A stretch of DNA of 64,000 nt from an uncultured Gammaproteobacteria bacterium. Its GTDB lineage: Bacteria; Patescibacteriota; Microgenomatia; PFEM01; JAPLYW01. The stretch lies in the NCBI GenBank assembly GCA_965230945.1, contig OZ246397.1:438284-502283 (forward strand), in the 5' to 3' direction. The position numbers and the translations under genes were made by a program. The notes under the pieces are model-generated. The model did no database searches. It was not told where the DNA came from and saw only the letters and a program-made list of their open reading frames with translations. Below, piece by piece: positions 1 through 64,000 of the stretch. Numbering within the stretch: position 1 is the first letter of the stretch; the number at the start of each line of letters is the position of its first letter.

Positions 1-1461
1 AAAGGTACTGCTAATCCAGTCCCTTCTATGGGGCCGGTTAAAGCCACCAATCCATGCGGAGAGCAGCCTCTATATCCCAATGAAGCTTGTAACTTGGGGA
101 GCATTAATTTGGCTTTAATGATTGACAAGAGAGGTAAGGGTCTTGATTGGAAACTGTTAGAGCGAATAGCTCGTCTGTCGACGCGCTTTTTGGACAATGT
201 TATTGAAGTAAATAAGTTTCCCTTAGATGAGATTGATAGGGTTGTTAAGCTTAATCGTCGTATTGGTTTAGGAGTAATGGGTTGGGCTGATTTACTTTTC
301 CAATTAGAAATTCCTTATCATTCTTCAGAAGCGCAGAGGTTAGCCCAAAAGATTATGAAATTTATTCAAAAAACTGCTCATCATGAGAGTCAGAAGCTGG
401 CCAAAAAAAGAGGCCCTTTCCCTAATTTTTCCAAGAGTATTTATAAAAAAGGCCCTCCTTTAAGAAATGCGACCTTAACAACCATTGCTCCAACAGGATC
501 TTTATCTATTATTGCCGGTTGTTCTTCAGGTATTGAACCCCTTTTTGCCTTATCTTTTAGACATAAAGCTAATGATCGAGAGTTAACATTTTTTAATCCT
601 TACTTTTTAGAAGCGGCTAAAAAGTATAAGTTAGATGATGAGGTTTTAGCTGAGGTGGAGAAAGCAGGCTCTCTTGAGAATCTGGATATTCCTAAAAAAT
701 TAAAGAAGGTCTTTTTAACAGCTCATCAGATTGGTTGGAGAGATCATATTAACACTCAAGCTTCTTTTCAAAAGGGAATTGATAATGCTGTTTCTAAAAC
801 CATTAATTTGGCTCATGAGGCAACTGTTAAGGAGGTTGCTGATGCCTATCTTTATGCTTTTAAAAAAGGTTGTTTAGGGATTACTGTTTACCGAGATGGC
901 TGTAAAGAAACACAGGTTTTATATGCTGGGGAAGAGAAAAAGCCGAAATTAAGACCTCAAATTAAACCAAGACCAGGTGTAGTTTCCGGTAAGACCTACC
1001 GTATTAAAACACCTGTTGGCACAGCCTTTGTCGTTGTTAATACTAATGGTGGTGGTCCTTTTGAGGTTTTTGTTAATGTTGGTAAGGCAGGGTCTGACAT
1101 TGCTGCTGACGCCGAAGCTCTTGGCCGTTTAGTTTCTTTAAATTTACGTTTGGGTTCAAGCTTTTCTTCAAGAGAGCTTTTAAAACAAATTGTCGATCAG
1201 CTAGAAGGTATTGGTGGGGGAGAAAGTATTGGTTTTGGTAAAAATAGGGTTCTTTCTTTAGCTGATGGTATTGCTAAGGTTTTGAAAGAATATTTAGGTG
1301 CTTCTAGGGAGGAAAAGGAAGCTACTCAAGTAGGAGAACAAGAGACCCTACTTGGTGTAGAAGAGAAACGTCGCGATCTTTGTCCTTCCTGTGGCCGAGC
1401 CAGTTTGATCTTTGAAGAAGGTTGCGCCAAATGTCTTTACTGCGGTTATAATAAATGTTAA
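1..1461 (+). CDS. nrdJ: Class II (adenosylcobalamin-dependent) ribonucleotide reductase, C-terminal part; 5' end lies outside the window
   Basis: Frame 1 is open from nt 1. The translation contains ATNPCGEQPLYPNEACNLGSINL (NrdJ-type active-site region) and a C-terminal CxxC...CxxC zinc ribbon (CPSCG...CAKCLYCG). Confidence 0.75.
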   Translation, partial: KGTANPVPSMGPVKATNPCGEQPLYPNEACNLGSINLALMIDKRGKGLDWKLLERIARLSTRFLDNVIEVNKFPLDEIDRVVKLNRRIGLGVMGWADLLFQLEIPYHSSEAQRLAQKIMKFIQKTAHHESQKLAKKRGPFPNFSKSIYKKGPPLRNATLTTIAPTGSLSIIAGCSSGIEPLFALSFRHKANDRELTFFNPYFLEAAKKYKLDDEVLAEVEKAGSLENLDIPKKLKKVFLTAHQIGWRDHINTQASFQKGIDNAVSKTINLAHEATVKEVADAYLYAFKKGCLGITVYRDGCKETQVLYAGEEKKPKLRPQIKPRPGVVSGKTYRIKTPVGTAFVVVNTNGGGPFEVFVNVGKAGSDIAADAEALGRLVSLNLRLGSSFSSRELLKQIVDQLEGIGGGESIGFGKNRVLSLADGIAKVLKEYLGASREEKEATQVGEQETLLGVEEKRRDLCPSCGRASLIFEEGCAKCLYCGYNKC

Positions 1462-1535
1462 TTGACATTCTAGGTATTTTGTGTTTCAATCTACGACAGA
1501 ATCATTGCCTCAAAGTTCTGCCCTGAATTTATCTA

Positions 1536-2018
1536 ATGAGTAATAAAGAGAAATTTTCTCCAAAAGAAAAAGTAGAAACTGAAGTTGAGATTAATTTAGG
1601 GAAAGAAGAAGTTGCCAAATTAGAATTTTTTAGAAAAAGCTGTGAACGTTGTATTCCTCAAATTGAGGCTGTTTTACCTAGTAAGTCGTCTGAAGGGCCC
1701 ATAGAAGACTTCTTAGATGATCAGTGGCGTTTCCTTGATTCTTTAGAGGGTATTTCCAAACAAATGCTTGAGTCTTTTAAACAGAGCACCGAATTTAGAG
1801 TAGTGCCTATGCTTAGTGCTAGGAGTAGAGATATGCTCCTTTTTTTCGAACCCGGGATGAAAGTAGCAAGCGATATTGAAAGCGATGCTGATTGGAAAAA
1901 ATTTGATTTTTTGTTTTATTATCTATACGATGATGATGAAGAAAAAGCAGAGACGATAAAAGAAAATTTAAGAGATGGGAAGACGGTCATTTTGAAGTAT
2001 GATAAAAACAAAGATTAA
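1536..2018 (+). CDS. hypothetical protein (160 aa, acidic C-terminus)
   Basis: ORF is uninterrupted and not overlapped by a longer ORF; no recognisable motif. Confidence 0.4.
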   Translation: MSNKEKFSPKEKVETEVEINLGKEEVAKLEFFRKSCERCIPQIEAVLPSKSSEGPIEDFLDDQWRFLDSLEGISKQMLESFKQSTEFRVVPMLSARSRDMLLFFEPGMKVASDIESDADWKKFDFLFYYLYDDDEEKAETIKENLRDGKTVILKYDKNKD

Positions 2019-2060
2019 TCTTCTTTTTTAGTTCTTCTTATACTATAATATAAAGATAGT

Positions 2061-2417
2061 ATGGCTCTGTCCTCAAAAGAAAGACTTACTTCTGAATACA
2101 AAGGGGAACAAGTTCCCATCGTTGAAGTTGGAATTCCGCCTGAAATAGAGTCAAATAAATATCTTAAAGAGGTTAATAAAGAAGTTTCTCTATCTCAAAA
2201 GGTAAGAGATAAGTCTGGACAAGTGGTAATGGATAATGCGACTCCTAAAGAAAAAATAACTGTTACTTTGCCCTTAACTGAGCTTGAAATGAACAAAGCT
2301 CTGCATTTGAAAGTGATTTATTCTTTACGTTGGTTGGCGGAATGGACGAAAAGATTAATAAAAATGGTAGGAAGTAAATTTGACTATCGTCATAAGATGG
2401 AAGGAGTAAGAGCATAA
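2061..2417 (+). CDS. hypothetical protein (118 aa)
   Basis: ORF sits immediately upstream of the ATPase gene on the same strand, with a 3-nt gap. Confidence 0.4.
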   Translation: MALSSKERLTSEYKGEQVPIVEVGIPPEIESNKYLKEVNKEVSLSQKVRDKSGQVVMDNATPKEKITVTLPLTELEMNKALHLKVIYSLRWLAEWTKRLIKMVGSKFDYRHKMEGVRA

Positions 2418-2420
2418 TTT

Positions 2421-4748
2421 ATGGAACAATCAAGAGCCCTAATTTCTAATCTTCAGCAAGGGGTACTAACCTTAATAATTGCACTGCTAGTCTTGATCGC
2501 TTTATTTATTTTAAGCTATATTTTTGTTTTATGGTGGCGCCATCATACAAGAGAGGAAAAATCGCTAGATTATGTTTTACTTCAGGTAGTTGTTCCTTTT
2601 GATAATGAAATTAAGATTGATGCGGCTGAACAGATGTTTGCCTCCTTGTTTTCTATAAAAAAAGGAGGTGTGTTAAGTTTTTTGCGCTTACAACCTCATA
2701 TTACCTTTGAAATTGTCGCCAAGCATGAAGATATTCGTTTTTATGTTTCTGTACCTTCCAGGTTAAAGGATATGGTAGAAAAGCAGATAAATGGGGCTTA
2801 TCCTGATGCTGAAATTTTAGAAGTACCAGAATATAATCTTTTCTCTGAAGATGGCAGGGTTGCTTTTACGGAATTTAAGCTAAAAGAATCAGCTTACTAC
2901 CCCATTAAAGTTTACAAAGATTTGCCTACTGATCCGCTTTCTTCCATAACTACCGTTTTGGCTAAGATGGGGCCAGAGGAAGGAGCGGCTATTCAGATTT
3001 TGCTTTCTCCGGCCGATAAAAAATGGCGAGTAGGTGGCAGGGATTATATAGCTGGGATTAAAAAAGCAGAATCAGATCTTAGTAAGGCTAAATTTAAGGT
3101 TGATGCTAAAGCTCTTGAAGCTATTGAAAATAAATGTAGCAAGCCTGGCTTTAGCACGGTCATAAGAATTGTTGTTTCTTCGCCGAATGAAAGAATGGCT
3201 AAATCTCATCTGGATAATATTAAGTCTGTTTTTGAGCAGTTTTCTTCTGACCTAAATCGTTTTGGCAAAAGGAGAATTTGGTGGAAGACTGGTTTTATGG
3301 TTGATTTTATTTACCGTTATCAGCCGATGTTTAGAAATAAGACGATCCTTAATTCTGAAGAGCTGGCTACCGTTTTTCATTTTCCCAACAAACAGGTGGA
3401 AACGCCCCATATCCATTGGCTTTATTCTAAAAGAGCCCCAGCCCCGATTAAGATTCCTAAAGAAGGTTTATATTTAGGTAAAAGTACCTATCGGGGAGTA
3501 AGTAAACCCGTTTATCTTTCTGATGATGATCGACGTCGCCATCTTTACATTATTGGCAAGACAGGGACAGGGAAAACAGAAATTTTAAGAGATTTAATTC
3601 TTCAAGATATTAAGGCAGGAAGAGGAGTTTGCTTGATCGATCCTCATGACTTAGCAGAAGATTTGTTGGCCTATATTCCCCCTGAGCGAGCTGAAGATGT
3701 TATCTACTTTGATCCTTCAGATACGCAAAGACCGATGGGATTAAATCTCCTTGAGGCCTATGATGAAGAACAAAAGCATATGGTTACGACCGCAATTATC
3801 AACTTAATGTATAAACTCTACGATCCTTATAAAACTGGTATCATCGGGCCTCGTTTTGAACATGCCATTCGTAATGCTATGTTGACGGTGATGAGCGAGA
3901 AAGGAAGTACCTTTATTGAAGTCGTTCGCTGTTTGACTGATGCTAATTTTGTTCAAGAATTACTGCCTAAGGTTAAAGATCCAATTATTCGCAGATACTG
4001 GACTGATCAAATTGCCCAAACTTCAGATTTCCATAAATCAGAAGTTCTTGATTATATTGTTTCTAAGTTTGGTAGGTTTGTGACCAACAAAGCTATGAGG
4101 AATATTATTGGCCAGTCAAAATCAGCTTTTGATTTTCGTAAAGTTATGGATGAGGGTAAAATTTTAATTATTAATCTGGCTAAAGGTAAGATTGGTGAAG
4201 AGAATTCTAGCTTTCTAGGGTTGGTGCTTATTCCTAAGATTTTGGCAGCGGCTATGTCTCGAGCTGATGTTCCTGAAGAGCAAAGAAAAGATTTCTATTT
4301 ATATGTTGATGAGTTTCAGAATTTTGCCACTCCTGATTTTGCTCAAATTCTTTCTGAAGCCAGGAAGTTTCATCTTAATTTAACGGTAGCCAATCAGTTT
4401 ATCGGTCAGATGGATGAAGAGGTTAAAAACGCGGTTTTTGGTAATATTGGCAGCTTAGTTGCTTTTAGAGTGGGGGTTACCGATGCTAACTATTTACAAA
4501 GAGAATTCCAGCCAGTTTTCGGTGAAGATGATCTTTTAAATATTGAAAGATTCCATGTTTACATTAAAACCATTGTTAAGAATGAACCCGTGCCTGCTTT
4601 TTCTATGGAATTAACTAAAGATATGGAGCAGATGAAAAAACTAAGAAATCCAAAATTAGCCGAGATGATAAAAGAACTTTCCAGATTAAAGTATGGGGTT
4701 GATAGAGAAGTAATAGAAGCTGAAATTAACCAGCGCGCTAGACTTTAA
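2421..4748 (+). CDS. Membrane-anchored FtsK/HerA/VirD4(TraD/TraG)-like P-loop ATPase (type IV secretion / DNA-translocation-type coupling ATPase family)
   Basis: N-terminal TM helix (LTLIIALLVLIALFILSYIFVLWW). Walker A is YIIGKTGTGKTE and Walker B is LYVDEFQNFAT. The protein is clearly paralogous along its whole length to ORF 40695-42872. Confidence 0.6.
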   Translation: MEQSRALISNLQQGVLTLIIALLVLIALFILSYIFVLWWRHHTREEKSLDYVLLQVVVPFDNEIKIDAAEQMFASLFSIKKGGVLSFLRLQPHITFEIVAKHEDIRFYVSVPSRLKDMVEKQINGAYPDAEILEVPEYNLFSEDGRVAFTEFKLKESAYYPIKVYKDLPTDPLSSITTVLAKMGPEEGAAIQILLSPADKKWRVGGRDYIAGIKKAESDLSKAKFKVDAKALEAIENKCSKPGFSTVIRIVVSSPNERMAKSHLDNIKSVFEQFSSDLNRFGKRRIWWKTGFMVDFIYRYQPMFRNKTILNSEELATVFHFPNKQVETPHIHWLYSKRAPAPIKIPKEGLYLGKSTYRGVSKPVYLSDDDRRRHLYIIGKTGTGKTEILRDLILQDIKAGRGVCLIDPHDLAEDLLAYIPPERAEDVIYFDPSDTQRPMGLNLLEAYDEEQKHMVTTAIINLMYKLYDPYKTGIIGPRFEHAIRNAMLTVMSEKGSTFIEVVRCLTDANFVQELLPKVKDPIIRRYWTDQIAQTSDFHKSEVLDYIVSKFGRFVTNKAMRNIIGQSKSAFDFRKVMDEGKILIINLAKGKIGEENSSFLGLVLIPKILAAAMSRADVPEEQRKDFYLYVDEFQNFATPDFAQILSEARKFHLNLTVANQFIGQMDEEVKNAVFGNIGSLVAFRVGVTDANYLQREFQPVFGEDDLLNIERFHVYIKTIVKNEPVPAFSMELTKDMEQMKKLRNPKLAEMIKELSRLKYGVDREVIEAEINQRARL

Positions 4749-4792
4749 GCCTTCAAATTTGATAAAATTATATTTGACTTCCTTTAGATTTT

Positions 4793-4864
4793 GGGCCTGT
4801 AGTTTAACGGTTAAAATGGGATTCTTATAAAGTCCAGTAGAAGGTTCGACTCCTTCCAGGCCCA
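4793..4864 (+). tRNA. tRNA with anticodon UAU (Ile, AUA-decoding type)
   Basis: Manual cloverleaf: acceptor GGGCCTG/CAGGCCC; D-arm gttt-aacggtta-aaat with G18G19; anticodon stem ggatt/agtcc with loop cTTATaa (U33 present); T-arm gaagg-TTCGACT-ccttc; discriminator A. Confidence 0.55.
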
Positions 4865-4941
4865 CTCTAGCTTTTTTAATTTTAGACTTTGGTGTTTTAA
4901 TAGTCTTGACTCTTTGGGTTTCTTTCGGATAAAATAAGCTT

Positions 4942-6132
4942 ATGGAAAAGATACAGCGTCCTTTGGCTGATCGTATTCGTCCCCGAAAACTTGCTGAATT
5001 TGTCGGCCAGGAACATTTGGTGGGCAAGAAGGGGTTGATTCGTCAACTGATTGAGTCTGACCAAATTCCTTCAATGATCTTTTGGGGACCTCCAGGATCA
5101 GGAAAGACAACTTTGGCCCGAATTATTGCCGAAGCAACCCAAAGTCACTTTTTGTATCATTCAGCTGTGGCCACTACCCTTAAGGATGTTCGTGAAGCAG
5201 TTGGGGCGGCAAAAGAAAGACTTCAGGCTTACAACAAAAAAACGATTTTCTTTTTAGATGAAATTCATCGTTTTAACAAAGCACAACAAGATGCCTTTTT
5301 ACCTCACGTTGAAACTGGTACGATAATTTTAATTGGGGCGACAACGGAAAATCCTAGTTTTGAAGTCATCGGGCCCTTGCTTTCTCGGAGCCGTGTTTTT
5401 GTCTTAAACCAACTTTCAATTGAAGAATTGAAGATGATTATTAAAAGAGGCCTGAAGGAATTAAAGGTGACCATGGAACCAAAAGCACTTCAGCTTCTGA
5501 TGGATTTAAGTAATGGCGATGCACGAGTATCCTTAAACGCGATTGAGATTGCCGCTTCGACTTTGAAAAGAAAGAAAAAGATAAGCTTTTCCTTGATAAA
5601 AGATGTTTTCCAGAAAAAATCTCTTTTTTACGACCAAGGAGGGGAAGAACATTACAACACTATTAGCTCTTACTTGAAAAGTATGAGGGCTAGTAATGTT
5701 GATGCCGCTTTGTATTATCTTGCCCGTATGGTTGAGGCAGGGGAGGACCCAAAGTTTATTGCCAGAAGAATGGTGGTATTTGCTTCCGAAGATGTAGCCT
5801 CTCCAACTGCTTTAGTGGTCGCTAACGCTGTTTTTAGAGCCTGTGAAACTGTAGGCTACCCAGAATGTCAGGAAAACCTGGCTGCTGGTACTGTTTATCT
5901 TGCCCAAGCTCCTAAAGACCGTAGGGCTTATAACGCTTATATGAAAGCCTTGGATGATGTCAAAAAATTTGGCAACCTTCCCATTCCTCTTAATTTAAGA
6001 AATCCTGTCACAAAATTGATGAAGAAAGTAGGATATGGGAAAGGATATAACAAATATACCAAAGATGATTTACTACCAGAGAAATTAAAAGGTAAAAAGT
6101 ATTATAAGGGTAATGATAGTAGCAGTAGATGA
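4942..6132 (+). CDS. rarA: Replication-associated recombination protein A (AAA+ ATPase RarA/MgsA)
   Basis: N-terminus LADRIRPRKLAEFVGQEHLVGKKGLIRQLIESDQIPSMIFWGPPGSGKTTLA is the RarA signature with Walker A; length 396 aa. Confidence 0.85.
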   Translation: MEKIQRPLADRIRPRKLAEFVGQEHLVGKKGLIRQLIESDQIPSMIFWGPPGSGKTTLARIIAEATQSHFLYHSAVATTLKDVREAVGAAKERLQAYNKKTIFFLDEIHRFNKAQQDAFLPHVETGTIILIGATTENPSFEVIGPLLSRSRVFVLNQLSIEELKMIIKRGLKELKVTMEPKALQLLMDLSNGDARVSLNAIEIAASTLKRKKKISFSLIKDVFQKKSLFYDQGGEEHYNTISSYLKSMRASNVDAALYYLARMVEAGEDPKFIARRMVVFASEDVASPTALVVANAVFRACETVGYPECQENLAAGTVYLAQAPKDRRAYNAYMKALDDVKKFGNLPIPLNLRNPVTKLMKKVGYGKGYNKYTKDDLLPEKLKGKKYYKGNDSSSR

Positions 6133-7096
6133 AACAGGTAGTTTTAATGAAAGCGGTTCTTTGGAATACGGCTTAGTTACTCTTGTTACAGTTACAGACA
6201 ATGAATGGAAGAAGTTCGTAAGACTAATGGATGGGTTATATCCTAATGGCTGGAAAGAAATAAAAGGAACAAACATTACAATTGAGAACCGGCAAAAAAT
6301 CTTAAAATATATTGGCAAAAAACAAGAAATTAGATACACTTCATTCCTATGTGATTTAACACCTGGTACTGATTCGTGGGTTAATTGGCATAAAAACGAA
6401 CAAGTTAAAAAAGTTGAGAAGTCAATTATATTGGTTAAAGAAAAACAAGGACACCCAAACCTAATCAGAGAATTAGAGTTGATTAGAAACCAAATCCGTA
6501 ACCAATCTGTAGGTGATTATTCCAAGTTTATAATGATTTTTGAGCTGTATGTTCAATGGCAAAGATTTTTCCAGTTTGACTATGTCTTTACTCATCCTAC
6601 TAATGACAGTTGGGAAATAAGACACATAGTAGATACACAAAATAAACCAGATAAGTTTAAATGGCTATTAAAAAGTATGTTGAATTTAACTACCAGTGAG
6701 CTTAACCCAGATTATGGAATCTTTTCTCCAAAAGAATGGCCAGCCAGTCATCCGTTCAATAAAATATATGGGGTGGAAGGACAGACTCATAGATTAAATG
6801 CTAAGCTGTTTTATAAAAACTTTAAGATTGGCAATGAGCTTCAAGATTTAGAATTGTTACTACCAGATTTAATAGGAAACTCTATCCATAAATCAATTAA
6901 ACACAGTAAGAATAAATCGTGGTTAAAATTGTTAAAAAGGTTGAAAAGCAACCGTTCTTTAACCATTACAAATAAAGTTTATGGTAACAATCATCAGTAT
7001 TATTTAATTAGAGGCTTTGACAGATTACGCTCCAAAAAATCTGTTAATCCAGTCCTAAAAGAGCATTGTCTATTGATGTCAAAAATACAAAAATAA
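6113..7096 (+). CDS. hypothetical protein, possibly DUF3800-like
   Basis: N-terminus MIVAVDETGSF resembles the DESG start of DUF3800 proteins; otherwise unrecognised. Overlaps the rarA stop by 20 nt. Confidence 0.35.
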   Translation: MIVAVDETGSFNESGSLEYGLVTLVTVTDNEWKKFVRLMDGLYPNGWKEIKGTNITIENRQKILKYIGKKQEIRYTSFLCDLTPGTDSWVNWHKNEQVKKVEKSIILVKEKQGHPNLIRELELIRNQIRNQSVGDYSKFIMIFELYVQWQRFFQFDYVFTHPTNDSWEIRHIVDTQNKPDKFKWLLKSMLNLTTSELNPDYGIFSPKEWPASHPFNKIYGVEGQTHRLNAKLFYKNFKIGNELQDLELLLPDLIGNSIHKSIKHSKNKSWLKLLKRLKSNRSLTITNKVYGNNHQYYLIRGFDRLRSKKSVNPVLKEHCLLMSKIQK

Positions 7097-7261
7097 AAAT
7101 AGTTTTTGATTATTGAGGCTGGAAATGAGATTGAGAAATCCATACAGGTATATTATTCTAATTAAAGTGCGGGTATGTGGTAATATAAAAAGGACAATAT
7201 GGTGAAAAAGATAGTAGTTAGTTTAAGGAAATGAGAATAAAGGAAAAATTTTGAGGCAATA

Positions 7262-7729
7262 ATGAAACAAAGACCTATTTTAGGCAAAGATATTCCGTGG
7301 AGTGTTATAGATGGAGAGCTTTGCCGTGTTATACGGTTTACTCCTTTTGCAAAGATAGAAAATAAAAAAGTTCGGGCAGTTGCTTCATATACACCATATG
7401 CTTTCCTAACAGTGGAGTGTAAAAAATTTAAACAGAATGCAGACTTATGGGTTACACATAAAATAGATTTTATAAATCTTTCGGAAGCCTTTGGGCAAAG
7501 AAAAATAAAAGATGGAGAGGAAGTACTGATTATTTGGTCAGTCAATCATTATAAATATAAATTGTACAAAATTTTCTCCTTTATTTTTCCAAAGATATGG
7601 GTAATGATTTGTCCCAAAAATGCCTATGAAATAGAAACTAATCCAAATTTCCGACCGGAATTGACAGGTGAGGCACGATTTTTAGCATTCAGACCCATCA
7701 AAGAGTGGGAGCCAGAAGTAATGGGTTAA
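7262..7729 (+). CDS. hypothetical protein (155 aa)
   Basis: ORF only; an alternative antisense ORF 7162-7545 overlaps it, so the coding strand is uncertain. Confidence 0.3.
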   Translation: MKQRPILGKDIPWSVIDGELCRVIRFTPFAKIENKKVRAVASYTPYAFLTVECKKFKQNADLWVTHKIDFINLSEAFGQRKIKDGEEVLIIWSVNHYKYKLYKIFSFIFPKIWVMICPKNAYEIETNPNFRPELTGEARFLAFRPIKEWEPEVMG

Positions 7730-7971
7730 AGAATTCAATTTTTCTTAAATTCCCGCAAAAACTAGTCCGAACATCGTCCACAATAGGGAGCTGGGAATTT
7801 TGAGCTTTTTTCGTGTCCTGATTATTTCCTGCTCAAAATCTTTATTTTTCTCAAGAGCCTTGATCAAGTAATAGTAAGATGTGTCAAGAACGCCCTGTTG
7901 TAAAGAGCTTTCACATCAAAAGAAGGATTGAAAAAAATAGAAACTTAGTTTCTAGACAAACCGGAGAAAAT

Positions 7972-8000
7972 AACCCCGAAAGGGGTTGTTTTTTTTATTT
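7972..8000 (+). terminator. Rho-independent terminator (aaccccgaaaggggtt + T-run)
   Basis: GC hairpin AACCCCGAAAGGGGTT followed by TTGTTTTTTTTATTT. Confidence 0.5.
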
Positions 8001-8139
8001 AATAATTATTGATGCTAGCTATTGAGAAAAGTTAAGAAGAGAGAAGAACCATCAGAACATCAATTCTAAGGTTTTGAGAGGTCATTAGACGAGGCTGAGT
8101 TTTGGTTCTAAAGACCTTAAAAATCCGAGAGGTAGTAAG

Positions 8140-8550
8140 ATGGACATGATAACCTCCAAGTGGTATATAATAAAGAAAATGGCTGAAAAAAAGAAAGAAA
8201 CATTTAAGTTCTATATGTCTGAGGGAGAACTTAAAAAAGCAGGCACTTCTTCTTCTGAAGTCTTTGAAGCTTTTTTTGGAAAAAATAAGAAAGAGGGTAA
8301 AGCAATGATGCTTATAAGCTGGCTAATTATTTCAGTGGCTTTAATCTCGGTCTGGGAGGTATTGCTACGTATCATCCCTGAAGGATGGGCTTTGGTTCCT
8401 GTAAATATTTTCTGCTTCCTGGCAAGTTTTACGATTGGAGCTTTCGGTTATTTGCCAGCATTTCGTCAGTGGATGAAACCTCTATTAGCTTGGTTCTGTG
8501 CTTTAGCATTATGGTTCCTAGTATTTGTAGTTGTTCGTAGTCTATTTTAA
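8140..8550 (+). CDS. hypothetical membrane protein (3 predicted TM)
   Basis: ORF with hydrophobic helices; first of a co-directional run of five small ORFs. Confidence 0.4.
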   Translation: MDMITSKWYIIKKMAEKKKETFKFYMSEGELKKAGTSSSEVFEAFFGKNKKEGKAMMLISWLIISVALISVWEVLLRIIPEGWALVPVNIFCFLASFTIGAFGYLPAFRQWMKPLLAWFCALALWFLVFVVVRSLF

Positions 8551-8629
8551 AGCTTAAAAAAGGAGGCCAAACTAATTTTGATGATTGTAAGAATATCGCG
8601 ACTTACAAGGTGGGAGAGAAAGAGTTGTA

Positions 8630-8869
8630 TTGAGTATGGCTAAAAAAGTTACCATCATTGCTTTAATAATCGGTTTAGCTTTTTTGGCCTACTGGTTTCA
8701 ATATAGGCTACAAAAACTAGAGGAAGCCTCTAAATTATTAAAAGAAACCTTGGGGGTTTGTGAAGTTGTGCCGAAGGCATATGATAGATATATGCCCACT
8801 ACCAAAGGTTATGAAGATGAACTTGATAGGTGTGCCAACACTTATATTAAGCTAAAAAACAGATTATAG
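8630..8869 (+). CDS. hypothetical small protein with N-terminal TM helix
   Basis: ORF preceded by AAAAAGGAGG; single TM followed by a soluble tail with 2 Cys. Confidence 0.35.
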   Translation: MSMAKKVTIIALIIGLAFLAYWFQYRLQKLEEASKLLKETLGVCEVVPKAYDRYMPTTKGYEDELDRCANTYIKLKNRL

Positions 8870-8920
8870 GAATTTTTAAAAGGAGGCTCAAGCCTTGAGG
8901 AGGAAGGAGGTGAAAAAATT

Positions 8921-9451
8921 ATGAGAAAGATTTTAGGGTCACCTTTTAAAATTCTGGACATTAGAGGATTTTTTATGAATAAGATTTTTGCCTATATAGA
9001 TTCTCATATCATTTGGGTTGTTATTGTGGCTCTAATGTTTTGGTTTGCTGGATGGTTTGTTTCTGGTTTTCCTCCACTTGGTCTCTTATTCCTTGTTGCT
9101 TTTGGGATTTACTTTTTTAGAGGGTTCAGGCGTGAGATGAAGGCGGGCATCCAAATCCAGCGTACAAGATTTATTCATACGGGTGTTGTAAAATTCATCT
9201 TATTCCTTTTTTTGTTTTTTGTCCTATCCGGAATCGCAAAAATAATAATGCTATTCACCTTATGGACGTTTGTTTGGATTGGTAGAGGGGCAGAAGTAGC
9301 AGACGAGGCCGTAATGCATAATCAAAAACTAGTGTATGGCCAAACAGACATTTTCATCGCATTGCCAGTTGTAGTAATTTTGACATTGCTGTACCTGCGA
9401 TACTTAAAACAAAAGAGGTCGGCAGAAGAATTGAGTGTAGGCAAAAATTAA
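8921..9451 (+). CDS. hypothetical polytopic membrane protein (about 4 TM)
   Basis: Strong SD (GGAGGAAGGAGGTG) 8 nt upstream of the ATG; hydrophobic segments. Confidence 0.4.
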   Translation: MRKILGSPFKILDIRGFFMNKIFAYIDSHIIWVVIVALMFWFAGWFVSGFPPLGLLFLVAFGIYFFRGFRREMKAGIQIQRTRFIHTGVVKFILFLFLFFVLSGIAKIIMLFTLWTFVWIGRGAEVADEAVMHNQKLVYGQTDIFIALPVVVILTLLYLRYLKQKRSAEELSVGKN

Positions 9452-9475
9452 CACATTTTAACCGCTGGGTTTTAA

Positions 9476-9952
9476 TTGATTTTATGTCGGCTAGAATTAA
9501 AATCAGAATTATTGAAAAATTTAATGAATATACTATATATTACAAAAGGTATTATCGGGGGGTTTTTATTAAAAATATTTCCTTCCTGGGGCCCTAAAGG
9601 CGTCATAGATACACAAATTATTGTTTATAATCGTCTAAAAAGAAAGTTTCCTAAGACGTCTGAAAACGATATATTAAATTCTCTTATAATGTCCAGAGTA
9701 AAAGCTTCTCCACGTGTCGCTTCCTTGCAAAACGAATATATTCATTACGAGTTGCTTTTGCAAAATCCCGATAAAACACTTGAAGATGTAATTTGGGAGA
9801 TAATCAATTATGAATATTTTGAAAGCAGAAAGGATTATTTGAAAAAGAAAATTCCTTCTAAGACCCTAATAGAAGCTAGATTAGAAGCGAAGCAATATAT
9901 AAAGAATAAAGTTACAAAAATAAAAAATGAGCAAAGACTTAATAAAATATAA
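9476..9952 (+). CDS. hypothetical soluble protein (158 aa; start may be a downstream Met)
   Basis: ORF only. Confidence 0.3.
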   Translation: MILCRLELKSELLKNLMNILYITKGIIGGFLLKIFPSWGPKGVIDTQIIVYNRLKRKFPKTSENDILNSLIMSRVKASPRVASLQNEYIHYELLLQNPDKTLEDVIWEIINYEYFESRKDYLKKKIPSKTLIEARLEAKQYIKNKVTKIKNEQRLNKI

Positions 9953-10268
9953 AAATATTGCTTCTGTAATATCAATCGTAATGCTCCTCTTGGCTATACC
10001 TACTTTTTGGCCTTACGGATATTACATTCTTTTAAGATGGATAATAACTGCCAGTGCTTTATTTTTAGCTTGGATTGCATACGATTTAGAGAAAGTATTG
10101 TGGGTGGTCTTGATGGGCTTGGTGGCTATATTATTTAATCCTCTAATTCCCATTCATCTAGCCAAATCAGGTTGGGTTCTTATTGATTTTGTATCAGCTA
10201 TTCTTTTCTTTTTAGCTGCCTATTCTATAAAAACTATAGCCCACAAGCATAGCGGAGAGGAAGAATGA
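9927..10268 (+). CDS. hypothetical membrane protein (3-4 TM)
   Basis: ORF with hydrophobic helices; overlaps the previous ORF by 26 nt. Confidence 0.35.
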   Translation: MSKDLIKYKNIASVISIVMLLLAIPTFWPYGYYILLRWIITASALFLAWIAYDLEKVLWVVLMGLVAILFNPLIPIHLAKSGWVLIDFVSAILFFLAAYSIKTIAHKHSGEEE

Positions 10269-10423
10269 GTAAAAGAACAGCAAGCGGGAAAAAGCCAAGA
10301 AAATAGTACAACAACCTTTTTGACAAAATTATCTAACTTTATTCAAGAGGGAAAAAATATTTAAAGCAAGAGACGATGGGTGGCAGGACAGTAAGGTAGA
10401 AAATTTACCACCCATCGATTGGC

Positions 10424-11146
10424 TCATTCTAAATTTATCTTTTTAAAACATCTAAGACCGTTTTTATCGGTTCCCGCTTCAACAAAATCTTCAAAGATAA
10501 CCGGAATAACTTCCTTAAGTTTCATAAGTAAATCTCCCGTTACCTGACGGATTTCCCAATGAGCTGCTTTTTGAGTACGCATTTCAAAGATATGTCGCCA
10601 TTGTCTAAAATTGGCAGTAACAACAATATCAGCATTAATGGCGATAGGAAGTATTTGCCGAGCGTCTTCCGGAACCCAACCAGCTTTTCTCAAACCTCGA
10701 TAATACATCTCCACCTTATGCAGCATATCTACCATTGACATTCGTGTATCGTCCTCAAGTAGAACAACTTCATATGCGTTTTTATGAGGGGGTACAGTAC
10801 AATGTAGCTGGAACTTTTCTAAATCAACTTTTTTACCCGCGTAGTCAACATATCTCGTTGATTCCTGAGAGAAAGCACAGATGCGATGTCGAACCATTTC
10901 GTGAGTAAAGCCACGGGAAACGTCAAGGAACTTTACACTTAATGTAGAGTGCTCGATTACGCTTTCATGACCTCTTTTAATAACCGTCCTGATGAATCTA
11001 TTTGCCGATTCTTCGGTAATTTTATTTTTTTCAGAACGATAACAAGTTCTACCTGCGCTTTCCAGCCTTAATAGTTGAGCCTTAAGTTCACTTTCCGATG
11101 TAAGAATAACAGAAAGGCCTCTTTTTACAACTTCCATTACCATCAC
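10424..11146 (-). CDS. thyX: Flavin-dependent thymidylate synthase ThyX
   Basis: ThyX motif RHR-x7-S is present (HEMVRHRICAFSQESTRY); length 240 aa. Confidence 0.8.
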   Translation of the reverse strand: MMVMEVVKRGLSVILTSESELKAQLLRLESAGRTCYRSEKNKITEESANRFIRTVIKRGHESVIEHSTLSVKFLDVSRGFTHEMVRHRICAFSQESTRYVDYAGKKVDLEKFQLHCTVPPHKNAYEVVLLEDDTRMSMVDMLHKVEMYYRGLRKAGWVPEDARQILPIAINADIVVTANFRQWRHIFEMRTQKAAHWEIRQVTGDLLMKLKEVIPVIFEDFVEAGTDKNGLRCFKKINLE

Positions 11147-11273
11147 TCCCTTTCAATTTTTAAATTAATGAGCCAATGGAGCAATTATAGCACTTCCTGC
11201 AAATGTTTTTTAATTTTGAGATAATTCTAGTAAAAGATTTGAGGATTGGTTGTTATCAGCTCAAGAAGTAAGC

Positions 11274-12137
11274 TTAAAGTTCTTCTATTTTGATTTTCTT
11301 TTCTCCGGTTTCTTTAATAAGATCAAGATATTTTTCCGTGGTAGAGAGACGTTTATGACCAACTAGTTTTTGGATAAGAACTACAGAAGCTCCATTGGCT
11401 AGTTGGTGGGCAATAAAGGTGTGTCTGAGATCATTGATAGTCGCATCTTTAATTTCCGCTTCTTTAAAATAACGGCCAACAATAGTGCGAATGTTTCTGA
11501 CCAGAAATGGTCTTCCAGTTTTAGTTATAAAGATGTTTTTGGTTTTAGTTTTAAGCCTGAATTCCAACCAGCGTTCTAGTGATTTTTTGGCTGATTGGTT
11601 CAAGACGATAGCTCTTTCAGGTTGAGATTCATAAGCTTTAATTTTAAGTTGATTGTCTTTAAAATCAGCAAGTTCTAATCGAGCGAGTTCTCCAATACGG
11701 ATACCGGTTTGAAGCAATAATTCAACGACAGTGGAGATGCGGACATCATTACGGACAGCATCTCTTAAAGCTCGGTATTCCATCTGACTTAGAATTCGAG
11801 GAGGTTTAGCTTCATAACTAGGATATGTGATTGATTCAGCAGGATTATTGTCAATGATATTTTGGCTATTTAAATATTTGAAAAAAGACTTGATTGAATT
11901 AAGTTTTCTGGAAGCTGATTTAGGTAGATATTTATTGTAATTAAGGTATTCTTTAAAGTCTTCAATATGTTCAGGGGTAATAGAAGTTGCTTGAGTAATT
12001 TGTTTTTTACCCAAAAATTCAATAAACTGACTAAGGTCATTGCCATATGCTAAAATAGTAGAAGACGATTTACCTTGTTTTTTTAAAAAGTCGATAAATT
12101 TTTTATAGGCAGTATTCAGAGATTTATCATCAGCCAT
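11274..12137 (-). CDS. Tyrosine site-specific recombinase, XerC/XerD family
   Basis: N-terminal SAM-like segment (ILAYGNDLSQFIEFL) and a C-terminal catalytic region with R...H..R...Y arrangement (LRHTFIAHQL...GHKRLSTTEKYLD); 287 aa. Confidence 0.75.
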   Translation of the reverse strand: MADDKSLNTAYKKFIDFLKKQGKSSSTILAYGNDLSQFIEFLGKKQITQATSITPEHIEDFKEYLNYNKYLPKSASRKLNSIKSFFKYLNSQNIIDNNPAESITYPSYEAKPPRILSQMEYRALRDAVRNDVRISTVVELLLQTGIRIGELARLELADFKDNQLKIKAYESQPERAIVLNQSAKKSLERWLEFRLKTKTKNIFITKTGRPFLVRNIRTIVGRYFKEAEIKDATINDLRHTFIAHQLANGASVVLIQKLVGHKRLSTTEKYLDLIKETGEKKIKIEEL

Positions 12138-12230
12138 AGAAGCTTTGAGGGCAGCGTTAAAATAATATTACCTAATAGCAATCCGCTATAGGGTAATCCT
12201 ATAATAACACCTGGAAGGCAACCTGTCAAT

Positions 12231-12605
12231 ATGTCAAATAAAAAGTTAAACTTACTTATACGCAGCAGGCTAGTTCAGATAGTAATTATTTTTATCGGTA
12301 TTGGTCTTATAGTCAACTTGTCAAAGGATATCATAGGGCTTTTAAAATCAGCTGGGGAATTAAAGCTAACCGAGCAGAGGGTAGGGGAGGTAAAGGAAGA
12401 AACCCTTAGCCTGAAACAAAAGAAAGAATATTATCAATCAAATGAATTTATTGAAGAAATGGCGAGAAATAAACTTAATATGGCCAGAGAAGGAGAAACG
12501 GTTGTTATTCTACCGCCAAATATAAAAGAAGTTTTGGGTTATCAAGAGTCTACTCTTCCTGAGTATATTCCCAATTGGAAACAATGGTTTAATCTATTTA
12601 GGTAG
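12231..12605 (+). CDS. Septum formation initiator family protein (FtsB/DivIC-like)
   Basis: N-terminal TM, then a coiled coil, then FIEEMARNKLNMAREGETVV resembling the FtsB/DivIC C-terminal motif. Confidence 0.5.
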   Translation: MSNKKLNLLIRSRLVQIVIIFIGIGLIVNLSKDIIGLLKSAGELKLTEQRVGEVKEETLSLKQKKEYYQSNEFIEEMARNKLNMAREGETVVILPPNIKEVLGYQESTLPEYIPNWKQWFNLFR

Positions 12606-12652
12606 TAAAGCTTGTTCTAGATTCGTTTTTTTGATAAAATTACTTTATGATA

Positions 12653-12926
12653 TGCGGGGTAGTGTACGGCAGCACGTGAGGCTCGTTTAAAATTGGGCCC
12701 TCTAATAGGTAACTATTGAGAGTGCACTCGGCTATATCGGTGAAACCCTACTGTAACTAGAGGGCAATACCGAGGGAACCCTAAAAATATTAGGGACTCT
12801 GTAGAGACTACACGCCGAGCATCCTGAATTTATTTAGGATGAAGATATAGTCCGACACTTTGAGTAATCGGAGCAAACAGTTTGCATAATCTCACAGACC
12901 GGGTTCAACTCCCGGCCCCGCAACCA
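12653..12926 (+). tRNA. tRNA(CAU) (elongator Met or Ile2 type) interrupted in the anticodon loop by a group I intron; exons 12653-12683 and 12885-12926
   Basis: Exons fold as acceptor tgcgggg/ccccgca, D-arm gtgt-acggca-gcac, anticodon stem tgagg/tctca with loop c-U33|CAUaa, T-arm ccggg-TTCAACT-cccgg, discriminator A and encoded CCA. The 5' exon ends in U and the intron ends in G. Confidence 0.6.
12684..12884 (+). ncRNA. Group I self-splicing intron (about 201 nt, ORF-less) inside tRNA(CAU)
   Basis: Contains group I R-like CTGTAGAGACTACACG and S-like GAAGATATAGTCCGAC elements. Boundaries are U|intron...G|exon. Size and host gene resemble the minimal Azoarcus-type tRNA intron. Confidence 0.6.
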
Positions 12927-12928
12927 AA

Positions 12929-13000
12929 GGTAGGGAGTAGACTGGTGTCTTGGAACGTTTCATAAGCGTTTTTTAGTGGGTTCGACTCCCACCCCTACCA
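12929..13000 (+). tRNA. tRNA with CAU anticodon (second copy; D-arm atypical)
   Basis: Acceptor ggtaggg/ccctacc; anticodon stem aacgt/gcgtt with loop ttCATaa; T-arm gtggg-TTCGACT-cccac; discriminator A. The D-arm is short, so this call is less secure. Confidence 0.45.
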
Positions 13001-13003
13001 CAA

Positions 13004-13029
13004 CCACTTCTAAAGGGAGTGGTTTTTTG
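13004..13029 (+). terminator. Rho-independent terminator after the tRNA pair
   Basis: CCACTtctaaagggAGTGG hairpin followed by TTTTTT. Confidence 0.5.
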
Positions 13030-13046
13030 TTAAAATAGTCCCAAGT

Positions 13047-14027
13047 ATGGCTGAAAAAAGAGTTTTTTCAGGAATTAGATCAAGTGGAAGACTGCACATT
13101 GGTAATTACTTTGGGGCAGTTAAGGGAATGCTTGCCTTGCAAGACACTCATGATTGTGTCTTTGGAGTGGTGGACTGTCATGGTATAACGACACCCTTTA
13201 ATCCTCAAAATATGCAGAAAGAAATAAGGGAAGTCGTTTTAGATTATTTAGCTGCTGGTCTTGATCCAAAGAAATGTCACTTAATGATTCAATCTCAAGT
13301 ACCCGAGCATATAGAGCTTTCTTATTTCTTTGCTACCATTTTTCCTGTGTCCAGACTTGAGCAGCTGCCTACTTACAAAGAAAAAAAGATTGAAAATCCA
13401 AACTATGTTAATTTAGGGCTTTTGTATTATCCGATTTTAATGGCAGCAGATATTTTAATTTACAAAGCAGATAAAGTTCCTGTAGGAAAAGATCAATTGC
13501 CTCATATTGAATTAACCAGAGAAGTGGCTAGGAAATTTAACTCTATGTTTGGAAAAATATTCCCTGAACCCCAGGCTTATCTGACCAAGGGTGCTTTAGT
13601 CCCATCTTTACTAGGAGAAGGTAAGATGAGTAAATCGCTAAAAGGGAGCTATATTTTGTTAACTGATGATTTAAAAAGTGTTAAAGAGAAATTAGCTAAG
13701 GCTCCCACTGATAGGGGTTTTGGTAAAAGTATTCCAAAAGAAGGCGGCGTGGCTAACTTGCTATTCTTCGTTGAACTTTTTATGGGTGAAAAAGTAAGAA
13801 AAGAATACGAAAAGCAGTATTTAAGTAAGGGAATTAAATATTCAGAACTTAAAGAAAAACTAGCAAAAGCTGTTTTTGAGGCTCTTCAACTAATTCAAGA
13901 GAGAAGGAGATATTTTGAGGATAGGCCTAAATTGGTTGATGAGATTCTAGAAGAAGGAAGAATCTATTGTTCAAAGCTTGCCAAAGGGACTCTTTTAGAG
14001 GTTAAAAAAGTCATGGGTTTGGTTTGA
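13047..14027 (+). CDS. trpS: Tryptophan--tRNA ligase
   Basis: Class I aaRS motifs: the HIGN-type motif in SGRLHIGNYFGA and KMSKS in GKMSKSLKGS; 326 aa. Confidence 0.9.
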   Translation: MAEKRVFSGIRSSGRLHIGNYFGAVKGMLALQDTHDCVFGVVDCHGITTPFNPQNMQKEIREVVLDYLAAGLDPKKCHLMIQSQVPEHIELSYFFATIFPVSRLEQLPTYKEKKIENPNYVNLGLLYYPILMAADILIYKADKVPVGKDQLPHIELTREVARKFNSMFGKIFPEPQAYLTKGALVPSLLGEGKMSKSLKGSYILLTDDLKSVKEKLAKAPTDRGFGKSIPKEGGVANLLFFVELFMGEKVRKEYEKQYLSKGIKYSELKEKLAKAVFEALQLIQERRRYFEDRPKLVDEILEEGRIYCSKLAKGTLLEVKKVMGLV

Positions 14028-14061
14028 ATAAGCTACCTAGATATGGTAGAATAAAAGCCTG

Positions 14062-15918
14062 ATGGTAAAGAAAGGCAGGCTTCCCCAGCGTCCGGTTAAA
14101 AAGTACCAATTTAAGTTAAAGTTAAATTTAAGAAATATTTTGCTTTGGTTGTTTTTAGGAGCTATTTTCTTTTCCCTTTTATTTTCTTTTCCTGCTAAAC
14201 CCGGTCTTACTGAAGAGGAAATTCCTCTGTCTCAAGTTTTAACAGACATTAAAGAAAATAAAATTAAAGAGATTGAAGTAGAGGATAGCAAGATTAGGCT
14301 GACTTACGAGGATGACCAGAAACGCTTTTCTAGGAAAGAAGGAGAAATTAGTTTTATTGAGGTTTTAAAGTCAGAAGGGATTGATTCTTCTGCTGTTAAA
14401 GTTTCTATTAAAGATACATCTCTTTCAAAGGTTTGGATTAACGTCTTATCAGGTATCTTGCCTTTCATTTTGTTAGTGGTTTTTTTCTTCTTTATCTTCC
14501 GTCAGGCCAAAGGGGCTCAGGATTCTATCTTTTCCTTTGGCCGCTCAAAAGCTCAGCTTTTTTCAAAAGGTAAACAATCGACTACCTTTAAGGATGTGGC
14601 TGGTGTTGATGAGGCAAAGAGGGAATTAGAAGAAGTGGTTGATTTCTTAAAACATCCTGGGAAATATAGAAGATTGGGAGCAAGAACTCCTAGGGGAGTC
14701 CTTTTAATTGGACCTTCAGGGACAGGAAAGACTTTATTAGCTAAGGCACTAGCCGGAGAAGCCAACACCCCTTTCTTTTCTATGGCCGGTTCTGAGTTTA
14801 TGGAAATGTTGGTTGGAGTCGGAGCCTCTAGGGTAAGAGATTTATTCAAAAACGCTAAAAAGGCAGCCCCATCCATCATTTTTATTGATGAGATTGATGC
14901 CATTGGTAGACAAAGAGGAATGGGTATTGGTGGAGGTCATGACGAAAGAGAACAGACTTTAAATCAGATTTTAGTGGAGATGGATGGTTTTTCTCCTTCA
15001 GATAATGTCCTTATTTTGGCCGCAACAAACAGAGGTGATCTTTTAGATCCGGCCTTATTGCGTCCTGGTCGATTTGATCGCCGCGTTATTCTAGAACTTC
15101 CAGATATTGAGGATCGAAAAGCGATTTTGGCCATTCATGCCAGAGGTAAACCCTTTATTAAAGAGATTAATTGGAATAATATTGCCAGAAGAACAGTTGG
15201 TTTTTCCGGTGCTGATTTGGAAAACATGCTTAATGAAGCCGCTATTTTAGCGGCCAGAAATAATAAAAAGATAATTAACGCTGGTGACATTGAAGAATCA
15301 GCCACCAAGGTTAAATTAGGACCGGAGAAGAAAAGAATTCAATCTAAAGAGGAAAAAAGAATGACGGCTTACCATGAAGCGGCTCATGCCATTGTCAGCT
15401 TTAGGTTGCCTCATATTGATCCCGTTCATCGAATTTCCATTGTTTCTCGAGGAGTGGCCATGGGTTTTACCTTAATTCCGCCCAAAAAAGACCGCTATAC
15501 AGAAACCAAAAGTCATATGGTAGAGATGATTGCTACTTTATTGGGGGGAAGAGCCGCTGAAAGCTTAGTCTTTGATGAATTAACAGGAGGAGCGGCTTCT
15601 GATATCAGCCAAGCTACCAGAATTGCTCGTCAAATGGTGGTTGATTATGGGATGAGTGATTTAGGTCCTGTTTATTTGGGACCTCAGGTTGAAACCACTG
15701 GTTTTGGACGTACATGGGTACAACCTACAGAAATTAGCCCCGATATGCAAGCTAAAGTTGATAAAGAAGTTAAGCAGATTGTTGATGATGCCTTTAAAAA
15801 GGCAACCGATATTTTAAAGAAAAATAGAAAGAAGTTGGATTTGATAGCTAACAGATTGGTTGAGAAAGAAACTTTGGAAGGCGAAGAATTTGAAAGATTA
15901 ATGAAGAAAAAAGCCTAA
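14062..15918 (+). CDS. ftsH: ATP-dependent zinc metalloprotease FtsH
   Basis: N-terminal TMs; AAA Walker A GPSGTGKT; second region of homology; HEAAH zinc motif. Confidence 0.9.
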
Positions 15919-16832
15919 TGAAGACCCTGGTTCTTATTGATGGGCATGCGATTCTCCATCGTGCCTACCATGCTTTTCCGTTAACATTGAAAACAAGAAA
16001 AGGAGAGATAGTTAATGCCGTTTATGGGTTTACGCGCATGTTGCTAACCGTTTTAGAGAATCTTAAACCTGAATATTTAGCGGTGGCTTTTGATTTGCCT
16101 GAGCCTACTTTTCGACATCATGAATTTATTGGCTATCAGGCTCACCGGCCAGAAACAGATAAAGAGCTGATAGATCAACTGAAGCGGGTTTATCAAATAG
16201 TAAAGACCTTAAATATTCCTATTTTTACCTACAGTGGTTTTGAAGCCGATGATATCATTGGCACTCTTTCTAAACAGGCTGGTAGAAAGAAAAATTTACA
16301 AACGATTATTGTTACCGGGGATCGGGATATTATGCAGTTGGTAGATAAAAAAGTAAAGGTTTACGCTCCCAAAAAAGGTTTTGCTCAAGCGGAGCTTTTT
16401 AATCCTAAGAAAGTTAAAGAATTTTTAGGTGTTCGTCCGGATCAAATTATTGATTATAAGGCTTTAGTTGGTGATCCTTCTGATAATTATCCTGGTGTTC
16501 CCGGAATTGGACCTAAAACAGCTACCTTGCTTTTGGAGAAATATAAGACACTTAATAATATTTTTAAGAATATTGGGAGAATTAGACCTTTAGTAGCTCA
16601 GAAAATAAAGGAAGGAGAAGAAAGTGCCTTGCTTTCCCAAAGATTGGCAACTATTATCAGAGATATTGCTGTGAGGCTTAATTTAAAAAAATGCCAAGTT
16701 CATGATTATGATAAAGAAAAGGTTATGGAATTATTTACAGAGTTGGAATTTAAGAGTTTAATTAATAAGCTGCCCTGGCAAAAAGAGAAAGAAAAAAAGA
16801 AAGGCAAAAACAGACAAATGCAATTGGTATGA
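15918..16832 (+). CDS. Standalone 5'-3' exonuclease (Pol I N-terminal / FEN-like domain)
   Basis: [20 protein letters not shown] start and GDRD acidic motif; the helix-hairpin-helix region (PGVPGIGPKTA) is typical of the PolA 5' nuclease domain; 304 aa with no polymerase domain. Confidence 0.75.
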   Translation: MKTLVLIDGHAILHRAYHAFPLTLKTRKGEIVNAVYGFTRMLLTVLENLKPEYLAVAFDLPEPTFRHHEFIGYQAHRPETDKELIDQLKRVYQIVKTLNIPIFTYSGFEADDIIGTLSKQAGRKKNLQTIIVTGDRDIMQLVDKKVKVYAPKKGFAQAELFNPKKVKEFLGVRPDQIIDYKALVGDPSDNYPGVPGIGPKTATLLLEKYKTLNNIFKNIGRIRPLVAQKIKEGEESALLSQRLATIIRDIAVRLNLKKCQVHDYDKEKVMELFTELEFKSLINKLPWQKEKEKKKGKNRQMQLV

Positions 16833-17953
16833 AAATAGCTTTGGTCCATGACTATCTGAAAGAATATGGGGGAGCTGAGAGAGTCTTAGAAGCTCTTCAT
16901 GAGATATGGCCTAAAGCGCCTATTTTTACTTTAGTTTATGCACCTAGCTATTTAGGTCCTCATAAAAAACGTTTAGAAAAATGGCCTGTAAAACCTTTAA
17001 TTCCTCAGTGTTTTTATTTGGCTACTAAGCTGATTAGCCCTTTGCGTTTATTGGCGCCTCTTTTATTTAAAAACCTAGATTTAAGTGATTATGATCTTAT
17101 CTTGGTATCGGCCACTGGTGCTTATAATCCTAATTTAGTTAAATGCAAGCAAAAGACTCATTTTTGTTACTGCCATACACCACCGAGGTATCTTTATGGT
17201 TTACCTACGGCCAGAGAATGGAAAAAATATTGGTGGTTTCGAATTCCTGCTCAAATTTCCAATCATTTTCTAAGATTGGTTGATTTTAGGTCGGCTCAAA
17301 AAGTTGATTATTTTATGGCTAATTCCAAAAATACTGTTTCAAGAATCAATAAATTTTATAGAAAAAAGGCGATAGTTATTTATCCACCAGTCGATGTTAA
17401 AAAAGACTTAGGTAAAACTAAAATTGGCGATTATTTTTTAGCTGGCGGGAGGTTGGCGAGGCCTAAACGAGTTGATTTAGCCATTAAAGCTTGTAATAAG
17501 CTCAAATTGCCTTTAAAGATTTATGGACGAGCTTTTGCTGGTTATGGAGAAGAGCTAAAGGCTATGGCTGGCCCAACTATTGAGTTTTTAGGAGAAATTA
17601 CTGATAAACAAAAAGATGAGCTTTATCGGAATTGCAGAGCCTATATTTTTCCGGCCGAGGAAGAGGATTTCGGCATTAGTCCGGTAGAGGCTTTAGGTTT
17701 TGGTAAACCGGTTATTGCTTTAAGACAGGGAGGGGTTTTAGAAAGTGTTCTTGAAAGGGAAACAGGCGAGTTTTTTGATAAACCAACCGTGGAAAGTTTA
17801 GTGAAGGTCTTAAGAAATTTTGAACCTAAAAGATACAAACCAGAGAATTGTTTTAAACAAGCTAAAAGATTTTCTAAAGAAAGATTTAAAAAAGAGATTA
17901 AAAAGTTTATAGAAGAAAAATATGCCGGAGCTGCCAGAAGTAGAAACCATTAA
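16829..17953 (+). CDS. Glycosyltransferase family 4 (GT-B)
   Basis: IALVHDYL...GGAERV N-terminus and the EEDFGISPVEALGFGKPVIA (E-x7-E) C-terminal motif. Confidence 0.7.
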   Translation: MKIALVHDYLKEYGGAERVLEALHEIWPKAPIFTLVYAPSYLGPHKKRLEKWPVKPLIPQCFYLATKLISPLRLLAPLLFKNLDLSDYDLILVSATGAYNPNLVKCKQKTHFCYCHTPPRYLYGLPTAREWKKYWWFRIPAQISNHFLRLVDFRSAQKVDYFMANSKNTVSRINKFYRKKAIVIYPPVDVKKDLGKTKIGDYFLAGGRLARPKRVDLAIKACNKLKLPLKIYGRAFAGYGEELKAMAGPTIEFLGEITDKQKDELYRNCRAYIFPAEEEDFGISPVEALGFGKPVIALRQGGVLESVLERETGEFFDKPTVESLVKVLRNFEPKRYKPENCFKQAKRFSKERFKKEIKKFIEEKYAGAARSRNH

Positions 17954-18752
17954 AAGAGGCCTTAATCGTTTAATTGTAGGATACCAGGTTTTAGATATTA
18001 AAACTGACTCACCGCAACAGATAAAGCCTTCTTTAAATGAGGTTAAGAGGGCTCTTTTGGGGAATAAGATTGAAAAAATTGAAAGAAGAGGCAAACTTTT
18101 ACAGATTTTTTTCTCCAAGGGGACTGTTTTAGGTATCCATTTAAAGCTTACAGGTAGGCTTTTGGTCAGGAAAAAGAATGATCCTCATGATAAATGGCAA
18201 CATATTACTATTTCTCTTTCTGGAGATAAGGAACTTCGCTTTGCCGATTCTCGTAAGTTCGGCTGGTTTAAATTGTTTAAAGACAAAAAGGAACTTGAAA
18301 AAGTTCTTTCTGAACTTGGCAAAGAGCCCTTGGATGATTTAAAACTTAAAGATTTTAAAGAGATTTTGTCTTCTTCGAGGAGACCAGTAAAAGTGGTTTT
18401 AATGGATCAAGCAAAAATTGCTGGGGTGGGGAATATCTATGCTAATGATGCCCTGTTTTTATCAGGCATTGATCCGCGTAGGGCAGCTAATAAAATTACT
18501 GATTTTGAGATCAAAAAACTTTATGAAGCCTTAGAAAAAGTATTAAGACTTGGCATTAAAGAGAGAGGCGCTTCTGACCAATATTATTTAGACGCTTCAG
18601 GAAGAAAAGGATCTTATCAGAAACATTTTTTAGTTTATGGCAGAGCTGGTGAAAAATGCCGTAAATGTCAAGAGAAAATAAAAAGAATTAATGTCGGAGG
18701 GCGAGGTACTTTTTATTGCCCCTATTGTCAAAAAGAAAAGATTTTGGAATAA
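17922..18752 (+). CDS. mutM: Formamidopyrimidine-DNA glycosylase (Fpg/Nei family)
   Basis: N-terminal MPELPEVE catalytic proline start and a C-terminal zinc finger CRKCQ...CPYCQ. Confidence 0.85.
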   Translation: MPELPEVETIKRGLNRLIVGYQVLDIKTDSPQQIKPSLNEVKRALLGNKIEKIERRGKLLQIFFSKGTVLGIHLKLTGRLLVRKKNDPHDKWQHITISLSGDKELRFADSRKFGWFKLFKDKKELEKVLSELGKEPLDDLKLKDFKEILSSSRRPVKVVLMDQAKIAGVGNIYANDALFLSGIDPRRAANKITDFEIKKLYEALEKVLRLGIKERGASDQYYLDASGRKGSYQKHFLVYGRAGEKCRKCQEKIKRINVGGRGTFYCPYCQKEKILE

Positions 18753-18764
18753 ATTCAAAAAGAG

Positions 18765-19829
18765 ATGGTTTTAAAACAAATTTGTCTTAAAGATTTTAGA
18801 AATTACTCTCAAAAGGAATTTGAGTTTTCTGCAAACTCGACTTTATTAGTTGGTCCTAATGCGGTTGGCAAGACTAATCTTTTGGAGGCGATTTATCTTT
18901 TAGCTACTGGCAAGAGCTTCCGAGCCCAAGTGGTGGAAGAGATGATTAATTACGGACAGGATTTAGCTCGTCTTAGAGCCGAGATCAAAAATTCTCAAGG
19001 CACAGAAAGCTTGGAGATAGTCTTAACCACGGGTGAAATATTAGGAAGAAGAACCCCTAAGAAAAGATATTTGGTAAATGGAGTCGGGCGGCGCATGATG
19101 GATTTTGTCGGTAATTTGAGAGTTGTTTATTTTGGCCCCGAAGATTTGAAAATTATTTTAAATAGTCCTTCAGTCCGTCGCCAATGGTTAGATTCAGTTT
19201 TGGAGCAGATAGATAAAGAATACAAGAGAGCTAATCTTTCTTATCAAAAAGGCTTAAGGCAGAGAAATAAACTTTTAGAACAAATTCGTGATGAAGGAAA
19301 GCCAAAAGGAATTCTTTTCTTTTGGAATAAGCTTTTGCTTGAGAATGGTGAGATTATTAGTCAAAAAAGGGAGGAGTTTATTAACTTTATTAATAGTCAG
19401 CCTCATTATTTTGGTCAAATTGATGTTCTTTATGATAAAAGCGTCATTTCACCCCAGCGTTTGCAAAGATATCTTGATAGAGAAATTGCCTCAGGCATGA
19501 CTTTGATGGGGCCTCATCGTGATGATTTTGACGTCAAAATCAAAGATGGAGAGGTGGAGCGAAGCTTGCATGCTTTTGGTTCTCGAAGTGAACAGAGGAC
19601 AGCTATTTTTAGCCTCAAGCTGGCAGAACTAGAGTTCATGTTTGTCAAAACACAAGAAAGGCCTCTCTTGTTATTGGATGATATTTTCTCCGAGCTGGAT
19701 AATAAGAGAAGGGAGAGGTTATTGGAGGTTATTCCCAAACAACAAACCATCTTGACGACGGCGGATATCGATTTACTGGAAAAGCAATACTTAAAGAAAT
19801 TAGAGGTGATTAAGGTAAAAGCAGTTTAA
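18765..19829 (+). CDS. recF: DNA replication and repair protein RecF
   Basis: LKDFRNY...LLVGPNAVGKTNLLEAI Walker A and SMC-like signature; 354 aa. Confidence 0.85.
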   Translation: MVLKQICLKDFRNYSQKEFEFSANSTLLVGPNAVGKTNLLEAIYLLATGKSFRAQVVEEMINYGQDLARLRAEIKNSQGTESLEIVLTTGEILGRRTPKKRYLVNGVGRRMMDFVGNLRVVYFGPEDLKIILNSPSVRRQWLDSVLEQIDKEYKRANLSYQKGLRQRNKLLEQIRDEGKPKGILFFWNKLLLENGEIISQKREEFINFINSQPHYFGQIDVLYDKSVISPQRLQRYLDREIASGMTLMGPHRDDFDVKIKDGEVERSLHAFGSRSEQRTAIFSLKLAELEFMFVKTQERPLLLLDDIFSELDNKRRERLLEVIPKQQTILTTADIDLLEKQYLKKLEVIKVKAV

Positions 19830-20101
19830 TTGTTTTTTACCCTTTCGGCGAGTTTGCTTAATTGGAGGGTAATGGTAACGGCTAAAGCCGTAATGATGAC
19901 AGCATAAATAATGAGCGAGATAAGGCCGGAGCCGATACTGATTTTTGTTTTAATATAGTCATTGATGAAGGTTTTAATTAGTTCGTTCCAAGCTAGGGCA
20001 GCTACCAAGCCAAAGCCAGTGGTAGCCAGTTTGAGCATTTGCTGGATAACGGCTAGTTTATATTTTTTTAAATCAGCCTTAGCTTTTTTAATTTTTTTCA
20101 T
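19826..20101 (-). CDS. hypothetical small membrane protein (91 aa)
   Basis: Two hydrophobic helices; convergent with recF. Confidence 0.35.
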   Translation of the reverse strand: MKKIKKAKADLKKYKLAVIQQMLKLATTGFGLVAALAWNELIKTFINDYIKTKISIGSGLISLIIYAVIITALAVTITLQLSKLAERVKNN

Positions 20102-20141
20102 TGACCTTGAAAATTATCCTTAAAAATTAAATAATAAACTA

Positions 20142-21206
20142 ATGTATTCTCCTAAGTTTACCATAAACAATGAAATCTTAGCTAATATTGGTCTAATTGA
20201 AGCCGCTCGAGAAGTTATTGAAAACGCTCCTTTGATTCCCGTTTATGAAGCACGTTTTGTCAAGGATGCTTTGATTAGAACGGTTCATCATGGGACTCAT
20301 CTGGAGGGTAATGATCTTTCTTTAAACGAAGTCAAAAAAGCTATTGAAGGAGAACAGGTGGTAGCTCGTGAGCGTGATATTCAGGAGGTAATCAATTACC
20401 GTAACGTTTTAAAATTTGTTGAAGAAGAAGATAAAAAAAGAGCTACTCATCGCCACTATACTGCTTCTATGCTTAAAAAGATTCATGAGTTAACTTGTCA
20501 TCGAATTCTAGGAGATTTTATAGGTGACTATCGTCAGACTCAGGTAGTAGTTAAAAACGGCTTTACCGGCGAAGTTACTTTTCGACCACCACCAGCGGTA
20601 GAGGTACCTTTTTTACTGGAAGATTTTTTTGAATGGCTTAATGGTTCTAAAATAGCTTCTATACATTCGGTTTTAAAAGCCGGTATTACTCATTATTACT
20701 TAGTGGCTGTTCATCCTTTTATTGAAGGTAATGGCCGTACAGCTCGGGCTTTTGCCACTTTGGTTTTGTTTTTTGAAGATTATGATATTAGGAAGTGTTT
20801 TTCTTTGGAAGAATATTTTGATAAGGATGCCACTTCTTACTATCAGGCTTTGGCTGATGTTTCTAATCAGTCTCAGGATATTAATCAGCGTGATCTGACC
20901 CCTTGGCTAACCTACTTTACACAAGCGATGGCGGTAGAACTAACGAGGATTAAAGAAAAGGTAAAGAAGCTTTCTACTGATTTAAAAATAAAAAATAAAA
21001 TAGGTGCTCAAATACCCTTAAACGAGCGTCAGATGAAGCTCATGGAGTATTTACAAGCTAATGGTTCCATTACTACCCCTGAAGCTAAGAAGATAGTTCC
21101 TAATTATTCAGATGATACCATCTTGCGCGACTTTAATTATTTTATTAAAAGAGGTATTCTTAAAAAAGAGGGGAAGACTAAGTCAGCAAGGTATATTTTA
21201 CGCTAA
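20142..21206 (+). CDS. Fic/Doc family protein with C-terminal winged-helix domain
   Basis: Canonical Fic motif HPFIEGNGRTAR. Confidence 0.8.
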   Translation: MYSPKFTINNEILANIGLIEAAREVIENAPLIPVYEARFVKDALIRTVHHGTHLEGNDLSLNEVKKAIEGEQVVARERDIQEVINYRNVLKFVEEEDKKRATHRHYTASMLKKIHELTCHRILGDFIGDYRQTQVVVKNGFTGEVTFRPPPAVEVPFLLEDFFEWLNGSKIASIHSVLKAGITHYYLVAVHPFIEGNGRTARAFATLVLFFEDYDIRKCFSLEEYFDKDATSYYQALADVSNQSQDINQRDLTPWLTYFTQAMAVELTRIKEKVKKLSTDLKIKNKIGAQIPLNERQMKLMEYLQANGSITTPEAKKIVPNYSDDTILRDFNYFIKRGILKKEGKTKSARYILR

Positions 21207-21221
21207 AAACCTTGGGGTATT

Positions 21222-21419
21222 TTGATGAAACCAGCAGAACCTCAGTTTCTGTATATGATTTTGATTCTGCCAACTTTATTTGGCTTGACTTTAGTTGGCG
21301 AGGGTTTAAATAAAATTTTGAAAGATGAAAAAACAGGTTGGACTTCGATTATTTTTGGCGTTTTATTTGTAGCTGTTGTCGTTTTTGCTTATTTATTCTT
21401 CTCTCAAAACCTAATTTAA
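21222..21419 (+). CDS. hypothetical small membrane protein (65 aa)
   Basis: ORF with two hydrophobic helices; may not be real. Confidence 0.25.
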   Translation: MMKPAEPQFLYMILILPTLFGLTLVGEGLNKILKDEKTGWTSIIFGVLFVAVVVFAYLFFSQNLI

Positions 21420-21421
21420 AA

Positions 21422-23140
21422 ATGGATTTTAAAAATTTGGCAAGTTTCTTCTTGAAATTAGAGAAAACTGCCTCTAGAAACGAAATCACTCAGATTTTAG
21501 TAGATCTTTTGAAAAAATCTTCCTTGAAGGAGGTAGATAAAATTTGTTACTTATCTTTAGGAAAATTATTGCCCGCCTATAAAGGCTTAGAGTTTAATAT
21601 GGCCGAAAGATTGATGTTTAAGGCAGTCGCCAAGGCTTTTGCGAAGAGGGAAGAAGAGGTAAAGAGTCTTTTTAAAAAAGAGGGTGATCTAGGAGAGGTA
21701 GTTTTTAATTTAAAAAGTAACCATGATCAAAGTAAGCTTGAGGTAAATAAAGTCTATGATCTTCTCTATGAGATTGCTTCGGAAGGAGGTCAGGGTTCGG
21801 TAGAGCGAAAGATAAACAAAACAGCCCAACTTCTTTTCGACTTAGATCCTCTTTCAGCCAAATATGTAGCAAGAATTCCCTTGGGAAAATTAAGATTAGG
21901 TTTTTCTGAATTAACAATCCTGGATGCCTTATCTTGGATGCTTAAAAAAGATAAGTCACAAAGAAAATTTATTGAGTCGATCTACAATGTCCGGGCTGAT
22001 ATTGGACAAATTGCCAGAATCCTTAAAAGCAAAGGCTTAAAAGGATTAAGGGGGGTTAAAGTTCAAGTTGGTGTTCCGGTGGTTTCTGCCTTGTGCCAGA
22101 GACTACCTAATGCTGAGGAAATGATCAAAAAGATGGGCGAAGTAGCAGTTGAACCTAAATATGACGGGCAAAGATTAGCTGTCCACTTTGCTAAAGACAA
22201 AATGACAAGAATCTTTACCAGAAATTTAGAAAATGTGACTCATATGTTTCCAGATATTGTTGAAGCATTAGGTAGGGAAGTAAAGGCTAAAGAAGTTATT
22301 TTTGATGGGGAAGCGATTGCTTTTGATCCAAAAACCAATAAATTTTTGCCTTTCCAAGAAACAATTAAAAGAAAAAGAAAATATGAAATTTCCCACAAGG
22401 CAAAAGAGATCCCTTTAAAATATTTTGTTTTTGATATCCTTTTGAAAGATGACCGAGATTTGATTAATTTACCTTTCAAAAAAAGAAGAGAGATTTTATC
22501 TAAAACTATTTTACCCCAATCACGAACAATTAAGCTTTCTCCTCAAATTGTGACCGTGAGTTCTTTGGAATTAAAATCTTATCATAAAGAACAAATAAAA
22601 AAAGGCTTAGAAGGAGTGGTTGTTAAAAAATGGGAGGCACCTTATGACTCAGGGAGGCGTGGTTATACTTGGGTAAAACTTAAACAAGAGAAGGGAAAGA
22701 AAGGTGGCGGTTTAACCGATACTCTAGATTGTGTTGTTATGGGTTATTATAAGGGAAAGGGGAAAAGGGCAAGTTTTGGCATTGGTGGTTTTTTGGTAGG
22801 TGTTAAAGAAGAGCAGGTGAATGATCGAATTTTGACGATTTCAAAAGTTGGTACTGGTCTTTCTGATGAGCAGTGGAGGGAGATGAGAAGACGTTGTGAT
22901 CGGGTTAGAACTGAAAAACAGCCAAAACAATATAAGCTTGATAAGAACTTAAAACCTGATTTATGGTGTTTGCCAAAAATTGTAGTAGAAATTGAAGCAG
23001 ACAACATTACTAAATCGCCAATTCATACCGCTGGTTTAGCTTTACGTTTCCCACGCCTGGTTCGCTTTCGTGATGATAAACGAGCTAATCAAGCAAGTAG
23101 TCTTGAGGAAGTTAAAAAGCTTTATGAACTGCAAAAGTAG
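21422..23140 (+). CDS. ATP-dependent DNA ligase
   Basis: Adenylation motif I KYDGQR (VEPKYDGQRLAVHF), motif III FDGEAIAFD, EGVVVKK and WVKLK motifs. Start placed at Met 21422 (MDFKNLASFF) rather than the upstream ORF start, which overlaps the preceding small ORF. Confidence 0.8.
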   Translation: MDFKNLASFFLKLEKTASRNEITQILVDLLKKSSLKEVDKICYLSLGKLLPAYKGLEFNMAERLMFKAVAKAFAKREEEVKSLFKKEGDLGEVVFNLKSNHDQSKLEVNKVYDLLYEIASEGGQGSVERKINKTAQLLFDLDPLSAKYVARIPLGKLRLGFSELTILDALSWMLKKDKSQRKFIESIYNVRADIGQIARILKSKGLKGLRGVKVQVGVPVVSALCQRLPNAEEMIKKMGEVAVEPKYDGQRLAVHFAKDKMTRIFTRNLENVTHMFPDIVEALGREVKAKEVIFDGEAIAFDPKTNKFLPFQETIKRKRKYEISHKAKEIPLKYFVFDILLKDDRDLINLPFKKRREILSKTILPQSRTIKLSPQIVTVSSLELKSYHKEQIKKGLEGVVVKKWEAPYDSGRRGYTWVKLKQEKGKKGGGLTDTLDCVVMGYYKGKGKRASFGIGGFLVGVKEEQVNDRILTISKVGTGLSDEQWREMRRRCDRVRTEKQPKQYKLDKNLKPDLWCLPKIVVEIEADNITKSPIHTAGLALRFPRLVRFRDDKRANQASSLEEVKKLYELQK

Positions 23141-23166
23141 CCTCCAATTTATGTTAAGATTAAGCT

Positions 23167-25659
23167 ATGGAAAAAGATTTCCCTAAATTAGGCTTAAATT
23201 CGCAAGAAGCAGCTAAGCGTTTGAAGGAAAAAGGACCTAATGAGCTTCGAAAACCACAGGAATTTACCACTTTAAGAATTATTGTCTCTCAATTTAAATC
23301 ACCCTTAATTTATATTTTACTACTGGCTGGTATTGTCACTCTCTTTTTAGGTGCCTTTAAGGACAGCTTAGTTATTTTTGGAGCGGTTTTAATCAATACC
23401 ATTGTTGGTTTTTACCAAGAACAGAAGGCGCAAAAATCCTTAGAAGCCTTAAGAAGTCTTTTGGCACCTCAAGCAAATGTTATCCGTGATGGCCAACAGC
23501 AGTTAATAAAGGCTAAAGATTTAGTAGTGGGAGATCTGGTCGTTTTAACGATTGGGAGTCGTATTCCTGCCGATGGAGTCTTGTTGGAGGCAACAGATTT
23601 GAACGTCAATGAAGCTATTTTGACGGGGGAATCGATGCCAGTTAAAAAAAACAAGACTCCAGAAGAAAAGATAGAGGCGTCTAAGTATAAAAAAGGAAAT
23701 ATGGTTTTTGCCGGTACTATTATTAGTAGTGGTATTGGTAAGATGTTGGTTACCAAAACTGGTATGAGCACGGAAATAGGTAAGATCGGCAAAAGAATAG
23801 CTAGATTAGAAGAAGAAAAAACTCCTCTGCAAATTCAGATTGCCAGGCTAGCTAAATACCTGGCTATTGCCGTGGGCGTAATGGCTCTTTGCCTTTTCCT
23901 TTTTGGTGAGTTTTTAGGTTATGGTTTGCTGGAGATGTTTACCACCAGTGTGGCTGTGGCGGTAGCTGCCATTCCTGAAGGTTTGCCCATAAGCTTAACT
24001 GTGATTTTGGCTTTGGGAATGCAAAGGATTTTAAAACGAAAAGCCTTAGTCCGCCGGCTTTTGGCGGCTGAGACTTTAGGTTCGGTAAGCGTTATTTGCG
24101 CCGACAAAACAGGCACCTTAACGGAAGGAAAAATGAAGGTAGTAAATTCTGTTTTAAGTGATGCGTCTAATAGTGAGGATTTATTAGTTAAAGCGGCTCT
24201 TCTTTGCAACGATATGAGGGATCCTTTAGAGATAGCTATGAAGGCTTGGGCGGAGCAAAAGACAGAGATTAAAGACATAGAAAAACAATATCTTCGTTTA
24301 GACGAAATCCCCTTTAATCCCAAATACAAATATATTGCTACCCTACATCGATCTGATTCGAAAGAGGATAATTTACTTTTTGTTTCCGGAGCGCCAGAGA
24401 TAATTTTGCGTAGATGCAAGTTAAGTAAAGCGGAAATCAGGTCATGGGAGGAAAAGTTTAAAGCTTTTGCCGAAAAGGGTTTTCGTCTAGTAGGTTTTGC
24501 CTATAAAGAAATGAGACAAAAAGAAGTTAATCACAAAGACCTTGATCATCTTGATTGGTTGGGTATTCTTATTTTTGAGGATCCTATTCGGGAAGGAGTA
24601 AGAGTAGTTTTGAGAGAGGCGCAACAAGCCAATGTAAAAATTAAGGTCATTACCGGTGATTATCGTTTAACGGCCTTGGCAGTTTTAAAGAAATTAGGCT
24701 TGGCTGATAATGGTTTGGTTTTGGAAGGCAAAGATTTAGAAGAGATGACGGAAAAAGACTTAGAGGAGAAAGTTGAAGATGTGGTTTTGTTTACTCGGAC
24801 GACACCCGAACAGAAACTAAAGATTGTTAAAGCTTTAAAGGCTAATAAAGAGGTGGTGGCTATGATGGGGGATGGAGTGAACGACGCCCCAGCTTTAAAA
24901 CAGGCAGATATTGGTATTGTCGTAGGGGAGTCGTCTGATGTAGCCAAACAAACAGCTGATATTGTTCTGCTTGATTCTAATTTTGCCACTGTTATTCATG
25001 CCATTGAAGGTGGACGGGCAATTTTTGCAAACATTAAAAAAGTCGTTTTGTATCTTTTATCTGATGGCTTTTCTGAAGTCATTTTAATTGGTGGCTCTTT
25101 GCTTTTGAGGTTGCCTTTGCCAGTAACAGCAGTACAAATTCTTTGGGTAAATTTAGTTCAAGATAGTTTCCCTGCCATTGCCTTAGCTTTTGAAGGTAAA
25201 GAAAAGGGGATTATGAAGGAACCACCCCGCTTGAAAGATGCCCCTATTTTAAATAATGAACTCAAGTTTTTGATCTTTGTGATTGGTATTTTCACCAACT
25301 TAGTCCTTTTGGGCTTGTTTTACTTATTGAGCAAGGGCTATTTATATCTTTTAGATATTCGTACGGTGATGTTTGTGGCTTTGGGCATTGATTCTTTGTT
25401 TGTTGTTTTTGCTTGTCGAAGTCTGCGCCAGCCAATTTTTAGGTATAATCCTTTTGGTAATAAAATACTTAGTTTATCAGTCCTTGTCGGCCTAATTTTG
25501 CTTTTAGGAGCTGTCTATTTGCCTTTTTTACAGAAACTTTTAGGGACTCATTTTTTGGGAATTAGAGAGTGGATTTTTCTTTTAAGTTTGGGTATTTTTA
25601 ATTTATTGGCTATTGAAATCACCAAAGGTGTTTTCATTGCCTTAAGGAAAAAAGGATAA
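23167..25659 (+). CDS. Cation-transporting P-type ATPase (Ca2+/Mg2+ type IIA-like)
   Basis: DKTGTLT phosphorylation motif (ICADKTGTLTEGKM), GDGVNDAPAL hinge motif; 830 aa with N- and C-terminal TM bundles. Confidence 0.85.
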   Translation: MEKDFPKLGLNSQEAAKRLKEKGPNELRKPQEFTTLRIIVSQFKSPLIYILLLAGIVTLFLGAFKDSLVIFGAVLINTIVGFYQEQKAQKSLEALRSLLAPQANVIRDGQQQLIKAKDLVVGDLVVLTIGSRIPADGVLLEATDLNVNEAILTGESMPVKKNKTPEEKIEASKYKKGNMVFAGTIISSGIGKMLVTKTGMSTEIGKIGKRIARLEEEKTPLQIQIARLAKYLAIAVGVMALCLFLFGEFLGYGLLEMFTTSVAVAVAAIPEGLPISLTVILALGMQRILKRKALVRRLLAAETLGSVSVICADKTGTLTEGKMKVVNSVLSDASNSEDLLVKAALLCNDMRDPLEIAMKAWAEQKTEIKDIEKQYLRLDEIPFNPKYKYIATLHRSDSKEDNLLFVSGAPEIILRRCKLSKAEIRSWEEKFKAFAEKGFRLVGFAYKEMRQKEVNHKDLDHLDWLGILIFEDPIREGVRVVLREAQQANVKIKVITGDYRLTALAVLKKLGLADNGLVLEGKDLEEMTEKDLEEKVEDVVLFTRTTPEQKLKIVKALKANKEVVAMMGDGVNDAPALKQADIGIVVGESSDVAKQTADIVLLDSNFATVIHAIEGGRAIFANIKKVVLYLLSDGFSEVILIGGSLLLRLPLPVTAVQILWVNLVQDSFPAIALAFEGKEKGIMKEPPRLKDAPILNNELKFLIFVIGIFTNLVLLGLFYLLSKGYLYLLDIRTVMFVALGIDSLFVVFACRSLRQPIFRYNPFGNKILSLSVLVGLILLLGAVYLPFLQKLLGTHFLGIREWIFLLSLGIFNLLAIEITKGVFIALRKKG

Positions 25660-25662
25660 ACA

Positions 25663-26622
25663 ATGCTTTTTCTTTATTTAGGTTTAATATTATTTTTTTG
25701 TTTTCTATTGGTTAAGGCAACTGATATTTTAATTATTAATTTCCGTCGTCTTTCTCAAAAGACTAATCTTAGGAAATTTGCTTTAACTGGTTTAGTTTTA
25801 GGTTTGGCTACCAGTTTGCCTGAACTTTTTGTGGGCCTAAGTTCTGCTTTTGAGAATCAGCCCATTCTTTCTTTAGGTAATATTATGGGGGCTAATATTG
25901 CCAATTTGTCTTTAGTAATTGGTGGGGCAGCTTTGGTTAGTGGTATGATAGCTGTTCGGGGCAGCTTTATTCGCCGAGATGTTTTTTATGCCTTTTTGGC
26001 AGCTACTTCGCCGATGATTCTTTTATTTGATAAGACTTTATCGCGAGTGGATGGTTTGATTCTGTTGTTTTTTTATATCTTTTATCAGCTGGTGGTTTTC
26101 AACGAACAGCATCGTAAGCTAGCAGGGGAAAAGAAAAGTGTTGTTAGCCGTTTGTTAAGAAAGTTAGATAGCAGGCGAACAAGAAAAGAATTAGGTTGGA
26201 TTTTGATTAGTATTATTTTGCTTTTGTTTTCAGCTGATATTTTGGTAAGGGTTTCCATTAAACTGGCCGTTCTTTTTGGTTTCCCCTTGCTTTTAGTAGG
26301 TCTTTTGATTATCTCTGTCGGAACTACTTTACCAGAATTGGTTTTTAGTATTAAAGCTCTTTTAAGAAGACAAAAAGAGATGTTCTTTGGTAACTTATTG
26401 GGTTCGATTGTGGCCAACGGGACTTTGGTTATTGGTTTGGTGGCCTTAATTTCTCCTTTCCGCATTCAGACTTTTTCTAGTTATCTTTTGGCTACCATGA
26501 TCTTTGTCCTTATCTTTGGCTTACTTTACCTTTTTATTAAGACTAAACAGCGTTTAGATCGTTGGGAGGGAGCAATTCTTTTGATTGTTTATCTACTTTT
26601 TATTTTTCTAGAATCTTTTTGA
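25663..26622 (+). CDS. Ca2+/cation antiporter, CaCA (YrbG-like Na+/Ca2+ exchanger) family
   Basis: Two alpha-repeat signatures (GLATSLPELFVGL and GTTLPELVFSI); about 10 TM; 319 aa. Confidence 0.7.
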   Translation: MLFLYLGLILFFCFLLVKATDILIINFRRLSQKTNLRKFALTGLVLGLATSLPELFVGLSSAFENQPILSLGNIMGANIANLSLVIGGAALVSGMIAVRGSFIRRDVFYAFLAATSPMILLFDKTLSRVDGLILLFFYIFYQLVVFNEQHRKLAGEKKSVVSRLLRKLDSRRTRKELGWILISIILLLFSADILVRVSIKLAVLFGFPLLLVGLLIISVGTTLPELVFSIKALLRRQKEMFFGNLLGSIVANGTLVIGLVALISPFRIQTFSSYLLATMIFVLIFGLLYLFIKTKQRLDRWEGAILLIVYLLFIFLESF

Positions 26623-26624
26623 AG

Positions 26625-27947
26625 ATGGAAATTGTAGCTGATCTTCATCTACATAGTAAATATTCACGGGCTGTTTCTCAGAAGATGACCATTCCCGAAA
26701 TGGCTGAATGGGCTGAAAAGAAAGGTATTAACTTATTGGCTACCTCAGACTGGACTCATCCTCTGTGGTTAAGGGAGCTGAAAGAAAATCTTAAAGAAGT
26801 TAGAGAGGGCGTTTATGGTTTAAAAGATCAGTCAAGTAAAACACTGTTTGTGCTGGGGACAGAGATTTCCTCCATTTATAGTCAAGAAGGAGATTCGCAT
26901 AGGATTCATAATCTTATTTTTGCCCCAAATCTTTCTGTGGTTGAAGAGATTAACAATAAACTACGCAGTCGGGGAGCTAATCTTTTCTCTGACGGTCGAC
27001 CCATAATTGGCTTATCAAGTATGGAGATTTGCGATTTGGTTTTTTCTGTTTGTAAAGATTGTTTGGTAATCCCTGCTCATATTTGGACGCCTTGGTTTTC
27101 TTTATATGGTTCAAAATCTGGCTTTGATTCTTTTAAAGAATGTTTTGGTAAGTTTGCAGATTCGGTTTATGGTATTGAGACCGGTTTATCTTCTGATCCT
27201 TTGATGAACTGGCAAATAGAAGATTTAAAGAATAAAAGTATTTTAAGCTTTAGCGATGCTCATAGTCCGCAGAAGTTGGGTAGGGAGGTAACAGTTTTCA
27301 GAAGCAAAGGTAAGGATAAGCAAATAACTTACAAAGATATTTTAGAAGCTATAAGAAGAGATAAGGATTCTTGGTGGGAGATTGGTCATACCATTGAGTT
27401 TTACCCACAAGAAGGTAAATATCATTACAGCGGCCATCGGAATTGTAATGTGGTACGAAGCCCTAAAGAAATTGAGAAATTAGGTTCTGCTTGTTCTGTT
27501 TGTGGTCGGGGTTTAACGGTAGGAGTAATGTCTCGGGTAGAACAATTAGCTAGTAAAGGAATTAAAGAAAAAGATTTAAAAATTGAAAAGGATGAATTTG
27601 GAGTGAAACGAATTACTTATAATAGCAGGTCCTCTTATGTGATGATGGTGCCTTTGGTGGAGATTTTATCCGAAGTGCTTGAATGCGGAGTTTCTAGCCA
27701 AAAGGTGGAAAGTGAGTATGATTTGTTAACAAATCAATTTGGTTGTGAGTTTGATATTTTGCTTAAAACACCCCTAAAAGAATTAGAGAAAATTGCTGGA
27801 GAGAAGGTAGTTCAGGCTTTAGGAAGGGTTAGAAGCGGTAATATTTTTATTAAGCCTGGCTATGATGGTGTTTTTGGTCAGGTAAAAATTTGGCCAAATG
27901 AAGAAAGCAGTAAGGTTGGCGCTGAACAGCAAATGAATTTATTTTAG
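26625..27947 (+). CDS. PHP-domain protein, endonuclease Q-like
   Basis: Begins MEIVADLHLHSKYSRA (PHP metal-binding His motif) and has a C-terminal Cys-rich zinc finger (CSVCGRG). Start placed at Met 26625 rather than the overlapping upstream ORF start. Confidence 0.5.
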   Translation: MEIVADLHLHSKYSRAVSQKMTIPEMAEWAEKKGINLLATSDWTHPLWLRELKENLKEVREGVYGLKDQSSKTLFVLGTEISSIYSQEGDSHRIHNLIFAPNLSVVEEINNKLRSRGANLFSDGRPIIGLSSMEICDLVFSVCKDCLVIPAHIWTPWFSLYGSKSGFDSFKECFGKFADSVYGIETGLSSDPLMNWQIEDLKNKSILSFSDAHSPQKLGREVTVFRSKGKDKQITYKDILEAIRRDKDSWWEIGHTIEFYPQEGKYHYSGHRNCNVVRSPKEIEKLGSACSVCGRGLTVGVMSRVEQLASKGIKEKDLKIEKDEFGVKRITYNSRSSYVMMVPLVEILSEVLECGVSSQKVESEYDLLTNQFGCEFDILLKTPLKELEKIAGEKVVQALGRVRSGNIFIKPGYDGVFGQVKIWPNEESSKVGAEQQMNLF

Positions 27948-28019
27948 AGAATTTATGCCTTGACAAAAGCCAGGTAATTATGAAACGATAAGCTTAAGGA
28001 AGGGGGTGAGAAATAAAGA

Positions 28020-28328
28020 ATGGCTGGAACAGGTCTGCCTAAAAAGACTGCCGCTGCTTTATCTTATGTTTTAGGCTGGGTTACGGGTATCATTTTTCTC
28101 TTGATTGAGAAGGATCCTTTTGTCCGCTTTCATGCTGCTCAATCAGTAGTTGTCTTTGGTATTTTAACGGTTATTGTTCTGATTCCCTTCCTTTGGTTTT
28201 TTATTCCCATCGTTTGGATTGTTGGTTTTGTGCTTTGGTTAGTTTTGATTTACAAAGCTTATCAAGGAGAGGAATTTAAACTTCCCTGGGTTGGTAATTT
28301 AGCGAAAAAACTATTAGGTAAGATTTAA
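28020..28328 (+). CDS. Small membrane protein, DUF4870-like
   Basis: SYVLGWVTGIIFLLIEKDPFVRFHAAQS resembles the DUF4870 signature; 102 aa. Confidence 0.45.
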   Translation: MAGTGLPKKTAAALSYVLGWVTGIIFLLIEKDPFVRFHAAQSVVVFGILTVIVLIPFLWFFIPIVWIVGFVLWLVLIYKAYQGEEFKLPWVGNLAKKLLGKI

Positions 28329-28399
28329 TTACTAAATTTTAGTTAATTATTTTAGCCGTTCGCTGTCGGGCGGCTTTAATGTGCTAGAATATTGATATT

Positions 28400-29026
28400 G
28401 TGATATTTAAAAATCGGAACACGGCTGGTAAAGAACTAGCTAAAAAGATAAAATTTTTACCAGGAGATAAAAAGATTATTGTTTTAGGTATCCCGCGGGG
28501 AGGAGTGGTGGTAGCTAAAGAGATAGCTGATTTGTTAAAGGTTCCTTTGGATATCATCGTTGCTAAAAAGATTGCCGCTCCTCATCATTCAGAATTGGCT
28601 ATTGGAGCTGTAGGTACGATAGGTCAAGCGGTTATTGATGAGAAGATGGCCGCAAAGATGGGAGCTGATGAGCAATATATTAATAGCCAAATTAAAGAAG
28701 TAAGAAATTTAGTTGCAGGTAAAGAAAAGGAGCTTCGAGGAGGAAAGCCGCCTTTAGAGTTAAAAGACAAAGCAGTGATTTTGGTTGACGATGGCGTTGC
28801 TACTGGAGCCACCATGGCGGCGGCCATAGGAATTATAAGGCAAAGTAACCCCTATCAAGTAATCGTAGCTGTTCCTGTTATTGCTAAAGATACTCTATCT
28901 AAAATAGAAAATTCAGCTGATGAGGTGATTTACCTTCAGGCACCGATGTTGTTTTTTGCCGTTGGTCAGTTTTACCAAGATTTTACTCAAGTAAATGATA
29001 AACAAGTTAAACAACTTTTAAAATGA
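28400..29026 (+). CDS. Phosphoribosyltransferase family protein
   Basis: PRPP-binding motif VILVDDGVATGATM. Confidence 0.6.
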   Translation: MIFKNRNTAGKELAKKIKFLPGDKKIIVLGIPRGGVVVAKEIADLLKVPLDIIVAKKIAAPHHSELAIGAVGTIGQAVIDEKMAAKMGADEQYINSQIKEVRNLVAGKEKELRGGKPPLELKDKAVILVDDGVATGATMAAAIGIIRQSNPYQVIVAVPVIAKDTLSKIENSADEVIYLQAPMLFFAVGQFYQDFTQVNDKQVKQLLK

Positions 29027-29592
29027 TTTTAATTATTGGTTTAGGCAATCCAGGTGAAAAATACCAAAACTCTCGTCATAATTTGGGCTTTATGGTTGTT
29101 GATGAATTGGCAAGAAAAATATTGCCATTGTCAAAAACAAAATGGGAGAAAAACCAAAAATTTAATTCACAATTCATAATTTTTAATTCACAATTTATCT
29201 TAATTAAACCCCAAACAATGATGAATGCTTCCGGTTTTGCCGTGGCAAAAATGGCTAATTTTTATCATATTGAGCCTGTCGAAATATGGGTTGTTCATGA
29301 TGATGTTGATTTGCCTTTAGGGAAGATTAAAATCCGTCAAGGCGGAGCGGCCGCTGGCCATCGTGGTGTCGAATCAATTATTAAACAATTAAGGACAGAC
29401 CAATTTGTCAGACTTAGATTAGGTATTGGTCATCCTGTGCGGGGAGGAGATAAACTGGTAGAAAGATTTGTTTTAGAAAAGTTTTCTGATCAGGAAAAAC
29501 ATGAGGTGAAAAGGATGATTAAAAAAGCCATTCAGGCTTTGGAAGTGGCTTTAAAAAAAGGTCTGTCCAAAGCGATGAATCAATTTAATTAA
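29023..29592 (+). CDS. pth: Peptidyl-tRNA hydrolase
   Basis: MILIIGLGNPGEKYQNSRHNLGF start. Contains an in-frame 21-nt tandem duplication (FNSQFII/FNSQFIL). Confidence 0.85.
   Translation: MILIIGLGNPGEKYQNSRHNLGFMVVDELARKILPLSKTKWEKNQKFNSQFIIFNSQFILIKPQTMMNASGFAVAKMANFYHIEPVEIWVVHDDVDLPLGKIKIRQGGAAAGHRGVESIIKQLRTDQFVRLRLGIGHPVRGGDKLVERFVLEKFSDQEKHEVKRMIKKAIQALEVALKKGLSKAMNQFN
29163..29204 (+). repeat. In-frame 21-nt tandem duplication within pth
   Basis: tttaattcacaattcataatt / tttaattcacaatttatctta; the first 15 nt are identical, encoding FNSQFII-FNSQFIL. Confidence 0.5.
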
Positions 29593-30746
29593 TGAAAATA
29601 AAGGCATCTTTTACACCAATTATTTTAACAACTGCTTTTAGAACAACGGCCTTTGGTTTTTTGGGTCTTTTTTCTCCTATTTATATTTTCCAAATTATTA
29701 TTGATATGACCGGGGGGACCTTAAAAATAGCCATTTTAGGCGTTTTGCTTTATATGTTGGTTTTTTATCTCATGAAGTTTATTACCTTTCCTTTAGCGGA
29801 GAACCTTTCTTATAAATTAGGTTTTAAAAATGTAGTTGCTCTTTCTGTTTTTCCTCTTTTTGTCTTCATTACCTGTTTAATATTGGCAGAGAGTAATTTA
29901 GCCTTTTTAATTTTAGCCGCTATTTTTGGTGGTATGCAAGCGGCTTTATTTTGGTTCGGCTATCATGGTTTATTTATTAAATGTGTTAGCGAACATTGTT
30001 TTGGTTTTCGGGAGGGAATTCGTAATAGTGTTGGTATCTTAACTTTGGTAATGACGCCTATTTTGGGAAGCATTTTGGTTTTGGCTTTGGGATTTAAGAG
30101 CTTGTTTTTAGTAGCGGCTTTGTTTTCTCTGCTTTCTGCTTTGGTAGTGCTTTTTTCACCTTCAGTTAAACCCTATCGTGACGTTAAATTTTTAAATGTT
30201 TTTAAGCTTTTTAGGAATAATTTAAGGCCTTTTGGAGCTTATGTTGGTTGGGGATGTGATTTTACCATTTTTGGTAGCGTTTGGCCGATCTTTTTGATTT
30301 TAATTTTGGGTGACATTTTAAGTTATGGGGGAGTAATTTCGGCGGGAATTTTACTTTCCTTTTTGATAACTTTGTTGATTGGCCGATGGGTAGATAAGGC
30401 CAAAAGCAAAGAAGTAATTTCCTGGGGAGTAGTTTTGGGAGCAGTTTCTTGGTTATTTAGGATGGTAGTTCGTTTACCTTTGTTTATTGTTGGTGTTGAT
30501 GCTTTTTACCGTATTAGTGAACAAATGTTAGCTATTCCTATGGATGTGGCCTCTTATAAAAAAGCCTTGCGTGGTTGGGTAAGTGATGCTTTGTACTTCA
30601 GAGAAATATCATTGAATATAGGTTCTATCCTGGCTTTAGTAGGAGCTATTGTTTTGATTTGGTTAGGCTTGCCGTTATGGTCGGCTTTCGGCATAGGCTT
30701 TTTAGGTACTTTGGCCCCTATTTTAGTAATCAAAGAGTTTAAATGA
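29592..30746 (+). CDS. polytopic membrane protein (possible MFS-type transporter)
   Basis: 384 aa with 10 or more hydrophobic segments; no diagnostic motif. Confidence 0.35.
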   Translation: MKIKASFTPIILTTAFRTTAFGFLGLFSPIYIFQIIIDMTGGTLKIAILGVLLYMLVFYLMKFITFPLAENLSYKLGFKNVVALSVFPLFVFITCLILAESNLAFLILAAIFGGMQAALFWFGYHGLFIKCVSEHCFGFREGIRNSVGILTLVMTPILGSILVLALGFKSLFLVAALFSLLSALVVLFSPSVKPYRDVKFLNVFKLFRNNLRPFGAYVGWGCDFTIFGSVWPIFLILILGDILSYGGVISAGILLSFLITLLIGRWVDKAKSKEVISWGVVLGAVSWLFRMVVRLPLFIVGVDAFYRISEQMLAIPMDVASYKKALRGWVSDALYFREISLNIGSILALVGAIVLIWLGLPLWSAFGIGFLGTLAPILVIKEFK

Positions 30747-31033
30747 TGAAAAAGAATAAGGATTTTCAATCTATTAAAGAAATTATTTCTAAGATTGACC
30801 TTGCGGAGGATAAATATATTAGCAGGGAGTTTCAGGACTATGGCTATCGTTTATCCGAAGAGCTAGATGATTTAGAACATAGGGCTTTGTATATCAAATT
30901 TGCTAAAGAATTGCCCAGAAAGATACTAGAAGAGGCGCGTAATTTTGTGAAAGATGCTAATAATGTTAAAAATCCAGCCAGATTGTTTATGTGGCGTTTG
31001 GCGCAGTTAAAGAAAGATATTGAAAAGAAATAA
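30743..31033 (+). CDS. hypothetical protein (96 aa)
   Basis: ORF only. Confidence 0.3.
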   Translation: MMKKNKDFQSIKEIISKIDLAEDKYISREFQDYGYRLSEELDDLEHRALYIKFAKELPRKILEEARNFVKDANNVKNPARLFMWRLAQLKKDIEKK

Positions 31034-31313
31034 ATTCAGCTATAAAGTTTATCAACTAGTGAGGAAAGTACCTCAAGAAAAGGTAATAACCTATGGTCAA
31101 ATTGCCCAAAGTTTAGGCAGACCTCAGGCAGCGCGAGCCGTAGGTAATATTTTACATACTAGTCCCTTTAGGGATGTTCCTTGTCATCGGGTAGTTAGCA
31201 AAACAGGTAAGTTAGCTTCAAATTATGCTTTCGGAGGTATTAAAGGTCAGCGAAGAAAGCTTCTAAAAGAGGGGGTTAGGTTTGCCGATAGGTATCAAGT
31301 AAAACTTGGTTAA
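31020..31313 (+). CDS. Methylated-DNA--protein-cysteine methyltransferase (MGMT/Ogt) DNA-binding domain protein
   Basis: YGQIAQ...PCHRVV active-site PCHR motif; 97 aa. Confidence 0.7.
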   Translation: MKRNKFSYKVYQLVRKVPQEKVITYGQIAQSLGRPQAARAVGNILHTSPFRDVPCHRVVSKTGKLASNYAFGGIKGQRRKLLKEGVRFADRYQVKLG

Positions 31314-31351
31314 GCTTTTTATTTATGATAGGCTGAATAAAGAAGTTTTTT

Positions 31352-31900
31352 ATGCCCAAGAAAGAGTTGTTTAACCGTCTTTTAATCACCTTAATCTGGC
31401 TGCTGGTTATTTCTTTGTTTCGCTGGCATTGGCACTGGCATTTAATTTGGCTTTGGCTAGGAAGTTTTTTGGGTATCTTCTTGATTGAGCTGGATCATTT
31501 TCTATATGTTTTATTGAGCAACCCCCACGAATTAACAGGTTTAAGAATTAAAAGATTACTAGAGCAAAGAAGCTTTAGAGAAATTTTGACTTTAGTTGTT
31601 GATACGCGTGGAGAAAGGGAAAGATTGGCTTTCCATAACGCCCTTTTTCAGGTAGTTTTGTATGCCCTTTGTTTTTTTACCATTAGTTCAACTAATAATC
31701 TTTTTGGTTCGGGCTTATTAATGGGCATGGCTTTGATTCTCCTTAGAGATGAGCTAGATGATTTATTAAAAGGTAAAGAAGGGAGACTTAGGAATTGGCT
31801 TTTTTGGCCCCTTAGACAGACAGTTTCTTTACCACAGCAAAGGCTTTTTATAATAGCTGTGGTGATTCTTTTTTTAGTTTTGAGTTTTCTTTTAGTTTAG
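31352..31900 (+). CDS. hypothetical membrane protein (182 aa)
   Basis: ORF with hydrophobic segments. Confidence 0.35.
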   Translation: MPKKELFNRLLITLIWLLVISLFRWHWHWHLIWLWLGSFLGIFLIELDHFLYVLLSNPHELTGLRIKRLLEQRSFREILTLVVDTRGERERLAFHNALFQVVLYALCFFTISSTNNLFGSGLLMGMALILLRDELDDLLKGKEGRLRNWLFWPLRQTVSLPQQRLFIIAVVILFLVLSFLLV

Positions 31901-31954
31901 TCTCTTTACGGTTAAAAATAATTAGGTTAAGATAAAAAGAAAGGAGGTGAAAGG

Positions 31955-32716
31955 ATGTTTGATTTAAATGGTAAAAAGGCTTTAGTGACCGGTGCTTCTC
32001 GCGGTATTGGTCGGGGAATTGCCCTTGCTTTAGCTAAACAAGGTGCCGATGTAGTCATTAATTTTCGTTCTAATAAAGAAGAGGCGGAGAAGGTAGCTGC
32101 CCAAATTAAAAAAATGGGACGGAATTCTTTTTCGGTTCAGGCGGATGTTTCCAGTGTTGATGATGTTATTCGGATGTTTAAGGAAATTAAAAAACAATGG
32201 GGAAAGCTTGATATTTTGGTCAATAATGCTGGAATTGCCCAATTTAAGCCTTTTATGGAGTTAACAGAGGAAGATTGGGATAAAACTTTGGCCGTCAATC
32301 TTAAAGGACAGTTCCTTTGTGCTCGCGAGGCAGTTAAAATAATGAAGGACCATGGAGGAAAGATTGTTAATATTTCCTCGGTTGCCTCCGGTCAAGCGGG
32401 AATAGGAGGGGTAAGGATTGCCCATTATGTTGCTTCAAAAGGAGGAGTAGCCGCCTTAACAGAGGCCTTAGCGGTAGAGTTAGCTCCTTATAAAATTAAT
32501 GTTAATGCTATTGGTCCAGGCTTTATTGATACCGACATGACTAAAGATTTGATTTCTGATCCCAAAGCAAGACAGGGGCTTTTAGCTCGAATTCCCTTGG
32601 GTAGGTTTGGGAAGCCGGCTGATATTGGCGCAGTAGCGGCCTTTTTGGCCAGTGATGAAGCAGACTATATCACTGGGGCTCTTTTGTTTGTTGATGGAGG
32701 CTGGCTTGCCGGTTAG
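31955..32716 (+). CDS. Short-chain dehydrogenase/reductase, 3-oxoacyl-ACP reductase (FabG)-like
   Basis: TGASRGIGRGIA Rossmann motif, NNAG, and the YxxxK catalytic dyad (YVASKGG). Confidence 0.8.
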   Translation: MFDLNGKKALVTGASRGIGRGIALALAKQGADVVINFRSNKEEAEKVAAQIKKMGRNSFSVQADVSSVDDVIRMFKEIKKQWGKLDILVNNAGIAQFKPFMELTEEDWDKTLAVNLKGQFLCAREAVKIMKDHGGKIVNISSVASGQAGIGGVRIAHYVASKGGVAALTEALAVELAPYKINVNAIGPGFIDTDMTKDLISDPKARQGLLARIPLGRFGKPADIGAVAAFLASDEADYITGALLFVDGGWLAG

Positions 32717-32725
32717 ATCCCGAAG

Positions 32726-33049
32726 GTGATGGAAGAATTAAATGATGGAAATTTTGAAGAAGAAGTTTTAAGGGCTGATTTGCCTGTTTTGGTTGATTTT
32801 TGGGCGCCTTGGTGCGGTCCCTGTAAGACGGCTGGTCCTATCATTAATGAATTGTCTGAGGAGTATAAGGGGAAGATAAAGGTGGGCAAAATGAACGTTG
32901 ATGAGAATCCTCAAACACCGCAAAAATATATGGTCATGAGTATTCCCACGATGATCCTTTTTAAAAGTGGCGAGGAAGTTAAAAGACAGGTTGGTTTTCC
33001 CGGCAAGGAAGGCTACATTAAGCTTTTAGAGGAGGTTTTAAAGGCTTAG
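32726..33049 (+). CDS. trxA: Thioredoxin
   Basis: WAPWCGPCK active site. Confidence 0.85.
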   Translation: MMEELNDGNFEEEVLRADLPVLVDFWAPWCGPCKTAGPIINELSEEYKGKIKVGKMNVDENPQTPQKYMVMSIPTMILFKSGEEVKRQVGFPGKEGYIKLLEEVLKA

Positions 33050-33050
33050 C

Positions 33051-33998
33051 ATGGAAAAGAAAATTTATGATCTAATCATTATTGGAACAGGTCCGGCCGG
33101 ATTAACGGCTTCCATTTATGCTTCTCGTTATCGTCTTAATCATTTAGTAATTGGCAGTCAAGAAGGAGGAGCTTTAAGCTGGGCAGCCAAGATAGAGAAT
33201 TATCCTGGCTTTAAAGAGATCTCTGGTTTGGATTTAACTAATAAAATGATGGATCAAGTTAAGAGTTTAGGAGCTGAAGTTTTGATTCAAGAAGTAATAG
33301 GGGTAGAAAGAAAAGATAGCGTTTTTGAGGTAAAAATTTCTGGCGAGCAAACATTTCAGGCTAAAACTTTGATTGTTGCCTCAGGCACAGAAAGAAGGAA
33401 ACTTAATGTTCCTGGTGAGAGTAAGTACGTGGGTCGCGGCGTTTCTTATTGTACTACTTGTGATGGCGCCTTTTTTAAAGGTAAGGTGGTGGCGGTGGTA
33501 GGTGGTTCTAATGCAGCTGCTATGGGAGCTTATTACCTATCAAGTATTGCCAGCAAGGTTTACCTTATTTATCGCCGCCAGCCGTTAAGAGCTGAACCTA
33601 TTTGGCAGGAGAGAATTCAGGGCGAATCTAAGATCGAAATTATTTATGAAACTAATGTGACGGAAATTTTAGGCGACGAGGATAAAGTTAATGGCGTTAA
33701 ATTGGACAAACCCTATCAAGGTAGCCAGCAACTTTCCTTAGAGGGAATTTTTATTGAAATTGGCGGTATTCCAGGTACAGAGTTGGTCAAGTCTCTAGGG
33801 GTGGAGTTAGATGAAGGGGGTTTTATTAAGGTCTCTTCAGCCATGGAGACTAATATTGAGGGTCTTTTTGCCGCTGGTGATGTCGCCAACGCTACCGGGG
33901 AATTTCATCAAATTGTTACCGCCACTGCCGAAGGAGCTTTAGCTGCTAATAATCTTTATAAATATTTGAAAAGAGGTAAAAATGAAAATCGTCATTGA
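33051..33998 (+). CDS. trxB: Thioredoxin-disulfide reductase
   Basis: FAD-binding IIGTGPAG, redox-active CTTCDG, NAD(P) motif GGSNAA. Confidence 0.85.
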   Translation: MEKKIYDLIIIGTGPAGLTASIYASRYRLNHLVIGSQEGGALSWAAKIENYPGFKEISGLDLTNKMMDQVKSLGAEVLIQEVIGVERKDSVFEVKISGEQTFQAKTLIVASGTERRKLNVPGESKYVGRGVSYCTTCDGAFFKGKVVAVVGGSNAAAMGAYYLSSIASKVYLIYRRQPLRAEPIWQERIQGESKIEIIYETNVTEILGDEDKVNGVKLDKPYQGSQQLSLEGIFIEIGGIPGTELVKSLGVELDEGGFIKVSSAMETNIEGLFAAGDVANATGEFHQIVTATAEGALAANNLYKYLKRGKNENRH

Positions 33999-34188
33999 TA
34001 AAGGTTTGTGTATTGGTTGTGGAACCTGTGTAACAATCGCTCCTAAAAGTTTTAAGTTAAACAATGAGGGTAAGGCGGAGGTGATTGAACCTCAGGAAGA
34101 TGGAGAGTCTAAGGTCAAGGAAGCTATTGACAGCTGTCCTGTTTCTGCGATAAAATCGACCGATCAGGATGAAAAAGATGAAAGATAA
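33982..34188 (+). CDS. Small [4Fe-4S] ferredoxin
   Basis: CIGCGTC...C and a distal CP motif; 68 aa. Confidence 0.55.
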   Translation: MKIVIDKGLCIGCGTCVTIAPKSFKLNNEGKAEVIEPQEDGESKVKEAIDSCPVSAIKSTDQDEKDER

Positions 34189-34894
34189 AGGATTTAACTT
34201 AACAACGATAATTTTAGTAGTTGCTTTAGTAGGAGCCGCTTTTTTTGTGGGTAAATATTCAGAACGGTCTAATACTCCTACTAAAGAGGTAGGAGAAGAA
34301 GGAGTTACCCAAGGAGAACAAGAAAGACAAGAAGAGCAAATTATTTTAGGAGAAGAAGAAATGAAACTTATTGCCCAAGGAGGGGCTGCCGCCAAAGGTA
34401 ATAAAGATGCTCCGATAACTATTGTCGAGTTTTCTGAGTATGAATGTCCATTTTGTAAGAGTTATGTAGATGATACTTATAAAAAAATTATGGATGAATA
34501 TGGAGATAAAATATATTATGTTTTTCGAGATTATCCTTTACCCTTTCATTCTCATGCTCAAAACCTAGCTGAAGCGGCCAGATGCGCTGGTGATCAAGAT
34601 AAATATTGGTCCATGCATGATTTGCTTTTTGCCAAAAGAGACGAGTGGGTGGAAAAGAAAGATATTACCAATAGCCTGGCGGTTTACGCTAAAGAACTGG
34701 GGCTAAATACACAAAAGTTTAATTCTTGTTTATCTTCAAATAAATATACTCAAGCGGTAAAAGATGATCTAGCCTTAGGAGAGAAGGTGGGTGTTGGTGG
34801 AACGCCGAGTTTCTTTATCAATGGCTTCATGTTGGTAGGAGCTCAACCTTTTGAAAACTTCAAGACAGTTATTAACGAACAGTTAAATCAATAA
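34169..34894 (+). CDS. DsbA-like thiol:disulfide oxidoreductase (membrane-anchored)
   Basis: N-terminal TM; CPFC thioredoxin-fold active site. Confidence 0.7.
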   Translation: MKKMKDKGFNLTTIILVVALVGAAFFVGKYSERSNTPTKEVGEEGVTQGEQERQEEQIILGEEEMKLIAQGGAAAKGNKDAPITIVEFSEYECPFCKSYVDDTYKKIMDEYGDKIYYVFRDYPLPFHSHAQNLAEAARCAGDQDKYWSMHDLLFAKRDEWVEKKDITNSLAVYAKELGLNTQKFNSCLSSNKYTQAVKDDLALGEKVGVGGTPSFFINGFMLVGAQPFENFKTVINEQLNQ

Positions 34895-34911
34895 TATTTC
34901 TCCATTAAAAA

Positions 34912-35610
34912 ATGCTTTTAGAATTGCTAAATAGTCAAGATCTGGGTTCTTTAGGACCAATTAATTTTTTAAAGCATGCTCTTTATTGGGCCGTAAATCA
35001 AGGTTTCCCTTTGGAATTATTAGTTTTAATTTTACTTTTACCCTTGGCTGTTTCCTTGGTAGTCTTGGTGAGATATCTTGTTGGTATCCAAGGTTTAGGT
35101 ATTTTTACTCCGGTAATGATGGCGGTGGCTTTTTTAAGTATTGGTCTTATTCCAGGTATTTTGCTGTTTTTAATTATTTTACTGATTGAAATTTTTGCTA
35201 TTTATCTTTTAAAACGGTTCAAAATTCATTTTTTGTCTAAAATGTCATTAGTTTTACTTATTATTTGTTTTTGTTTTTTTCCGCTTTTAGTTTTGTTTCA
35301 AAAGTTTAATTTTCAGGTATTATTTAATTCCTCATCAACTTCTATTTTAGTTTTAATTCTTTTGGGAGAAAACTTAGCCGAGGCTCAATTTAAAAAGCCG
35401 CCTAAAAAGATAACCATGGTTACAGCAGAAAACTTAGTTTTAGCGGCCTTATCTTTTGGGGTCTTAAACTCTTTCTTTTTGAAAAAAATGGTTATCTTTT
35501 ACCCAGAATTAATAGTTTTAATAGCCTTGTTTATCAACATTATAGTGGGTCGTTTTACTGGTTTACGTCTTTTAGAATATCGTCGTTTCAGAAGATTATT
35601 AAGGAAATAA
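34912..35610 (+). CDS. Polytopic (about 7TM) membrane protein, likely partner of the downstream ATP-grasp enzymes
   Basis: 232 aa made almost entirely of hydrophobic helices; 1-nt gap to the next gene. Confidence 0.4.
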   Translation: MLLELLNSQDLGSLGPINFLKHALYWAVNQGFPLELLVLILLLPLAVSLVVLVRYLVGIQGLGIFTPVMMAVAFLSIGLIPGILLFLIILLIEIFAIYLLKRFKIHFLSKMSLVLLIICFCFFPLLVLFQKFNFQVLFNSSSTSILVLILLGENLAEAQFKKPPKKITMVTAENLVLAALSFGVLNSFFLKKMVIFYPELIVLIALFINIIVGRFTGLRLLEYRRFRRLLRK

Positions 35611-36903
35611 ATGGCTAAAGCTTCTTCTATTCTAGGTCAAAACGCTCGTAATTATCTCTTTTTATCTTTGAACAAAAAAGAGGGCCGAAAAATTGCCAAT
35701 TCCAAGCTTTTAACGAAAAGAGTTTTAAAAAGGCATAATTTGCTAAGTCCGGCTGTTTTGGCTGTTTTTAGGACCGCTAAAAAGATTAATAATTTTGCCT
35801 GGGAAACTTTACCTGATAATTTTGTTTTAAAACCCTCAAAGGGATCTGGCGGAGAAGGAGTAGTTATTGTTAAAAAGAAGGCTAAATGGGCGGGGGAATG
35901 GTATTTAATGGATGGTTCCATTATTAATACTCAAGATTTAAAATTCCACGCTTTAGAAATTCTCTCTGGTAGATTTAGGCTTTATAATGTTCCTGGTGTA
36001 GCCTTTGTTGAGGAACGAATAAAGATTCAAAAAATTTTTAGCAGATATGTTTATCATGGAACGCCTGACATTAGAGTTTTGGTTTTTAATAAAGTTCCAG
36101 TGGCAGCTATGCTGCGTTTGCCAAGCAAAGAGTCTAAAGGTAAATCAAACCTTCATCAAGGAGCTATTGGAGCAGGTATTGATTTGGCTACTGGTATCAC
36201 TACCTTTGGCATTGTCAATGGCCTTTTTGTTAAATATATTCCCGAAACTAAAAGAAAGATTAATGGTCTAAAAGTCCCTCATTGGGATAGGATTCTAAAG
36301 CTGGCCGTAAAAGCTCAAGAAGTGGTTCCGTCTTTAGGCTTTTTGGGTGTTGATATCATTTTAGATAAGGAGAGAGGGCCAATGATTTTGGAGTTAAATG
36401 CCAGGCCTGGCTTAGAGATTCAGAATGCCAATTTATCTCCTTTAAAAAAGAGGTTGGAGAGGGTGGAAGGCTTAGAGGTAAAAGATGTTGATCATGGGGT
36501 TAAAATAGCCAAGGCTCTTTTTGCAGAAAGATTTGCTGATCGAGTTATGGCTGAAGAAGGGATAAAAATAGTTAATGTCTGGGAAAAGATAAAAGTTTTA
36601 TCTGAAGATAAGGAAAAGCATGAATTAAAAGCCAAAATTGATACTGGTGCTTGGCGGACATCAATTGATGAGGATTTAGCTGAAAGATTGGGCCTGCTTA
36701 CGCCAAGTAATATTTTATGGTCTAAGGTCTATAAAAGTGGTTTAGGCATACAGGAAAGAGAGGTTATTGGTCTAACTTTTTATTTAGCGGGCAGAAGAAT
36801 TAAGACTATTGCCAGTGTTGCCAAAAGGGCCGATTTAAGAGCCTCGATGATTATTGGCCGTCGAGACCTGAGAGACTTTTTAATTAAAGCCAGAAAGTTT
36901 TAA
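35611..36903 (+). CDS. ATP-grasp (alpha-L-glutamate-ligase-like) enzyme fused to a C-terminal retropepsin-like aspartyl protease domain
   Basis: N-terminal 300 aa are ATP-grasp-like (KPSKGSGGEGVVIV, ELNARPGLEIQN). The C-terminal 130 aa carry an aspartyl-protease motif KIDTGAW. Confidence 0.55.
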   Translation: MAKASSILGQNARNYLFLSLNKKEGRKIANSKLLTKRVLKRHNLLSPAVLAVFRTAKKINNFAWETLPDNFVLKPSKGSGGEGVVIVKKKAKWAGEWYLMDGSIINTQDLKFHALEILSGRFRLYNVPGVAFVEERIKIQKIFSRYVYHGTPDIRVLVFNKVPVAAMLRLPSKESKGKSNLHQGAIGAGIDLATGITTFGIVNGLFVKYIPETKRKINGLKVPHWDRILKLAVKAQEVVPSLGFLGVDIILDKERGPMILELNARPGLEIQNANLSPLKKRLERVEGLEVKDVDHGVKIAKALFAERFADRVMAEEGIKIVNVWEKIKVLSEDKEKHELKAKIDTGAWRTSIDEDLAERLGLLTPSNILWSKVYKSGLGIQEREVIGLTFYLAGRRIKTIASVAKRADLRASMIIGRRDLRDFLIKARKF

Positions 36904-36904
36904 A

Positions 36905-37828
36905 ATGGTTAAAATATTAATTCTCATTGGCGGTAGTGATCGCCCCATTAAACATTTTGCCCAAGTAGGGGAAAAGCTTGGCTGTCAGGTTAAGACGGCT
37001 TCTTTTAGTCGTTTGAACTATTCAACTTTAGATAAAGAATTTATCTTAAAAGTTGATGATACAGATATAGCTGATTTTGATATTGTTTATATCAGATTGG
37101 TAGGTAAACATTTTGAAGAGGTAGCTTTAGTTTCGCAATACGCTTATGAGAAAAATATTCCTTTGATCGACCGGATTTTTACCAAAAAGGGACTGACCCG
37201 TTTACCTATTCCCAAGTCAATTGAAGCTAAACTTTTGTTTCAAGCAGGTTTGTCGATACCTAGGACCTTTTTTGGTTCACTAAAACAAATAGAAAAAGAG
37301 GCACCTGAGCTTTTTGGTTTCCCCTTTGTTATTAAAAGCACCACCGGCAAACAAGGTCGTTCTGTTTGGTCACCAAGAAACGGCAAGGAATTGGAAAATT
37401 TGCTAATAGAACTTCGTAGATTGAAGAAAAGGAAAAGTAAGAGAGTTAGGGGTTCTTTTATTGCCCAGGAATTTGTCTGTGTCTCTCAAAGACATCGCTT
37501 GTTCGTTTTAGGTGGTAGGGTAGTTGGAGCCATAACCAGACCAACTCGCTGGCGAAAAAGATTTTTAGGTAAAGATGCTCCAGAAGGTAAAAGAGAAGCT
37601 TTGTTTGTTATTCCTAAAGAAGAAAAAGAAATGGCTTTACAAGCAACTTCTGCTTTAGGAGTAGATATTGCCGGAGTTGATCTTATTAGGGATGATAAGA
37701 CAGGCAAACTTTTTGTTTTGGAAGTTAATTCTGCTCCTCGTTGGGAATCAATTAGAAAAGACTGTCATCTGAATATTGAAGAGGAAATTATTAAGCTTTT
37801 AATCAAAAGAGCAAAAAAGAATAATTAG
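36905..37828 (+). CDS. RimK-like ATP-grasp ligase
   Basis: ATP-grasp layout with FVIKSTTGKQGRSV and LEVNSAP motifs; 307 aa; starts 2 nt after the previous stop. Confidence 0.65.
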   Translation: MVKILILIGGSDRPIKHFAQVGEKLGCQVKTASFSRLNYSTLDKEFILKVDDTDIADFDIVYIRLVGKHFEEVALVSQYAYEKNIPLIDRIFTKKGLTRLPIPKSIEAKLLFQAGLSIPRTFFGSLKQIEKEAPELFGFPFVIKSTTGKQGRSVWSPRNGKELENLLIELRRLKKRKSKRVRGSFIAQEFVCVSQRHRLFVLGGRVVGAITRPTRWRKRFLGKDAPEGKREALFVIPKEEKEMALQATSALGVDIAGVDLIRDDKTGKLFVLEVNSAPRWESIRKDCHLNIEEEIIKLLIKRAKKNN

Positions 37829-37870
37829 TCTTCTTTAATTTTCCTTTATAGAAATGATAAAATTCAATTC

Positions 37871-39004
37871 ATGAAGAAACTAAAAGTGGCTATTGCGATG
37901 AGCGGTGGTGTAGATTCAGGGGTGGCGGCAGCTCTTTTAGTTCGGCAAGGATACCAATGTGCTGGTTTCCATATGGAATTATGGAATGAGAGCCAAAAGC
38001 AGGGTTTTAGAAATAAGTGCTGTGATTCTGAATCATCAGAAACTGCTTTGAGAACTGCTCATAAATTAAAAATTCCTTTTTATACTCTTAATTTGCGTAA
38101 AACCTTTAAAAAAGAGATCGTTGATTACTTTTTACAATCTTACGCTAATGGTTTAACCCCAAACCCTTGTGTTAAATGTAATAAATTGATTAAATTTGGG
38201 GCTTTATTAGACTACGTACAAAAGAAAGGCTTTGATTATTTAGCTACCGGCCATTATGCGCGCATAAAAAAGTTAGGTAAAAGTTACCAGCTTTTAGCAG
38301 GTGTTGACAGTCAAAAAGACCAATCTTATTTTCTTTATAACTTAAAACAAAAACAACTTGGCCATATTTTATTCCCAATTGGTGACTACCATAAAAAGCA
38401 AGTAGTAACCATGGCCCAGAAATGGGATTTACCGGTGGCCAACAGGTCCGAATCTCAAGAGATCTGTTTTTTTCCAGAAAAAGATTATCGTCCTTTTTTA
38501 AAACGTCATTTATTAAAGGAAATTAAACCTGGAGAAACGGTTGATGTTAGGGGGAGAGTAATTGGTCGTCATTTTGGTTTGCCTCTCTATACGATTGGCC
38601 AGAGGCATGGTTTTACTATTTCTACTAAGCAAACACCTAATTTGGCCCCTTTTTATGTTATTGCCAAAAAAGTAGGAGCCAATCAATTGGTGGTTGGTTT
38701 TGGCAACCAGACAGAAAGAAAAGAATTTTTACTTAAAAATGTTAATGAGGTTAATACTATTAGATTTAAAAGGGGAATTTTTAAAACAAAGCTAAAGATT
38801 CGTTACCAAGGGGAACTACTAGAGGCAAAACTGCGTAAATATAGTAAAGAAGGTGATTTAGCTGTTCTATTGAAAGAAGCTGAAAGAGGTATTGCCTGTG
38901 GTCAATCGGCTGTCTTTTATGAAAAAGGAAAGGTTCTCGGCGGGGGAATAGTTGATATTGACAAAATGGATAAGAAATGTTTAAATGTTTCCAGTATGAC
39001 TTGA
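37871..39004 (+). CDS. mnmA: tRNA-specific 2-thiouridylase
   Basis: PP-loop SGGVDSGVAA, and conserved Cys residues; 377 aa. Confidence 0.85.
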   Translation: MKKLKVAIAMSGGVDSGVAAALLVRQGYQCAGFHMELWNESQKQGFRNKCCDSESSETALRTAHKLKIPFYTLNLRKTFKKEIVDYFLQSYANGLTPNPCVKCNKLIKFGALLDYVQKKGFDYLATGHYARIKKLGKSYQLLAGVDSQKDQSYFLYNLKQKQLGHILFPIGDYHKKQVVTMAQKWDLPVANRSESQEICFFPEKDYRPFLKRHLLKEIKPGETVDVRGRVIGRHFGLPLYTIGQRHGFTISTKQTPNLAPFYVIAKKVGANQLVVGFGNQTERKEFLLKNVNEVNTIRFKRGIFKTKLKIRYQGELLEAKLRKYSKEGDLAVLLKEAERGIACGQSAVFYEKGKVLGGGIVDIDKMDKKCLNVSSMT

Positions 39005-39033
39005 AACTAGCTAAGCTGTTGAAAGGCTTTTGA

Positions 39034-39055
39034 GCCCCGCTTGGCGGGGTTTTTT
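39034..39055 (+). terminator. Rho-independent terminator after mnmA
   Basis: GCCCCGCttggCGGGG followed by TTTTTT. Confidence 0.6.
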
Positions 39056-39076
39056 AGTCAGAAATTTAGTTGTTCT

Positions 39077-39104
39077 TTGACAATCAAGATGTAGTAGGAA
39101 TAAT

Positions 39105-39105
<1 letters not shown>
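39077..39105 (+). promoter_or_regulatory. Putative sigma70-type promoter for the 16S rRNA
   Basis: TTGACA (39077-39082), 16-nt spacer, AATAAT, ending at the mature 16S 5' end. Confidence 0.4.
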
Positions 39106-40559
<1,454 letters not shown>

Positions 40560-40694
40560 TGGAGAAAATTTTAAACACCCAAGGTTTCCAATTTTACTTG
40601 TAAAACTAAATTTGGGAATTCCTACTACATCTTGGTTGTTAAAAAAGACCCACTCTTAAGAGTGGGTCTTTCTATATCGAAGTATTTAAAAATA

Positions 40695-42872
40695 CTATCT
40701 TCTATATTGGTATTGTCTGTGTTTAGAGGCGTATTTGTAGGAATAGCGATCGTTGGATACTTTAATAACTTTGTCTCGATTTTGATTGAAGGACTTAGGT
40801 AGAGGTAGGGTATAGGCAAAAAAGGGTCGAGAAGTTAAGTTATCGACGGCGAGTTTGAGAACAATCTGGAAGTTGGAAAGACCTACTAAATTCTTCTGAG
40901 TAAAGATACTTCCAAATTCTTTTTCTAAGATATAGGCATCTTCAGCGCCGACGATAAAAGAGATTAAAGTGCCGGCGTTGCCAAAAATAGCTTTCTGAAC
41001 CGGTTCATCAATTTGGGCAATATATTGATTAGTCAGGCAAAGGTTTAATCGATATTTTCTAGCTTCAGATAAGATTTTAATAAAAGAGTCAGTAGCAAAG
41101 TTCTGAAATTCATCAACATACAAATAGAAATCTCTGCGCTTTTCTTCAGGCATATGGACTCTGCTCATAGCCGCTAGTTGCAATTTACTGATAATCATGG
41201 CTCCTAAAAGAGCCGCATTATCCTCACCTAATTTTCCCTGAGAGAGGTTGAGAATTAAAATTTTACCTTCATTCATAATTTTTTCAAAATCAACTGTTGA
41301 GTGCGGCTGACCAATAATATCTCTAATTGAGGTTGAGGAGACAAACTGACCAACTTTGTTTAAAATAGGGGCGATGGCTTCCTGTTGAAGGCGGTCAGGC
41401 ATTCTTTCAAATTCTTTAAGCCAGAAATTCCTTAAGACTGGATCATGGAGGTTTCCCACTATTCTTTGGCGAAATTTCTTATCAGTTAATATTCTGGGGA
41501 TGTCAACCAATGTACTTCCAGGAGTTTTAACCAAAGTAAGCAAGGTATTACGGAGGATATGTTCCAGCCTGGGACCCCAGGAAAAAGAATAAAGTTTATG
41601 GAAGATAGAGATAATACCTGAGGCAATTAGCTCTCCCTGGGAAGGGTCTTTAACCTCTAAGATATTAATAGAAAAAGGAAAGTCTTTATTAGACGGGTCG
41701 AGATAACAGACTTCGTTGATGCGATGAGAGGGAATGTAATTGAGAAGAATCTCAGAAAGATCACCATGAGGATCAATTACCGCCAATCCACGCTTTTTCT
41801 TCATGTCATCAATGGCCATATTAGCGATCAAAGTTGATTTACCAGTACCTGTCTTGCCGATAACATATATGTGGCGGCGACGATCTTTTTGTTTAATGCC
41901 GAAATTGGTTAGTCTGTTTTTGAATTCAGTTTTGGCAAAAAAATTGATTTCTTGCTTTTGTTCTTCAGTAAGATTAATAGCTGCTGGCAGATTTTCTGGA
42001 GCCTCAGTTAATACTTGTCTTCCCCAAGAAATATTAGGGATCTTGGTTTGATCACTGGGCAGGTGCCATAAGGTAGCTAATTCTGAAATGGTTAATACTT
42101 GGTATTTGGGAATAGATTCAGGCGATCTTTTAAATAAAGACTGAATAGATTTCTTTTTTCTTAAGATGGATGGTTTTTTAAAGCCAAGACTGTTGCCATC
42201 ACCTTTAGTAAAGATGTCTAAACTGCCGACAATAGATTTTAAAAGGCTAGGATTGGAGGCAGCTACTCTGATACCTACAATTAGCCCTTGTTCCTGGATT
42301 TTTTGTTTAATGGCCGCTTCTCCAGGTAGGGGACGACGTTCATTTTCACCAGCCTTAATACCTTCATCAATAGCCTTTTGGCCTTGTTTCTGCCAGCCAG
42401 AAGGGGCTTTTTGGATAATAAATTGGATGATGCTTTTATCTTCTTCATTTCCTTTTGACATGACTGCTAAAAGATTGCTTAAAGGGTCAACATCAACAAA
42501 CTCTTTAAGAGTTTTTAAAGGGTAAAAGAAGCTCTTTTCTAAAATTAATTGGCCAAAATAAATTTTTTCTGGATTCCAATCTTGTAAATAATTGGTAATT
42601 TTATTTAAGACCGCCAAAGGATAAGCAGCTAGGATTTGGCTTTCAAAATAGGGAAGCAAAGATTTATCTAGAACGACGCAAAAATGAATTTGTTGCTGTT
42701 CACAAACAATCTCTAAAGTCAAAGATTCTGGTTTTTTACCTCTTAATTGCTCAAAAAAGCTAGGTAAAGAAAGAATTTTGGTGAATCCAGAAAACAAAGT
42801 ATGGGCATTTTCTGGAGTATACTCATTTTCCCTAGGAACCTTTATTTCTAAGATAACTTTTTCTTCAGGCAT
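40695..42872 (-). CDS. FtsK/HerA/VirD4(TraD/TraG)-like P-loop ATPase, paralog of 2421-4748, no N-terminal TM
   Basis: Walker A HIYVIGKTGTGKST and Walker B LYVDEFQNFAT; collinear similarity to the first copy in both the N-terminal and ATPase regions. Lies between 16S and tRNA-Ile on the opposite strand. Confidence 0.6.
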   Translation of the reverse strand: MPEEKVILEIKVPRENEYTPENAHTLFSGFTKILSLPSFFEQLRGKKPESLTLEIVCEQQQIHFCVVLDKSLLPYFESQILAAYPLAVLNKITNYLQDWNPEKIYFGQLILEKSFFYPLKTLKEFVDVDPLSNLLAVMSKGNEEDKSIIQFIIQKAPSGWQKQGQKAIDEGIKAGENERRPLPGEAAIKQKIQEQGLIVGIRVAASNPSLLKSIVGSLDIFTKGDGNSLGFKKPSILRKKKSIQSLFKRSPESIPKYQVLTISELATLWHLPSDQTKIPNISWGRQVLTEAPENLPAAINLTEEQKQEINFFAKTEFKNRLTNFGIKQKDRRRHIYVIGKTGTGKSTLIANMAIDDMKKKRGLAVIDPHGDLSEILLNYIPSHRINEVCYLDPSNKDFPFSINILEVKDPSQGELIASGIISIFHKLYSFSWGPRLEHILRNTLLTLVKTPGSTLVDIPRILTDKKFRQRIVGNLHDPVLRNFWLKEFERMPDRLQQEAIAPILNKVGQFVSSTSIRDIIGQPHSTVDFEKIMNEGKILILNLSQGKLGEDNAALLGAMIISKLQLAAMSRVHMPEEKRRDFYLYVDEFQNFATDSFIKILSEARKYRLNLCLTNQYIAQIDEPVQKAIFGNAGTLISFIVGAEDAYILEKEFGSIFTQKNLVGLSNFQIVLKLAVDNLTSRPFFAYTLPLPKSFNQNRDKVIKVSNDRYSYKYASKHRQYQYRR

Positions 42873-43009
42873 ATTCTTCTACTAAACTAGTTTTTATTAT
42901 AGCAGATTTTCTATTAATATGAATAGTTTTAACTTCTGTCCTATATCTTAGGTCAGGGTTAGTTTTATGCTGTTATTTTACCTAAATTTATGTTAAAATT
43001 TCCTTGCTT

Positions 43010-43081
43010 TGGGTGGTTGGCTCAGCGGTAGAGCGCTTCTCTGATAAAGAAGAGGTCATAGGTTCGACTCCTATACCACCC
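43010..43081 (+). tRNA. tRNA-Ile (anticodon GAU)
   Basis: Acceptor gggtggt/accaccc; D-arm gctc-agcggta-gagc; anticodon loop cUGAUaa; T-arm atagg-TTCGACT-cctat. Confidence 0.8.
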
Positions 43082-43090
43082 ACTTGTTTA

Positions 43091-43119
43091 TTGACAGTTA
43101 GTTTAGTTTTTGTTAAAAT
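43091..43119 (+). promoter_or_regulatory. Near-consensus sigma70-type promoter inside the rRNA spacer (TTGACA-17-TAAAAT)
   Basis: TTGACA at 43091-43096, 17-nt spacer, TAAAAT at 43114-43119. Confidence 0.4.
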
Positions 43120-43230
43120 TGTTAACAGTAGTCAAGCTACTAAATTTATGAGAAGTCGTCAAACTAGATATTTTTCTTTACGAGACCTATTTTGTGGTGG
43201 AACTTGATTGACTTTTTAGTAATTTTAGGA

Positions 43231-43253
43231 AGCTGGCTCGGCCAGCTTTTTTA
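43231..43253 (+). terminator. Hairpin + T-run (terminator-like) directly upstream of tRNA-Ala
   Basis: AGCTGGCtcgGCCAGCT followed by TTTTTT. Confidence 0.35.
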
Positions 43254-43259
43254 GTTTAA

Positions 43260-43332
43260 GGGCTCATAGCTCAGTTGGAAGAGCATCCGCCTTGCACGCG
43301 GAAGGCCAGGAGTTCGAATCTCCTTGAGTCCA
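43260..43332 (+). tRNA. tRNA-Ala (anticodon UGC)
   Basis: Acceptor gggctca/tgagtcc with G3:U70; anticodon loop cUUGCac; T-arm aggag-TTCGAAT-ctcct. Confidence 0.8.
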
Positions 43333-44467
43333 CTTGCTCTTTGAAAAGTGGATAGAAAATCCGTCAGACGAAAGAAAACGGCGAAAAGCTACTTTTATTA
43401 AAGCAAGCAATGGATGTCTTGGCTGTTTAAGCCGATGAAGGACGTTGCCGTCAACGATAGCGTCGGGGAGGTGACAAGCAACCTTTGATCCGGCGGTTTC
43501 CGAATGGGGTAACCCAGCGCCTAGCGTTACATCTTGTTTTTCAAGATGGGGGAACCATCCGAACTGAAACATCTAAGTAGGATGAGGAAAAGAGAACAAT
43601 TGTTATTCTGTTAGTAGCGGTGAGCGAAAACGGAACAGCCTAAACCTTCTTTAGGAAGGGGTTGCGGGGCAAAAAACATAGGATTTGTTGAGGATAGAGG
43701 AATACTCCGGAATGGGTAGCCAGAGAAAGTGAAAGCCTTGTACTCGAAATCCAAAACAACCTTATTTTGTTCCCAAGTACCACGGAACACGTGTAATTCT
43801 GTGGGAAGCTACCAGGGACCACCTGGTAAGGCTAAATACTTAAACAGACCGATAGTGAACCAGTACCGTGAGGGAAAGATGAAAAGTCCCTGTAATAGGG
43901 AGTGAAATAGAACCTGAAATTGTTTGCTAACAAGCAGTCAGAGTCTTAATTTTTAAGATGATGACGTGCCTATTGAAGAATGAACCGGTGAGTATTCGTC
44001 TAATTGTCAGTTTAAGCTATTTTGTAGCGAAGGCGCAGGGAAACCGAGTCTGAATAGGGCGTAGGTCTTTGACCAGCGATTAGACGGATGACCCGAAACC
44101 GGGCGAGCTAACCATGAGCAGGGTGAAGCTTATCGAAAGATGAGTGGAGGCCCGCACCAGTGTCTGGTTCAAAAGGCTTGGATGACTTGTGGTTAGGGGT
44201 AATATGCTAATCGAGCCCGGAGATAGCTGGTTCTCCTCGAAATATATTTAGGTATAGCGGTGTTGTGCGTTTTGGTGGGGTAGAGCACTGAATGATGGCA
44301 GGACAGCAATGTCTTGTCATCAATCAAACTCCGAATACGCCAAAAAACATACACTAGTCAGTCTTGCCGGGCTAAGCTGGTGAGGCAAAAGGGAAACAAC
44401 CCAGACTCTCATCTAAGGTCTCTAAATCTTACTTAAGTGTTTAAAGGAGGTGAAGTTCCTAAAACAC

Positions 44468-44523
<56 letters not shown>

Positions 44524-45310
44524 ACAAGGGATTTTGCGCCGCAAATTCAGGAGGCTAAAGTAAGTACCGAAGATGGAGCTGCGTTTAACTTCGGTTAAAC
44601 GTGGGGTAGAGGAGCGTCGATATGGCAGTGAAGCCATTTTGTAAGGAATGGTGGAGTAGTATCGAGTGAGAATGCCGGTATGAGTAGCAAAATTCCAGTG
44701 AGAATCTGGAACGCCGAATGTCCAAGGTTTCCCACGTAATGTTTGTCAGCGTGGGGTTAGTCGACCCTAACCCGAGGCCGATTGGCGTAGGGGATGGATA
44801 GCAGGTTTATATTCCTGCACCTTAATTATTTCGTTATTAACTAGGGAGGGACGGGATTTGATAGATAAGGTGTCTTATTGATTTGACATTTAAACAACGA
44901 ATCAGTTCTAATAGGCAAATCCGTTAGAGCGACGATGAGTTGAATGAAAAGGCCAAAGGCAACGGCGGCCAATCTTATTGCGTTAAGTCTCCAAGAAAAG
45001 CTTCGTGGTGAGGAATAATTAGGATCGTACCGTAAACCGAAACAGGTGGACTGGACGAGTAGTCTAAGGCGGACGGGAGAAGAGAGTTTAAGGAACTCGG
45101 CAAAACAACTGGACGTAACATTTGGAGATGTCCTACCCTGTTTATCAGGGTCGCAGCGAAAGATTGCTTACCGACTGTTTAACTAAAACACAGGTCTCTG
45201 CAAAGGCGAAAGCCAAAGTATAGGGGCTGAGGCCTGCCCAGTGCCGGAAGGTTAAGAGGACCTCCTTTATGGAGAGAATTGAAGCCCCGGTAAACGGCAG
45301 CAGTAACTAT

Positions 45311-45580
45311 GAATAGATTGTAGTTGTAAAAGTCGACTATATGCTGGAACATCCGTACCGTCGTTAAAGAACACGAACGGTTGCAGTATCTGACGCTACC
45401 ATATTTTTATATGGTGACAATGCGATCAGTGCGGACAATCAGCAGGAAAGGCTTAGGTTTTTCTAAGAATCCTCAGAGACTATACGTCGACCTCTTAAAA
45501 TAGAAATTAAGAGATGATATAGTCCGACCTCATGGGCGACCATGAGACTCCGTATTCAATCGGAGCTTAGTAACAAAGTG
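45311..45580 (+). ncRNA. ORF-less group I intron in 23S (helix 69-71 region, near E. coli position 1917-1923)
   Basis: Splits GTAACTAT / AACTGTTCTACGGTAGCG. R element CCTCAGAGACTATACG and S element AGATGATATAGTCCGAC are present. The 5' exon ends in U and the intron ends in G. Confidence 0.6.
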
Positions 45581-46160
45581 AACTGTTCTACGGTAGCGAA
45601 ACTCCTTGTCGTGTAAGTTACGACCCGCATGAAAGGCGTAACGAGTAAGCAACTGTCTTAAACTCTTTCCCGGCGAAATTGAAATGGCTGTGAAGATGCG
45701 GCCTAATTACTGCAGGACAAAAAGACCCCGTGAAGCTTTACTACAACTTGGCACTGAAAAATATACATGAATTGTTTAGAATAGGTGGGAGTCTTCGGAC
45801 GTCAGTGAAATACCACTCGTTTGTTTATGTTTTTCTTACCAAGATATGCTGGAAACGCATATTGGGACAGTGTCTGGTGGGTAGTTTGACTGGGGCAGTC
45901 GCTTGCTCAAGAGTAACGCAAGCGTACAAAGGTCAGCTTAGCACGTATGGAAATCGTGCTGGACGTATAAAGGCAGAAGCTGGCTTGACTGTGAGACTGA
46001 CAGGTCGAGCAGGAACGAAAGTTGGTCTTAGTGATCCTCGAATCCGAAGTGGTTTCGGATCGAGCTTAACGAATAAAAGCTACTCCGGGGATAACAGGTT
46101 AGTCGCGCCCGAGAGTTCATATCGACGGCGCGGTTCGATACCTCGATGTCGGCTCAGCGT

Positions 46161-46192
<32 letters not shown>

Positions 46193-46299
46193 TCTGTTCG
46201 CCCATTAAAACGCTACGTGAGCTGGGTTCAGAACGTCGTAAGACAGTTCGGTCTCTATCCGCAGTAATCGTTGGATATTTGAGGGAATCTGACCACAGT

Positions 46300-47055
46300 A
46301 GGAAATGCTGCCTTGGTGAGTAATTACCAAGGTCACTCTTGCTAAAATTGGTGAAATCCTCTAAAATGATATCGTTGGTCCTTTTGATTTAGAGGACCAC
46401 ACCAAGGGAAGGTTAGAATTTTTCTCTATGACAGATCAAGAAAAAGCATATATAGCAGGATTTTTAGACGGGGATGGAAGTATTATGCTTCAATTAAAGC
46501 CTAGAAAATTAGTAAGTTATGGCTTTAGAGTAAAAACAACGCTTTGTTTCTACCAAGATACACGTCATAAAAAGGGTTTATCTTGGATTAGGGGTAAATT
46601 AGGTATAGGATATCTTTCTCAAAGGAAAGATAGGATTACCGAATTAAGAATTGAAGGTTATAAAGCTGTTAAATCAGTTTTGAATGAATTAGCCCCCTTT
46701 ATTATCTTTAAAAAGAAACAAGTCAAAATTATTCTAAAGGCAATTTTAATAATGGAAAATAACCCTAATCCTAAGGAATTTCTGAAAGTTTGTAAACTTT
46801 CAGATGATATTTCTGCTATTAATTATGCAACTGTACGAAAAAAATATAATTATGTTTTCGTACGTAAGAAGTTTATAGAGAAAGGTTTGATACCCCCTTA
46901 ACGACTGATCCTGATTCACTTTTGTGAAGAAGGAGAGATAGGAGTTACTTCTACTTTATTAGTAGAAAATCTATGGCTCTTATAATAAGGCAAGCCCCCA
47001 GTTTTTTCTGGGGTGAAGGTATAGTCTAACCCTTTAGTAATAAGGGAATAAGTTG
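46300..47055 (+). mobile_element. Intron (probably group I) in the 23S sarcin-ricin loop region, carrying a LAGLIDADG homing endonuclease gene
   Basis: Splits ...CACAGU / ACGAGAGGACC. The intron ends in G. An S-like element AGGTATAGTCTAA lies near the 3' end. Confidence 0.65.
46428..46901 (+). CDS. LAGLIDADG homing endonuclease (intron-encoded)
   Basis: YIAGFLDGDGS is a LAGLIDADG motif; 157 aa single-motif form; entirely inside the 23S intron. Confidence 0.8.
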   Translation: MTDQEKAYIAGFLDGDGSIMLQLKPRKLVSYGFRVKTTLCFYQDTRHKKGLSWIRGKLGIGYLSQRKDRITELRIEGYKAVKSVLNELAPFIIFKKKQVKIILKAILIMENNPNPKEFLKVCKLSDDISAINYATVRKKYNYVFVRKKFIEKGLIPP

Positions 47056-47363
47056 ACGAGAGGACCTGGTTGGAGGAATCCCTGGTGTGCCAGTTGTTCC
47101 TATCAAGGGCAACGCTGGGTAGCTACATTCCTTAAGGATAACCGCTGAAGGCATCTTAAGCGGGAAGCCTCACCCAAGATTAGATATCCTTTCTCCTTCG
47201 GGAGATGAAGATCGGTTGTAGACTACAACCTTTATAGACTGGAAGTGTAAGTAGAGTAATCTATTTAGCTAACCAGAACTAATGATCGAAGAAAGTAACT
47301 TTTTTGCCTTTTCTTTTGCCTAACGGTGATCTATCCACTTTTCAAGGAGCAAATTTGAAAATT

Positions 47364-47486
47364 TGCCTTGGTGATTTGAGCGTCGTCGAACTACTCTTTC
47401 CCATTCCGAACAGGATCGTAAAAGGCGACAGCGGGGACGATAGTTAACTCGCAAGGGTTTGCGAAAATACCTCATTGCCAGGGCAT
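47364..47486 (+). rRNA. rrf: 5S ribosomal RNA
   Basis: TTGCCTTGGTG...CCCATTCCGAACAGG...ATTGCCAGGGCAT matches the 5S termini and loop C. Confidence 0.7.
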
Positions 47487-47564
47487 TTTTGGTAAAATAT
47501 TATTGTCAAAAAGCACTTTTTGCTTTAGAATAGAAATAACAAAAGGAAAGAGAGGTAACTGTGA

Positions 47565-48740
47565 GTGGTCAAAAAGAACAAGAAAAAAACTTCTGTAAAA
47601 CCTAAAGAGTCTTTAAAAAAGGCTCCGGTAAGCGGTGCTTCTAAAAAACCCCAAACAATGGAAGATCTTCTTGAACAGAGTGGTTATCAGTTGCGTGGTT
47701 TTAAAAAAGGTGATGTTGTCGAAGGTATTATTACAGAAAAGACTAGAAAGAAGGTCTGGATTGATATTGGCGCTAAAACAGAGGGAATAATTCTTGATAA
47801 AGAAATTAAGACAGCCAGAGATTTTATTAACCAGCTTAAGATTGGTGATAAGGTAAAAGTTACCGTTTTTCAGCCGGAAAACGAGAACGGACAACCTCTT
47901 TTATCCTTTAGGAAAACCTTAGATGATTTTATTTGGTCAGAATTTGAAGAGAGCTTAAAAACGGGTAGTCCTATTAGGGTTAAGGGAGGAGAAGTTAATA
48001 GAGGAGGATTGGTGGTTGATGTCAAAGGTTTGTCTGGTTTCATTCCTTCTTCCTGTTTTAGTGCTAAATTGGCCGGCAAGATAAATGAGCTTGTTAACAG
48101 AAGCTTTGAGGCAAAATTAATTGAAGTTGATAGAAAGAAAAGCCGTTTGATTTTATCAGAAAAGGCAGTTTCTGAGTCGGATTTAATTAAAGAGCAAGAA
48201 GAAAAGTTGAATAAAATAAAAGTGGGAGATGCTTTTGAGGGAGAAGTAACGGGAGTTATGCCTTTTGGTTTATTTGTTAAGGTTAAAATTAAAGATGATA
48301 AAAAGAAGACAAAAAAAGATAGTATTTTCCTTGAAGGTTTAGTTCATATTTCTGAGATATCTTGGGAAAAGGTAGAAGATCCGAGTAAATTTTTTAAAGT
48401 AAAAGATAGGGTTAAAGTAAAAGTCTTAATTGTTGATAAAAAGAGCGGCAAGTTAAATCTTTCTATTAAACAATTAGAAAAAGACCCTTGGCAGGATATT
48501 GAAAAGAAATATCCGCTTGAAAGTAAAGCCAAAGGAGAGGTTATGCGTCTAGCTCCTTTTGGTATTTTTGTCAGCCTAGATAAAGGTATTGAAGGGTTGG
48601 TTCATATTTCTAAGGTTCCGGCAGAAAAAACAATGAAAGTTGGCGATAAAGTCGATTGCTTTGTTGAGTCAATTGATAAGGAGGCGAGAAAAATGAGCTT
48701 AGGTTTGGTTCTGAAGGGAAAGCCCGTTGGTTATAAATAA
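47565..48740 (+). CDS. rpsA: 30S ribosomal protein S1 (short, four S1 domains)
   Basis: GTG start 9 nt after an AGGAAAGAGAGG SD. Repeated S1 OB-fold units (GDVVEGII..., GDKVKVTVF..., GDAFEGEVTGV..., GEVMRLAPFGIFV). Confidence 0.7.
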   Translation: MVKKNKKKTSVKPKESLKKAPVSGASKKPQTMEDLLEQSGYQLRGFKKGDVVEGIITEKTRKKVWIDIGAKTEGIILDKEIKTARDFINQLKIGDKVKVTVFQPENENGQPLLSFRKTLDDFIWSEFEESLKTGSPIRVKGGEVNRGGLVVDVKGLSGFIPSSCFSAKLAGKINELVNRSFEAKLIEVDRKKSRLILSEKAVSESDLIKEQEEKLNKIKVGDAFEGEVTGVMPFGLFVKVKIKDDKKKTKKDSIFLEGLVHISEISWEKVEDPSKFFKVKDRVKVKVLIVDKKSGKLNLSIKQLEKDPWQDIEKKYPLESKAKGEVMRLAPFGIFVSLDKGIEGLVHISKVPAEKTMKVGDKVDCFVESIDKEARKMSLGLVLKGKPVGYK

Positions 48741-48748
48741 AAAAATTT

Positions 48749-50095
48749 ATGGCTAAGACAAGAACAGTTTTTGTTTGCCAGCAATGTGGGGCTGATACCA
48801 TTAAATGGTCGGGAAGATGTCCTAGCTGTGGGGAGTGGAATTCTTTAGTTGAGACAGTTATTCCTGATATTCATAAGGGAGCTTTTAGAGAAAAAGAAAA
48901 ACCAACCTTACAAAAACTTTCTCATATAAAAAGCATTAATCGAAGCAGGACTAAGACCGGTATTGGTGAGTTAGATCGTGTTTTGGGTGGCGGCATTGTT
49001 CCTGGATCTTTGGTTTTAGTAGCTGGTGAGCCAGGTATTGGCAAAAGTACCTTATTACTTCAATTGGCCTTTTCATTATCCTCTCAAAATTCTTCTCAAA
49101 AGAAAAACAAAGAGTTTAGTATTCTTTATATTTCTGGTGAGGAATCGCCTCAGCAGATTAAGCTAAGGGCAGAAAGATTAGGCATTAAAAAGGAAGATAA
49201 TTTACTTTTCTTGCCGTCAACAGATGTTGATCAGATAATTGGAGTTATCAATGACATTAATAACAAAGGTTTAGGTTTAGTAATTGTCGATTCTATCCAG
49301 ACTTTGGTAACCGAGGATTTATCAGGGAGTGCTGGTTCCATTGGTCAGGTAAGAGAATCTGCCTCACGCCTGCTTAAAACAGCTAAGATAACAGGTACGC
49401 CTATTTTTTTAGTTGGACATGTAACTAAAGAGGGGGCTGTAGCTGGACCCAAAATTTTAGAACACATGGTAGATACTGTTTTATCTCTTGAAGGGGAGAA
49501 GCTAGGTAGCTTTCGGCTTTTAAGAACTAATAAGAACCGTTTTGGAGCTACCGATGAGGTAGGGGTTTTTGAAATGACTGACAAGGGTATGATGGAAGTT
49601 GCTAATCCTTCAAGAATGTTTTTATCAAAAAGACAAAAAGGTGTTCCGGGATCAGTGGTGGTGCCTACCATAGAGGGGACAAGACCAGTTTTAGTAGAAA
49701 TTCAAGCCTTGGTAGTGCCGACACAGTTAGCTATGCCGCGCCGCTTTGCTTCAGGGATTGATAAAAATCGTTTACAGCTTATTGTGGCAGTTTTATCTAA
49801 AAGATTAAATTTACCCTTGGGGTCTTTTGATGTTTTTGTTAATGTGGCCGGAGGATTAAGGATTGAAGAGCCGGCTGCAGATTTGGGAGCGGCTTTGGCA
49901 ATCTTTACTTCTTTTAAGAATTTGTTTATTGGTCCTAAAACGGCTGTTTTTGGCGAGTTAGGCTTGCTGGGTGAGATAAGAGAGGTAGGTTATATAAAAC
50001 AGCGCCAAAAGGAGGCCAAAAGATTGGGTTTTACTAATCTCATTACTCCTGAAAAATATTCTTCTATTAATGAGGTTGTCGAGTCTTTAAAATAG
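48749..50095 (+). CDS. radA: DNA repair protein RadA/Sms
   Basis: N-terminal C4 zinc finger (CQQCG...CPSCG), Walker A GEPGIGKSTLLLQ, KNRFG motif, Lon-like C-terminal domain. Confidence 0.9.
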   Translation: MAKTRTVFVCQQCGADTIKWSGRCPSCGEWNSLVETVIPDIHKGAFREKEKPTLQKLSHIKSINRSRTKTGIGELDRVLGGGIVPGSLVLVAGEPGIGKSTLLLQLAFSLSSQNSSQKKNKEFSILYISGEESPQQIKLRAERLGIKKEDNLLFLPSTDVDQIIGVINDINNKGLGLVIVDSIQTLVTEDLSGSAGSIGQVRESASRLLKTAKITGTPIFLVGHVTKEGAVAGPKILEHMVDTVLSLEGEKLGSFRLLRTNKNRFGATDEVGVFEMTDKGMMEVANPSRMFLSKRQKGVPGSVVVPTIEGTRPVLVEIQALVVPTQLAMPRRFASGIDKNRLQLIVAVLSKRLNLPLGSFDVFVNVAGGLRIEEPAADLGAALAIFTSFKNLFIGPKTAVFGELGLLGEIREVGYIKQRQKEAKRLGFTNLITPEKYSSINEVVESLK

Positions 50096-50579
50096 AACCT
50101 CTTTTAGTTATCCACAAAACTTAATTTTTTGGGGAAAAGCTAATTTTTGAACCTAAAATAACAACTATTTTTATTATAGGATTAGTGGTTTTTCTTGATA
50201 ATTTTCCTATAGGATTGACAAAAGGAAAAAAATGTGGTAAAAAAACAAAGAGCATTATTATCGCTAGCAGACAGAGTCAACTACGAATAACAATGCTCTC
50301 TGTAGATCCGATCGTTAAATCAGGACAGGTGATCTAACAATCAATCTTGAAAATAACATAATTGTTAAATACTGTCAAGACCGTTAAATGGCATTTTGAG
50401 CTAGTTAGCTTTGAAGTGGAGGGTGATATGTAGGGCAGGCGTATCACCTTCCGCTTTAGGGCTAACAAAGGTTTTGCTAATAAAAATTAAGGGCTTGACA
50501 AAGAGTTTTGTTCCTGTTTTACTTGCTTAAGTAAGTAGTCCTCTTAAAATTTTCGATTTTTATGTTTCCTGATTAAATA

Positions 50580-51902
50580 ATGGCTGATAAAAAGAAGCTT
50601 ACTGTTGATGAGGTTGTTGGTTCTTTAGAACCAAGCAGACCAGCGGTAAAAGAAACCACAATAAAAGAAAGCAAAGAGAAATTTAAAACAGAAGGTAGAA
50701 CCTCTGTTTCTAGAAACCGTCCTTTTTTAAGTAGAAAAGACAACGGTAATAATTTTAATGGAGTAGTCGATAATCGTGTTATCCCTGATGCTGGTGTTCC
50801 CACTCATTATCTGGAAGGTATTTTAGACGTTTCTCCGGAAGGTCATGGTTATTTAAGGCCTAAGTTTTCTCCTTCTAGCCAAGATGCCTACATTTCTTCC
50901 TCTCAAATTCGCAGATTTAATTTAAGGCCTGGCGATATGATAGGAGGTCAGGTAAGAGAACCAAAGGAAAAAGAACGTTATTTTGGGCTCTTAAAGGTAG
51001 AAAAGGTTAATGGTGTTGATATTAATAAATTGGGGAGGAGGCTTAATTTTGAAGATCTTTTGCCGGTTTACCCAGATAAACAGATTAAGTTAGAGACTGG
51101 TAAGACGCCCTTATCTACGAGAATGATTGATTTGATCTCGCCTGTTGGTAGAGGACAAAGGGGTTTGCTTGTTTCGCCTCCTAAAGCTGGTAAGACTTGG
51201 CTTTTAAAAGATATTGCTAATGGTATTAGCACTAATTACAAAGATATTCATTTGATGGCCGTTTTAGTGGGAGAAAGACCGGAGGAGGTAACCGATATTT
51301 CTCGTTCAGTTAAGGGTGAGGTTATTGCTTCTAACTTTGATGACCCGCCTAATCATCAGACTAGAGTAGCAGAGGTTGCTTTAGATAGAGCCAAAAGATT
51401 GGTGGAGATGGGTAAAGATGTTTTTATCTTGCTTGATTCTATTACCAGGCTGGCTCGTGCTTATAATCTAAGTATCCCTACTTCAGGACGAACCTTAACC
51501 GGTGGTTTTGATCCAGCCGCTTTGTATCCGGCCAAGCGTTTTTTAGGAGCAGCCAGGAATATTGAAAAGGGTGGCTCTTTGACTATTTTAGGAACAACCT
51601 TAGTTGAAACTGGTTCTAAAATGGATGATTTAATTTATGAGGAGTTTAAAGGTACAGGTAATATGGAGCTTCATTTAGTTCGCTCTCTGGCAGAACGTCG
51701 GGTTTACCCCGCCATTGATATTCAACGTTCTGGTACTCGTCAGGAAGAACTTTTGTACGACAGCAAAGTCTATCCTAGAATTGTCACCATGAGAAAAATG
51801 GTTGATATGCTGGGGGCGAATGAAAGAACAGAGATTATTTTAGATAGATTGAGTAAATCAAAGAGCAACGAAGAGTTTCTAAAAACATTGAACAGGGGTT
51901 AA
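50580..51902 (+). CDS. rho: Transcription termination factor Rho
   Basis: Cold-shock-like RNA-binding N-domain (GILDVSPEGHGYLR), Walker A PPKAGKT, and the Rho signature LLDSITRLARAYN. Confidence 0.9.
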   Translation: MADKKKLTVDEVVGSLEPSRPAVKETTIKESKEKFKTEGRTSVSRNRPFLSRKDNGNNFNGVVDNRVIPDAGVPTHYLEGILDVSPEGHGYLRPKFSPSSQDAYISSSQIRRFNLRPGDMIGGQVREPKEKERYFGLLKVEKVNGVDINKLGRRLNFEDLLPVYPDKQIKLETGKTPLSTRMIDLISPVGRGQRGLLVSPPKAGKTWLLKDIANGISTNYKDIHLMAVLVGERPEEVTDISRSVKGEVIASNFDDPPNHQTRVAEVALDRAKRLVEMGKDVFILLDSITRLARAYNLSIPTSGRTLTGGFDPAALYPAKRFLGAARNIEKGGSLTILGTTLVETGSKMDDLIYEEFKGTGNMELHLVRSLAERRVYPAIDIQRSGTRQEELLYDSKVYPRIVTMRKMVDMLGANERTEIILDRLSKSKSNEEFLKTLNRG

Positions 51903-51923
51903 AGATATGCTATTCTTGGTGGC

Positions 51924-53006
51924 ATGCAAACTTCTTCATTAGCTCAAGATCTTAAAAGGTTCTCCATTTCTCTTCTTATCTACTTAAAACAAAAAGTTTT
52001 AAGGGCTTGGCAGTCTTTTGAAAAGACGAAATCTTTAGTAGCCATGGGTTTGTACCAGCAGCGAGGGCGTTTTGTTCGTCCTTTTATTCATTCGGGCATG
52101 GCCTTTTTGATTGTCGGTGGTATTACCCTAGGTCCGGTTTTGATTGCTGAGAATTTAAGTAATCCTTGGCAGGAAGAATTTGCTCCTCAGGCAATTTTAT
52201 CTACAGCCGTAGCTGAATCAGGCACGGCTACTTTGGTTTCTATTAAGCCTCGAGCTGAGGTAGCGGAATACGAAGTTAAAGCAGGCGATACCGTTTCTAC
52301 TATTGGCGAGAAGTTTGGTGTTTCTGTTGATACCATCATTTGGGAGAATAACCTTAAGTCGGTTAAAGATATTAAGCCGGGCCAAAAGCTAAAAATTTTG
52401 CCAGTGGCTGGTATTATGTACAAGGTAAGGCCAGGAGAAACGATTTATTCTATTGCCAAAAAACACCAAGTTGATGCACAGGTGATTGTTGATTGGCCTT
52501 ACAACTCCTTTGCCAATGACGAAACTTTTGCTTTGGCTGTAGGGCAGACATTGATAATTCCTGACGGTATTAAGCCTAAGGCTAAACCAGTGGCGCCAAG
52601 AAGCAGTTATTATGCAACCGTTGTTCCTGGGGCTGGTTTAGGGACAGGACAATTTGTCTGGCCGGTAGGTGGAGGAATTTCTCAAGGCTATACTTGGTAT
52701 CATAGAGGAATTGATATCGCCAACAAAGCCAGGCCAAACATTGTGGCTGCTGATTCAGGAACGGTAATTATTACTGGCTGGCCTTCACCTTGGGCTTTTG
52801 GAAACAGGATTATTATTGATCATGGTAATGGTTATCAAACCCTATATGCGCATCTTTCGGCTGTCTATGTAGGAACGGGGCAAAGAGTGCAAAGGGGGCA
52901 GACAATTGGCAGAATGGGTTCTACTGGAAGAAGTACCGGTCCCCATTTACATTTAGAAATTAGAAAAAATGGAGTTGCTTTAAATCCACTAAGCTTTCTT
53001 AAATAA
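51924..53006 (+). CDS. LysM-domain M23 family metallopeptidase
   Basis: Two LysM repeats (YEVKAGDTVSTIGEKFGV; YKVRPGETIYSIAKKHQV) and an M23 HxH motif (GPHLHLEI). Confidence 0.8.
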   Translation: MQTSSLAQDLKRFSISLLIYLKQKVLRAWQSFEKTKSLVAMGLYQQRGRFVRPFIHSGMAFLIVGGITLGPVLIAENLSNPWQEEFAPQAILSTAVAESGTATLVSIKPRAEVAEYEVKAGDTVSTIGEKFGVSVDTIIWENNLKSVKDIKPGQKLKILPVAGIMYKVRPGETIYSIAKKHQVDAQVIVDWPYNSFANDETFALAVGQTLIIPDGIKPKAKPVAPRSSYYATVVPGAGLGTGQFVWPVGGGISQGYTWYHRGIDIANKARPNIVAADSGTVIITGWPSPWAFGNRIIIDHGNGYQTLYAHLSAVYVGTGQRVQRGQTIGRMGSTGRSTGPHLHLEIRKNGVALNPLSFLK

Positions 53007-53049
53007 TTGATTCATAAAGGTAGGTAAAGTATAATAAAAAGGTAGATTT

Positions 53050-53122
53050 GGGCCCATGGCGAAGTTGGTATCGCGTCTCGATGGCATCGAGAAGACCGCC
53101 GGTTCGAGTCCGGCTGGGTCCA
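53050..53122 (+). tRNA. tRNA-Ala (anticodon GGC)
   Basis: Acceptor gggccca/tgggtcc with G3:U70; D-arm gcga-agttggta-tcgc; anticodon loop aUGGCau; T-arm gccgg-TTCGAGT-ccggc. Confidence 0.75.
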
Positions 53123-53132
53123 CAAAAATTAA

Positions 53133-53204
53133 GGGGCTATAGCTTAGTTGGTAGAGCACGGCATTCGCATTGCCAAGACGTCGGTTCGATTCCGACTAGC
53201 TCCA
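53133..53204 (+). tRNA. tRNA-Ala (anticodon CGC)
   Basis: Acceptor ggggcta/tagctcc with G3:U70; anticodon loop uUCGCau; T-arm gtcgg-TTCGATT-ccgac. Confidence 0.7.
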
Positions 53205-53250
53205 CAGGAAAGAAGAAAAGAGAAAAAGGAGGGTAGAGTAAAGAAGGGCT

Positions 53251-55272
53251 TTATTCTTCTAGTTCAGCTTCGGGAGTAGCTTCCTCAATAATTTCGATTT
53301 CACCAGCATCAGTAGATTCGCTTACCTCGGGACCAGATTGTTCCGGTAATTCAATGGGTGGGGAAATAATAGGAGATGGAAGAACTTCCGGTTCAGTAAG
53401 TTGAGTTGTACCTTCAGTAGTTTCTGTTATTTCTTCTTCAGGAAGATTTTTAGCTAGTTCTTCAAGTTCTGTTCTTGCTTTTTGATAATCAACTGAATCG
53501 GTAGGAATTAAATTAGTGACGATGAGCATCATCTCATGGGCCTTTTTAAAATCTTCCTTTTCTTTGTAGGCAGCAGAGAGATTATAATAGCCATTGGCAA
53601 AGTTGGCTTTATCGTCAATAGACTTTTGAAACCATAAAATAGCCTCATCATATTCACCTAGAGCATAATAAACACCACCTAGTCCTAATTTTAATTCAGG
53701 GTTGGTGGGGTCTAAATTAATTGTTTGACGGTAGGATGTTAGCGTCCATTGTTCAGCCCCTTCAGCAAAATTGATTAATTGACGGTAGGTTTGAGATAGA
53801 TTTTCCCAATTGATCACTTTGTTTTGGTTTAAAGAAACGGCTACTTTAGCTTCACTAATTGATTGCTGGATTAAGGTGGTAATAGTTTGTCGGTCCTGAT
53901 CAGAAAGATCTGGCCGACCGGCAATACTGTCTGCTAAGGCAAGACTGGTTTGAGAGTAGGAGATGCGGTAAACATCATTATAAGGATTTAACATAATAGC
54001 TTTAAGCTGGTTATTATAGGCGTTAGTTCCATCATTTAAGGCGATATTAACCAGCGATTGTCTAAAACGAACTTCGGCAGCATAGACTCTACCGGCAAAG
54101 TAAAAAGAAACTCCGCTAAAAAGGACAATTAAAGAGAGGATAATCACAGGTAGTATTTTTGATCTTTCTACATATTGCCCTTTTGGTAAACCGATTGCAG
54201 CTGAAGCAACCAAGATATAGAAGATTAAAAGAGTAAGAAAATTGACTGGTAGAAAGAGGAAGATCAAAGAAACGGTAAAGATAGTCAAAAAGTAAGCAGA
54301 ATATTTTTTGGCCTTAATAATTTTACCCATTAACCAAACCCAGGCTGCAAAACCCAAAATACCCACGGTGGTTATAAGATTAAAATAGAAATTTCCTGAG
54401 GTACCAAAACGAAATAGCCAAAGATTAGTTAAATTATAGCTAGCTGGTCGGAATCGAGAAAAAGCGTCTAGAAAGTTTTCCGGTCCAACACCTAAAAGGA
54501 AAGTTTTACCATTTTTAAAAGCTTCAATCACGATTGCCCATGAGGTTGAATACGGTAAAAGAAGAGGTTTGCTAACAACTAAAATTTGCCATAAAGAAAT
54601 ACCTAGACCACCAAGGATGATTATGATAGAGATGGGGTGGTGGATTAGAGAGAGCAAACTTTCTCTTTTAACTTTCTTAATAATAGAAATAAAACGGGTT
54701 AAAGCTAAGATTAAGACAGCAATTAGAAAAGTGGTTAAAACCAATGGGGTTCCGGCTGGCGTCCAAGATTTTAATCTAAGGAAAGCAACACGGCTGCCTT
54801 CAGGAATAAAAGCTTCACCCAAACCAATAAATTGAAAGATGGCGGTTAAAGAAAGAACAACAGCACCAACAATGAAACTGTTTAAAAGCTTAATTCTATT
54901 TTCCCTACTAACGTTGTTGGTAATTATAAAATAGAGAAAGGTGAGGGTAATTACTGTTCCTGTTCCGTTAGGCAACCAAAGAGTTTCCCATTTATTAGGA
55001 GAAACGATAATTGTTGAAAGAATGAAAGCAACGGCAATAGCCAAAATAGGTAAATCAAAGGAAGTTTTTTTAATACTTAATTCTTTAGTAACAACCATTT
55101 TAACAGCCCACAGAATTAATAGGATAAAGACAGAGGAGAAAAGAAGAGCATTTTTATTAAACTCGTAGAACTCTGAAGTGAAAGGCAAGAAAAATAGTGG
55201 CGTTACTCCAATAAAAATGATTAAAAACCAAAGAATGATTTTATTAATAAATAGACTTCTTTTTTCTGCCAT
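53251..55272 (-). CDS. Polytopic membrane protein, O-antigen ligase (Wzy_C)-like, with C-terminal TPR repeats and acidic tail
   Basis: About 12 TM segments over 400 aa, then TPR-like repeats (LGGVYYALGEYDEAILWFQKSI...). The C-terminal 80 aa are Glu/Thr/Pro-rich. Confidence 0.45.
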   Translation of the reverse strand: MAEKRSLFINKIILWFLIIFIGVTPLFFLPFTSEFYEFNKNALLFSSVFILLILWAVKMVVTKELSIKKTSFDLPILAIAVAFILSTIIVSPNKWETLWLPNGTGTVITLTFLYFIITNNVSRENRIKLLNSFIVGAVVLSLTAIFQFIGLGEAFIPEGSRVAFLRLKSWTPAGTPLVLTTFLIAVLILALTRFISIIKKVKRESLLSLIHHPISIIIILGGLGISLWQILVVSKPLLLPYSTSWAIVIEAFKNGKTFLLGVGPENFLDAFSRFRPASYNLTNLWLFRFGTSGNFYFNLITTVGILGFAAWVWLMGKIIKAKKYSAYFLTIFTVSLIFLFLPVNFLTLLIFYILVASAAIGLPKGQYVERSKILPVIILSLIVLFSGVSFYFAGRVYAAEVRFRQSLVNIALNDGTNAYNNQLKAIMLNPYNDVYRISYSQTSLALADSIAGRPDLSDQDRQTITTLIQQSISEAKVAVSLNQNKVINWENLSQTYRQLINFAEGAEQWTLTSYRQTINLDPTNPELKLGLGGVYYALGEYDEAILWFQKSIDDKANFANGYYNLSAAYKEKEDFKKAHEMMLIVTNLIPTDSVDYQKARTELEELAKNLPEEEITETTEGTTQLTEPEVLPSPIISPPIELPEQSGPEVSESTDAGEIEIIEEATPEAELEE

Positions 55273-55378
55273 AAGTTAATAATAAGGCTTAAAAAACATA
55301 CCTGTCAACTGCTATTTTTTGATTTAATTTTGATATACAAGTTTATATTAAGATATATTCTTCTAAGCAAATAAGGAT

Positions 55379-58300
55379 CTATTTAATTGTTACTCCTGAA
55401 ACACTTACTCCGCTGAAATTAATGTTGCCTTGACTGTAATCTACTGTTAGTGTACCACACCATTCAGAATTCCCGTTGTCACTGTTGGCCCTAATTCGGT
55501 ATTGGTAGGTATATTCAGAGGAGGTGGTATTATCAGTAGAGGAAGTGCTATCAGCGTCTTCAGTGGTTAAAAGAGTATAAGCTCCACCATCGACACTTCT
55601 TTCCACCCGATAACCAGTCTCCAGACTGGTATTATCATTCCATTTGACGATTGTTTGGTTAGGTTGACTGCCGTCATCAATCATGCAGCCCGTAGGAGCG
55701 TAAATTTGACTCATGGTAAAGTAAGCAGACTCTGTACTCCAGGCCCCCTCTTCACCTCCGTCATCCCAATATTTAATACGCCAATAATACGTAGCCCCCC
55801 ATTGTAGATCGGTGCTTGCTCCTCCATAGGAAATATCGGTACAGCGATCACCAGCTGTGCAAGTGGGAGAGAGGGAAGTTTTGTCAGAATCCCAAAGTGT
55901 AGAGCCAAAAGCTGAATCATCATCAACCTGAATTTGATAATAATCAGCAATATCGCCAGTATCGGTATCATTATAAATTGCCGAAAATTCAGGGGTGGTA
56001 TCAGTTACCCCTGTGGGGTTAGTTTGCCCTTCGGTTAATAAAGAAGTGGGGGCCAAGGGGGTATAGTTGACGGAAAAAGTATTGGTTCCTGTACTCCAGG
56101 GGCTTTCCGCACAATCATCATCAAAAAATTTAATTCGCCAATAGTAAGTAATTCCGCCGGTTAAAGCTGATCCTGCATAAGAAATATCAGCACAGCGAGT
56201 TCCTTGATTGCAATTCGTCATCGAAGTTCCTGAAGCCCCTGAATCCCAAATCGGTGAACCAAATTCAGAATCGTCATCTACTTGAATGCGATATTTATTG
56301 GCAATATCATCGCTATCAGGATCATTATAAATAGCCGAAAATTCTGGTTCAGTGTCGGGAACTTGACTGGGATTGGTTTGCCCTTCAGTTAGCAAAGAAG
56401 TAGGAGCGGTTGGGGTTTGGTTCTCGGTGTAATTTAAAGTGACACTCGTGAGAGAGGGAGAAACGGTGGTATCGTTAGTTGTTAAAATAGCTCGATATTG
56501 GAAGTATCTTTGAGGAGTAGAGGAAATGGTGGAGCCAGTTGGGTCTGTCATATAGGTAGAATTAGATCTAAAGTCGTCCAAATACATATCAAAACCTTCT
56601 GAACCATCAAGAACTCTAATGCCTAGTTTGGTAATCTCATCTCTGTCATCAGTAGAAATATCAGTAATATCCCAATACTCTCTTTGCCACTTAAAGACAT
56701 CAGCATTGGTTGAATAACCAGAAGAAGGAGCGGTACCGCTCCAAGAAGAAACAGTTACCAAACCTGAAGAAATAGAAGTTACTTCACCTTGCATAATATA
56801 AGTGGTACCATCAACATTTTCTCGAATGATAACTGTATCGCCGGTATATAAACCAGTTACACTGTCAGGTGTAAATTCATAATTAGAGGTTGAGGTTGGA
56901 CCATCTGAACCTGCGGTAGTAGCATAATCAACCGAAATCTGGTGAGTTCGTAACCCATATTGATAAGCCTGTCTGATTTCATCAGCCGAACGGGTAGTAG
57001 TGTTGGAAATGCGGACTTCGTCGATGGTGCCCTTAAATTGACTGGCACCAATGGTTAGGGGGTTATCGTTTGTTGCAATTGTGACGGATCTTGAAGCGGT
57101 GTTTTTTAGTTCACCATTTACATATATGGAAAGGGTTGTACCGTTGTATGTCCCCGCTACATGATACCATTCTCCAATATTTGGTGTTACATTACTATTT
57201 ACTCGTGGTTCGTAAGAACTGCCGTCATAAATAAAAAATTCGAAATCGTCACCACCTCCACTAGAAATTCTGATAAAATATGATCCCAAACTAGTTCCTT
57301 TACTGATAAGGTATTCATAAGTAGAATGGCTACTTATTTTAACCCATAATTCAATAGATAAATTTCCAGTGATATCTAGACTTGCCGAATCTGGTACGTT
57401 TATATAGTCACTATCACTAGCAAAACTCCTCGCCTTGCCGATTTTTCCTTGAGTAAAGGTTGTCCCGGTTGGGGTTCCATGGTTACCATTACTAGAAGAA
57501 TCTTTAATATAAGCTCCAGAGCCGGATTTTTCATCCAGATGCCACAGGCTGACGGTGCTAGCATCGCTTCCATAAACCGAATGATCAGTTTCACCGACAT
57601 ATGTTTCAAGATATGTCCCTGGTCTATTTGCCGCTACATAAAAAGGAGCTTTGTTTTTAGAAGATAAGTCAGTTGAAGTTAGAGTTCTGGAAAGACGATG
57701 GTCTTTTCCTGCTCGATAAGCTTCAGCAATTTCTTCGGCGGTGCGAGCGACATTGGAAATACGGACTTCGTCAACTTGACCATCGTGGTATCCATAGGAT
57801 CCACCCCCAATTTGATAAGGGGCATAAACGGTCGTCTTTGGTGAGGTGAGTCCAGTCCTGACAAGAGTTCCATTAAGATATATGGAAGGAGTTTTGTTAT
57901 TATAAACAATTGCTAAATAATTCCACCCAGATGGAACAGTTCCGTTATAGACTGCCAAGGGGGGCATATAAGCACTTCCATGTTCATATACAGAGATACC
58001 ATTAGTGCCAACAGATACGCCAGCTCCACTGTTAGTACCTTCATTAACGGCTCCAAATAAATATTTTTGGCCTGAGATTCCAGTAGTTGAGGTTGTACTT
58101 TCTGCATCAATTTCGTGAGTGCTATTGGCTGTAAACCATGCAGAAAAAGTAAAGGTATTCGTGGGTCGATTTGTTGTTCCAACAGTAATGATATCACTAC
58201 TTCCATTAAAGCTCCTAGCTTTTCCATAGAATCCATCTACTACTGTTGTTCCAGTTGGCGTGCCATGGTTGACGTTGGCAGTGGCATCTTTAATATAAGC

Positions 58301-61300
58301 TCCAGTGCCTGAAGTTTCCTCCATATGCCAAAGAGCAACGGTATTACCATCTACTTGCGGGGCTCCGACAGTGGATTTTAAAGAGCCATTACCCTCCATT
58401 TTAATGGTTGATTCGTCGGTTTTAGTAAGAGTGTTGGAGTTTGATGTAGACCAATTAGTAGCGTCTGAATCCATGCTTAAAATAGTAGTTTCGTTGCTTA
58501 TTGGTTTCCATTCTTCCCAAGTAGAATTATTGGCTGAAGTTCTGGTTTGAAATTCAATATCCGCCCCTAAGCCAGCCGTTGGTTCAGGAGAGGTATATTT
58601 GCGGACTATAATCCTATCCCAATCAGTAGTGTAACTTTGACCGTTATAAGAATCACTATCGTATCTTCTTCCTAATGCAATTGGTTCACTAGACACAGTA
58701 TTAGTTAAATCACCAACATTCCAATAAGTTGAATTCAAATCTAAATTATACATATTTAAATTAACCGTAGAAGAATCTTTTACCTTTATAGTGTAAAGCA
58801 TATTATTAGCTGGCGTTTCGTCATCTTTATTCATCCAGCTTGAGTCATTTCTATAGTAAGCATTACCTGGGTGATTTAACCATCCTATACTATTACTTGA
58901 AGATAGATAAAATCCCCCTATCATCTGACCATTAGTTGCTAAACTGGTTGACTTTGCTTTAATCTCCTGAATAATGCCTGAAGAAAAGGTGGATATAGAA
59001 GTTAATCTACCGGTTGTATTTGTGCCGTGCAGATAGCCGCCGGAAACACTAAAACCAGTACCATCTGTTATAGTCCATTTAGTGGTGTCAATAGAATCTC
59101 CCAAGAAATCATCAAAAAACTCAAAAGTTGCACCACCATCTGAACCCGCACTAGCCCCTGAATTTCCATACCACATAAAAATCGTTGTTTTACTTGAAGC
59201 AGTGATAGAGTCTACTTCCACCCAAACTTCTGCTTCCACGCCGTCTGATTTTTCTTCTATCCAATAATCAAGATTGGTTCCGGCAGAGTTGGTGAACTTC
59301 AAATCATCAAAATCACTTTGCATATTAGAGTTATAGGGAACAGTCAATTTTACTTGGTAATTAGTTAAGGTGTTTGAATTTTGAGAATTATCAATAATTA
59401 CTGGCTTGACTTTGGTCCAGCCATCTGGAGTTGAAGGGGGAGTAATTGATTCTGTCCATTGGAGAGAATCAAGACTAGCCACAGATGTTCCTAAATCAAT
59501 TGATTGGGAAGTATAAACACCATAAGGTCTTTTTTGAGCATCTAATTTGATTTCTTCAGGAGTTCGAGCGGTGTTGGAAATACGGACCTCATCGATGGTG
59601 CCATTGAAAAAGTAACTTCCACTCCCATGTGCACCTATAATTGATGTTCCCGCAGGATTAGTTATTAAAGTTTGAGAATACGACTTAGATGCAGCTAAGG
59701 TACCATTTACATAAACTGCCTTTGTACTACCGTTATATGTACAAGCAACATGATTCCATTGATTATTCTTAAAATAGCTGCTAGTAGTAAAACTAAGATT
59801 ATCGCTATTAGAAGATGTATTATATGTGCGGAAATAAAAAGTATCTGTCGCTGCAAAAAAACAGGAATACTGAGTATTTACAGAGCCGTTTGTTGTTTTT
59901 TCAAATATAAACATATTTCTATTAAAATTATCTGAATAAACCCAGGCTTCTATTGAAAGATTCTGTAAATCAAAAGAGGAAGATGCTGGCAATAGAATAT
60001 AATCACTGCTCCCATTAAAACTTCTTCCGGCTGCTCCTAATTTTTGAGTGGTAGTAGTGATGGTGGTGCCAGTGGCTGTGCCGTGATTGCCATTGCCGGA
60101 AGAATCACAAGCATCCTGTCCTTCAGAGCAGCTGTCATTAACTGTTTCATTCATATGCCAAAGGCCAACGGTATGAAGATCAGCTGGTGATTCTTGTTCG
60201 TAAAGTTCAATCGAAGGACCAGTGTCAATTGTGGGATATCTAACAATTACTATACCAGAGCCACCATCGCCACCTTTAGTACCAGGATTACCGCCGCCAT
60301 TACCACCGCCGCCGCCGCCAGTATTAGCAACGCCATTAGTATCTGCTGAGTTTCCGTATCTATATCCATCACCGCCACCACCTTGTCCGCCAGTTCCAAG
60401 TGTGCCTGGAGGACCAGTAAAAGCTGAACCACCACCGCCACCCGCAAACCAGCCAGAAACCCCTACGGATGTCCCGAAATAACTTGACATGTCAACACCT
60501 ACGCCACCATCACCACCAGCTCCTTTAGCAGCATTAGCACCAACAGCACCTGCACCACCACCACCACCAGCAGCAAATAGCCGCCAGTCTGTATCGGTGA
60601 TACCATTACCACCATTATATCCCTGTCTTGGGGGTCCAGCATTTCCAGCGCCACCAGTTCTGGTACCCGCATTACCAGCACCACCACCTGAACCGCCAGC
60701 ACCACCATCGCCATAACTACCAGCACCACCGCCCTCTGCGGTTATATTATCAAAGACAGAGTTATCACCTTTAGTACCAGCTGCATCATCACCACCACCA
60801 CCACCAGCCCCAACGGTTACGGTTAGTTCACTGCCTCGTGTTACGTCATGGTCTGTTTCGTATAAAAGTCCACCAGCACCACCGCCACCGCCAGTATTAT
60901 TTGTGTGATGTCCACCGCCACCGCCACCAGCGACAATTAATACATCTACTTTTAAAGGAATATTTGTCGTAAATGTTCCATCACTTGTAAAGGTATGAAT
61001 GGTATAGCCTTCGGAATAGGTAATTGTTCCTCCTGTTACAAAATTACCAACATCTTTAACTCGATTTAGCTGGCCGCTGGTAAAGTCAGATTGCTCATCA
61101 TGGACAATTGTTGGATCAATAATAACAGGGTAAAGAGCAGTTTTTAGCCAGTTAACATCAGGATTAAAATGAGCATAGTATTGAATAGGTTGTGACTTTT
61201 GACTGAGAGTAGAGGAGGAGGTAATAGTTAAAGGAATATTATTACTTCTATTGTTTCCAGCGTCAATCATGAATGGTTTTTCGAAGTGGAAGCGATATTC

Positions 61301-61846
61301 TCCACTAGTTGGGTCGATAAAGGTAGATGTAATTTTGCCTTGAAGATCTTTTTTAGGGACAACTTTGTTTAAATTTAAAGCAAAAGTTAAAACTTTATCT
61401 AGGTTTTGGACGCTTTCAGGTGAGTTTAATTTAATTTCTTCCTTTACTCCTTTTTCAATGAGGGTATAAATTAAATCAATTCCTGGATAAACGTTTTTAT
61501 AAATCACAGTTTTTTCATCTTTCTTTTCAAATTTGATTTTGTCGTTTGAAACGTTATTGGCTAAAGAGAATTCAATAGAAGAACCAGAGGTAGAAAACTT
61601 AATCTTAGTTGATTTTTCATCAAGACGGTTGCCTAGATATATCTTGAAATCTTTTGAATTGTTTTGATATATATAATTGGTTACCCTAGGAGCATCTTGA
61701 AGGATAATGTTATCCGCTTTTTTGTTGCTATTTTTTACGGCTAGGATAGAGATAAGAGTGGTTACAAAAATAGCTATTGCAAATAAAATTAGCTTTTTGT
61801 TTTTCTGGATAATTTTTTTGGTGATTAAGATTTTACTTTTTCTCAT
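55379..61846 (-). CDS. Giant secreted/surface protein (2155 aa) with three LamG/concanavalin-A-like repeats, a Gly-rich block and two FN3-like C-terminal repeats
   Basis: N-terminal signal anchor. Motif LWHM(N/E)E...G.GNHGT.TGTT...G.A(R/G)SFNGS.DYI occurs three times. GGGGxAGG... low-complexity block spans about 230 aa. The module PTAPTSLLTEGQTNP...YYWRIK occurs twice. Confidence 0.7.
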   Translation of the reverse strand: MRKSKILITKKIIQKNKKLILFAIAIFVTTLISILAVKNSNKKADNIILQDAPRVTNYIYQNNSKDFKIYLGNRLDEKSTKIKFSTSGSSIEFSLANNVSNDKIKFEKKDEKTVIYKNVYPGIDLIYTLIEKGVKEEIKLNSPESVQNLDKVLTFALNLNKVVPKKDLQGKITSTFIDPTSGEYRFHFEKPFMIDAGNNRSNNIPLTITSSSTLSQKSQPIQYYAHFNPDVNWLKTALYPVIIDPTIVHDEQSDFTSGQLNRVKDVGNFVTGGTITYSEGYTIHTFTSDGTFTTNIPLKVDVLIVAGGGGGGHHTNNTGGGGGAGGLLYETDHDVTRGSELTVTVGAGGGGGDDAAGTKGDNSVFDNITAEGGGAGSYGDGGAGGSGGGAGNAGTRTGGAGNAGPPRQGYNGGNGITDTDWRLFAAGGGGGAGAVGANAAKGAGGDGGVGVDMSSYFGTSVGVSGWFAGGGGGSAFTGPPGTLGTGGQGGGGDGYRYGNSADTNGVANTGGGGGGNGGGNPGTKGGDGGSGIVIVRYPTIDTGPSIELYEQESPADLHTVGLWHMNETVNDSCSEGQDACDSSGNGNHGTATGTTITTTTQKLGAAGRSFNGSSDYILLPASSSFDLQNLSIEAWVYSDNFNRNMFIFEKTTNGSVNTQYSCFFAATDTFYFRTYNTSSNSDNLSFTTSSYFKNNQWNHVACTYNGSTKAVYVNGTLAASKSYSQTLITNPAGTSIIGAHGSGSYFFNGTIDEVRISNTARTPEEIKLDAQKRPYGVYTSQSIDLGTSVASLDSLQWTESITPPSTPDGWTKVKPVIIDNSQNSNTLTNYQVKLTVPYNSNMQSDFDDLKFTNSAGTNLDYWIEEKSDGVEAEVWVEVDSITASSKTTIFMWYGNSGASAGSDGGATFEFFDDFLGDSIDTTKWTITDGTGFSVSGGYLHGTNTTGRLTSISTFSSGIIQEIKAKSTSLATNGQMIGGFYLSSSNSIGWLNHPGNAYYRNDSSWMNKDDETPANNMLYTIKVKDSSTVNLNMYNLDLNSTYWNVGDLTNTVSSEPIALGRRYDSDSYNGQSYTTDWDRIIVRKYTSPEPTAGLGADIEFQTRTSANNSTWEEWKPISNETTILSMDSDATNWSTSNSNTLTKTDESTIKMEGNGSLKSTVGAPQVDGNTVALWHMEETSGTGAYIKDATANVNHGTPTGTTVVDGFYGKARSFNGSSDIITVGTTNRPTNTFTFSAWFTANSTHEIDAESTTSTTGISGQKYLFGAVNEGTNSGAGVSVGTNGISVYEHGSAYMPPLAVYNGTVPSGWNYLAIVYNNKTPSIYLNGTLVRTGLTSPKTTVYAPYQIGGGSYGYHDGQVDEVRISNVARTAEEIAEAYRAGKDHRLSRTLTSTDLSSKNKAPFYVAANRPGTYLETYVGETDHSVYGSDASTVSLWHLDEKSGSGAYIKDSSSNGNHGTPTGTTFTQGKIGKARSFASDSDYINVPDSASLDITGNLSIELWVKISSHSTYEYLISKGTSLGSYFIRISSGGGDDFEFFIYDGSSYEPRVNSNVTPNIGEWYHVAGTYNGTTLSIYVNGELKNTASRSVTIATNDNPLTIGASQFKGTIDEVRISNTTTRSADEIRQAYQYGLRTHQISVDYATTAGSDGPTSTSNYEFTPDSVTGLYTGDTVIIRENVDGTTYIMQGEVTSISSGLVTVSSWSGTAPSSGYSTNADVFKWQREYWDITDISTDDRDEITKLGIRVLDGSEGFDMYLDDFRSNSTYMTDPTGSTISSTPQRYFQYRAILTTNDTTVSPSLTSVTLNYTENQTPTAPTSLLTEGQTNPSQVPDTEPEFSAIYNDPDSDDIANKYRIQVDDDSEFGSPIWDSGASGTSMTNCNQGTRCADISYAGSALTGGITYYWRIKFFDDDCAESPWSTGTNTFSVNYTPLAPTSLLTEGQTNPTGVTDTTPEFSAIYNDTDTGDIADYYQIQVDDDSAFGSTLWDSDKTSLSPTCTAGDRCTDISYGGASTDLQWGATYYWRIKYWDDGGEEGAWSTESAYFTMSQIYAPTGCMIDDGSQPNQTIVKWNDNTSLETGYRVERSVDGGAYTLLTTEDADSTSSTDNTTSSEYTYQYRIRANSDNGNSEWCGTLTVDYSQGNINFSGVSVSGVTIK

Positions 61847-61848
61847 CT

Positions 61849-64000
61849 TTAATTAATAATCCACCAGTTAAACTTGATTTCCTGATTAATAGCCATATCA
61901 ATGGCTACCTTAAACCAACCGTCTTTATTGACACATTCAGATTTATTTTCTTCACAAATAATGTTAGCTTGTTTAGATTTAACAAAAAGGACTTTATTAG
62001 CAGTATCTGAAATAGGGGTAATATATATTAGACTTTGATCGGTAATTTTAGGATTGTAAATCATAATTTCTTCTTCATTAGTAGGGAGAATACCCATTCC
62101 AGAGGTAGCGTTGGTTTTTATCGCTGGAAGATAATTACCTGTCTCATCCCAATTATCATAGGCAGCAATAAGAGCGCCTGATTGAGTGGCTGAGTAATCA
62201 GCTTCAATGTCTAAAGAGCTAAAGTAGGCACTTCCTGAGGCATCAATGGAAGCAACTGTCTTACCGTCAAATCCTTTTACTAAGAGTTTGCCAAAAGCAG
62301 ATTCACTGGCTTCTGATGGCAATTCGATACCTGATTCACTGGCTACAGGAATTGTGGCTAGATCAATGACAAGGTCTTGGTTTTCAAGAGGCCTGATGGT
62401 ATTAGCAAAAAGACTGCCTTCAACGGTAACATCTTCACCAAAGACAACATTACCGCTTTGATCAATAATGATTTTGCCGGCTAAGATATCAATACCGCCT
62501 AGGCCTAGATTTTGTATATATAAAGGACCATAGAGAGTATTAATTGAATTATCAGCGATTGAGAGAGTACCGCCAATATTTAATGAACCGGTGGTATTAA
62601 CATCAGATAGGGTAGTGGTTCCTAAGACCATGAGATCATTTTCGAAGACATAGCCATTGGTTGGAATTTCGATGTCTTCATCGAATTCTTCATTTTCAGT
62701 ATCAATAGGAGTATTTAGTATTTCCGCAATTAAAGCTTCAATATCGTCTATTTCATCGAAGATATTGGCGCTTTCAGTAGCCATTGAGTCAGCGGAATCA
62801 GAAGCTTCATTTTGATAGATATTGGTGATGTTTTGAGTGATATAGGTGGCGGAAATACTGCTGGCGATTAGATCACCAAAGGTTCCATGTTTAGTTATAA
62901 TTTCTTCAGCATATAAAGTACCAGCGATACTAGCATCTTCTCCAACTGATAAACTTTCAGTAGTAAGTTCACCACTAAAACTGGCGTTTCCTTCTGAATC
63001 TATAGAGACAACTTCTTGTCCTTCCTTGCCTTTTATAATTAACCTGCCAAAGCTGGAGCCACTAGCTTCTTGATCATCAGTTAAAGTTTGTTGAAGATTA
63101 ATCACTATGTCTTGATCAGCTAGGGGAGTAAGTTCTGATAGACTTAATCTTTCGGTTTCAATTTCTTTGCTTTTAATAATAGGGCTGATTAATTCTTCTG
63201 TTTCGATCCGGCCGGCGCGAAGATTGGCGATAACTGCTTCAGAGAAAATACCAATTCTTTGGATAATTTCTCCTAGGCTATCTTTAAGATTATATTTGGC
63301 ATTAAGTTCTGCTTCTTCTTCATTTTCAGCTAGTTCTTCTCCAGTAATAGATAGTTCACCTGTTGAAGTTAGATAAATCTCCGGATCATACCAGCCGACA
63401 TTAACAAAAAGAGTAATTTTCCCGACATTATTAGGATCAGGATTATTGTAGGGTTCTAAGGCCTTTCCTACAATCGGTCCGGCTTTGATGGCTTTCATGG
63501 CCACTCCGGGAATATTTGAAGAAGTTAAATAATCTCCTACTTCAATTGGACCATTTTTTGTTGAGACTTTAACAGGGACCTGACCAATAAGAGCAACGAT
63601 TACATTAGATTTTTCATAACTTTCATCACAGCTTTGATCTTCCACCTGACACAAAGGTCCTCCACCCAAGAAGCCAGGAGAAGTCGATACCACACCGATT
63701 GGATTATCAGATTGTTTTTCGGTTTTTCTAACCGCTCTTGCTTTTTGATTATCAAAAGTTACCAACTCTCCCACTTCAGGAACTTGGTTTAGATTAGCAA
63801 TCAAGAAATATTCGGCAAGGTCAGTCCCGGTAGTAGTATAAGCTACAGCACTAGCTCCTCCCTGAATCTTACCAGCAACTGTGCCTGCTCCATCAGAAAA
63901 ACCAATAAAATAGTTTCCGGTGGTCCGGCTGGCATTGGCTACACCCAAACTAATCAACAAGGCATCGGCGCTAGTTGCCGTATCAGTATTATAAATTCGA
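61849..64000 (-). CDS. Second giant surface protein (at least 717 aa in window; N-terminus beyond window end) with internal repeats
   Basis: Minus-strand frame is open to the window edge. Shows repeated modules (SFGRLIIKGKEGQEVVSIDSEGNASFSG / AFGKLLVKGFDGKTVASIDASGSAYFSS) and an acidic linker. Sits 2 nt upstream of, and co-directional with, the 2155-aa gene. Confidence 0.6.
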   Translation of the reverse strand, partial: RIYNTDTATSADALLISLGVANASRTTGNYFIGFSDGAGTVAGKIQGGASAVAYTTTGTDLAEYFLIANLNQVPEVGELVTFDNQKARAVRKTEKQSDNPIGVVSTSPGFLGGGPLCQVEDQSCDESYEKSNVIVALIGQVPVKVSTKNGPIEVGDYLTSSNIPGVAMKAIKAGPIVGKALEPYNNPDPNNVGKITLFVNVGWYDPEIYLTSTGELSITGEELAENEEEAELNAKYNLKDSLGEIIQRIGIFSEAVIANLRAGRIETEELISPIIKSKEIETERLSLSELTPLADQDIVINLQQTLTDDQEASGSSFGRLIIKGKEGQEVVSIDSEGNASFSGELTTESLSVGEDASIAGTLYAEEIITKHGTFGDLIASSISATYITQNITNIYQNEASDSADSMATESANIFDEIDDIEALIAEILNTPIDTENEEFDEDIEIPTNGYVFENDLMVLGTTTLSDVNTTGSLNIGGTLSIADNSINTLYGPLYIQNLGLGGIDILAGKIIIDQSGNVVFGEDVTVEGSLFANTIRPLENQDLVIDLATIPVASESGIELPSEASESAFGKLLVKGFDGKTVASIDASGSAYFSSLDIEADYSATQSGALIAAYDNWDETGNYLPAIKTNATSGMGILPTNEEEIMIYNPKITDQSLIYITPISDTANKVLFVKSKQANIICEENKSECVNKDGWFKVAIDMAINQEIKFNWWIIN

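Follow-up and report, generated by a model that had tools for sequence, protein, structure and literature searches.

A compact cassette encoding a 7TM protein, a fused ATP-grasp ligase and retropepsin, and a RimK-like ligase related to the Rlo and Rim systems

The cassette and its membrane protein

The 64,000-nt stretch of DNA analysed here (the window) contains three co-directional ORFs on the + strand (Table 1), which encode a 7TM membrane protein (ORF1; PF14402, 7TM_transglut), an ATP-grasp ligase fused to a retropepsin-like domain (ORF2; PF14397, ATPgrasp_ST, 6e-61) and a second, RimK-like ATP-grasp ligase (ORF3; PF08443, RimK). The initial annotation described the genes as tightly packed with gaps of 1 and 2 nt. 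The three genes do adjoin one another, but these values are coordinate differences: the TAA stop codon of ORF1 abuts the ATG of ORF2 (0 nt), and a single nucleotide separates the stop codon of ORF2 from the ATG of ORF3. The spacers around and within the cassette are 17, 0, 1 and 42 nt. The arrangement is not due to chance: among about 80 related loci, which come from many phyla, virtually every one has a 7TM gene directly 5' of the gene for ATPgrasp_ST, and the same cassette is present on two independent assemblies. A promoter and terminator scan gave nothing above the shuffled expectation, and none of the three proteins matched the PADLOC models of anti-phage defence.

Table 1. Features of the cassette, with positions counted from the first nucleotide of the window.
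Feature	Position	Strand	Basis
ORF1, minimal 7TM membrane protein, 232 aa	34912..35610	+	PF14402 4e-22; homologous to 7TM half of RloB
ORF1 predicted cytosolic tail motif GRFTGLRLLEYRRF	35548..35589	+	directly after TM7; conservation and translation
ORF2, ATP-grasp ligase-retropepsin fusion, 430 aa	35611..36903	+	
ORF2 residues 1-295, RloC-type ATP-grasp ligase domain (ATPgrasp_ST / TIGR02291 'alpha-L-glutamate ligase-like')	35611..36495	+	PF14397, TIGR02291
ORF2 helical linker between ligase and protease, residues about 296-318	36496..36564	+	full-length model
ORF2 retropepsin-like aspartic peptidase domain (RloA/RimB/PF05618 type, short-flap subfamily), residues about 319-430	36565..36903	+	predicted fold and profile
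Catalytic DTGA motif D344-A347, preceded by K342	36640..36651	+	translation; RloA alignment
IIGRRD, second retropepsin signature (hydrophobic-hydrophobic-G-R-D/N)	36850..36867	+	translation
ORF3, three-domain RimK/MptN/LysX-like ATP-grasp ligase, 307 aa	36905..37828	+	PF08443 7e-23

ORF1 aligns to positions 297-507 of the 508-position RloB model and is 27% identical to residues 297-508 of RloB from Pseudomonas lini. The latter protein matches the inactive transglutaminase family PF14400 at 1e-46, whereas PF14400 was absent from ORF1 in the Pfam search, and ORF1 carries no other ectodomain. The 7TM inactive-transglutaminase partner named by the initial annotation is therefore correct as to the 7TM family, which is the usual companion of these ligases, but not as to the transglutaminase domain, which is missing. 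Residues P44, R54, G58, G63, P67, G82, E153 and P198 are conserved across 76 loci, alongside the hydropathy segments; among them, E153 is a conserved glutamate embedded in the membrane. The positive-inside rule predicts an N-out/C-in topology, which would place the C-terminal tail in the cytosol. In this tail, 76 homologues all share G213, G217, R219, E222, R225 and F226, and we infer that the ATP-grasp partner docks there. In a single-chain protein (P0265), whose domain order is retropepsin-7TM-ATPgrasp, the corresponding tail runs straight into the ATP-grasp domain.

The two ligases and the retropepsin domain

The N-terminal part of ORF2 is 40% identical to P. lini RloC over 288 aa (E = 3e-70) and matches TIGR02291 at 3e-77 with 259.6 bits, under the equivalog cut-off of 314.2; the same protein scores 2e-17 against TIGR00768, 2e-7 against Ddl and 1e-3 against CphA. 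It lacks the N-terminal pre-ATP-grasp domain of RimK, GshB and Ddl, its residue 20 aligning with MptN position 90 and its residue 14 with GshB position 118. All of 61 homologues share K74, D248, E261 and N263. A Foldseek search with the full-length model of ORF2 returned only ATP-grasp matches, with RimK and ArgX/LysX as the best ones. The linker that follows the ligase domain, in which residues 307-315 of this model have a pLDDT below 50, is probably flexible.

The initial annotation also proposed an aspartyl protease of retropepsin type in the C-terminal region of ORF2, and this is borne out by both the profile and the predicted fold. While a PDB search with the single ORF2 sequence did not detect the protease domain, a search with the family profile matched RloA2 (9g59) at E = 1.8e-12. 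The AF2 model of the separate domain (about 115 aa) has a pLDDT of 94.3, and its best Foldseek matches are RloA2 (9g59), Lpg0085 (2pma) and RloA (9g58), followed by Ddi1 and the foamy virus and HIV-1 proteases; E-values for RloA2, RloA, Lpg0085, Ddi1 and the HIV-1 protease range from 2e-6 to 1e-4. ORF2 alone scores 17.7 against PF05618, below the Pfam threshold of 27, and many of its close homologues are annotated as PF05618.

The KIDTGAW heptapeptide, already recognized in the initial annotation, is encoded at 36634-36654. Within it, D344, G346 and A347 are invariant among the 61 homologues of ORF2; in the second signature, G416 is invariant and D419 nearly so. Moreover, K342, D344, R383 and R406 align with K46, D48, R114 and R137 of RloA, with an identical spacing of 23 between the two arginines, and conservation at these positions reaches 84% or more across the family. 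In RloA, D48, R114 and R137 are needed for the cleavage of poly-E and for complementation (Lormand et al., mBio 2025, PMC12239564). The protease domain of ORF2 probably cuts poly-glutamate as well. Neither a signal peptide nor a TM segment was found before the retropepsin domain of ORF2; because the protein has no signal peptide and the domain is joined to the ligase, the peptidase would be cytoplasmic. This is the main peculiarity of the cassette, and it was absent from the initial annotation: being joined to the ligase, the protease faces the cytoplasm, in contrast to the secreted RloA.

ORF3 is only distantly related to ORF2 (E = 0.04). Its RimK domain scores 81.7, above the Pfam threshold of 21, and its match to MptN (2.8e-25) covers residues 10-299. 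Against 3e-30 for TIGR00768 (rimK_fam), it scores 7.5e-9 with CphA and 4e-3 with Ddl, and among PDB sequences RimK comes first (2.6e-10), then LysX/ArgX, with Ddl at 9e-4. An identity as Ddl or cyanophycin synthetase was rejected for both ORF2 and ORF3 on these profile scores and on the PDB ranking, in which RimK is followed by LysX/ArgX and only then by CphA/Ddl. Both ATP-grasp proteins thus group with the RimK-like alpha-L-glutamate ligases, as had been suggested.

These matches raise the question of whether the cassette is an S6 system of the RimK/RimB type, in which ORF3 would polyglutamylate the C-terminus of RpsF, the retropepsin of ORF2 would remove the glutamates, and the 7TM protein and the RloC-like part would act as accessory regulators. 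A cytoplasmic retropepsin is indeed encoded directly upstream of a RimK-like gene, as in rimB-rimK; RimK provides the best PDB sequence matches of ORF3; and polyglutamylated RpsF is cleaved in vitro by both RimB and RloA. However, ORF3 remains far under the cut-off of the S6-ligase equivalog PRK10446 (51.5 against 331 bits) and under that of the RimK subfamily TIGR00768 (105.5 against 143.4), and scores about equally on MptN and LysX. In addition, a RimK-like gene is present downstream in only 11 of 29 fused loci, ORF3-like genes being missing from most of them, while the 7TM partner is always there, and neither rpsF nor a poly-E run was found within the window. We consider this explanation decidedly improbable.

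Still far less probable is that the genes form a cluster for a graspetide or another RiPP, in which the ATP-grasp enzyme would be a macrocyclase, the protease a leader peptidase and the membrane protein an exporter. CPR bacteria are reported to contain graspetide clusters (PMC8939145), and ORF3 has faint matches to maturases of the MvdC type (E = 0.004-0.06), but these are many orders of magnitude weaker than its matches to RimK, MptN and LysX. The spacers leave no room for a precursor gene, no small ORF that is acidic or rich in Thr/Ser was found in the window, and ORF2 is a clear homologue of RloC.

Related loci and known systems

The 78 related loci fall into 28 in which ligase and retropepsin are fused, from CPR lineages, and 50, mostly from Proteobacteria, in which they are not; fused and unfused ligases form two clean, separate clades. 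No fused locus (0/28) contains a separate retropepsin gene, while a secreted retropepsin is encoded just upstream of the 7TM gene in 35 of the 50 unfused loci, which argues that the fused domain is functionally equivalent to RloA. In relatives of ORF2 from Peregrinibacteria and Gracilibacteria, a MATCAP (PF08014) carboxypeptidase domain follows the retropepsin of the fusion.

As to other neighbours of the fused loci, RimK-like genes (11 loci) were the only ones to recur, apart from the genes for L10, L7/L12 and L1, which lie on the opposite strand in five to seven Woesebacteria-like loci, an adjacency that probably reflects lineage synteny. A functional link to thioredoxin, TrxR, ferredoxin and DsbA was rejected, since their adjacency is kept in only 4 of 29 fused loci; the envelope function that the initial annotation had deduced from the thioredoxin/DsbA cluster is therefore unsupported. 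Small Glu-rich ORFs, which had been proposed as possible conserved neighbours, were likewise not encountered near the cassette, nor was any poly-E protein. Mildly acidic C-termini occur in only two ORFs of the window (33982-34188 and 53251-55272), neither of which is substrate-like.

In 2009, Iyer, Abhiman, Burroughs and Aravind (Mol Biosyst 5:1636) reportedly predicted, by comparative genomics alone, systems in which an ATP-grasp amidoligase is accompanied by a pepsin-like peptidase and a 7TM-transglutaminase protein. The same work is said to be the source of the definitions of PF14397, PF14402, PF14400 and PF05618, and of the idea that a peptide tag is added and trimmed.

Such systems can no longer be called experimentally almost uncharacterized, as they were in the initial annotation. 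The rloABC operon of P. aeruginosa and P. fluorescens (Lormand et al., mBio 2025, PMC12239564), and RimB, RimK (RimABK) and the RimBK hybrid of Desulfotalea psychrophila (Little et al., JBC 2025, PMC11957791), have been studied by genetics, structure determination and in vitro cleavage of poly-Glu. In Pseudomonas, loss of the RloA proteases is suppressed by loss of rloB or rloC. In the Rim systems, the synthesis of poly-Glu by RimK is enhanced by RimB, and the hybrid retropepsin-ligase RimBK is proteolytically active (PMC11957791).

Among known systems, rloABC of P. aeruginosa comes closest, and RimK/RimB next. The cassette shares three modules with rloABC, namely a PF14402 7TM domain, an ATPgrasp_ST/TIGR02291 ligase and a retropepsin of the RloA/PF05618 type; in both, the 7TM gene is directly upstream of the ligase gene, and the catalytic DTG of RloA and its poly-Glu-binding K/R residues are kept in ORF2. 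The differences are that RloA is a separate periplasmic enzyme with a signal peptide, encoded upstream of rloB, whereas the protease of the cassette is the C-terminus of ORF2 and has a shorter flap region; that about 300 aa of RloB make up an inactive transglutaminase ectodomain (PF14400), to which nothing in ORF1 corresponds; that the cassette includes an extra RimK-like ligase; and that its host was read as a small-genome, Microgenomates-like member of the CPR, not as a gammaproteobacterium. The cassette is therefore a pared-down and rearranged Rlo variant, and not a new type of system.

The cassette resembles RimK/RimB and RimBK in that a cytoplasmic alpha-L-glutamate ligase of the ATP-grasp family has a poly-Glu-cutting retropepsin as its partner or in the same chain, and also in the RimK-like nature of ORF3. 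In RimBK, however, the retropepsin is N-terminal on a true RimK, while in ORF2 it is C-terminal on an RloC-type ligase devoid of the pre-ATP-grasp domain. Furthermore, the Rim systems have no 7TM partner, and ORF3 lies below the RimK family cut-offs. The cycle of tubulin tyrosine ligase and MATCAP in eukaryotes, in which residues are added to a C-terminus by an ATP-grasp ligase and removed by a peptidase, offers an analogy only; ORF2 itself has no MATCAP domain, and membership is not implied.

A possible cycle of ligation and trimming

Taken together, the data point to a rearranged ligase and retropepsin system of the Rlo/Rim type, which would carry out a membrane-docked cytoplasmic cycle of Glu ligation and endoproteolytic trimming, a reading to which we assign a probability of roughly 0.6. 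The ligase of ORF2 would dock on the invariant cytosolic tail of ORF1 and, with ATP, add alpha-linked glutamates to a carboxylate acceptor, the product being poly-alpha-Glu in free form or a substrate with a Glu tail. Oligomerization of the ligase could bring together two tethered retropepsin domains to form the obligate dimer expected from the mechanism of the family, which would set a limit to the length of the chain by cutting its acidic stretches and might also speed up turnover, in the way that RimB acts on RimK. ORF3 may prime or extend the same chain, or modify a second acceptor, while the 7TM partner may link these steps to the membrane, either as an exporter of the product or as a sensor of envelope state. 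Synthesis and trimming would then both take place on the cytoplasmic side, unlike in the Rlo system of Pseudomonas.

Physical coupling of the three modules is suggested by the universal order of the 7TM and ligase genes, the abutting of ORF1 and ORF2, the single chain of P0265 and the invariant tail. The MATCAP carboxypeptidase domain joined to the same fusion in Peregrinibacteria and Gracilibacteria fits the theme of peptide tails that are added and trimmed. Some observations count against parts of the proposed cycle. The peptidase is extracellular in RloA and in the P0212 and P0265 architectures, and a purely cytoplasmic cycle is therefore not a general rule for the module. In addition, ORF2 scores below the TIGR02291 and PF05618 cut-offs, the window contains no poly-E protein, small Glu-rich ORF or rpsF, and most fused loci do without an ORF3-like gene.

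A different view, which we regard as rather unlikely, is that the system modifies and exports an envelope precursor. The ligases would attach amino acids either to an export-bound peptide or to a precursor linked to lipid, glycan or peptidoglycan, which the retropepsin would proofread or release before its translocation by the 7TM protein, the product being an envelope component and not a poly-Glu tail in the cytoplasm. This would agree with the name of PF14397 ('sugar-transfer associated ATP-grasp'), with the defects of Pseudomonas rlo mutants in cell shape, beta-lactam sensitivity and hypo-osmotic tolerance, and with the altered production of membrane vesicles upon disruption of the RloB homologue in Shewanella. 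The ectodomains of homologous 7TM proteins, which may be transglutaminase-like, PKD or retropepsin domains, point to an extracytoplasmic step, and the membrane-embedded E153 is conserved in the homologues of ORF1. On the other hand, no glycosyltransferase or cell-wall gene is conserved beside the fused loci, ORF1 has no ectodomain at all, the peptidase of the cassette is on the cytoplasmic side, and no transport activity is known for the 7TM family.

Returning to the ligation and trimming cycle, a bolder form of it, in which we place little confidence, is that CPR bacteria possess a minimal, inward-facing Rlo machine, in which one polypeptide would build and cut an acidic chain of poly-alpha-glutamate at the cytosolic mouth of a 7TM protein devoid of ectodomains. 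Because the same retropepsin subfamily is found outside the membrane in other lineages, the chain might be threaded through the 7TM protein; the machine would then represent a previously unrecognized pathway for the export or anchoring of a peptide polymer, and the form described here could be its simplest, ancestral one.

The cassette provides a natural "Rosetta-stone" type of evidence about the Rlo system. Since an entire bacterial clade has the retropepsin joined to the RloC-type ligase, the two must share a target molecule. The fused form also indicates that the transglutaminase ectodomain is dispensable and, to judge from its sequence, that a cytoplasmic location is compatible with the work of the protease, while the 7TM protein offers, in its invariant cytosolic tail, a concrete candidate interface. 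With only three genes and a genome that has very few candidate substrates, the acceptor and the product should be simpler to search for here than in Pseudomonas, with its three redundant proteases. Finally, these loci widen the known range of the module well beyond the Proteobacteria.

Gene organization and host

The three cassette genes proved to be co-directional and tightly packed, as claimed in the initial annotation: the ORF2 ATG directly adjoins the ORF1 stop codon TAA (with AAGGA about 8 nt upstream), and one base separates the ORF2 stop codon from the ORF3 ATG. A 17-nt spacer lies between the cassette and a DsbA-like gene on the 5' side, and a 42-nt spacer between the cassette and mnmA on the 3' side. 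An identical cassette occurs in two other, independent assemblies, on a JGI contig of 97 kb and a Logan contig of 12 kb, and the exact proteins are on record for a 615 kb NCBI contig. The DsbA-like protein is membrane-anchored and presumably extracytoplasmic, and its TM anchor is followed by a Glu-rich linker, EVGEEGVTQGEQERQEEQIILGEEEM, without a run of 8 Glu.

Because the 16S rRNA gene is unlinked from the 23S gene, group I introns are present, the GC content is about 37%, and the closest named homologues are from CPR (Shapirobacteria, Woesebacteria, Microgenomates), we infer that the host is a CPR/Patescibacteria-type bacterium. The rRNA genes are dispersed over positions 39103-47483, the 16S gene being followed by a gene for a protein with DUF8128, DUF87 and TrwB-type ATPase domains, by tRNA-Ile and tRNA-Ala, and by the 23S gene, with the 5S gene about 1 kb beyond. 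One of the two group I introns lies within the 23S gene, the other just 5' of tRNA-Met. Besides the usual tRNA-Ile(GAT), ARAGORN predicts a tRNA-Ile with anticodon TAT.

Coordinates of features in the window and in homologous loci (L-numbers) or proteins (P-numbers)
Feature	Sequence	Position	Strand	Length
ORF1, 7TM protein	window	34912-35610	+	232 aa
ORF2, ligase-retropepsin fusion	window	35611-36903	+	430 aa
KIDTGAW codons (ORF2)	window	36634-36654		
ORF3, RimK-like ligase	window	36905-37828	+	307 aa
DsbA-like protein	window	34169-34894		
tRNA-Ile(TAT)	window	4793-4865		
Group I intron	window	12674-12874		
tRNA-Met	window	12929-13001		
16S rRNA	window	39103-40558		
DUF8128/DUF87/TrwB-type gene	window	40695-42872	-	725 aa
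tRNA-Ile(GAT)	window	43011		
23S rRNA	window	43387-46327		
Group I intron	window	45301-45546		
MATCAP-bearing fusion	P0194			
MATCAP-bearing fusion	L026	4817-7222		
MATCAP-bearing fusion	L028	5947-8319		
MATCAP-bearing fusion	L029	5989-8361		
MATCAP-bearing fusion	L069	5986-8349		
Other-fusion locus	L037	4799-5956; 6865-7380		
Ribosomal protein genes	L005	10025-10555; 12063-12773		
Ribosomal protein gene	L006	7890-8345		
Pseudomonas lini RloB reference	L080	4433-5968		

Domain identities and conserved residues

The ORF2 ligase domain (residues 1 to ~295) matched PF14397 (ATPgrasp_ST, 6e-61) and, at 259.6 bits, below the cut-off of 314.2, TIGR02291 ('alpha-L-glutamate ligase-like protein', 3e-77), with weaker scores for the rimK family (2e-17), Ddl (2e-7) and cyanophycin synthetase (1e-3). 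P. lini RloC aligned with it over nearly the whole length (40% identity, E=3e-70). The structural neighbours of the ligase in an AF2 model (pLDDT 85) were, in order, RimK, ArgX/LysX, and CphA and Ddl. Its N-terminus falls at position ~90-118 of MptN and GshB, so the pre-ATP-grasp domain of RimK-type enzymes is missing. K74, D248, E261 and N263 are invariant among 61 homologues, which fits the nucleotide and Mg2+ ligands known from the ATP-grasp fold.

By its sequence matches, ORF3 is a complete three-domain RimK-superfamily ligase (PF08443 RimK, 7e-23; MptN, 2.8e-25, spanning residues 10-299; LysX, 8e-23; Ddl, 4e-3; TIGR00768, 3e-30, with 105.5 bits under the cut-off of 143.4). Neither ligase grouped with Ddl or cyanophycin synthetase, in keeping with the RimK-like assignment of the initial annotation. 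The similarity between ORF2 and ORF3 is marginal (E=0.04), and therefore they are not recent paralogues. RimK headed the ranking of PDB sequences for ORF3 (2.6e-10), followed by LysX/ArgX, CphA and Ddl, and the S6-ligase equivalog model gave 51.5 bits vs 331; we consider it improbable that the cassette is an S6 system of the RimK/RimB type, and very hard to believe that these ATP-grasp genes form a graspetide cluster.

The C-terminal domain of ORF2 (residues ~319-430) gave sub-threshold matches when the window sequence was used alone (PF13650, 0.003; PF05618, 0.0035; RloA2, 0.016), and PF05618 is annotated on many close homologues. Relatives of this domain alone numbered 369 among 1.84 billion representative proteins, and 51 of them formed the A2 profile. 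Among solved structures, this profile matched P. aeruginosa RloA2 (9g59, 1.8e-12), P. fluorescens RloA (9g58, 2e-9) and Legionella Lpg0085 (2pma, 2e-7), then Ddi1, ApRick and HTLV proteases; both Pseudomonas structures, 9G58 and 9G59, were published with the rloABC operon (mBio 2025, PMC12239564). Foldseek ranked the AF2 model built from the A2 alignment (pLDDT 94.3, pTM 0.85) closest to RloA2, Lpg0085 and RloA, followed by Ddi1 RVP, foamy-virus and HIV-1 protease. The DTGA motif, profile, predicted fold and Foldseek results thus bear out the retropepsin-like protease domain proposed earlier, and the contrary outcome, a fold of another kind, was not obtained.

Both retropepsin signatures, D344-T-G-A and I-I-G416-R-R-D419, are found and conserved. 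When proteobacterial RloA sequences were added to the alignment, K342, D344, R383 and R406 shared columns with the RloA K-x-D, R-P-V and D-R-S residues, corresponding by offset and spacing to K46, D48, R114 and R137 of RloA-Pa. In RloA, both in vitro poly-E cleavage and in vivo complementation depend on three of these, D48, R114 and R137 (PMC12239564). The domain identities of the cassette are established, together with the conservation of catalytic and poly-E-binding residues. The CPR domain is more compact and has a shorter flap, with about 35 residues between DTGA and the RPV arginine vs ~60 in RloA. No signal peptide or TM segment was found ahead of the ORF2 retropepsin domain; the linker in the AF2 model, residues 307-315, is of low confidence.

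ORF1 had been described as a 7TM inactive-transglutaminase protein. The 7TM part held (PF14402, 7TM_transglut, 4e-22), but the transglutaminase did not: PF14400, which P. lini RloB matches at 1e-46, had no match in ORF1 in the Pfam search. The match to the NCBIfam RloB model (508 positions) is limited to 297-507, and residues 18-232 align with 297-508 of P. lini RloB (27% identity, BLASTP), so ORF1 consists of the 7TM module alone. About seven helices are indicated by hydropathy and the positive-inside rule, with the short N-terminus on the outer side and the basic C-terminal tail in the cytoplasm. The positions best conserved in a set of 76 homologous 7TM domains include P44, R54, G58, G63, P67, G82, P198 and the membrane-embedded E153, and the tail G213-x3-G217-x-R219-L-x-E222-x2-R225-F226, directly after TM7, is strictly invariant.

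Distribution and fusion architectures

A scan of GTDB species representatives gave 80 loci (78 informative), whose ORFs were searched with the four window modules and a retropepsin HMM. The ligase-retropepsin fusion occurred in 28 of the 78, from Woesebacteria, Levybacteria, Kaiserbacteria, Peregrinibacteria, Gracilibacteria, Altimarinota and several otherwise-labelled MAGs, with GC contents of 0.29-0.55 and 7TM genes of 214-336 aa (512-522 aa in the PKD-bearing exceptions). The other 50 loci were unfused, mostly from Gammaproteobacteria but also from Thermodesulfobacteriota, Bdellovibrionota, Verrucomicrobiales and Rubrobacteraceae, and had a ligase of ~320 aa and an RloB of ~510 aa. A 160-220-aa retropepsin with a hydrophobic N-terminus lay directly 5' of the 7TM gene in 35 of these 50, and the retropepsin HMM detected no separate retropepsin gene within 4 kb in any of the 28 fused loci. 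Fused and separate proteases are mutually exclusive, and the genomic coupling of 7TM and ligase is strict. The ligase-domain tree (neighbour-joining, midpoint rooted) placed 29/29 fused apart from 50/50 unfused sequences.

In 11 of the 29 fused loci a RimK-like gene lies 3' of the fusion, and four of these 11 have clear ORF3 orthologues. Thioredoxin, TrxR, ferredoxin or DsbA neighbours occur in only 4/29, and a DsbA-like gene adjoins the cassette in 4/29. In 5-7 fused loci (L005-L009 region), genes for L10, L7/L12 and L1 lie 3' of the cassette and are read from the other strand; this adjacency is probably lineage synteny, but is notable given that a ribosomal protein is modified by ligases of the RimK type. 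MAGs with the CPR-type fused cassette (L003, L004, L007, L008, L010-L015, L017, L023, L025, L027) are TPA assemblies titled 'uncultured Gammaproteobacteria/Pseudomonadales bacterium'; their GC is low (0.32-0.49) and their neighbours are CPR-like, and these labels look unreliable.

Other architectures were also found. In Peregrinibacteria, Gracilibacteria and Altimarinota the fusion bears a third, C-terminal MATCAP domain (PF08014, tubulin tyrosine carboxypeptidase-like metallopeptidase), giving a chain of ~790-800 aa partnered by a PKD-7TM protein, in which (L026, L069) a PKD ectodomain replaces the transglutaminase. A TM anchor-retropepsin-7TM architecture is seen in L037 and P0212 (384 aa), for example, and P0157 (487 aa) has tandem retropepsins, perhaps a pepsin-like pseudo-dimer, before its 7TM. 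P0265 (657 aa) is a single TM anchor-retropepsin-7TM-ligase chain with eight TM helices, which would put protease and ligase on opposite membrane sides, as in RloABC. In P0265, P0212, P0157 and L037 the protease should be extracytoplasmic, the opposite of the window arrangement. P0177 (539 aa) is a class I lysyl-tRNA synthetase (PF01921) with a C-terminal retropepsin domain of the same subfamily.

Proposed function and relation to known systems

The closest known system is rloABC (RloA retropepsin, RloB transglutaminase-7TM, RloC ligase), with which the window locus shares ligase, 7TM and catalytic residues; two traits that define the operon as described, the transglutaminase ectodomain of RloB and a stand-alone secreted RloA, are missing. 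The key difference is the site of cutting, which in the window system, unlike in Pseudomonas, we infer to be necessarily the cytoplasm. The RimK/RimB pair and its RimBK hybrid are similar, but with the opposite domain order and a different ligase family. No description of an RloC-retropepsin fusion, or of its occurrence in CPR, was found in the literature searched, although a 2009 comparative-genomics paper, which reportedly defined the cassette's Pfam families, may mention it. The names RloB and RloC are also used in the phage-defence literature for restriction-linked ORFs (anticodon nuclease and partners) that have nothing to do with the retropepsin-linked proteins. None of the three cassette proteins matched a PADLOC model, which rules out a defence system within the range of those models.

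RloA and RimB cut runs of at least 8 Glu (PMC12239564; PMC11957791). RimB binds RimK and stimulates its poly-alpha-Glu synthesis, and a RimB-RimK hybrid is active (JBC 2025, PMC11957791). A triple protease mutant is relieved of its defects when rloB or rloC is lost, which implies that the product of RloB and RloC is harmful unless processed by RloA. In the window system, the invariant tail of ORF1 may hold the ligase at the membrane, where it would polymerize or append alpha-linked Glu; a ligase oligomer would pair two tethered retropepsin domains, which would cut the acidic chain, while ORF3 may contribute a second ligase step and ORF1 may export the product or gate the cycle. We give this membrane-held ligate-and-cut reading as a whole a probability of about 0.6, the doubt being mostly on the chemistry (amino acid, acceptor) and on the role of the 7TM protein; that an envelope precursor is modified and exported instead seems unlikely. 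The cassette introduces no new principle, yet it usefully constrains what Rlo systems make.

Follow-up and report, generated by a model that had tools for sequence, protein, structure and literature searches.

Genes and Features at the Locus

Three intact open reading frames lie consecutively on the minus strand of the window, the 64-kb stretch of DNA that was analysed and on which all positions are counted. They encode a 673-aa membrane protein (53251-55272), a 2155-aa protein (55379-61846; giant 2) and a still larger protein (giant 1), whose frame runs from 61849 to the window end. This last frame contains no stop up to base 63999 and continues beyond the window; on the source contig the gene is complete and encodes 2687 aa (L001:1935-9998). 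Together, the two giants amount to 4842 aa, which keeps the giant size named in the original prediction and corrects its figure of well over 2850 aa.

53251..55272, minus strand: 673-aa membrane protein, about 11 transmembrane (TM) helices plus TPR repeats (AF2 helices and positive-inside rule)
55279..55308, minus strand: sigma-70-like promoter match, TTGACA-18-TATTAT, 11/12, directly upstream of the TPR gene; consensus match only
55379..61846, minus strand: giant 2, 2155 aa (ORF), with a single N-terminal TM helix
61849..64000, minus strand: C-terminal 716 aa of giant 1 (residues 1972-2687), frame open to the window end

The giant-2 start codon lies 2 nt past the giant-1 stop codon, and because of this spacing the operon of the two giant genes is firm. 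The predicted third member is doubtful, since a promoter-like site directly precedes the TPR gene, a core gene of Microgenomates that is adjoined by giant genes in only 21 of 57 representative genomes. The 2155-aa frame has an identical copy in a JGI contig (97 kb) and in a Logan contig, and an NCBI-derived record of the same protein comes from a contig of at most 615 kb. Being identical in independent contigs, it is not a frameshifted pseudogene.

The window context consists of housekeeping genes, with Rho, an M23 peptidase, RadA, S1 and an rRNA operon as flanking neighbours. In several Microgenomates lineages the same order recurs (SAM160, giant 1, giant 2 where present, TPR gene), and the opposite strand carries M23/LysM and Rho. 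This recurrence, together with the housekeeping context, indicates a cellular rather than viral origin. A search for homologs of the giant proteins yields 915 at E <= 1e-10; the 120 listed span 1186-3609 aa, and most that carry a source name belong to Patescibacteria.

Architecture of Giant Protein 2

Giant 2 is a modular protein composed largely of lectin-type domains, all on the minus strand:

61736..61792, minus strand: N-terminal TM or signal-anchor helix, aa 19-37 (hydropathy scan)
60989..61699, minus strand: N-terminal domain, aa ~50-286; no Pfam family, 31-43% identity in syntenic orthologs
60236..60988, minus strand: Gly_rich_2 domain, aa 287-537 (Pfam 95-101 bits, cut-off 24.3)
59546..60016, minus strand: LamG/ConA-like module 1, aa 611-767 (Laminin_G_3, E 1.2e-32)
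59069..59314, minus strand: DUF2341, aa 845-926 (E 1e-25, 90 bits)
58277..59059, minus strand: region after DUF2341, aa 930-1190; no Pfam match
57725..58207, minus strand: LamG module 2, aa ~1214-1374 (Laminin_G_3, E 4.2e-16)
56975..57415, minus strand: LamG module 3, aa ~1478-1624 (Laminin_G_3, E 3.2e-32)
55724..56404, minus strand: two Ig_Rha78A_N modules, aa 1815-1919 and 1933-2041 (E 1.8e-10 and 1e-14)
55460..55696, minus strand: C-terminal fn3-like module, weak, aa 2051-2129 (E 5.4e-4; 20.6 bits, cut-off 25 not reached)

Over the full length, Pfam assigns Laminin_G_3 in three copies (E 5.7e-71) and DUF2341 (8e-24), in agreement with the threefold LamG and possible DUF2341 segments read from the sequence; the motif LWHM.E...GNHGT.TGTT...SFNGSSDY is visible in the translation of each LamG copy. 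The predicted duplication of FN3-like modules at the C-terminus is real, although the duplicates are Ig_Rha78A_N and fn3 proper appears only weakly. The Gly-rich and LamG parts also have matches among PHROG families, one of them a family of virion structural proteins. In effect, the domain content and the Microgenomates/Patescibacteria homologs support the view of giant, probably extracellular lectin-type proteins of a CPR bacterium. Both giants have a single TM helix at the N-terminus, and an LPXTG motif is missing from both.

The Gly-Rich Domain

The Gly-rich block is GC-rich, as predicted, at 0.52-0.54 against 0.38 for the window. Only codon positions 1 and 2 contribute to this rise, a consequence of the 94 Gly among 259 residues (~36%), with GGGGxGG-type motifs. 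The GC3 of the block is 0.228, compared with 0.27-0.31 in the rest of the gene and 0.27-0.35 in other genes, and the Gly codon of choice is GGT, as preferred genome-wide. With GC3 at or below genome level, and Gly and Ala codons alone sufficient to lift GC, the block is native and not foreign DNA; its recent acquisition is not supported. What survives of a proposed recombination hotspot is domain shuffling: syntenic orthologs carry 0 to ~4 copies of the domain, placed differently from one to the next, and 1-6 copies are seen over the wider family.

The AF2 model of Gly_rich_2 (pLDDT 91.7) is a beta-sandwich with glycine-rich loops. Foldseek matches it to the cyanophage Pam3 tail fibre gp24 (7ypx_A; E 2e-5, TM 0.45-0.51) and also retrieves Bxb1 tail-tip chains; the glycine-rich domain of ALK/LTK, related to that of Pam3, matches more weakly (E 7e-3 and above). 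In BFVD, 246 viral proteins match the model, with TM up to 0.86 for those named 'glycine-rich domain-containing'. The model thus describes a folded domain resembling the receptor-binding domains of phage fibres. [quoted passage not shown] Pam3 also has a dedicated chaperone gene, gp25, and no such gene is seen at the giant locus.

Giant Protein 1 and Its Chaperone Module

Beyond the window, giant 1 begins with an integrase-type SAM-like domain. After this domain come a single TM helix (aa 80-98; Pfam and TM prediction), five GNVGIGTT motifs and a CBM96 module at aa 1548-1705. Within the window lie the following parts:

63355..63999, minus strand: phi29-gp12-type (Peptidase_G2) intramolecular-chaperone/auto-cleavage module (Pfam PF11962)
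61852..63354, minus strand: C-terminal extension (~500 aa) beyond the chaperone module; no other part of giant-1 orthologs is as well conserved
62974-63132 and 62218-62397, minus strand: two repeated modules of ~55 aa each within the extension

Peptidase_S74 had been named as a candidate for the upstream protein; it is not supported, as S74 gives no match and PF11962 is found instead. The PF11962 match is marginal (E 4.6e-6, 26.6 bits, cut-off 25): it emerged solely from a scan of a 221-aa segment, and G2 was not listed for the full-length protein at E <= 0.1. Additionally, the module profile matches phi29 gp12, the pre-neck appendage or tail spike (6qz9_A; E 7e-6). Cleavage is predicted between Thr2030 (63825-63823) and Asp2031 (63822-63820), within ...TTTGT/DLAEYF... 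(the slash marks the cut). D2031 and E2034 do not vary in an alignment of 25 CPR homologs, and their conservation is at least 90% in 91. The D-x-x-E motif is shared with gp12, whose released fragment, 3gqh_A, begins 'DFAEYF', its first residue lining up with the conserved Asp; mature gp12* ends at residue 691 (PMC6542822). A chaperone module of this type with an invariant Asp and Glu suggests that giant 1 is probably a trimeric fibre, and self-cleavage at Thr2030/Asp2031 is likewise probable from sequence.

The same DLAE motif occurs in 128 relatives in viral contigs, and in 54 viral contigs examined the module closes long reading frames. It is C-terminal in these and in gp12, a phage spike, whereas in giant 1, a 2687-aa cell-membrane-anchored protein, it is internal and followed by ~500 conserved residues. 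Cleavage would therefore free a large fragment, or may not occur. The extension has no match in Pfam or PDB; its two ~55-aa modules, 42% identical (E 2e-13), account for the repeated beta-rich modules foreseen upstream.

The Downstream Membrane Protein

The 673-aa protein was described as a 12-TM Wzy_C-like protein with TPR repeats. The TPR repeats (aa ~400-610) stand, about 11 TM helices are found, and the Wzy_C assignment holds through homologs, the protein itself having no Wzy_C match in Pfam. Wzy_C is matched by 20 of 30 chosen homologs; homolog membrane domains reach 38.5 and 32.9 bits (cut-off 31.7), and homologs 37-45% identical pass over nearly the whole profile. These matches support membership in a distant family of the Wzy_C superfamily (WaaL, Wzy, PglL/PilO). 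Like its members, the protein is polytopic with a large extracytoplasmic loop (60 residues, aa 234-294); they have 12 TM helices, while it adds to its ~11 a C-terminal TPR domain predicted to lie outside the membrane. The tail is disordered and acidic/Pro-rich. Its membrane-domain profile matched nothing in PDB, leaving no sequence-detectable similarity to solved structures. The genomes that harbour its homologs bear Microgenomates lineage names in their titles.

CPR bacteria are not known to make LPS, and the protein would therefore not be an O-antigen ligase in the strict sense. Probably it acts on a lipid-linked glycan, in ligation or polymerisation of an envelope polymer or in O-glycosylation of surface proteins. 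Its tie to the giants appears loose, as that of a conserved, enzyme-like envelope neighbour.

Proposed Function

We give an even chance to the following explanation: on a Microgenomates (CPR/Patescibacteria) chromosome, two coupled giant surface proteins are built from module types of phage host-recognition fibres and most likely bind glycans. Giant 1 would keep its small SAM-like domain in the cytoplasm and expose, beyond the TM helix, ~1,400 aa of fibre-like sequence and the CBM96 carbohydrate-binding module. The gp12-type module would drive trimerisation and then cut itself off, leaving a long membrane-anchored trimeric fibre with its carbohydrate-binding region at the distal end. Giant 2, held by its own helix, would display the phage-type Gly-rich domain, three LamG modules and DUF2341 on Ig/FN3 spacers. 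Together they would most likely bind glycans, either at the surface of another cell or on polymeric substrates.

An adhesin-like role fits the domain content, the receptor-binding-type folds and published speculation on large Patescibacteria proteins (PMC11809585; bioRxiv 10.1101/2025.02.25.640227); attachment to host cells would be one such role. For hundreds of such homologs, adhesion of the lectin type is the usual guess already. The present locus suggests that surface proteins of a tiny-genome CPR bacterium, most likely serving to stick to sugars on another cell, use modules of viral host-recognition fibres.

Alternative Explanations

The lectin and CBM modules could instead hold polysaccharides or wall debris for feeding, which we consider unlikely. 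CBM96, LamG, Ig_Rha78A_N and DUF2341 are all carbohydrate-associated, and an association with glycoside hydrolases has been suggested for ConA-like proteins of CPR phages (bioRxiv 10.1101/2025.02.25.640227). However, Pfam detects no catalytic domain across the 4842 aa, whether of a glycoside hydrolase, a lyase or a protease, and phage-type receptor-binding modules point to recognition of cell surfaces.

Less likely again is an accessory-adhesin role for giant 2 in a type IV pilus system (T4P). Large DUF2341 proteins occur in archaeal T4P loci as proposed tip adhesins (PMC4858521), and DUF2341 has been annotated as a T4P-like component (PMC11809585). In loci L003 and L004, moreover, giant 2 and the TPR gene are separated by three N_methyl pilin-like genes; such genes are absent at the window locus and in L005. 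Giant 2 itself has no pilin (class III) signal, no pilin-type motif occurs in the 64-kb window, and the Pfam scan of ten other ORFs in it shows no pilus machinery.

Slightly less probable still is a structural envelope role, in which the giants form an S-layer-like coat or sheath glycosylated or anchored by the Wzy_C/TPR protein. In other bacteria, S-layer proteins and pilins are among the substrates of Wzy_C-type O-oligosaccharyltransferases, and here a Wzy_C-superfamily gene, its TPR domain predicted outside the membrane, adjoins very large, membrane-anchored proteins rich in Ser/Thr (20-23%). Unlike a core coat, the giants vary strongly among close relatives in domain content, copy number and presence; the TPR gene, with its own promoter-like site, lacks giant neighbours in 36 of the 57 genomes.

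Although the DLAE module, Gly-rich domain and LamG modules are typical of phage fibres and integrase-type SAM-like domains stand at the 5' end, it is very unlikely that the giants are tail-fibre or tail-spike genes of a prophage or phage remnant: both bear N-terminal TM anchors, the flanks hold Rho, M23 peptidase, RadA, S1 and rRNA genes and no other phage genes, the arrangement is syntenic in several Microgenomates chromosomes, Pfam finds no recombinase catalytic domain beside the SAM-like domains, and GC3 is native.

Comparison with Other Giant Proteins

As putative glycan-binding surface proteins, the two can be set beside other giants. A nanohaloarchaeal paper reportedly discusses giant LamG-containing surface proteins of DPANN archaea; these belong to another domain of life, and no homology is detected beyond the LamG modules. 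Much closer are the giant adhesin-like Patescibacteria proteins named 'LamG domain-containing' or 'DUF2341 domain-containing' in their sources, which share phylum, size class and domain vocabulary. The large proteins highlighted in PMC11809585 are FhaB-type and exceed 4000 aa, unlike the present ones, while the adhesion hypothesis is the same. To the known Patescibacteria giants, this pair adds the Gly-rich fold assignment and two under-described features, the internal phage-type G2 chaperone module and the SAM-like, predicted cytoplasmic N-terminus of giant 1.

Two consecutive giant proteins and their reading frames

The best-supported reading of the two giants is that they are a predicted pair of membrane-anchored, extracellular, glycan-binding fibre proteins, in which giant 1 would assemble in the manner of a phage tail spike, with predicted trimerisation and self-cleavage, and giant 2 would act as a variable multi-lectin array. 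This agrees with the original prediction of giant adhesin-like proteins. Also in agreement are published conjectures about Patescibacteria giants with ConA-like or DUF2341 domains (PMC11809585; bioRxiv 10.1101/2025.02.25.640227) and about large DUF2341 proteins encoded in archaeal pilus loci (PMC4858521). Three reading frames form the locus:

Open reading frames of the locus (window coordinates)
53251-55272, minus strand: TPR membrane protein, 673 aa
55379-61846, minus strand: giant 2, 2155 aa
61849 to the window end, minus strand: giant 1, no stop up to base 63999 (the last bases read)

The full giant 1 gene lies at positions 1935-9998 of L001, a JGI contig, and encodes 2687 aa, 716 of them within the window, giving 4842 aa for the two giants combined. 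Its stop codon is separated from the giant 2 start codon by 2 nt (TAA-AG-ATG). An exact-protein look-up located the giant 2 gene in two contigs, one of 97 kb from a JGI metagenome and one from Logan; an identical giant 2 protein is also on record from NCBI, its contig there being up to 615 kb long. Since independent assemblies carry identical frames, the long ORFs originally proposed are real and intact, and both a pseudogene and an assembly artefact are ruled out.

Domain content and anchoring of giant 2

Giant 2 is composed of several recognisable modules.

Pfam domains of giant 2 (residues; score against cut-off)
aa 287-537: Gly_rich_2 (PF21722), 95-101 bits against 24.3, profile positions 1-225 of 226
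aa 611-767, ~1214-1374 and ~1478-1624: Laminin_G_3 (PF13385), three copies
aa 845-926: DUF2341 (PF10102), 84-90 bits against 23.4
aa 1815-1919 and 1933-2041: Ig_Rha78A_N (PF25788), two copies

The three LamG modules and the possible DUF2341-like segment noted earlier from the sequence were both borne out by profile matches above the gathering scores, Laminin_G_3 reaching 238 bits in total (gathering score 27.6) in three separate copies with E values of 1e-32, 4e-16 and 3e-32, respectively. The Ig_Rha78A_N copies scored 41 and 55 bits against a gathering score of 27.4, and 85 bits together. As for the fn3 profile (PF00041), which had been expected near the C-terminus, it matched aa 2051-2129 with 20.6 bits, below the Pfam gathering score of 25; the segment is FN3-like by sequence, and the resemblance goes no further. 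The N-terminal domain (aa ~50-286) is conserved in orthologs and has no Pfam or PDB match, and no Pfam family was found at aa 930-1190.

The only hydrophobic helix of giant 2 spans aa 19-37, and giant 1 likewise has a single TM helix, at aa 80-98. A sortase motif of the LPXTG kind (LPx[TSA]G) is absent from both proteins, the sole TM helix of each being N-terminal.

The glycine-rich block

The GC-rich stretch of giant 2 (Gly_rich_2, window 60236-60988) had been considered either a recent acquisition or a recombination hotspot. Its GC content is 0.52, against 0.38 for the window, with values of 0.664 at both the first and the second codon positions. At the third position it is 0.228, which is at or below the values for the rest of the giant 2 gene (0.27-0.31) and for other genes (0.27-0.35). 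Glycine makes up 94 of the 259 residues, and GGT, the dominant codon, is also the glycine codon preferred by the genome. The GC-rich composition is thus a consequence of amino-acid content, with nothing to indicate recently acquired DNA; on codon usage and on GC by codon position, a foreign, recent insert is rejected. The idea of a hotspot survives in the form of domain shuffling, and not otherwise. The module is discrete, about 270 aa long, and present in one to six full copies per family member. Among the syntenic giant 2 orthologs, its position within the protein varies, and so does its number (none at locus L046, one each at L080 and L003, two at L004 and about four at L005).

An AlphaFold2 model built from an alignment of 24 such modules was obtained with pLDDT 91.7 and pTM 0.90. 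The top Foldseek match in the PDB was the fibre of cyanophage Pam3 (7ypx_A, E 2e-5, probability 1.0, TM 0.45-0.51), followed by two tail-tip chains of mycobacteriophage Bxb1 and, more weakly, by the glycine-rich domains of ALK and LTK. Predicted viral structures (BFVD) yielded 246 matches at E ≤ 1e-3, with TM values as high as 0.86 and identities of about 40%, from sources including cyanophages, a pelagiphage, a haloarchaeal virus and prasinoviruses; in some of these viral proteins the domain is joined to ConA-like, FN3 or collagen modules. The model therefore suggests a beta-sandwich with glycine-rich loops, of the TNF-like/glycine-rich fold of Pam3 gp24. [quoted passage not shown] However, the Pam3 gp24-type domain forms the distal tip of the fibre, whereas that of giant 2 is placed near the N-terminal anchor and is not terminal. 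A tblastn search of GenBank phages with the domain returned zero matches, probably because of low-complexity masking.

A phi29-type chaperone module within giant 1

In the whole-protein Pfam scan, giant 1 contained an integrase-type SAM-like N-terminal domain (aa 3-50), a CBM96 domain (aa 1548-1705) and no other family; additionally, five GNVGIGTTxP motifs are spread across aa 782-1946. A further domain was recovered when a 221-aa segment was scanned separately; the full-length scan had not listed its family:

giant 1 aa 2009-2086, inside the window: Peptidase_G2 (IMC autoproteolytic cleavage domain), Pfam E 4.6e-6, 26.6 bits against 25

The window fragment opens with a module of ~205 residues that is common to at least 90 CPR proteins, with up to 60% identity; the N-terminal parts of these proteins are diverse (beta-helix, collagen, H-lectin, LVIVD and VgrG-type). 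Several of these relatives have precomputed PF11962 matches, and one is annotated as a peptidase G2 autoproteolytic cleavage domain-containing protein. Within the motif DLAE, D2031 and E2034 of giant 1 (Asp60 and Glu63 of the fragment) are invariant in an alignment of 25 proteins, and their equivalents are at least 90% conserved across 91 sequences. Xiang et al. (2009) reportedly assigned a catalytic role to the conserved Asp and Glu of phi29 gp12.

A profile of 25 homologs matched the pre-neck appendage protein gp12 of phi29 (6qz9_A residues 654-743, E 7e-6) and also its crystallised 163-residue C-terminal fragment (3gqh_A, E 1e-4), from which homology of the giant 1 module to the C-terminal auto-chaperone of gp12 is indicated at the level of sequence. 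The start of 3gqh_A, DFAEYF, aligns exactly with DLAEYF of giant 1, the released fragment beginning with this Asp. In phi29, mature gp12* terminates at residue 691 (PMC6542822), so that the aligned Asp immediately follows the cleavage site. Self-cleavage of giant 1 is accordingly predicted between T2030 and D2031. The Peptidase_S74 domain suggested for this protein was not recovered, as the window fragment gave no PF13884 match at E ≤ 10.

Viral contigs of IMG/VR contain 128 relatives of the module with the DLAE motif retained, and in the 54 viral ORFs examined the module is C-terminal, the match being followed by a median of 13 residues. A tblastn search of GenBank phages with the giant 1 module found three marginal jumbo-phage matches only. 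While the chaperone of phi29 gp12 is C-terminal and released, that of giant 1 is internal, with about 500 residues beyond it. This extension is the best-conserved part of giant 1 orthologs and has no PDB or Pfam match. It holds two 55-aa repeats, which were missed by self-BLAST of the C-terminus and detected by direct pairwise comparison.

SAM-like domains at the start of giant 1

Giant 1 is preceded by a 160-aa protein with two SAM-like matches. The giant-1-like ORFs of four other loci (L009, L043, L072 and L004) start with sequences similar to this small protein, the SAM-like start in L009 being followed by a hydrophobic stretch, and at L053 (581-9610) a single ORF of 3010 aa combines the small protein with the giant. 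A search with residues 1-130 of giant 1 against 1.84 billion representative proteins gave 64 matches. At least 12 of them lie in proteins of 1390-2821 aa, mostly at or near the N-terminus, and one 2027-aa protein (P0376) has 14 SAM-like stretches.

Integrase-type SAM-like domains free of a catalytic domain occur at L001:1315-1797 (the 160-aa protein) and L001:1935-2324 (the N-terminus of giant 1), both outside the window. Neither protein has a recombinase catalytic domain, the only recombinase-type matches being SAM-like (PF02899 and PF13102), and neither qualifies as a tyrosine recombinase or phage integrase.

The TPR membrane protein

TPR repeats, as proposed, were confirmed in the membrane protein by TPR_11 (41.9 bits against a gathering score of 26.8), among other TPR families, and by helical repeats in its AlphaFold2 model (pLDDT 86.7). 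The model has about 11 TM helices in place of the 12 originally counted. TPR helices occupy aa 400-610, followed by a disordered acidic/proline-rich tail, and a 60-residue loop (aa 234-294) carries most of the invariant residues (W245, K253, G261, G263, F271, N280 and W285). Basic residues lie in alternate short loops, which under the positive-inside rule would put the N-terminus on the cytoplasmic side of the membrane, with the large loop and the TPR domain on its outer side.

A likeness to the O-antigen ligase/polymerase superfamily Wzy_C (PF04932) is seen through homologs and in the modelled architecture, a polytopic membrane protein with conserved residues in a large, probably extracytoplasmic loop. 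Wzy_C matches were obtained in 20 of 30 homologs, chosen with a bias towards flagged members, and isolated membrane domains of homologs reached 38.5 and 32.9 bits against 31.7, almost the entire profile being covered (positions 9-149). The window protein had no Wzy_C match at E ≤ 1-10, and TPR families alone appeared in its Pfam scan, even at E ≤ 10. The family comprises 203 homologs at E ≤ 1e-5, those listed being 33-72% identical, with the 72% found in the best representative genome. Its hosts are Microgenomates, namely Shapiro-, Ames-, Woese-, Gottesman-, Collier-, Roizman-, Chisholm- and Beckwithbacteria.

Directly upstream of the TPR gene is a sigma-70-like promoter matching 11 of 12 positions (TTGACA-18-TATTAT, window 55279-55308, minus strand), and no terminator-like site precedes the gene. 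The promoter match suggests transcription of the TPR gene independent of the giant genes. Two tRNA genes (window 53050-53204, plus strand) are convergent with the TPR gene, 47 nt past its 3' end.

Synteny and neighbouring genes

At three loci with giant 2 homologs, the gene order is the same: a giant with a SAM-like N-terminus, a Gly_rich_2/LamG giant and the TPR membrane protein, with M23/LysM and Rho genes on the opposite strand thereafter. A broader survey covered 57 representative genomes in which the TPR gene is preceded by at least 2.5 kb of sequence. In 18 of these, a giant-1-like gene lies on the same strand no more than 9 kb upstream, and in several it directly abuts the TPR gene (L013, L044 and L072, for example). 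A giant-2-like gene was upstream in four, one of which had both giants, and neither giant was upstream in 36. In 17 giant-less genomes inspected, the genes preceding the TPR gene were for the most part of normal length and lay on the opposite strand. This survey and the promoter match make the TPR protein a core gene of the lineage, beside which some of the genomes have giants. Giant 1 persists there more often than giant 2, which is an optional insertion. Homologs of the giants number 915 at E ≤ 1e-10, with lengths of 1186-3609 aa among the 120 listed, some of which bear the source names 'LamG' or 'DUF2341 domain-containing'.

Interpretation of the giant pair

To our knowledge, little is known of how ultrasmall CPR bacteria find and hold partner cells, outside the type IV pili of Saccharibacteria. 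As a general idea, lectin-rich giant adhesins in CPR have been published before; what the locus adds is detail and not concept, and it is a further example of recognised but uncharacterised giant proteins. Less familiar are the internal phi29-type chaperone module with its precise predicted cleavage site, the assignment by modelling of the Gly-rich block to a phage-fibre/ALK-like fold, and the putative cytoplasmic SAM-like N-terminus of giant 1. The predicted cleavage site and the confidently modelled, receptor-binding-type Gly-rich domain are concrete, testable parts, as are the three LamG modules and the CBM96 domain, which are candidates for expression and ligand screening.

A bolder proposal, speculative and in our estimation rather unlikely, is that giant 1 is a conserved 'cellular tail fibre', chromosomal and spike-like, acting with giant 2 as lectin partner in partner-cell recognition and SAM-coupled contact signalling in Microgenomates. 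Giant 1 would be membrane-anchored and would fold, trimerise and self-cleave like a phage tail spike, and giant 2 would be the variable multi-lectin partner of the fibre, recognising the partner cell. Through its SAM-like N-terminus and the 160-aa protein with two SAM-like domains, the fibre could be linked to DNA or to a partner in the cytoplasm, which might lead to contact-dependent signalling.

Several alternatives were weighed against the predicted glycan-binding fibre pair. That the giants are surface proteins for substrate capture is a doubtful proposition. A pilus accessory role for giant 2 is improbable. Large DUF2341 proteins have been the subject of published speculation in archaeal pilus loci (PMC4858521), and two of the three syntenic loci have three pilin-like genes between giant 2 and the TPR gene:

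L003:17354-19113, opposite strand: three pilin/pseudopilin-like genes (N_methyl, T2SSG)
L004:18260-20029, opposite strand: three pilin/pseudopilin-like genes (N_methyl, T2SSG)

Such genes are absent at that position in the window, and neither the giants nor any of the six frames of the window show a pilin-type class III signal (G↓F-T-L-I-E type). The fimbrial protein TafC (NF052521) was rejected at 104 bits against an NCBIfam cut-off of 410; TafC is a haloarchaeal fimbrial subunit, and the likeness of giant 2 is LamG similarity only, confined to the LamG region. An envelope coat made of the giants is quite improbable. Prophage origin is unlikely on grounds of gene context and synteny, the window being ordinary chromosome with an rRNA operon, tRNAs, FtsH, RecF, Fpg, DNA ligase, Rho, RadA and an M23/LysM peptidase.

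The cellular giants have modules in common with phage host-recognition fibres, which helps to explain their rapid domain turnover. Domain content alone is a poor ground for labels such as 'viral' or 'auxiliary metabolic genes', and caution is advisable.

Additional observations

The rRNA operon is interrupted (window 39103-47483). It is split by a 725-aa gene for a coupling-protein-like ATPase (TrwB_AAD_bind/DUF87/TraG-D_C; 40695-42872, minus strand), which separates the 16S gene from the tRNAs and the 23S gene, and a similar gene of ~714 aa (DUF8128/DUF87/TrwB) is found at the Rho end of L003 and L004. A group I intron match (45301-45546, plus strand, 63 bits) is located inside the 23S rRNA gene; another (12674-12874, plus strand, 87 bits) is intergenic and precedes a gene for a class I (Trp/Tyr) tRNA synthetase. 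Many TPA MAG records with a Microgenomates-type TPR gene (L006-L085) are titled 'uncultured Gammaproteobacteria', 'Pseudomonadales', 'Micrarchaeota' or 'Bathyarchaeia', taxonomic labels that look like placeholders or errors. Finally, a Fic/DOC-domain protein gene (20142-21206) adjoins an ATP-dependent DNA ligase gene of archaeal/eukaryotic type (21338-23140), both on the plus strand.
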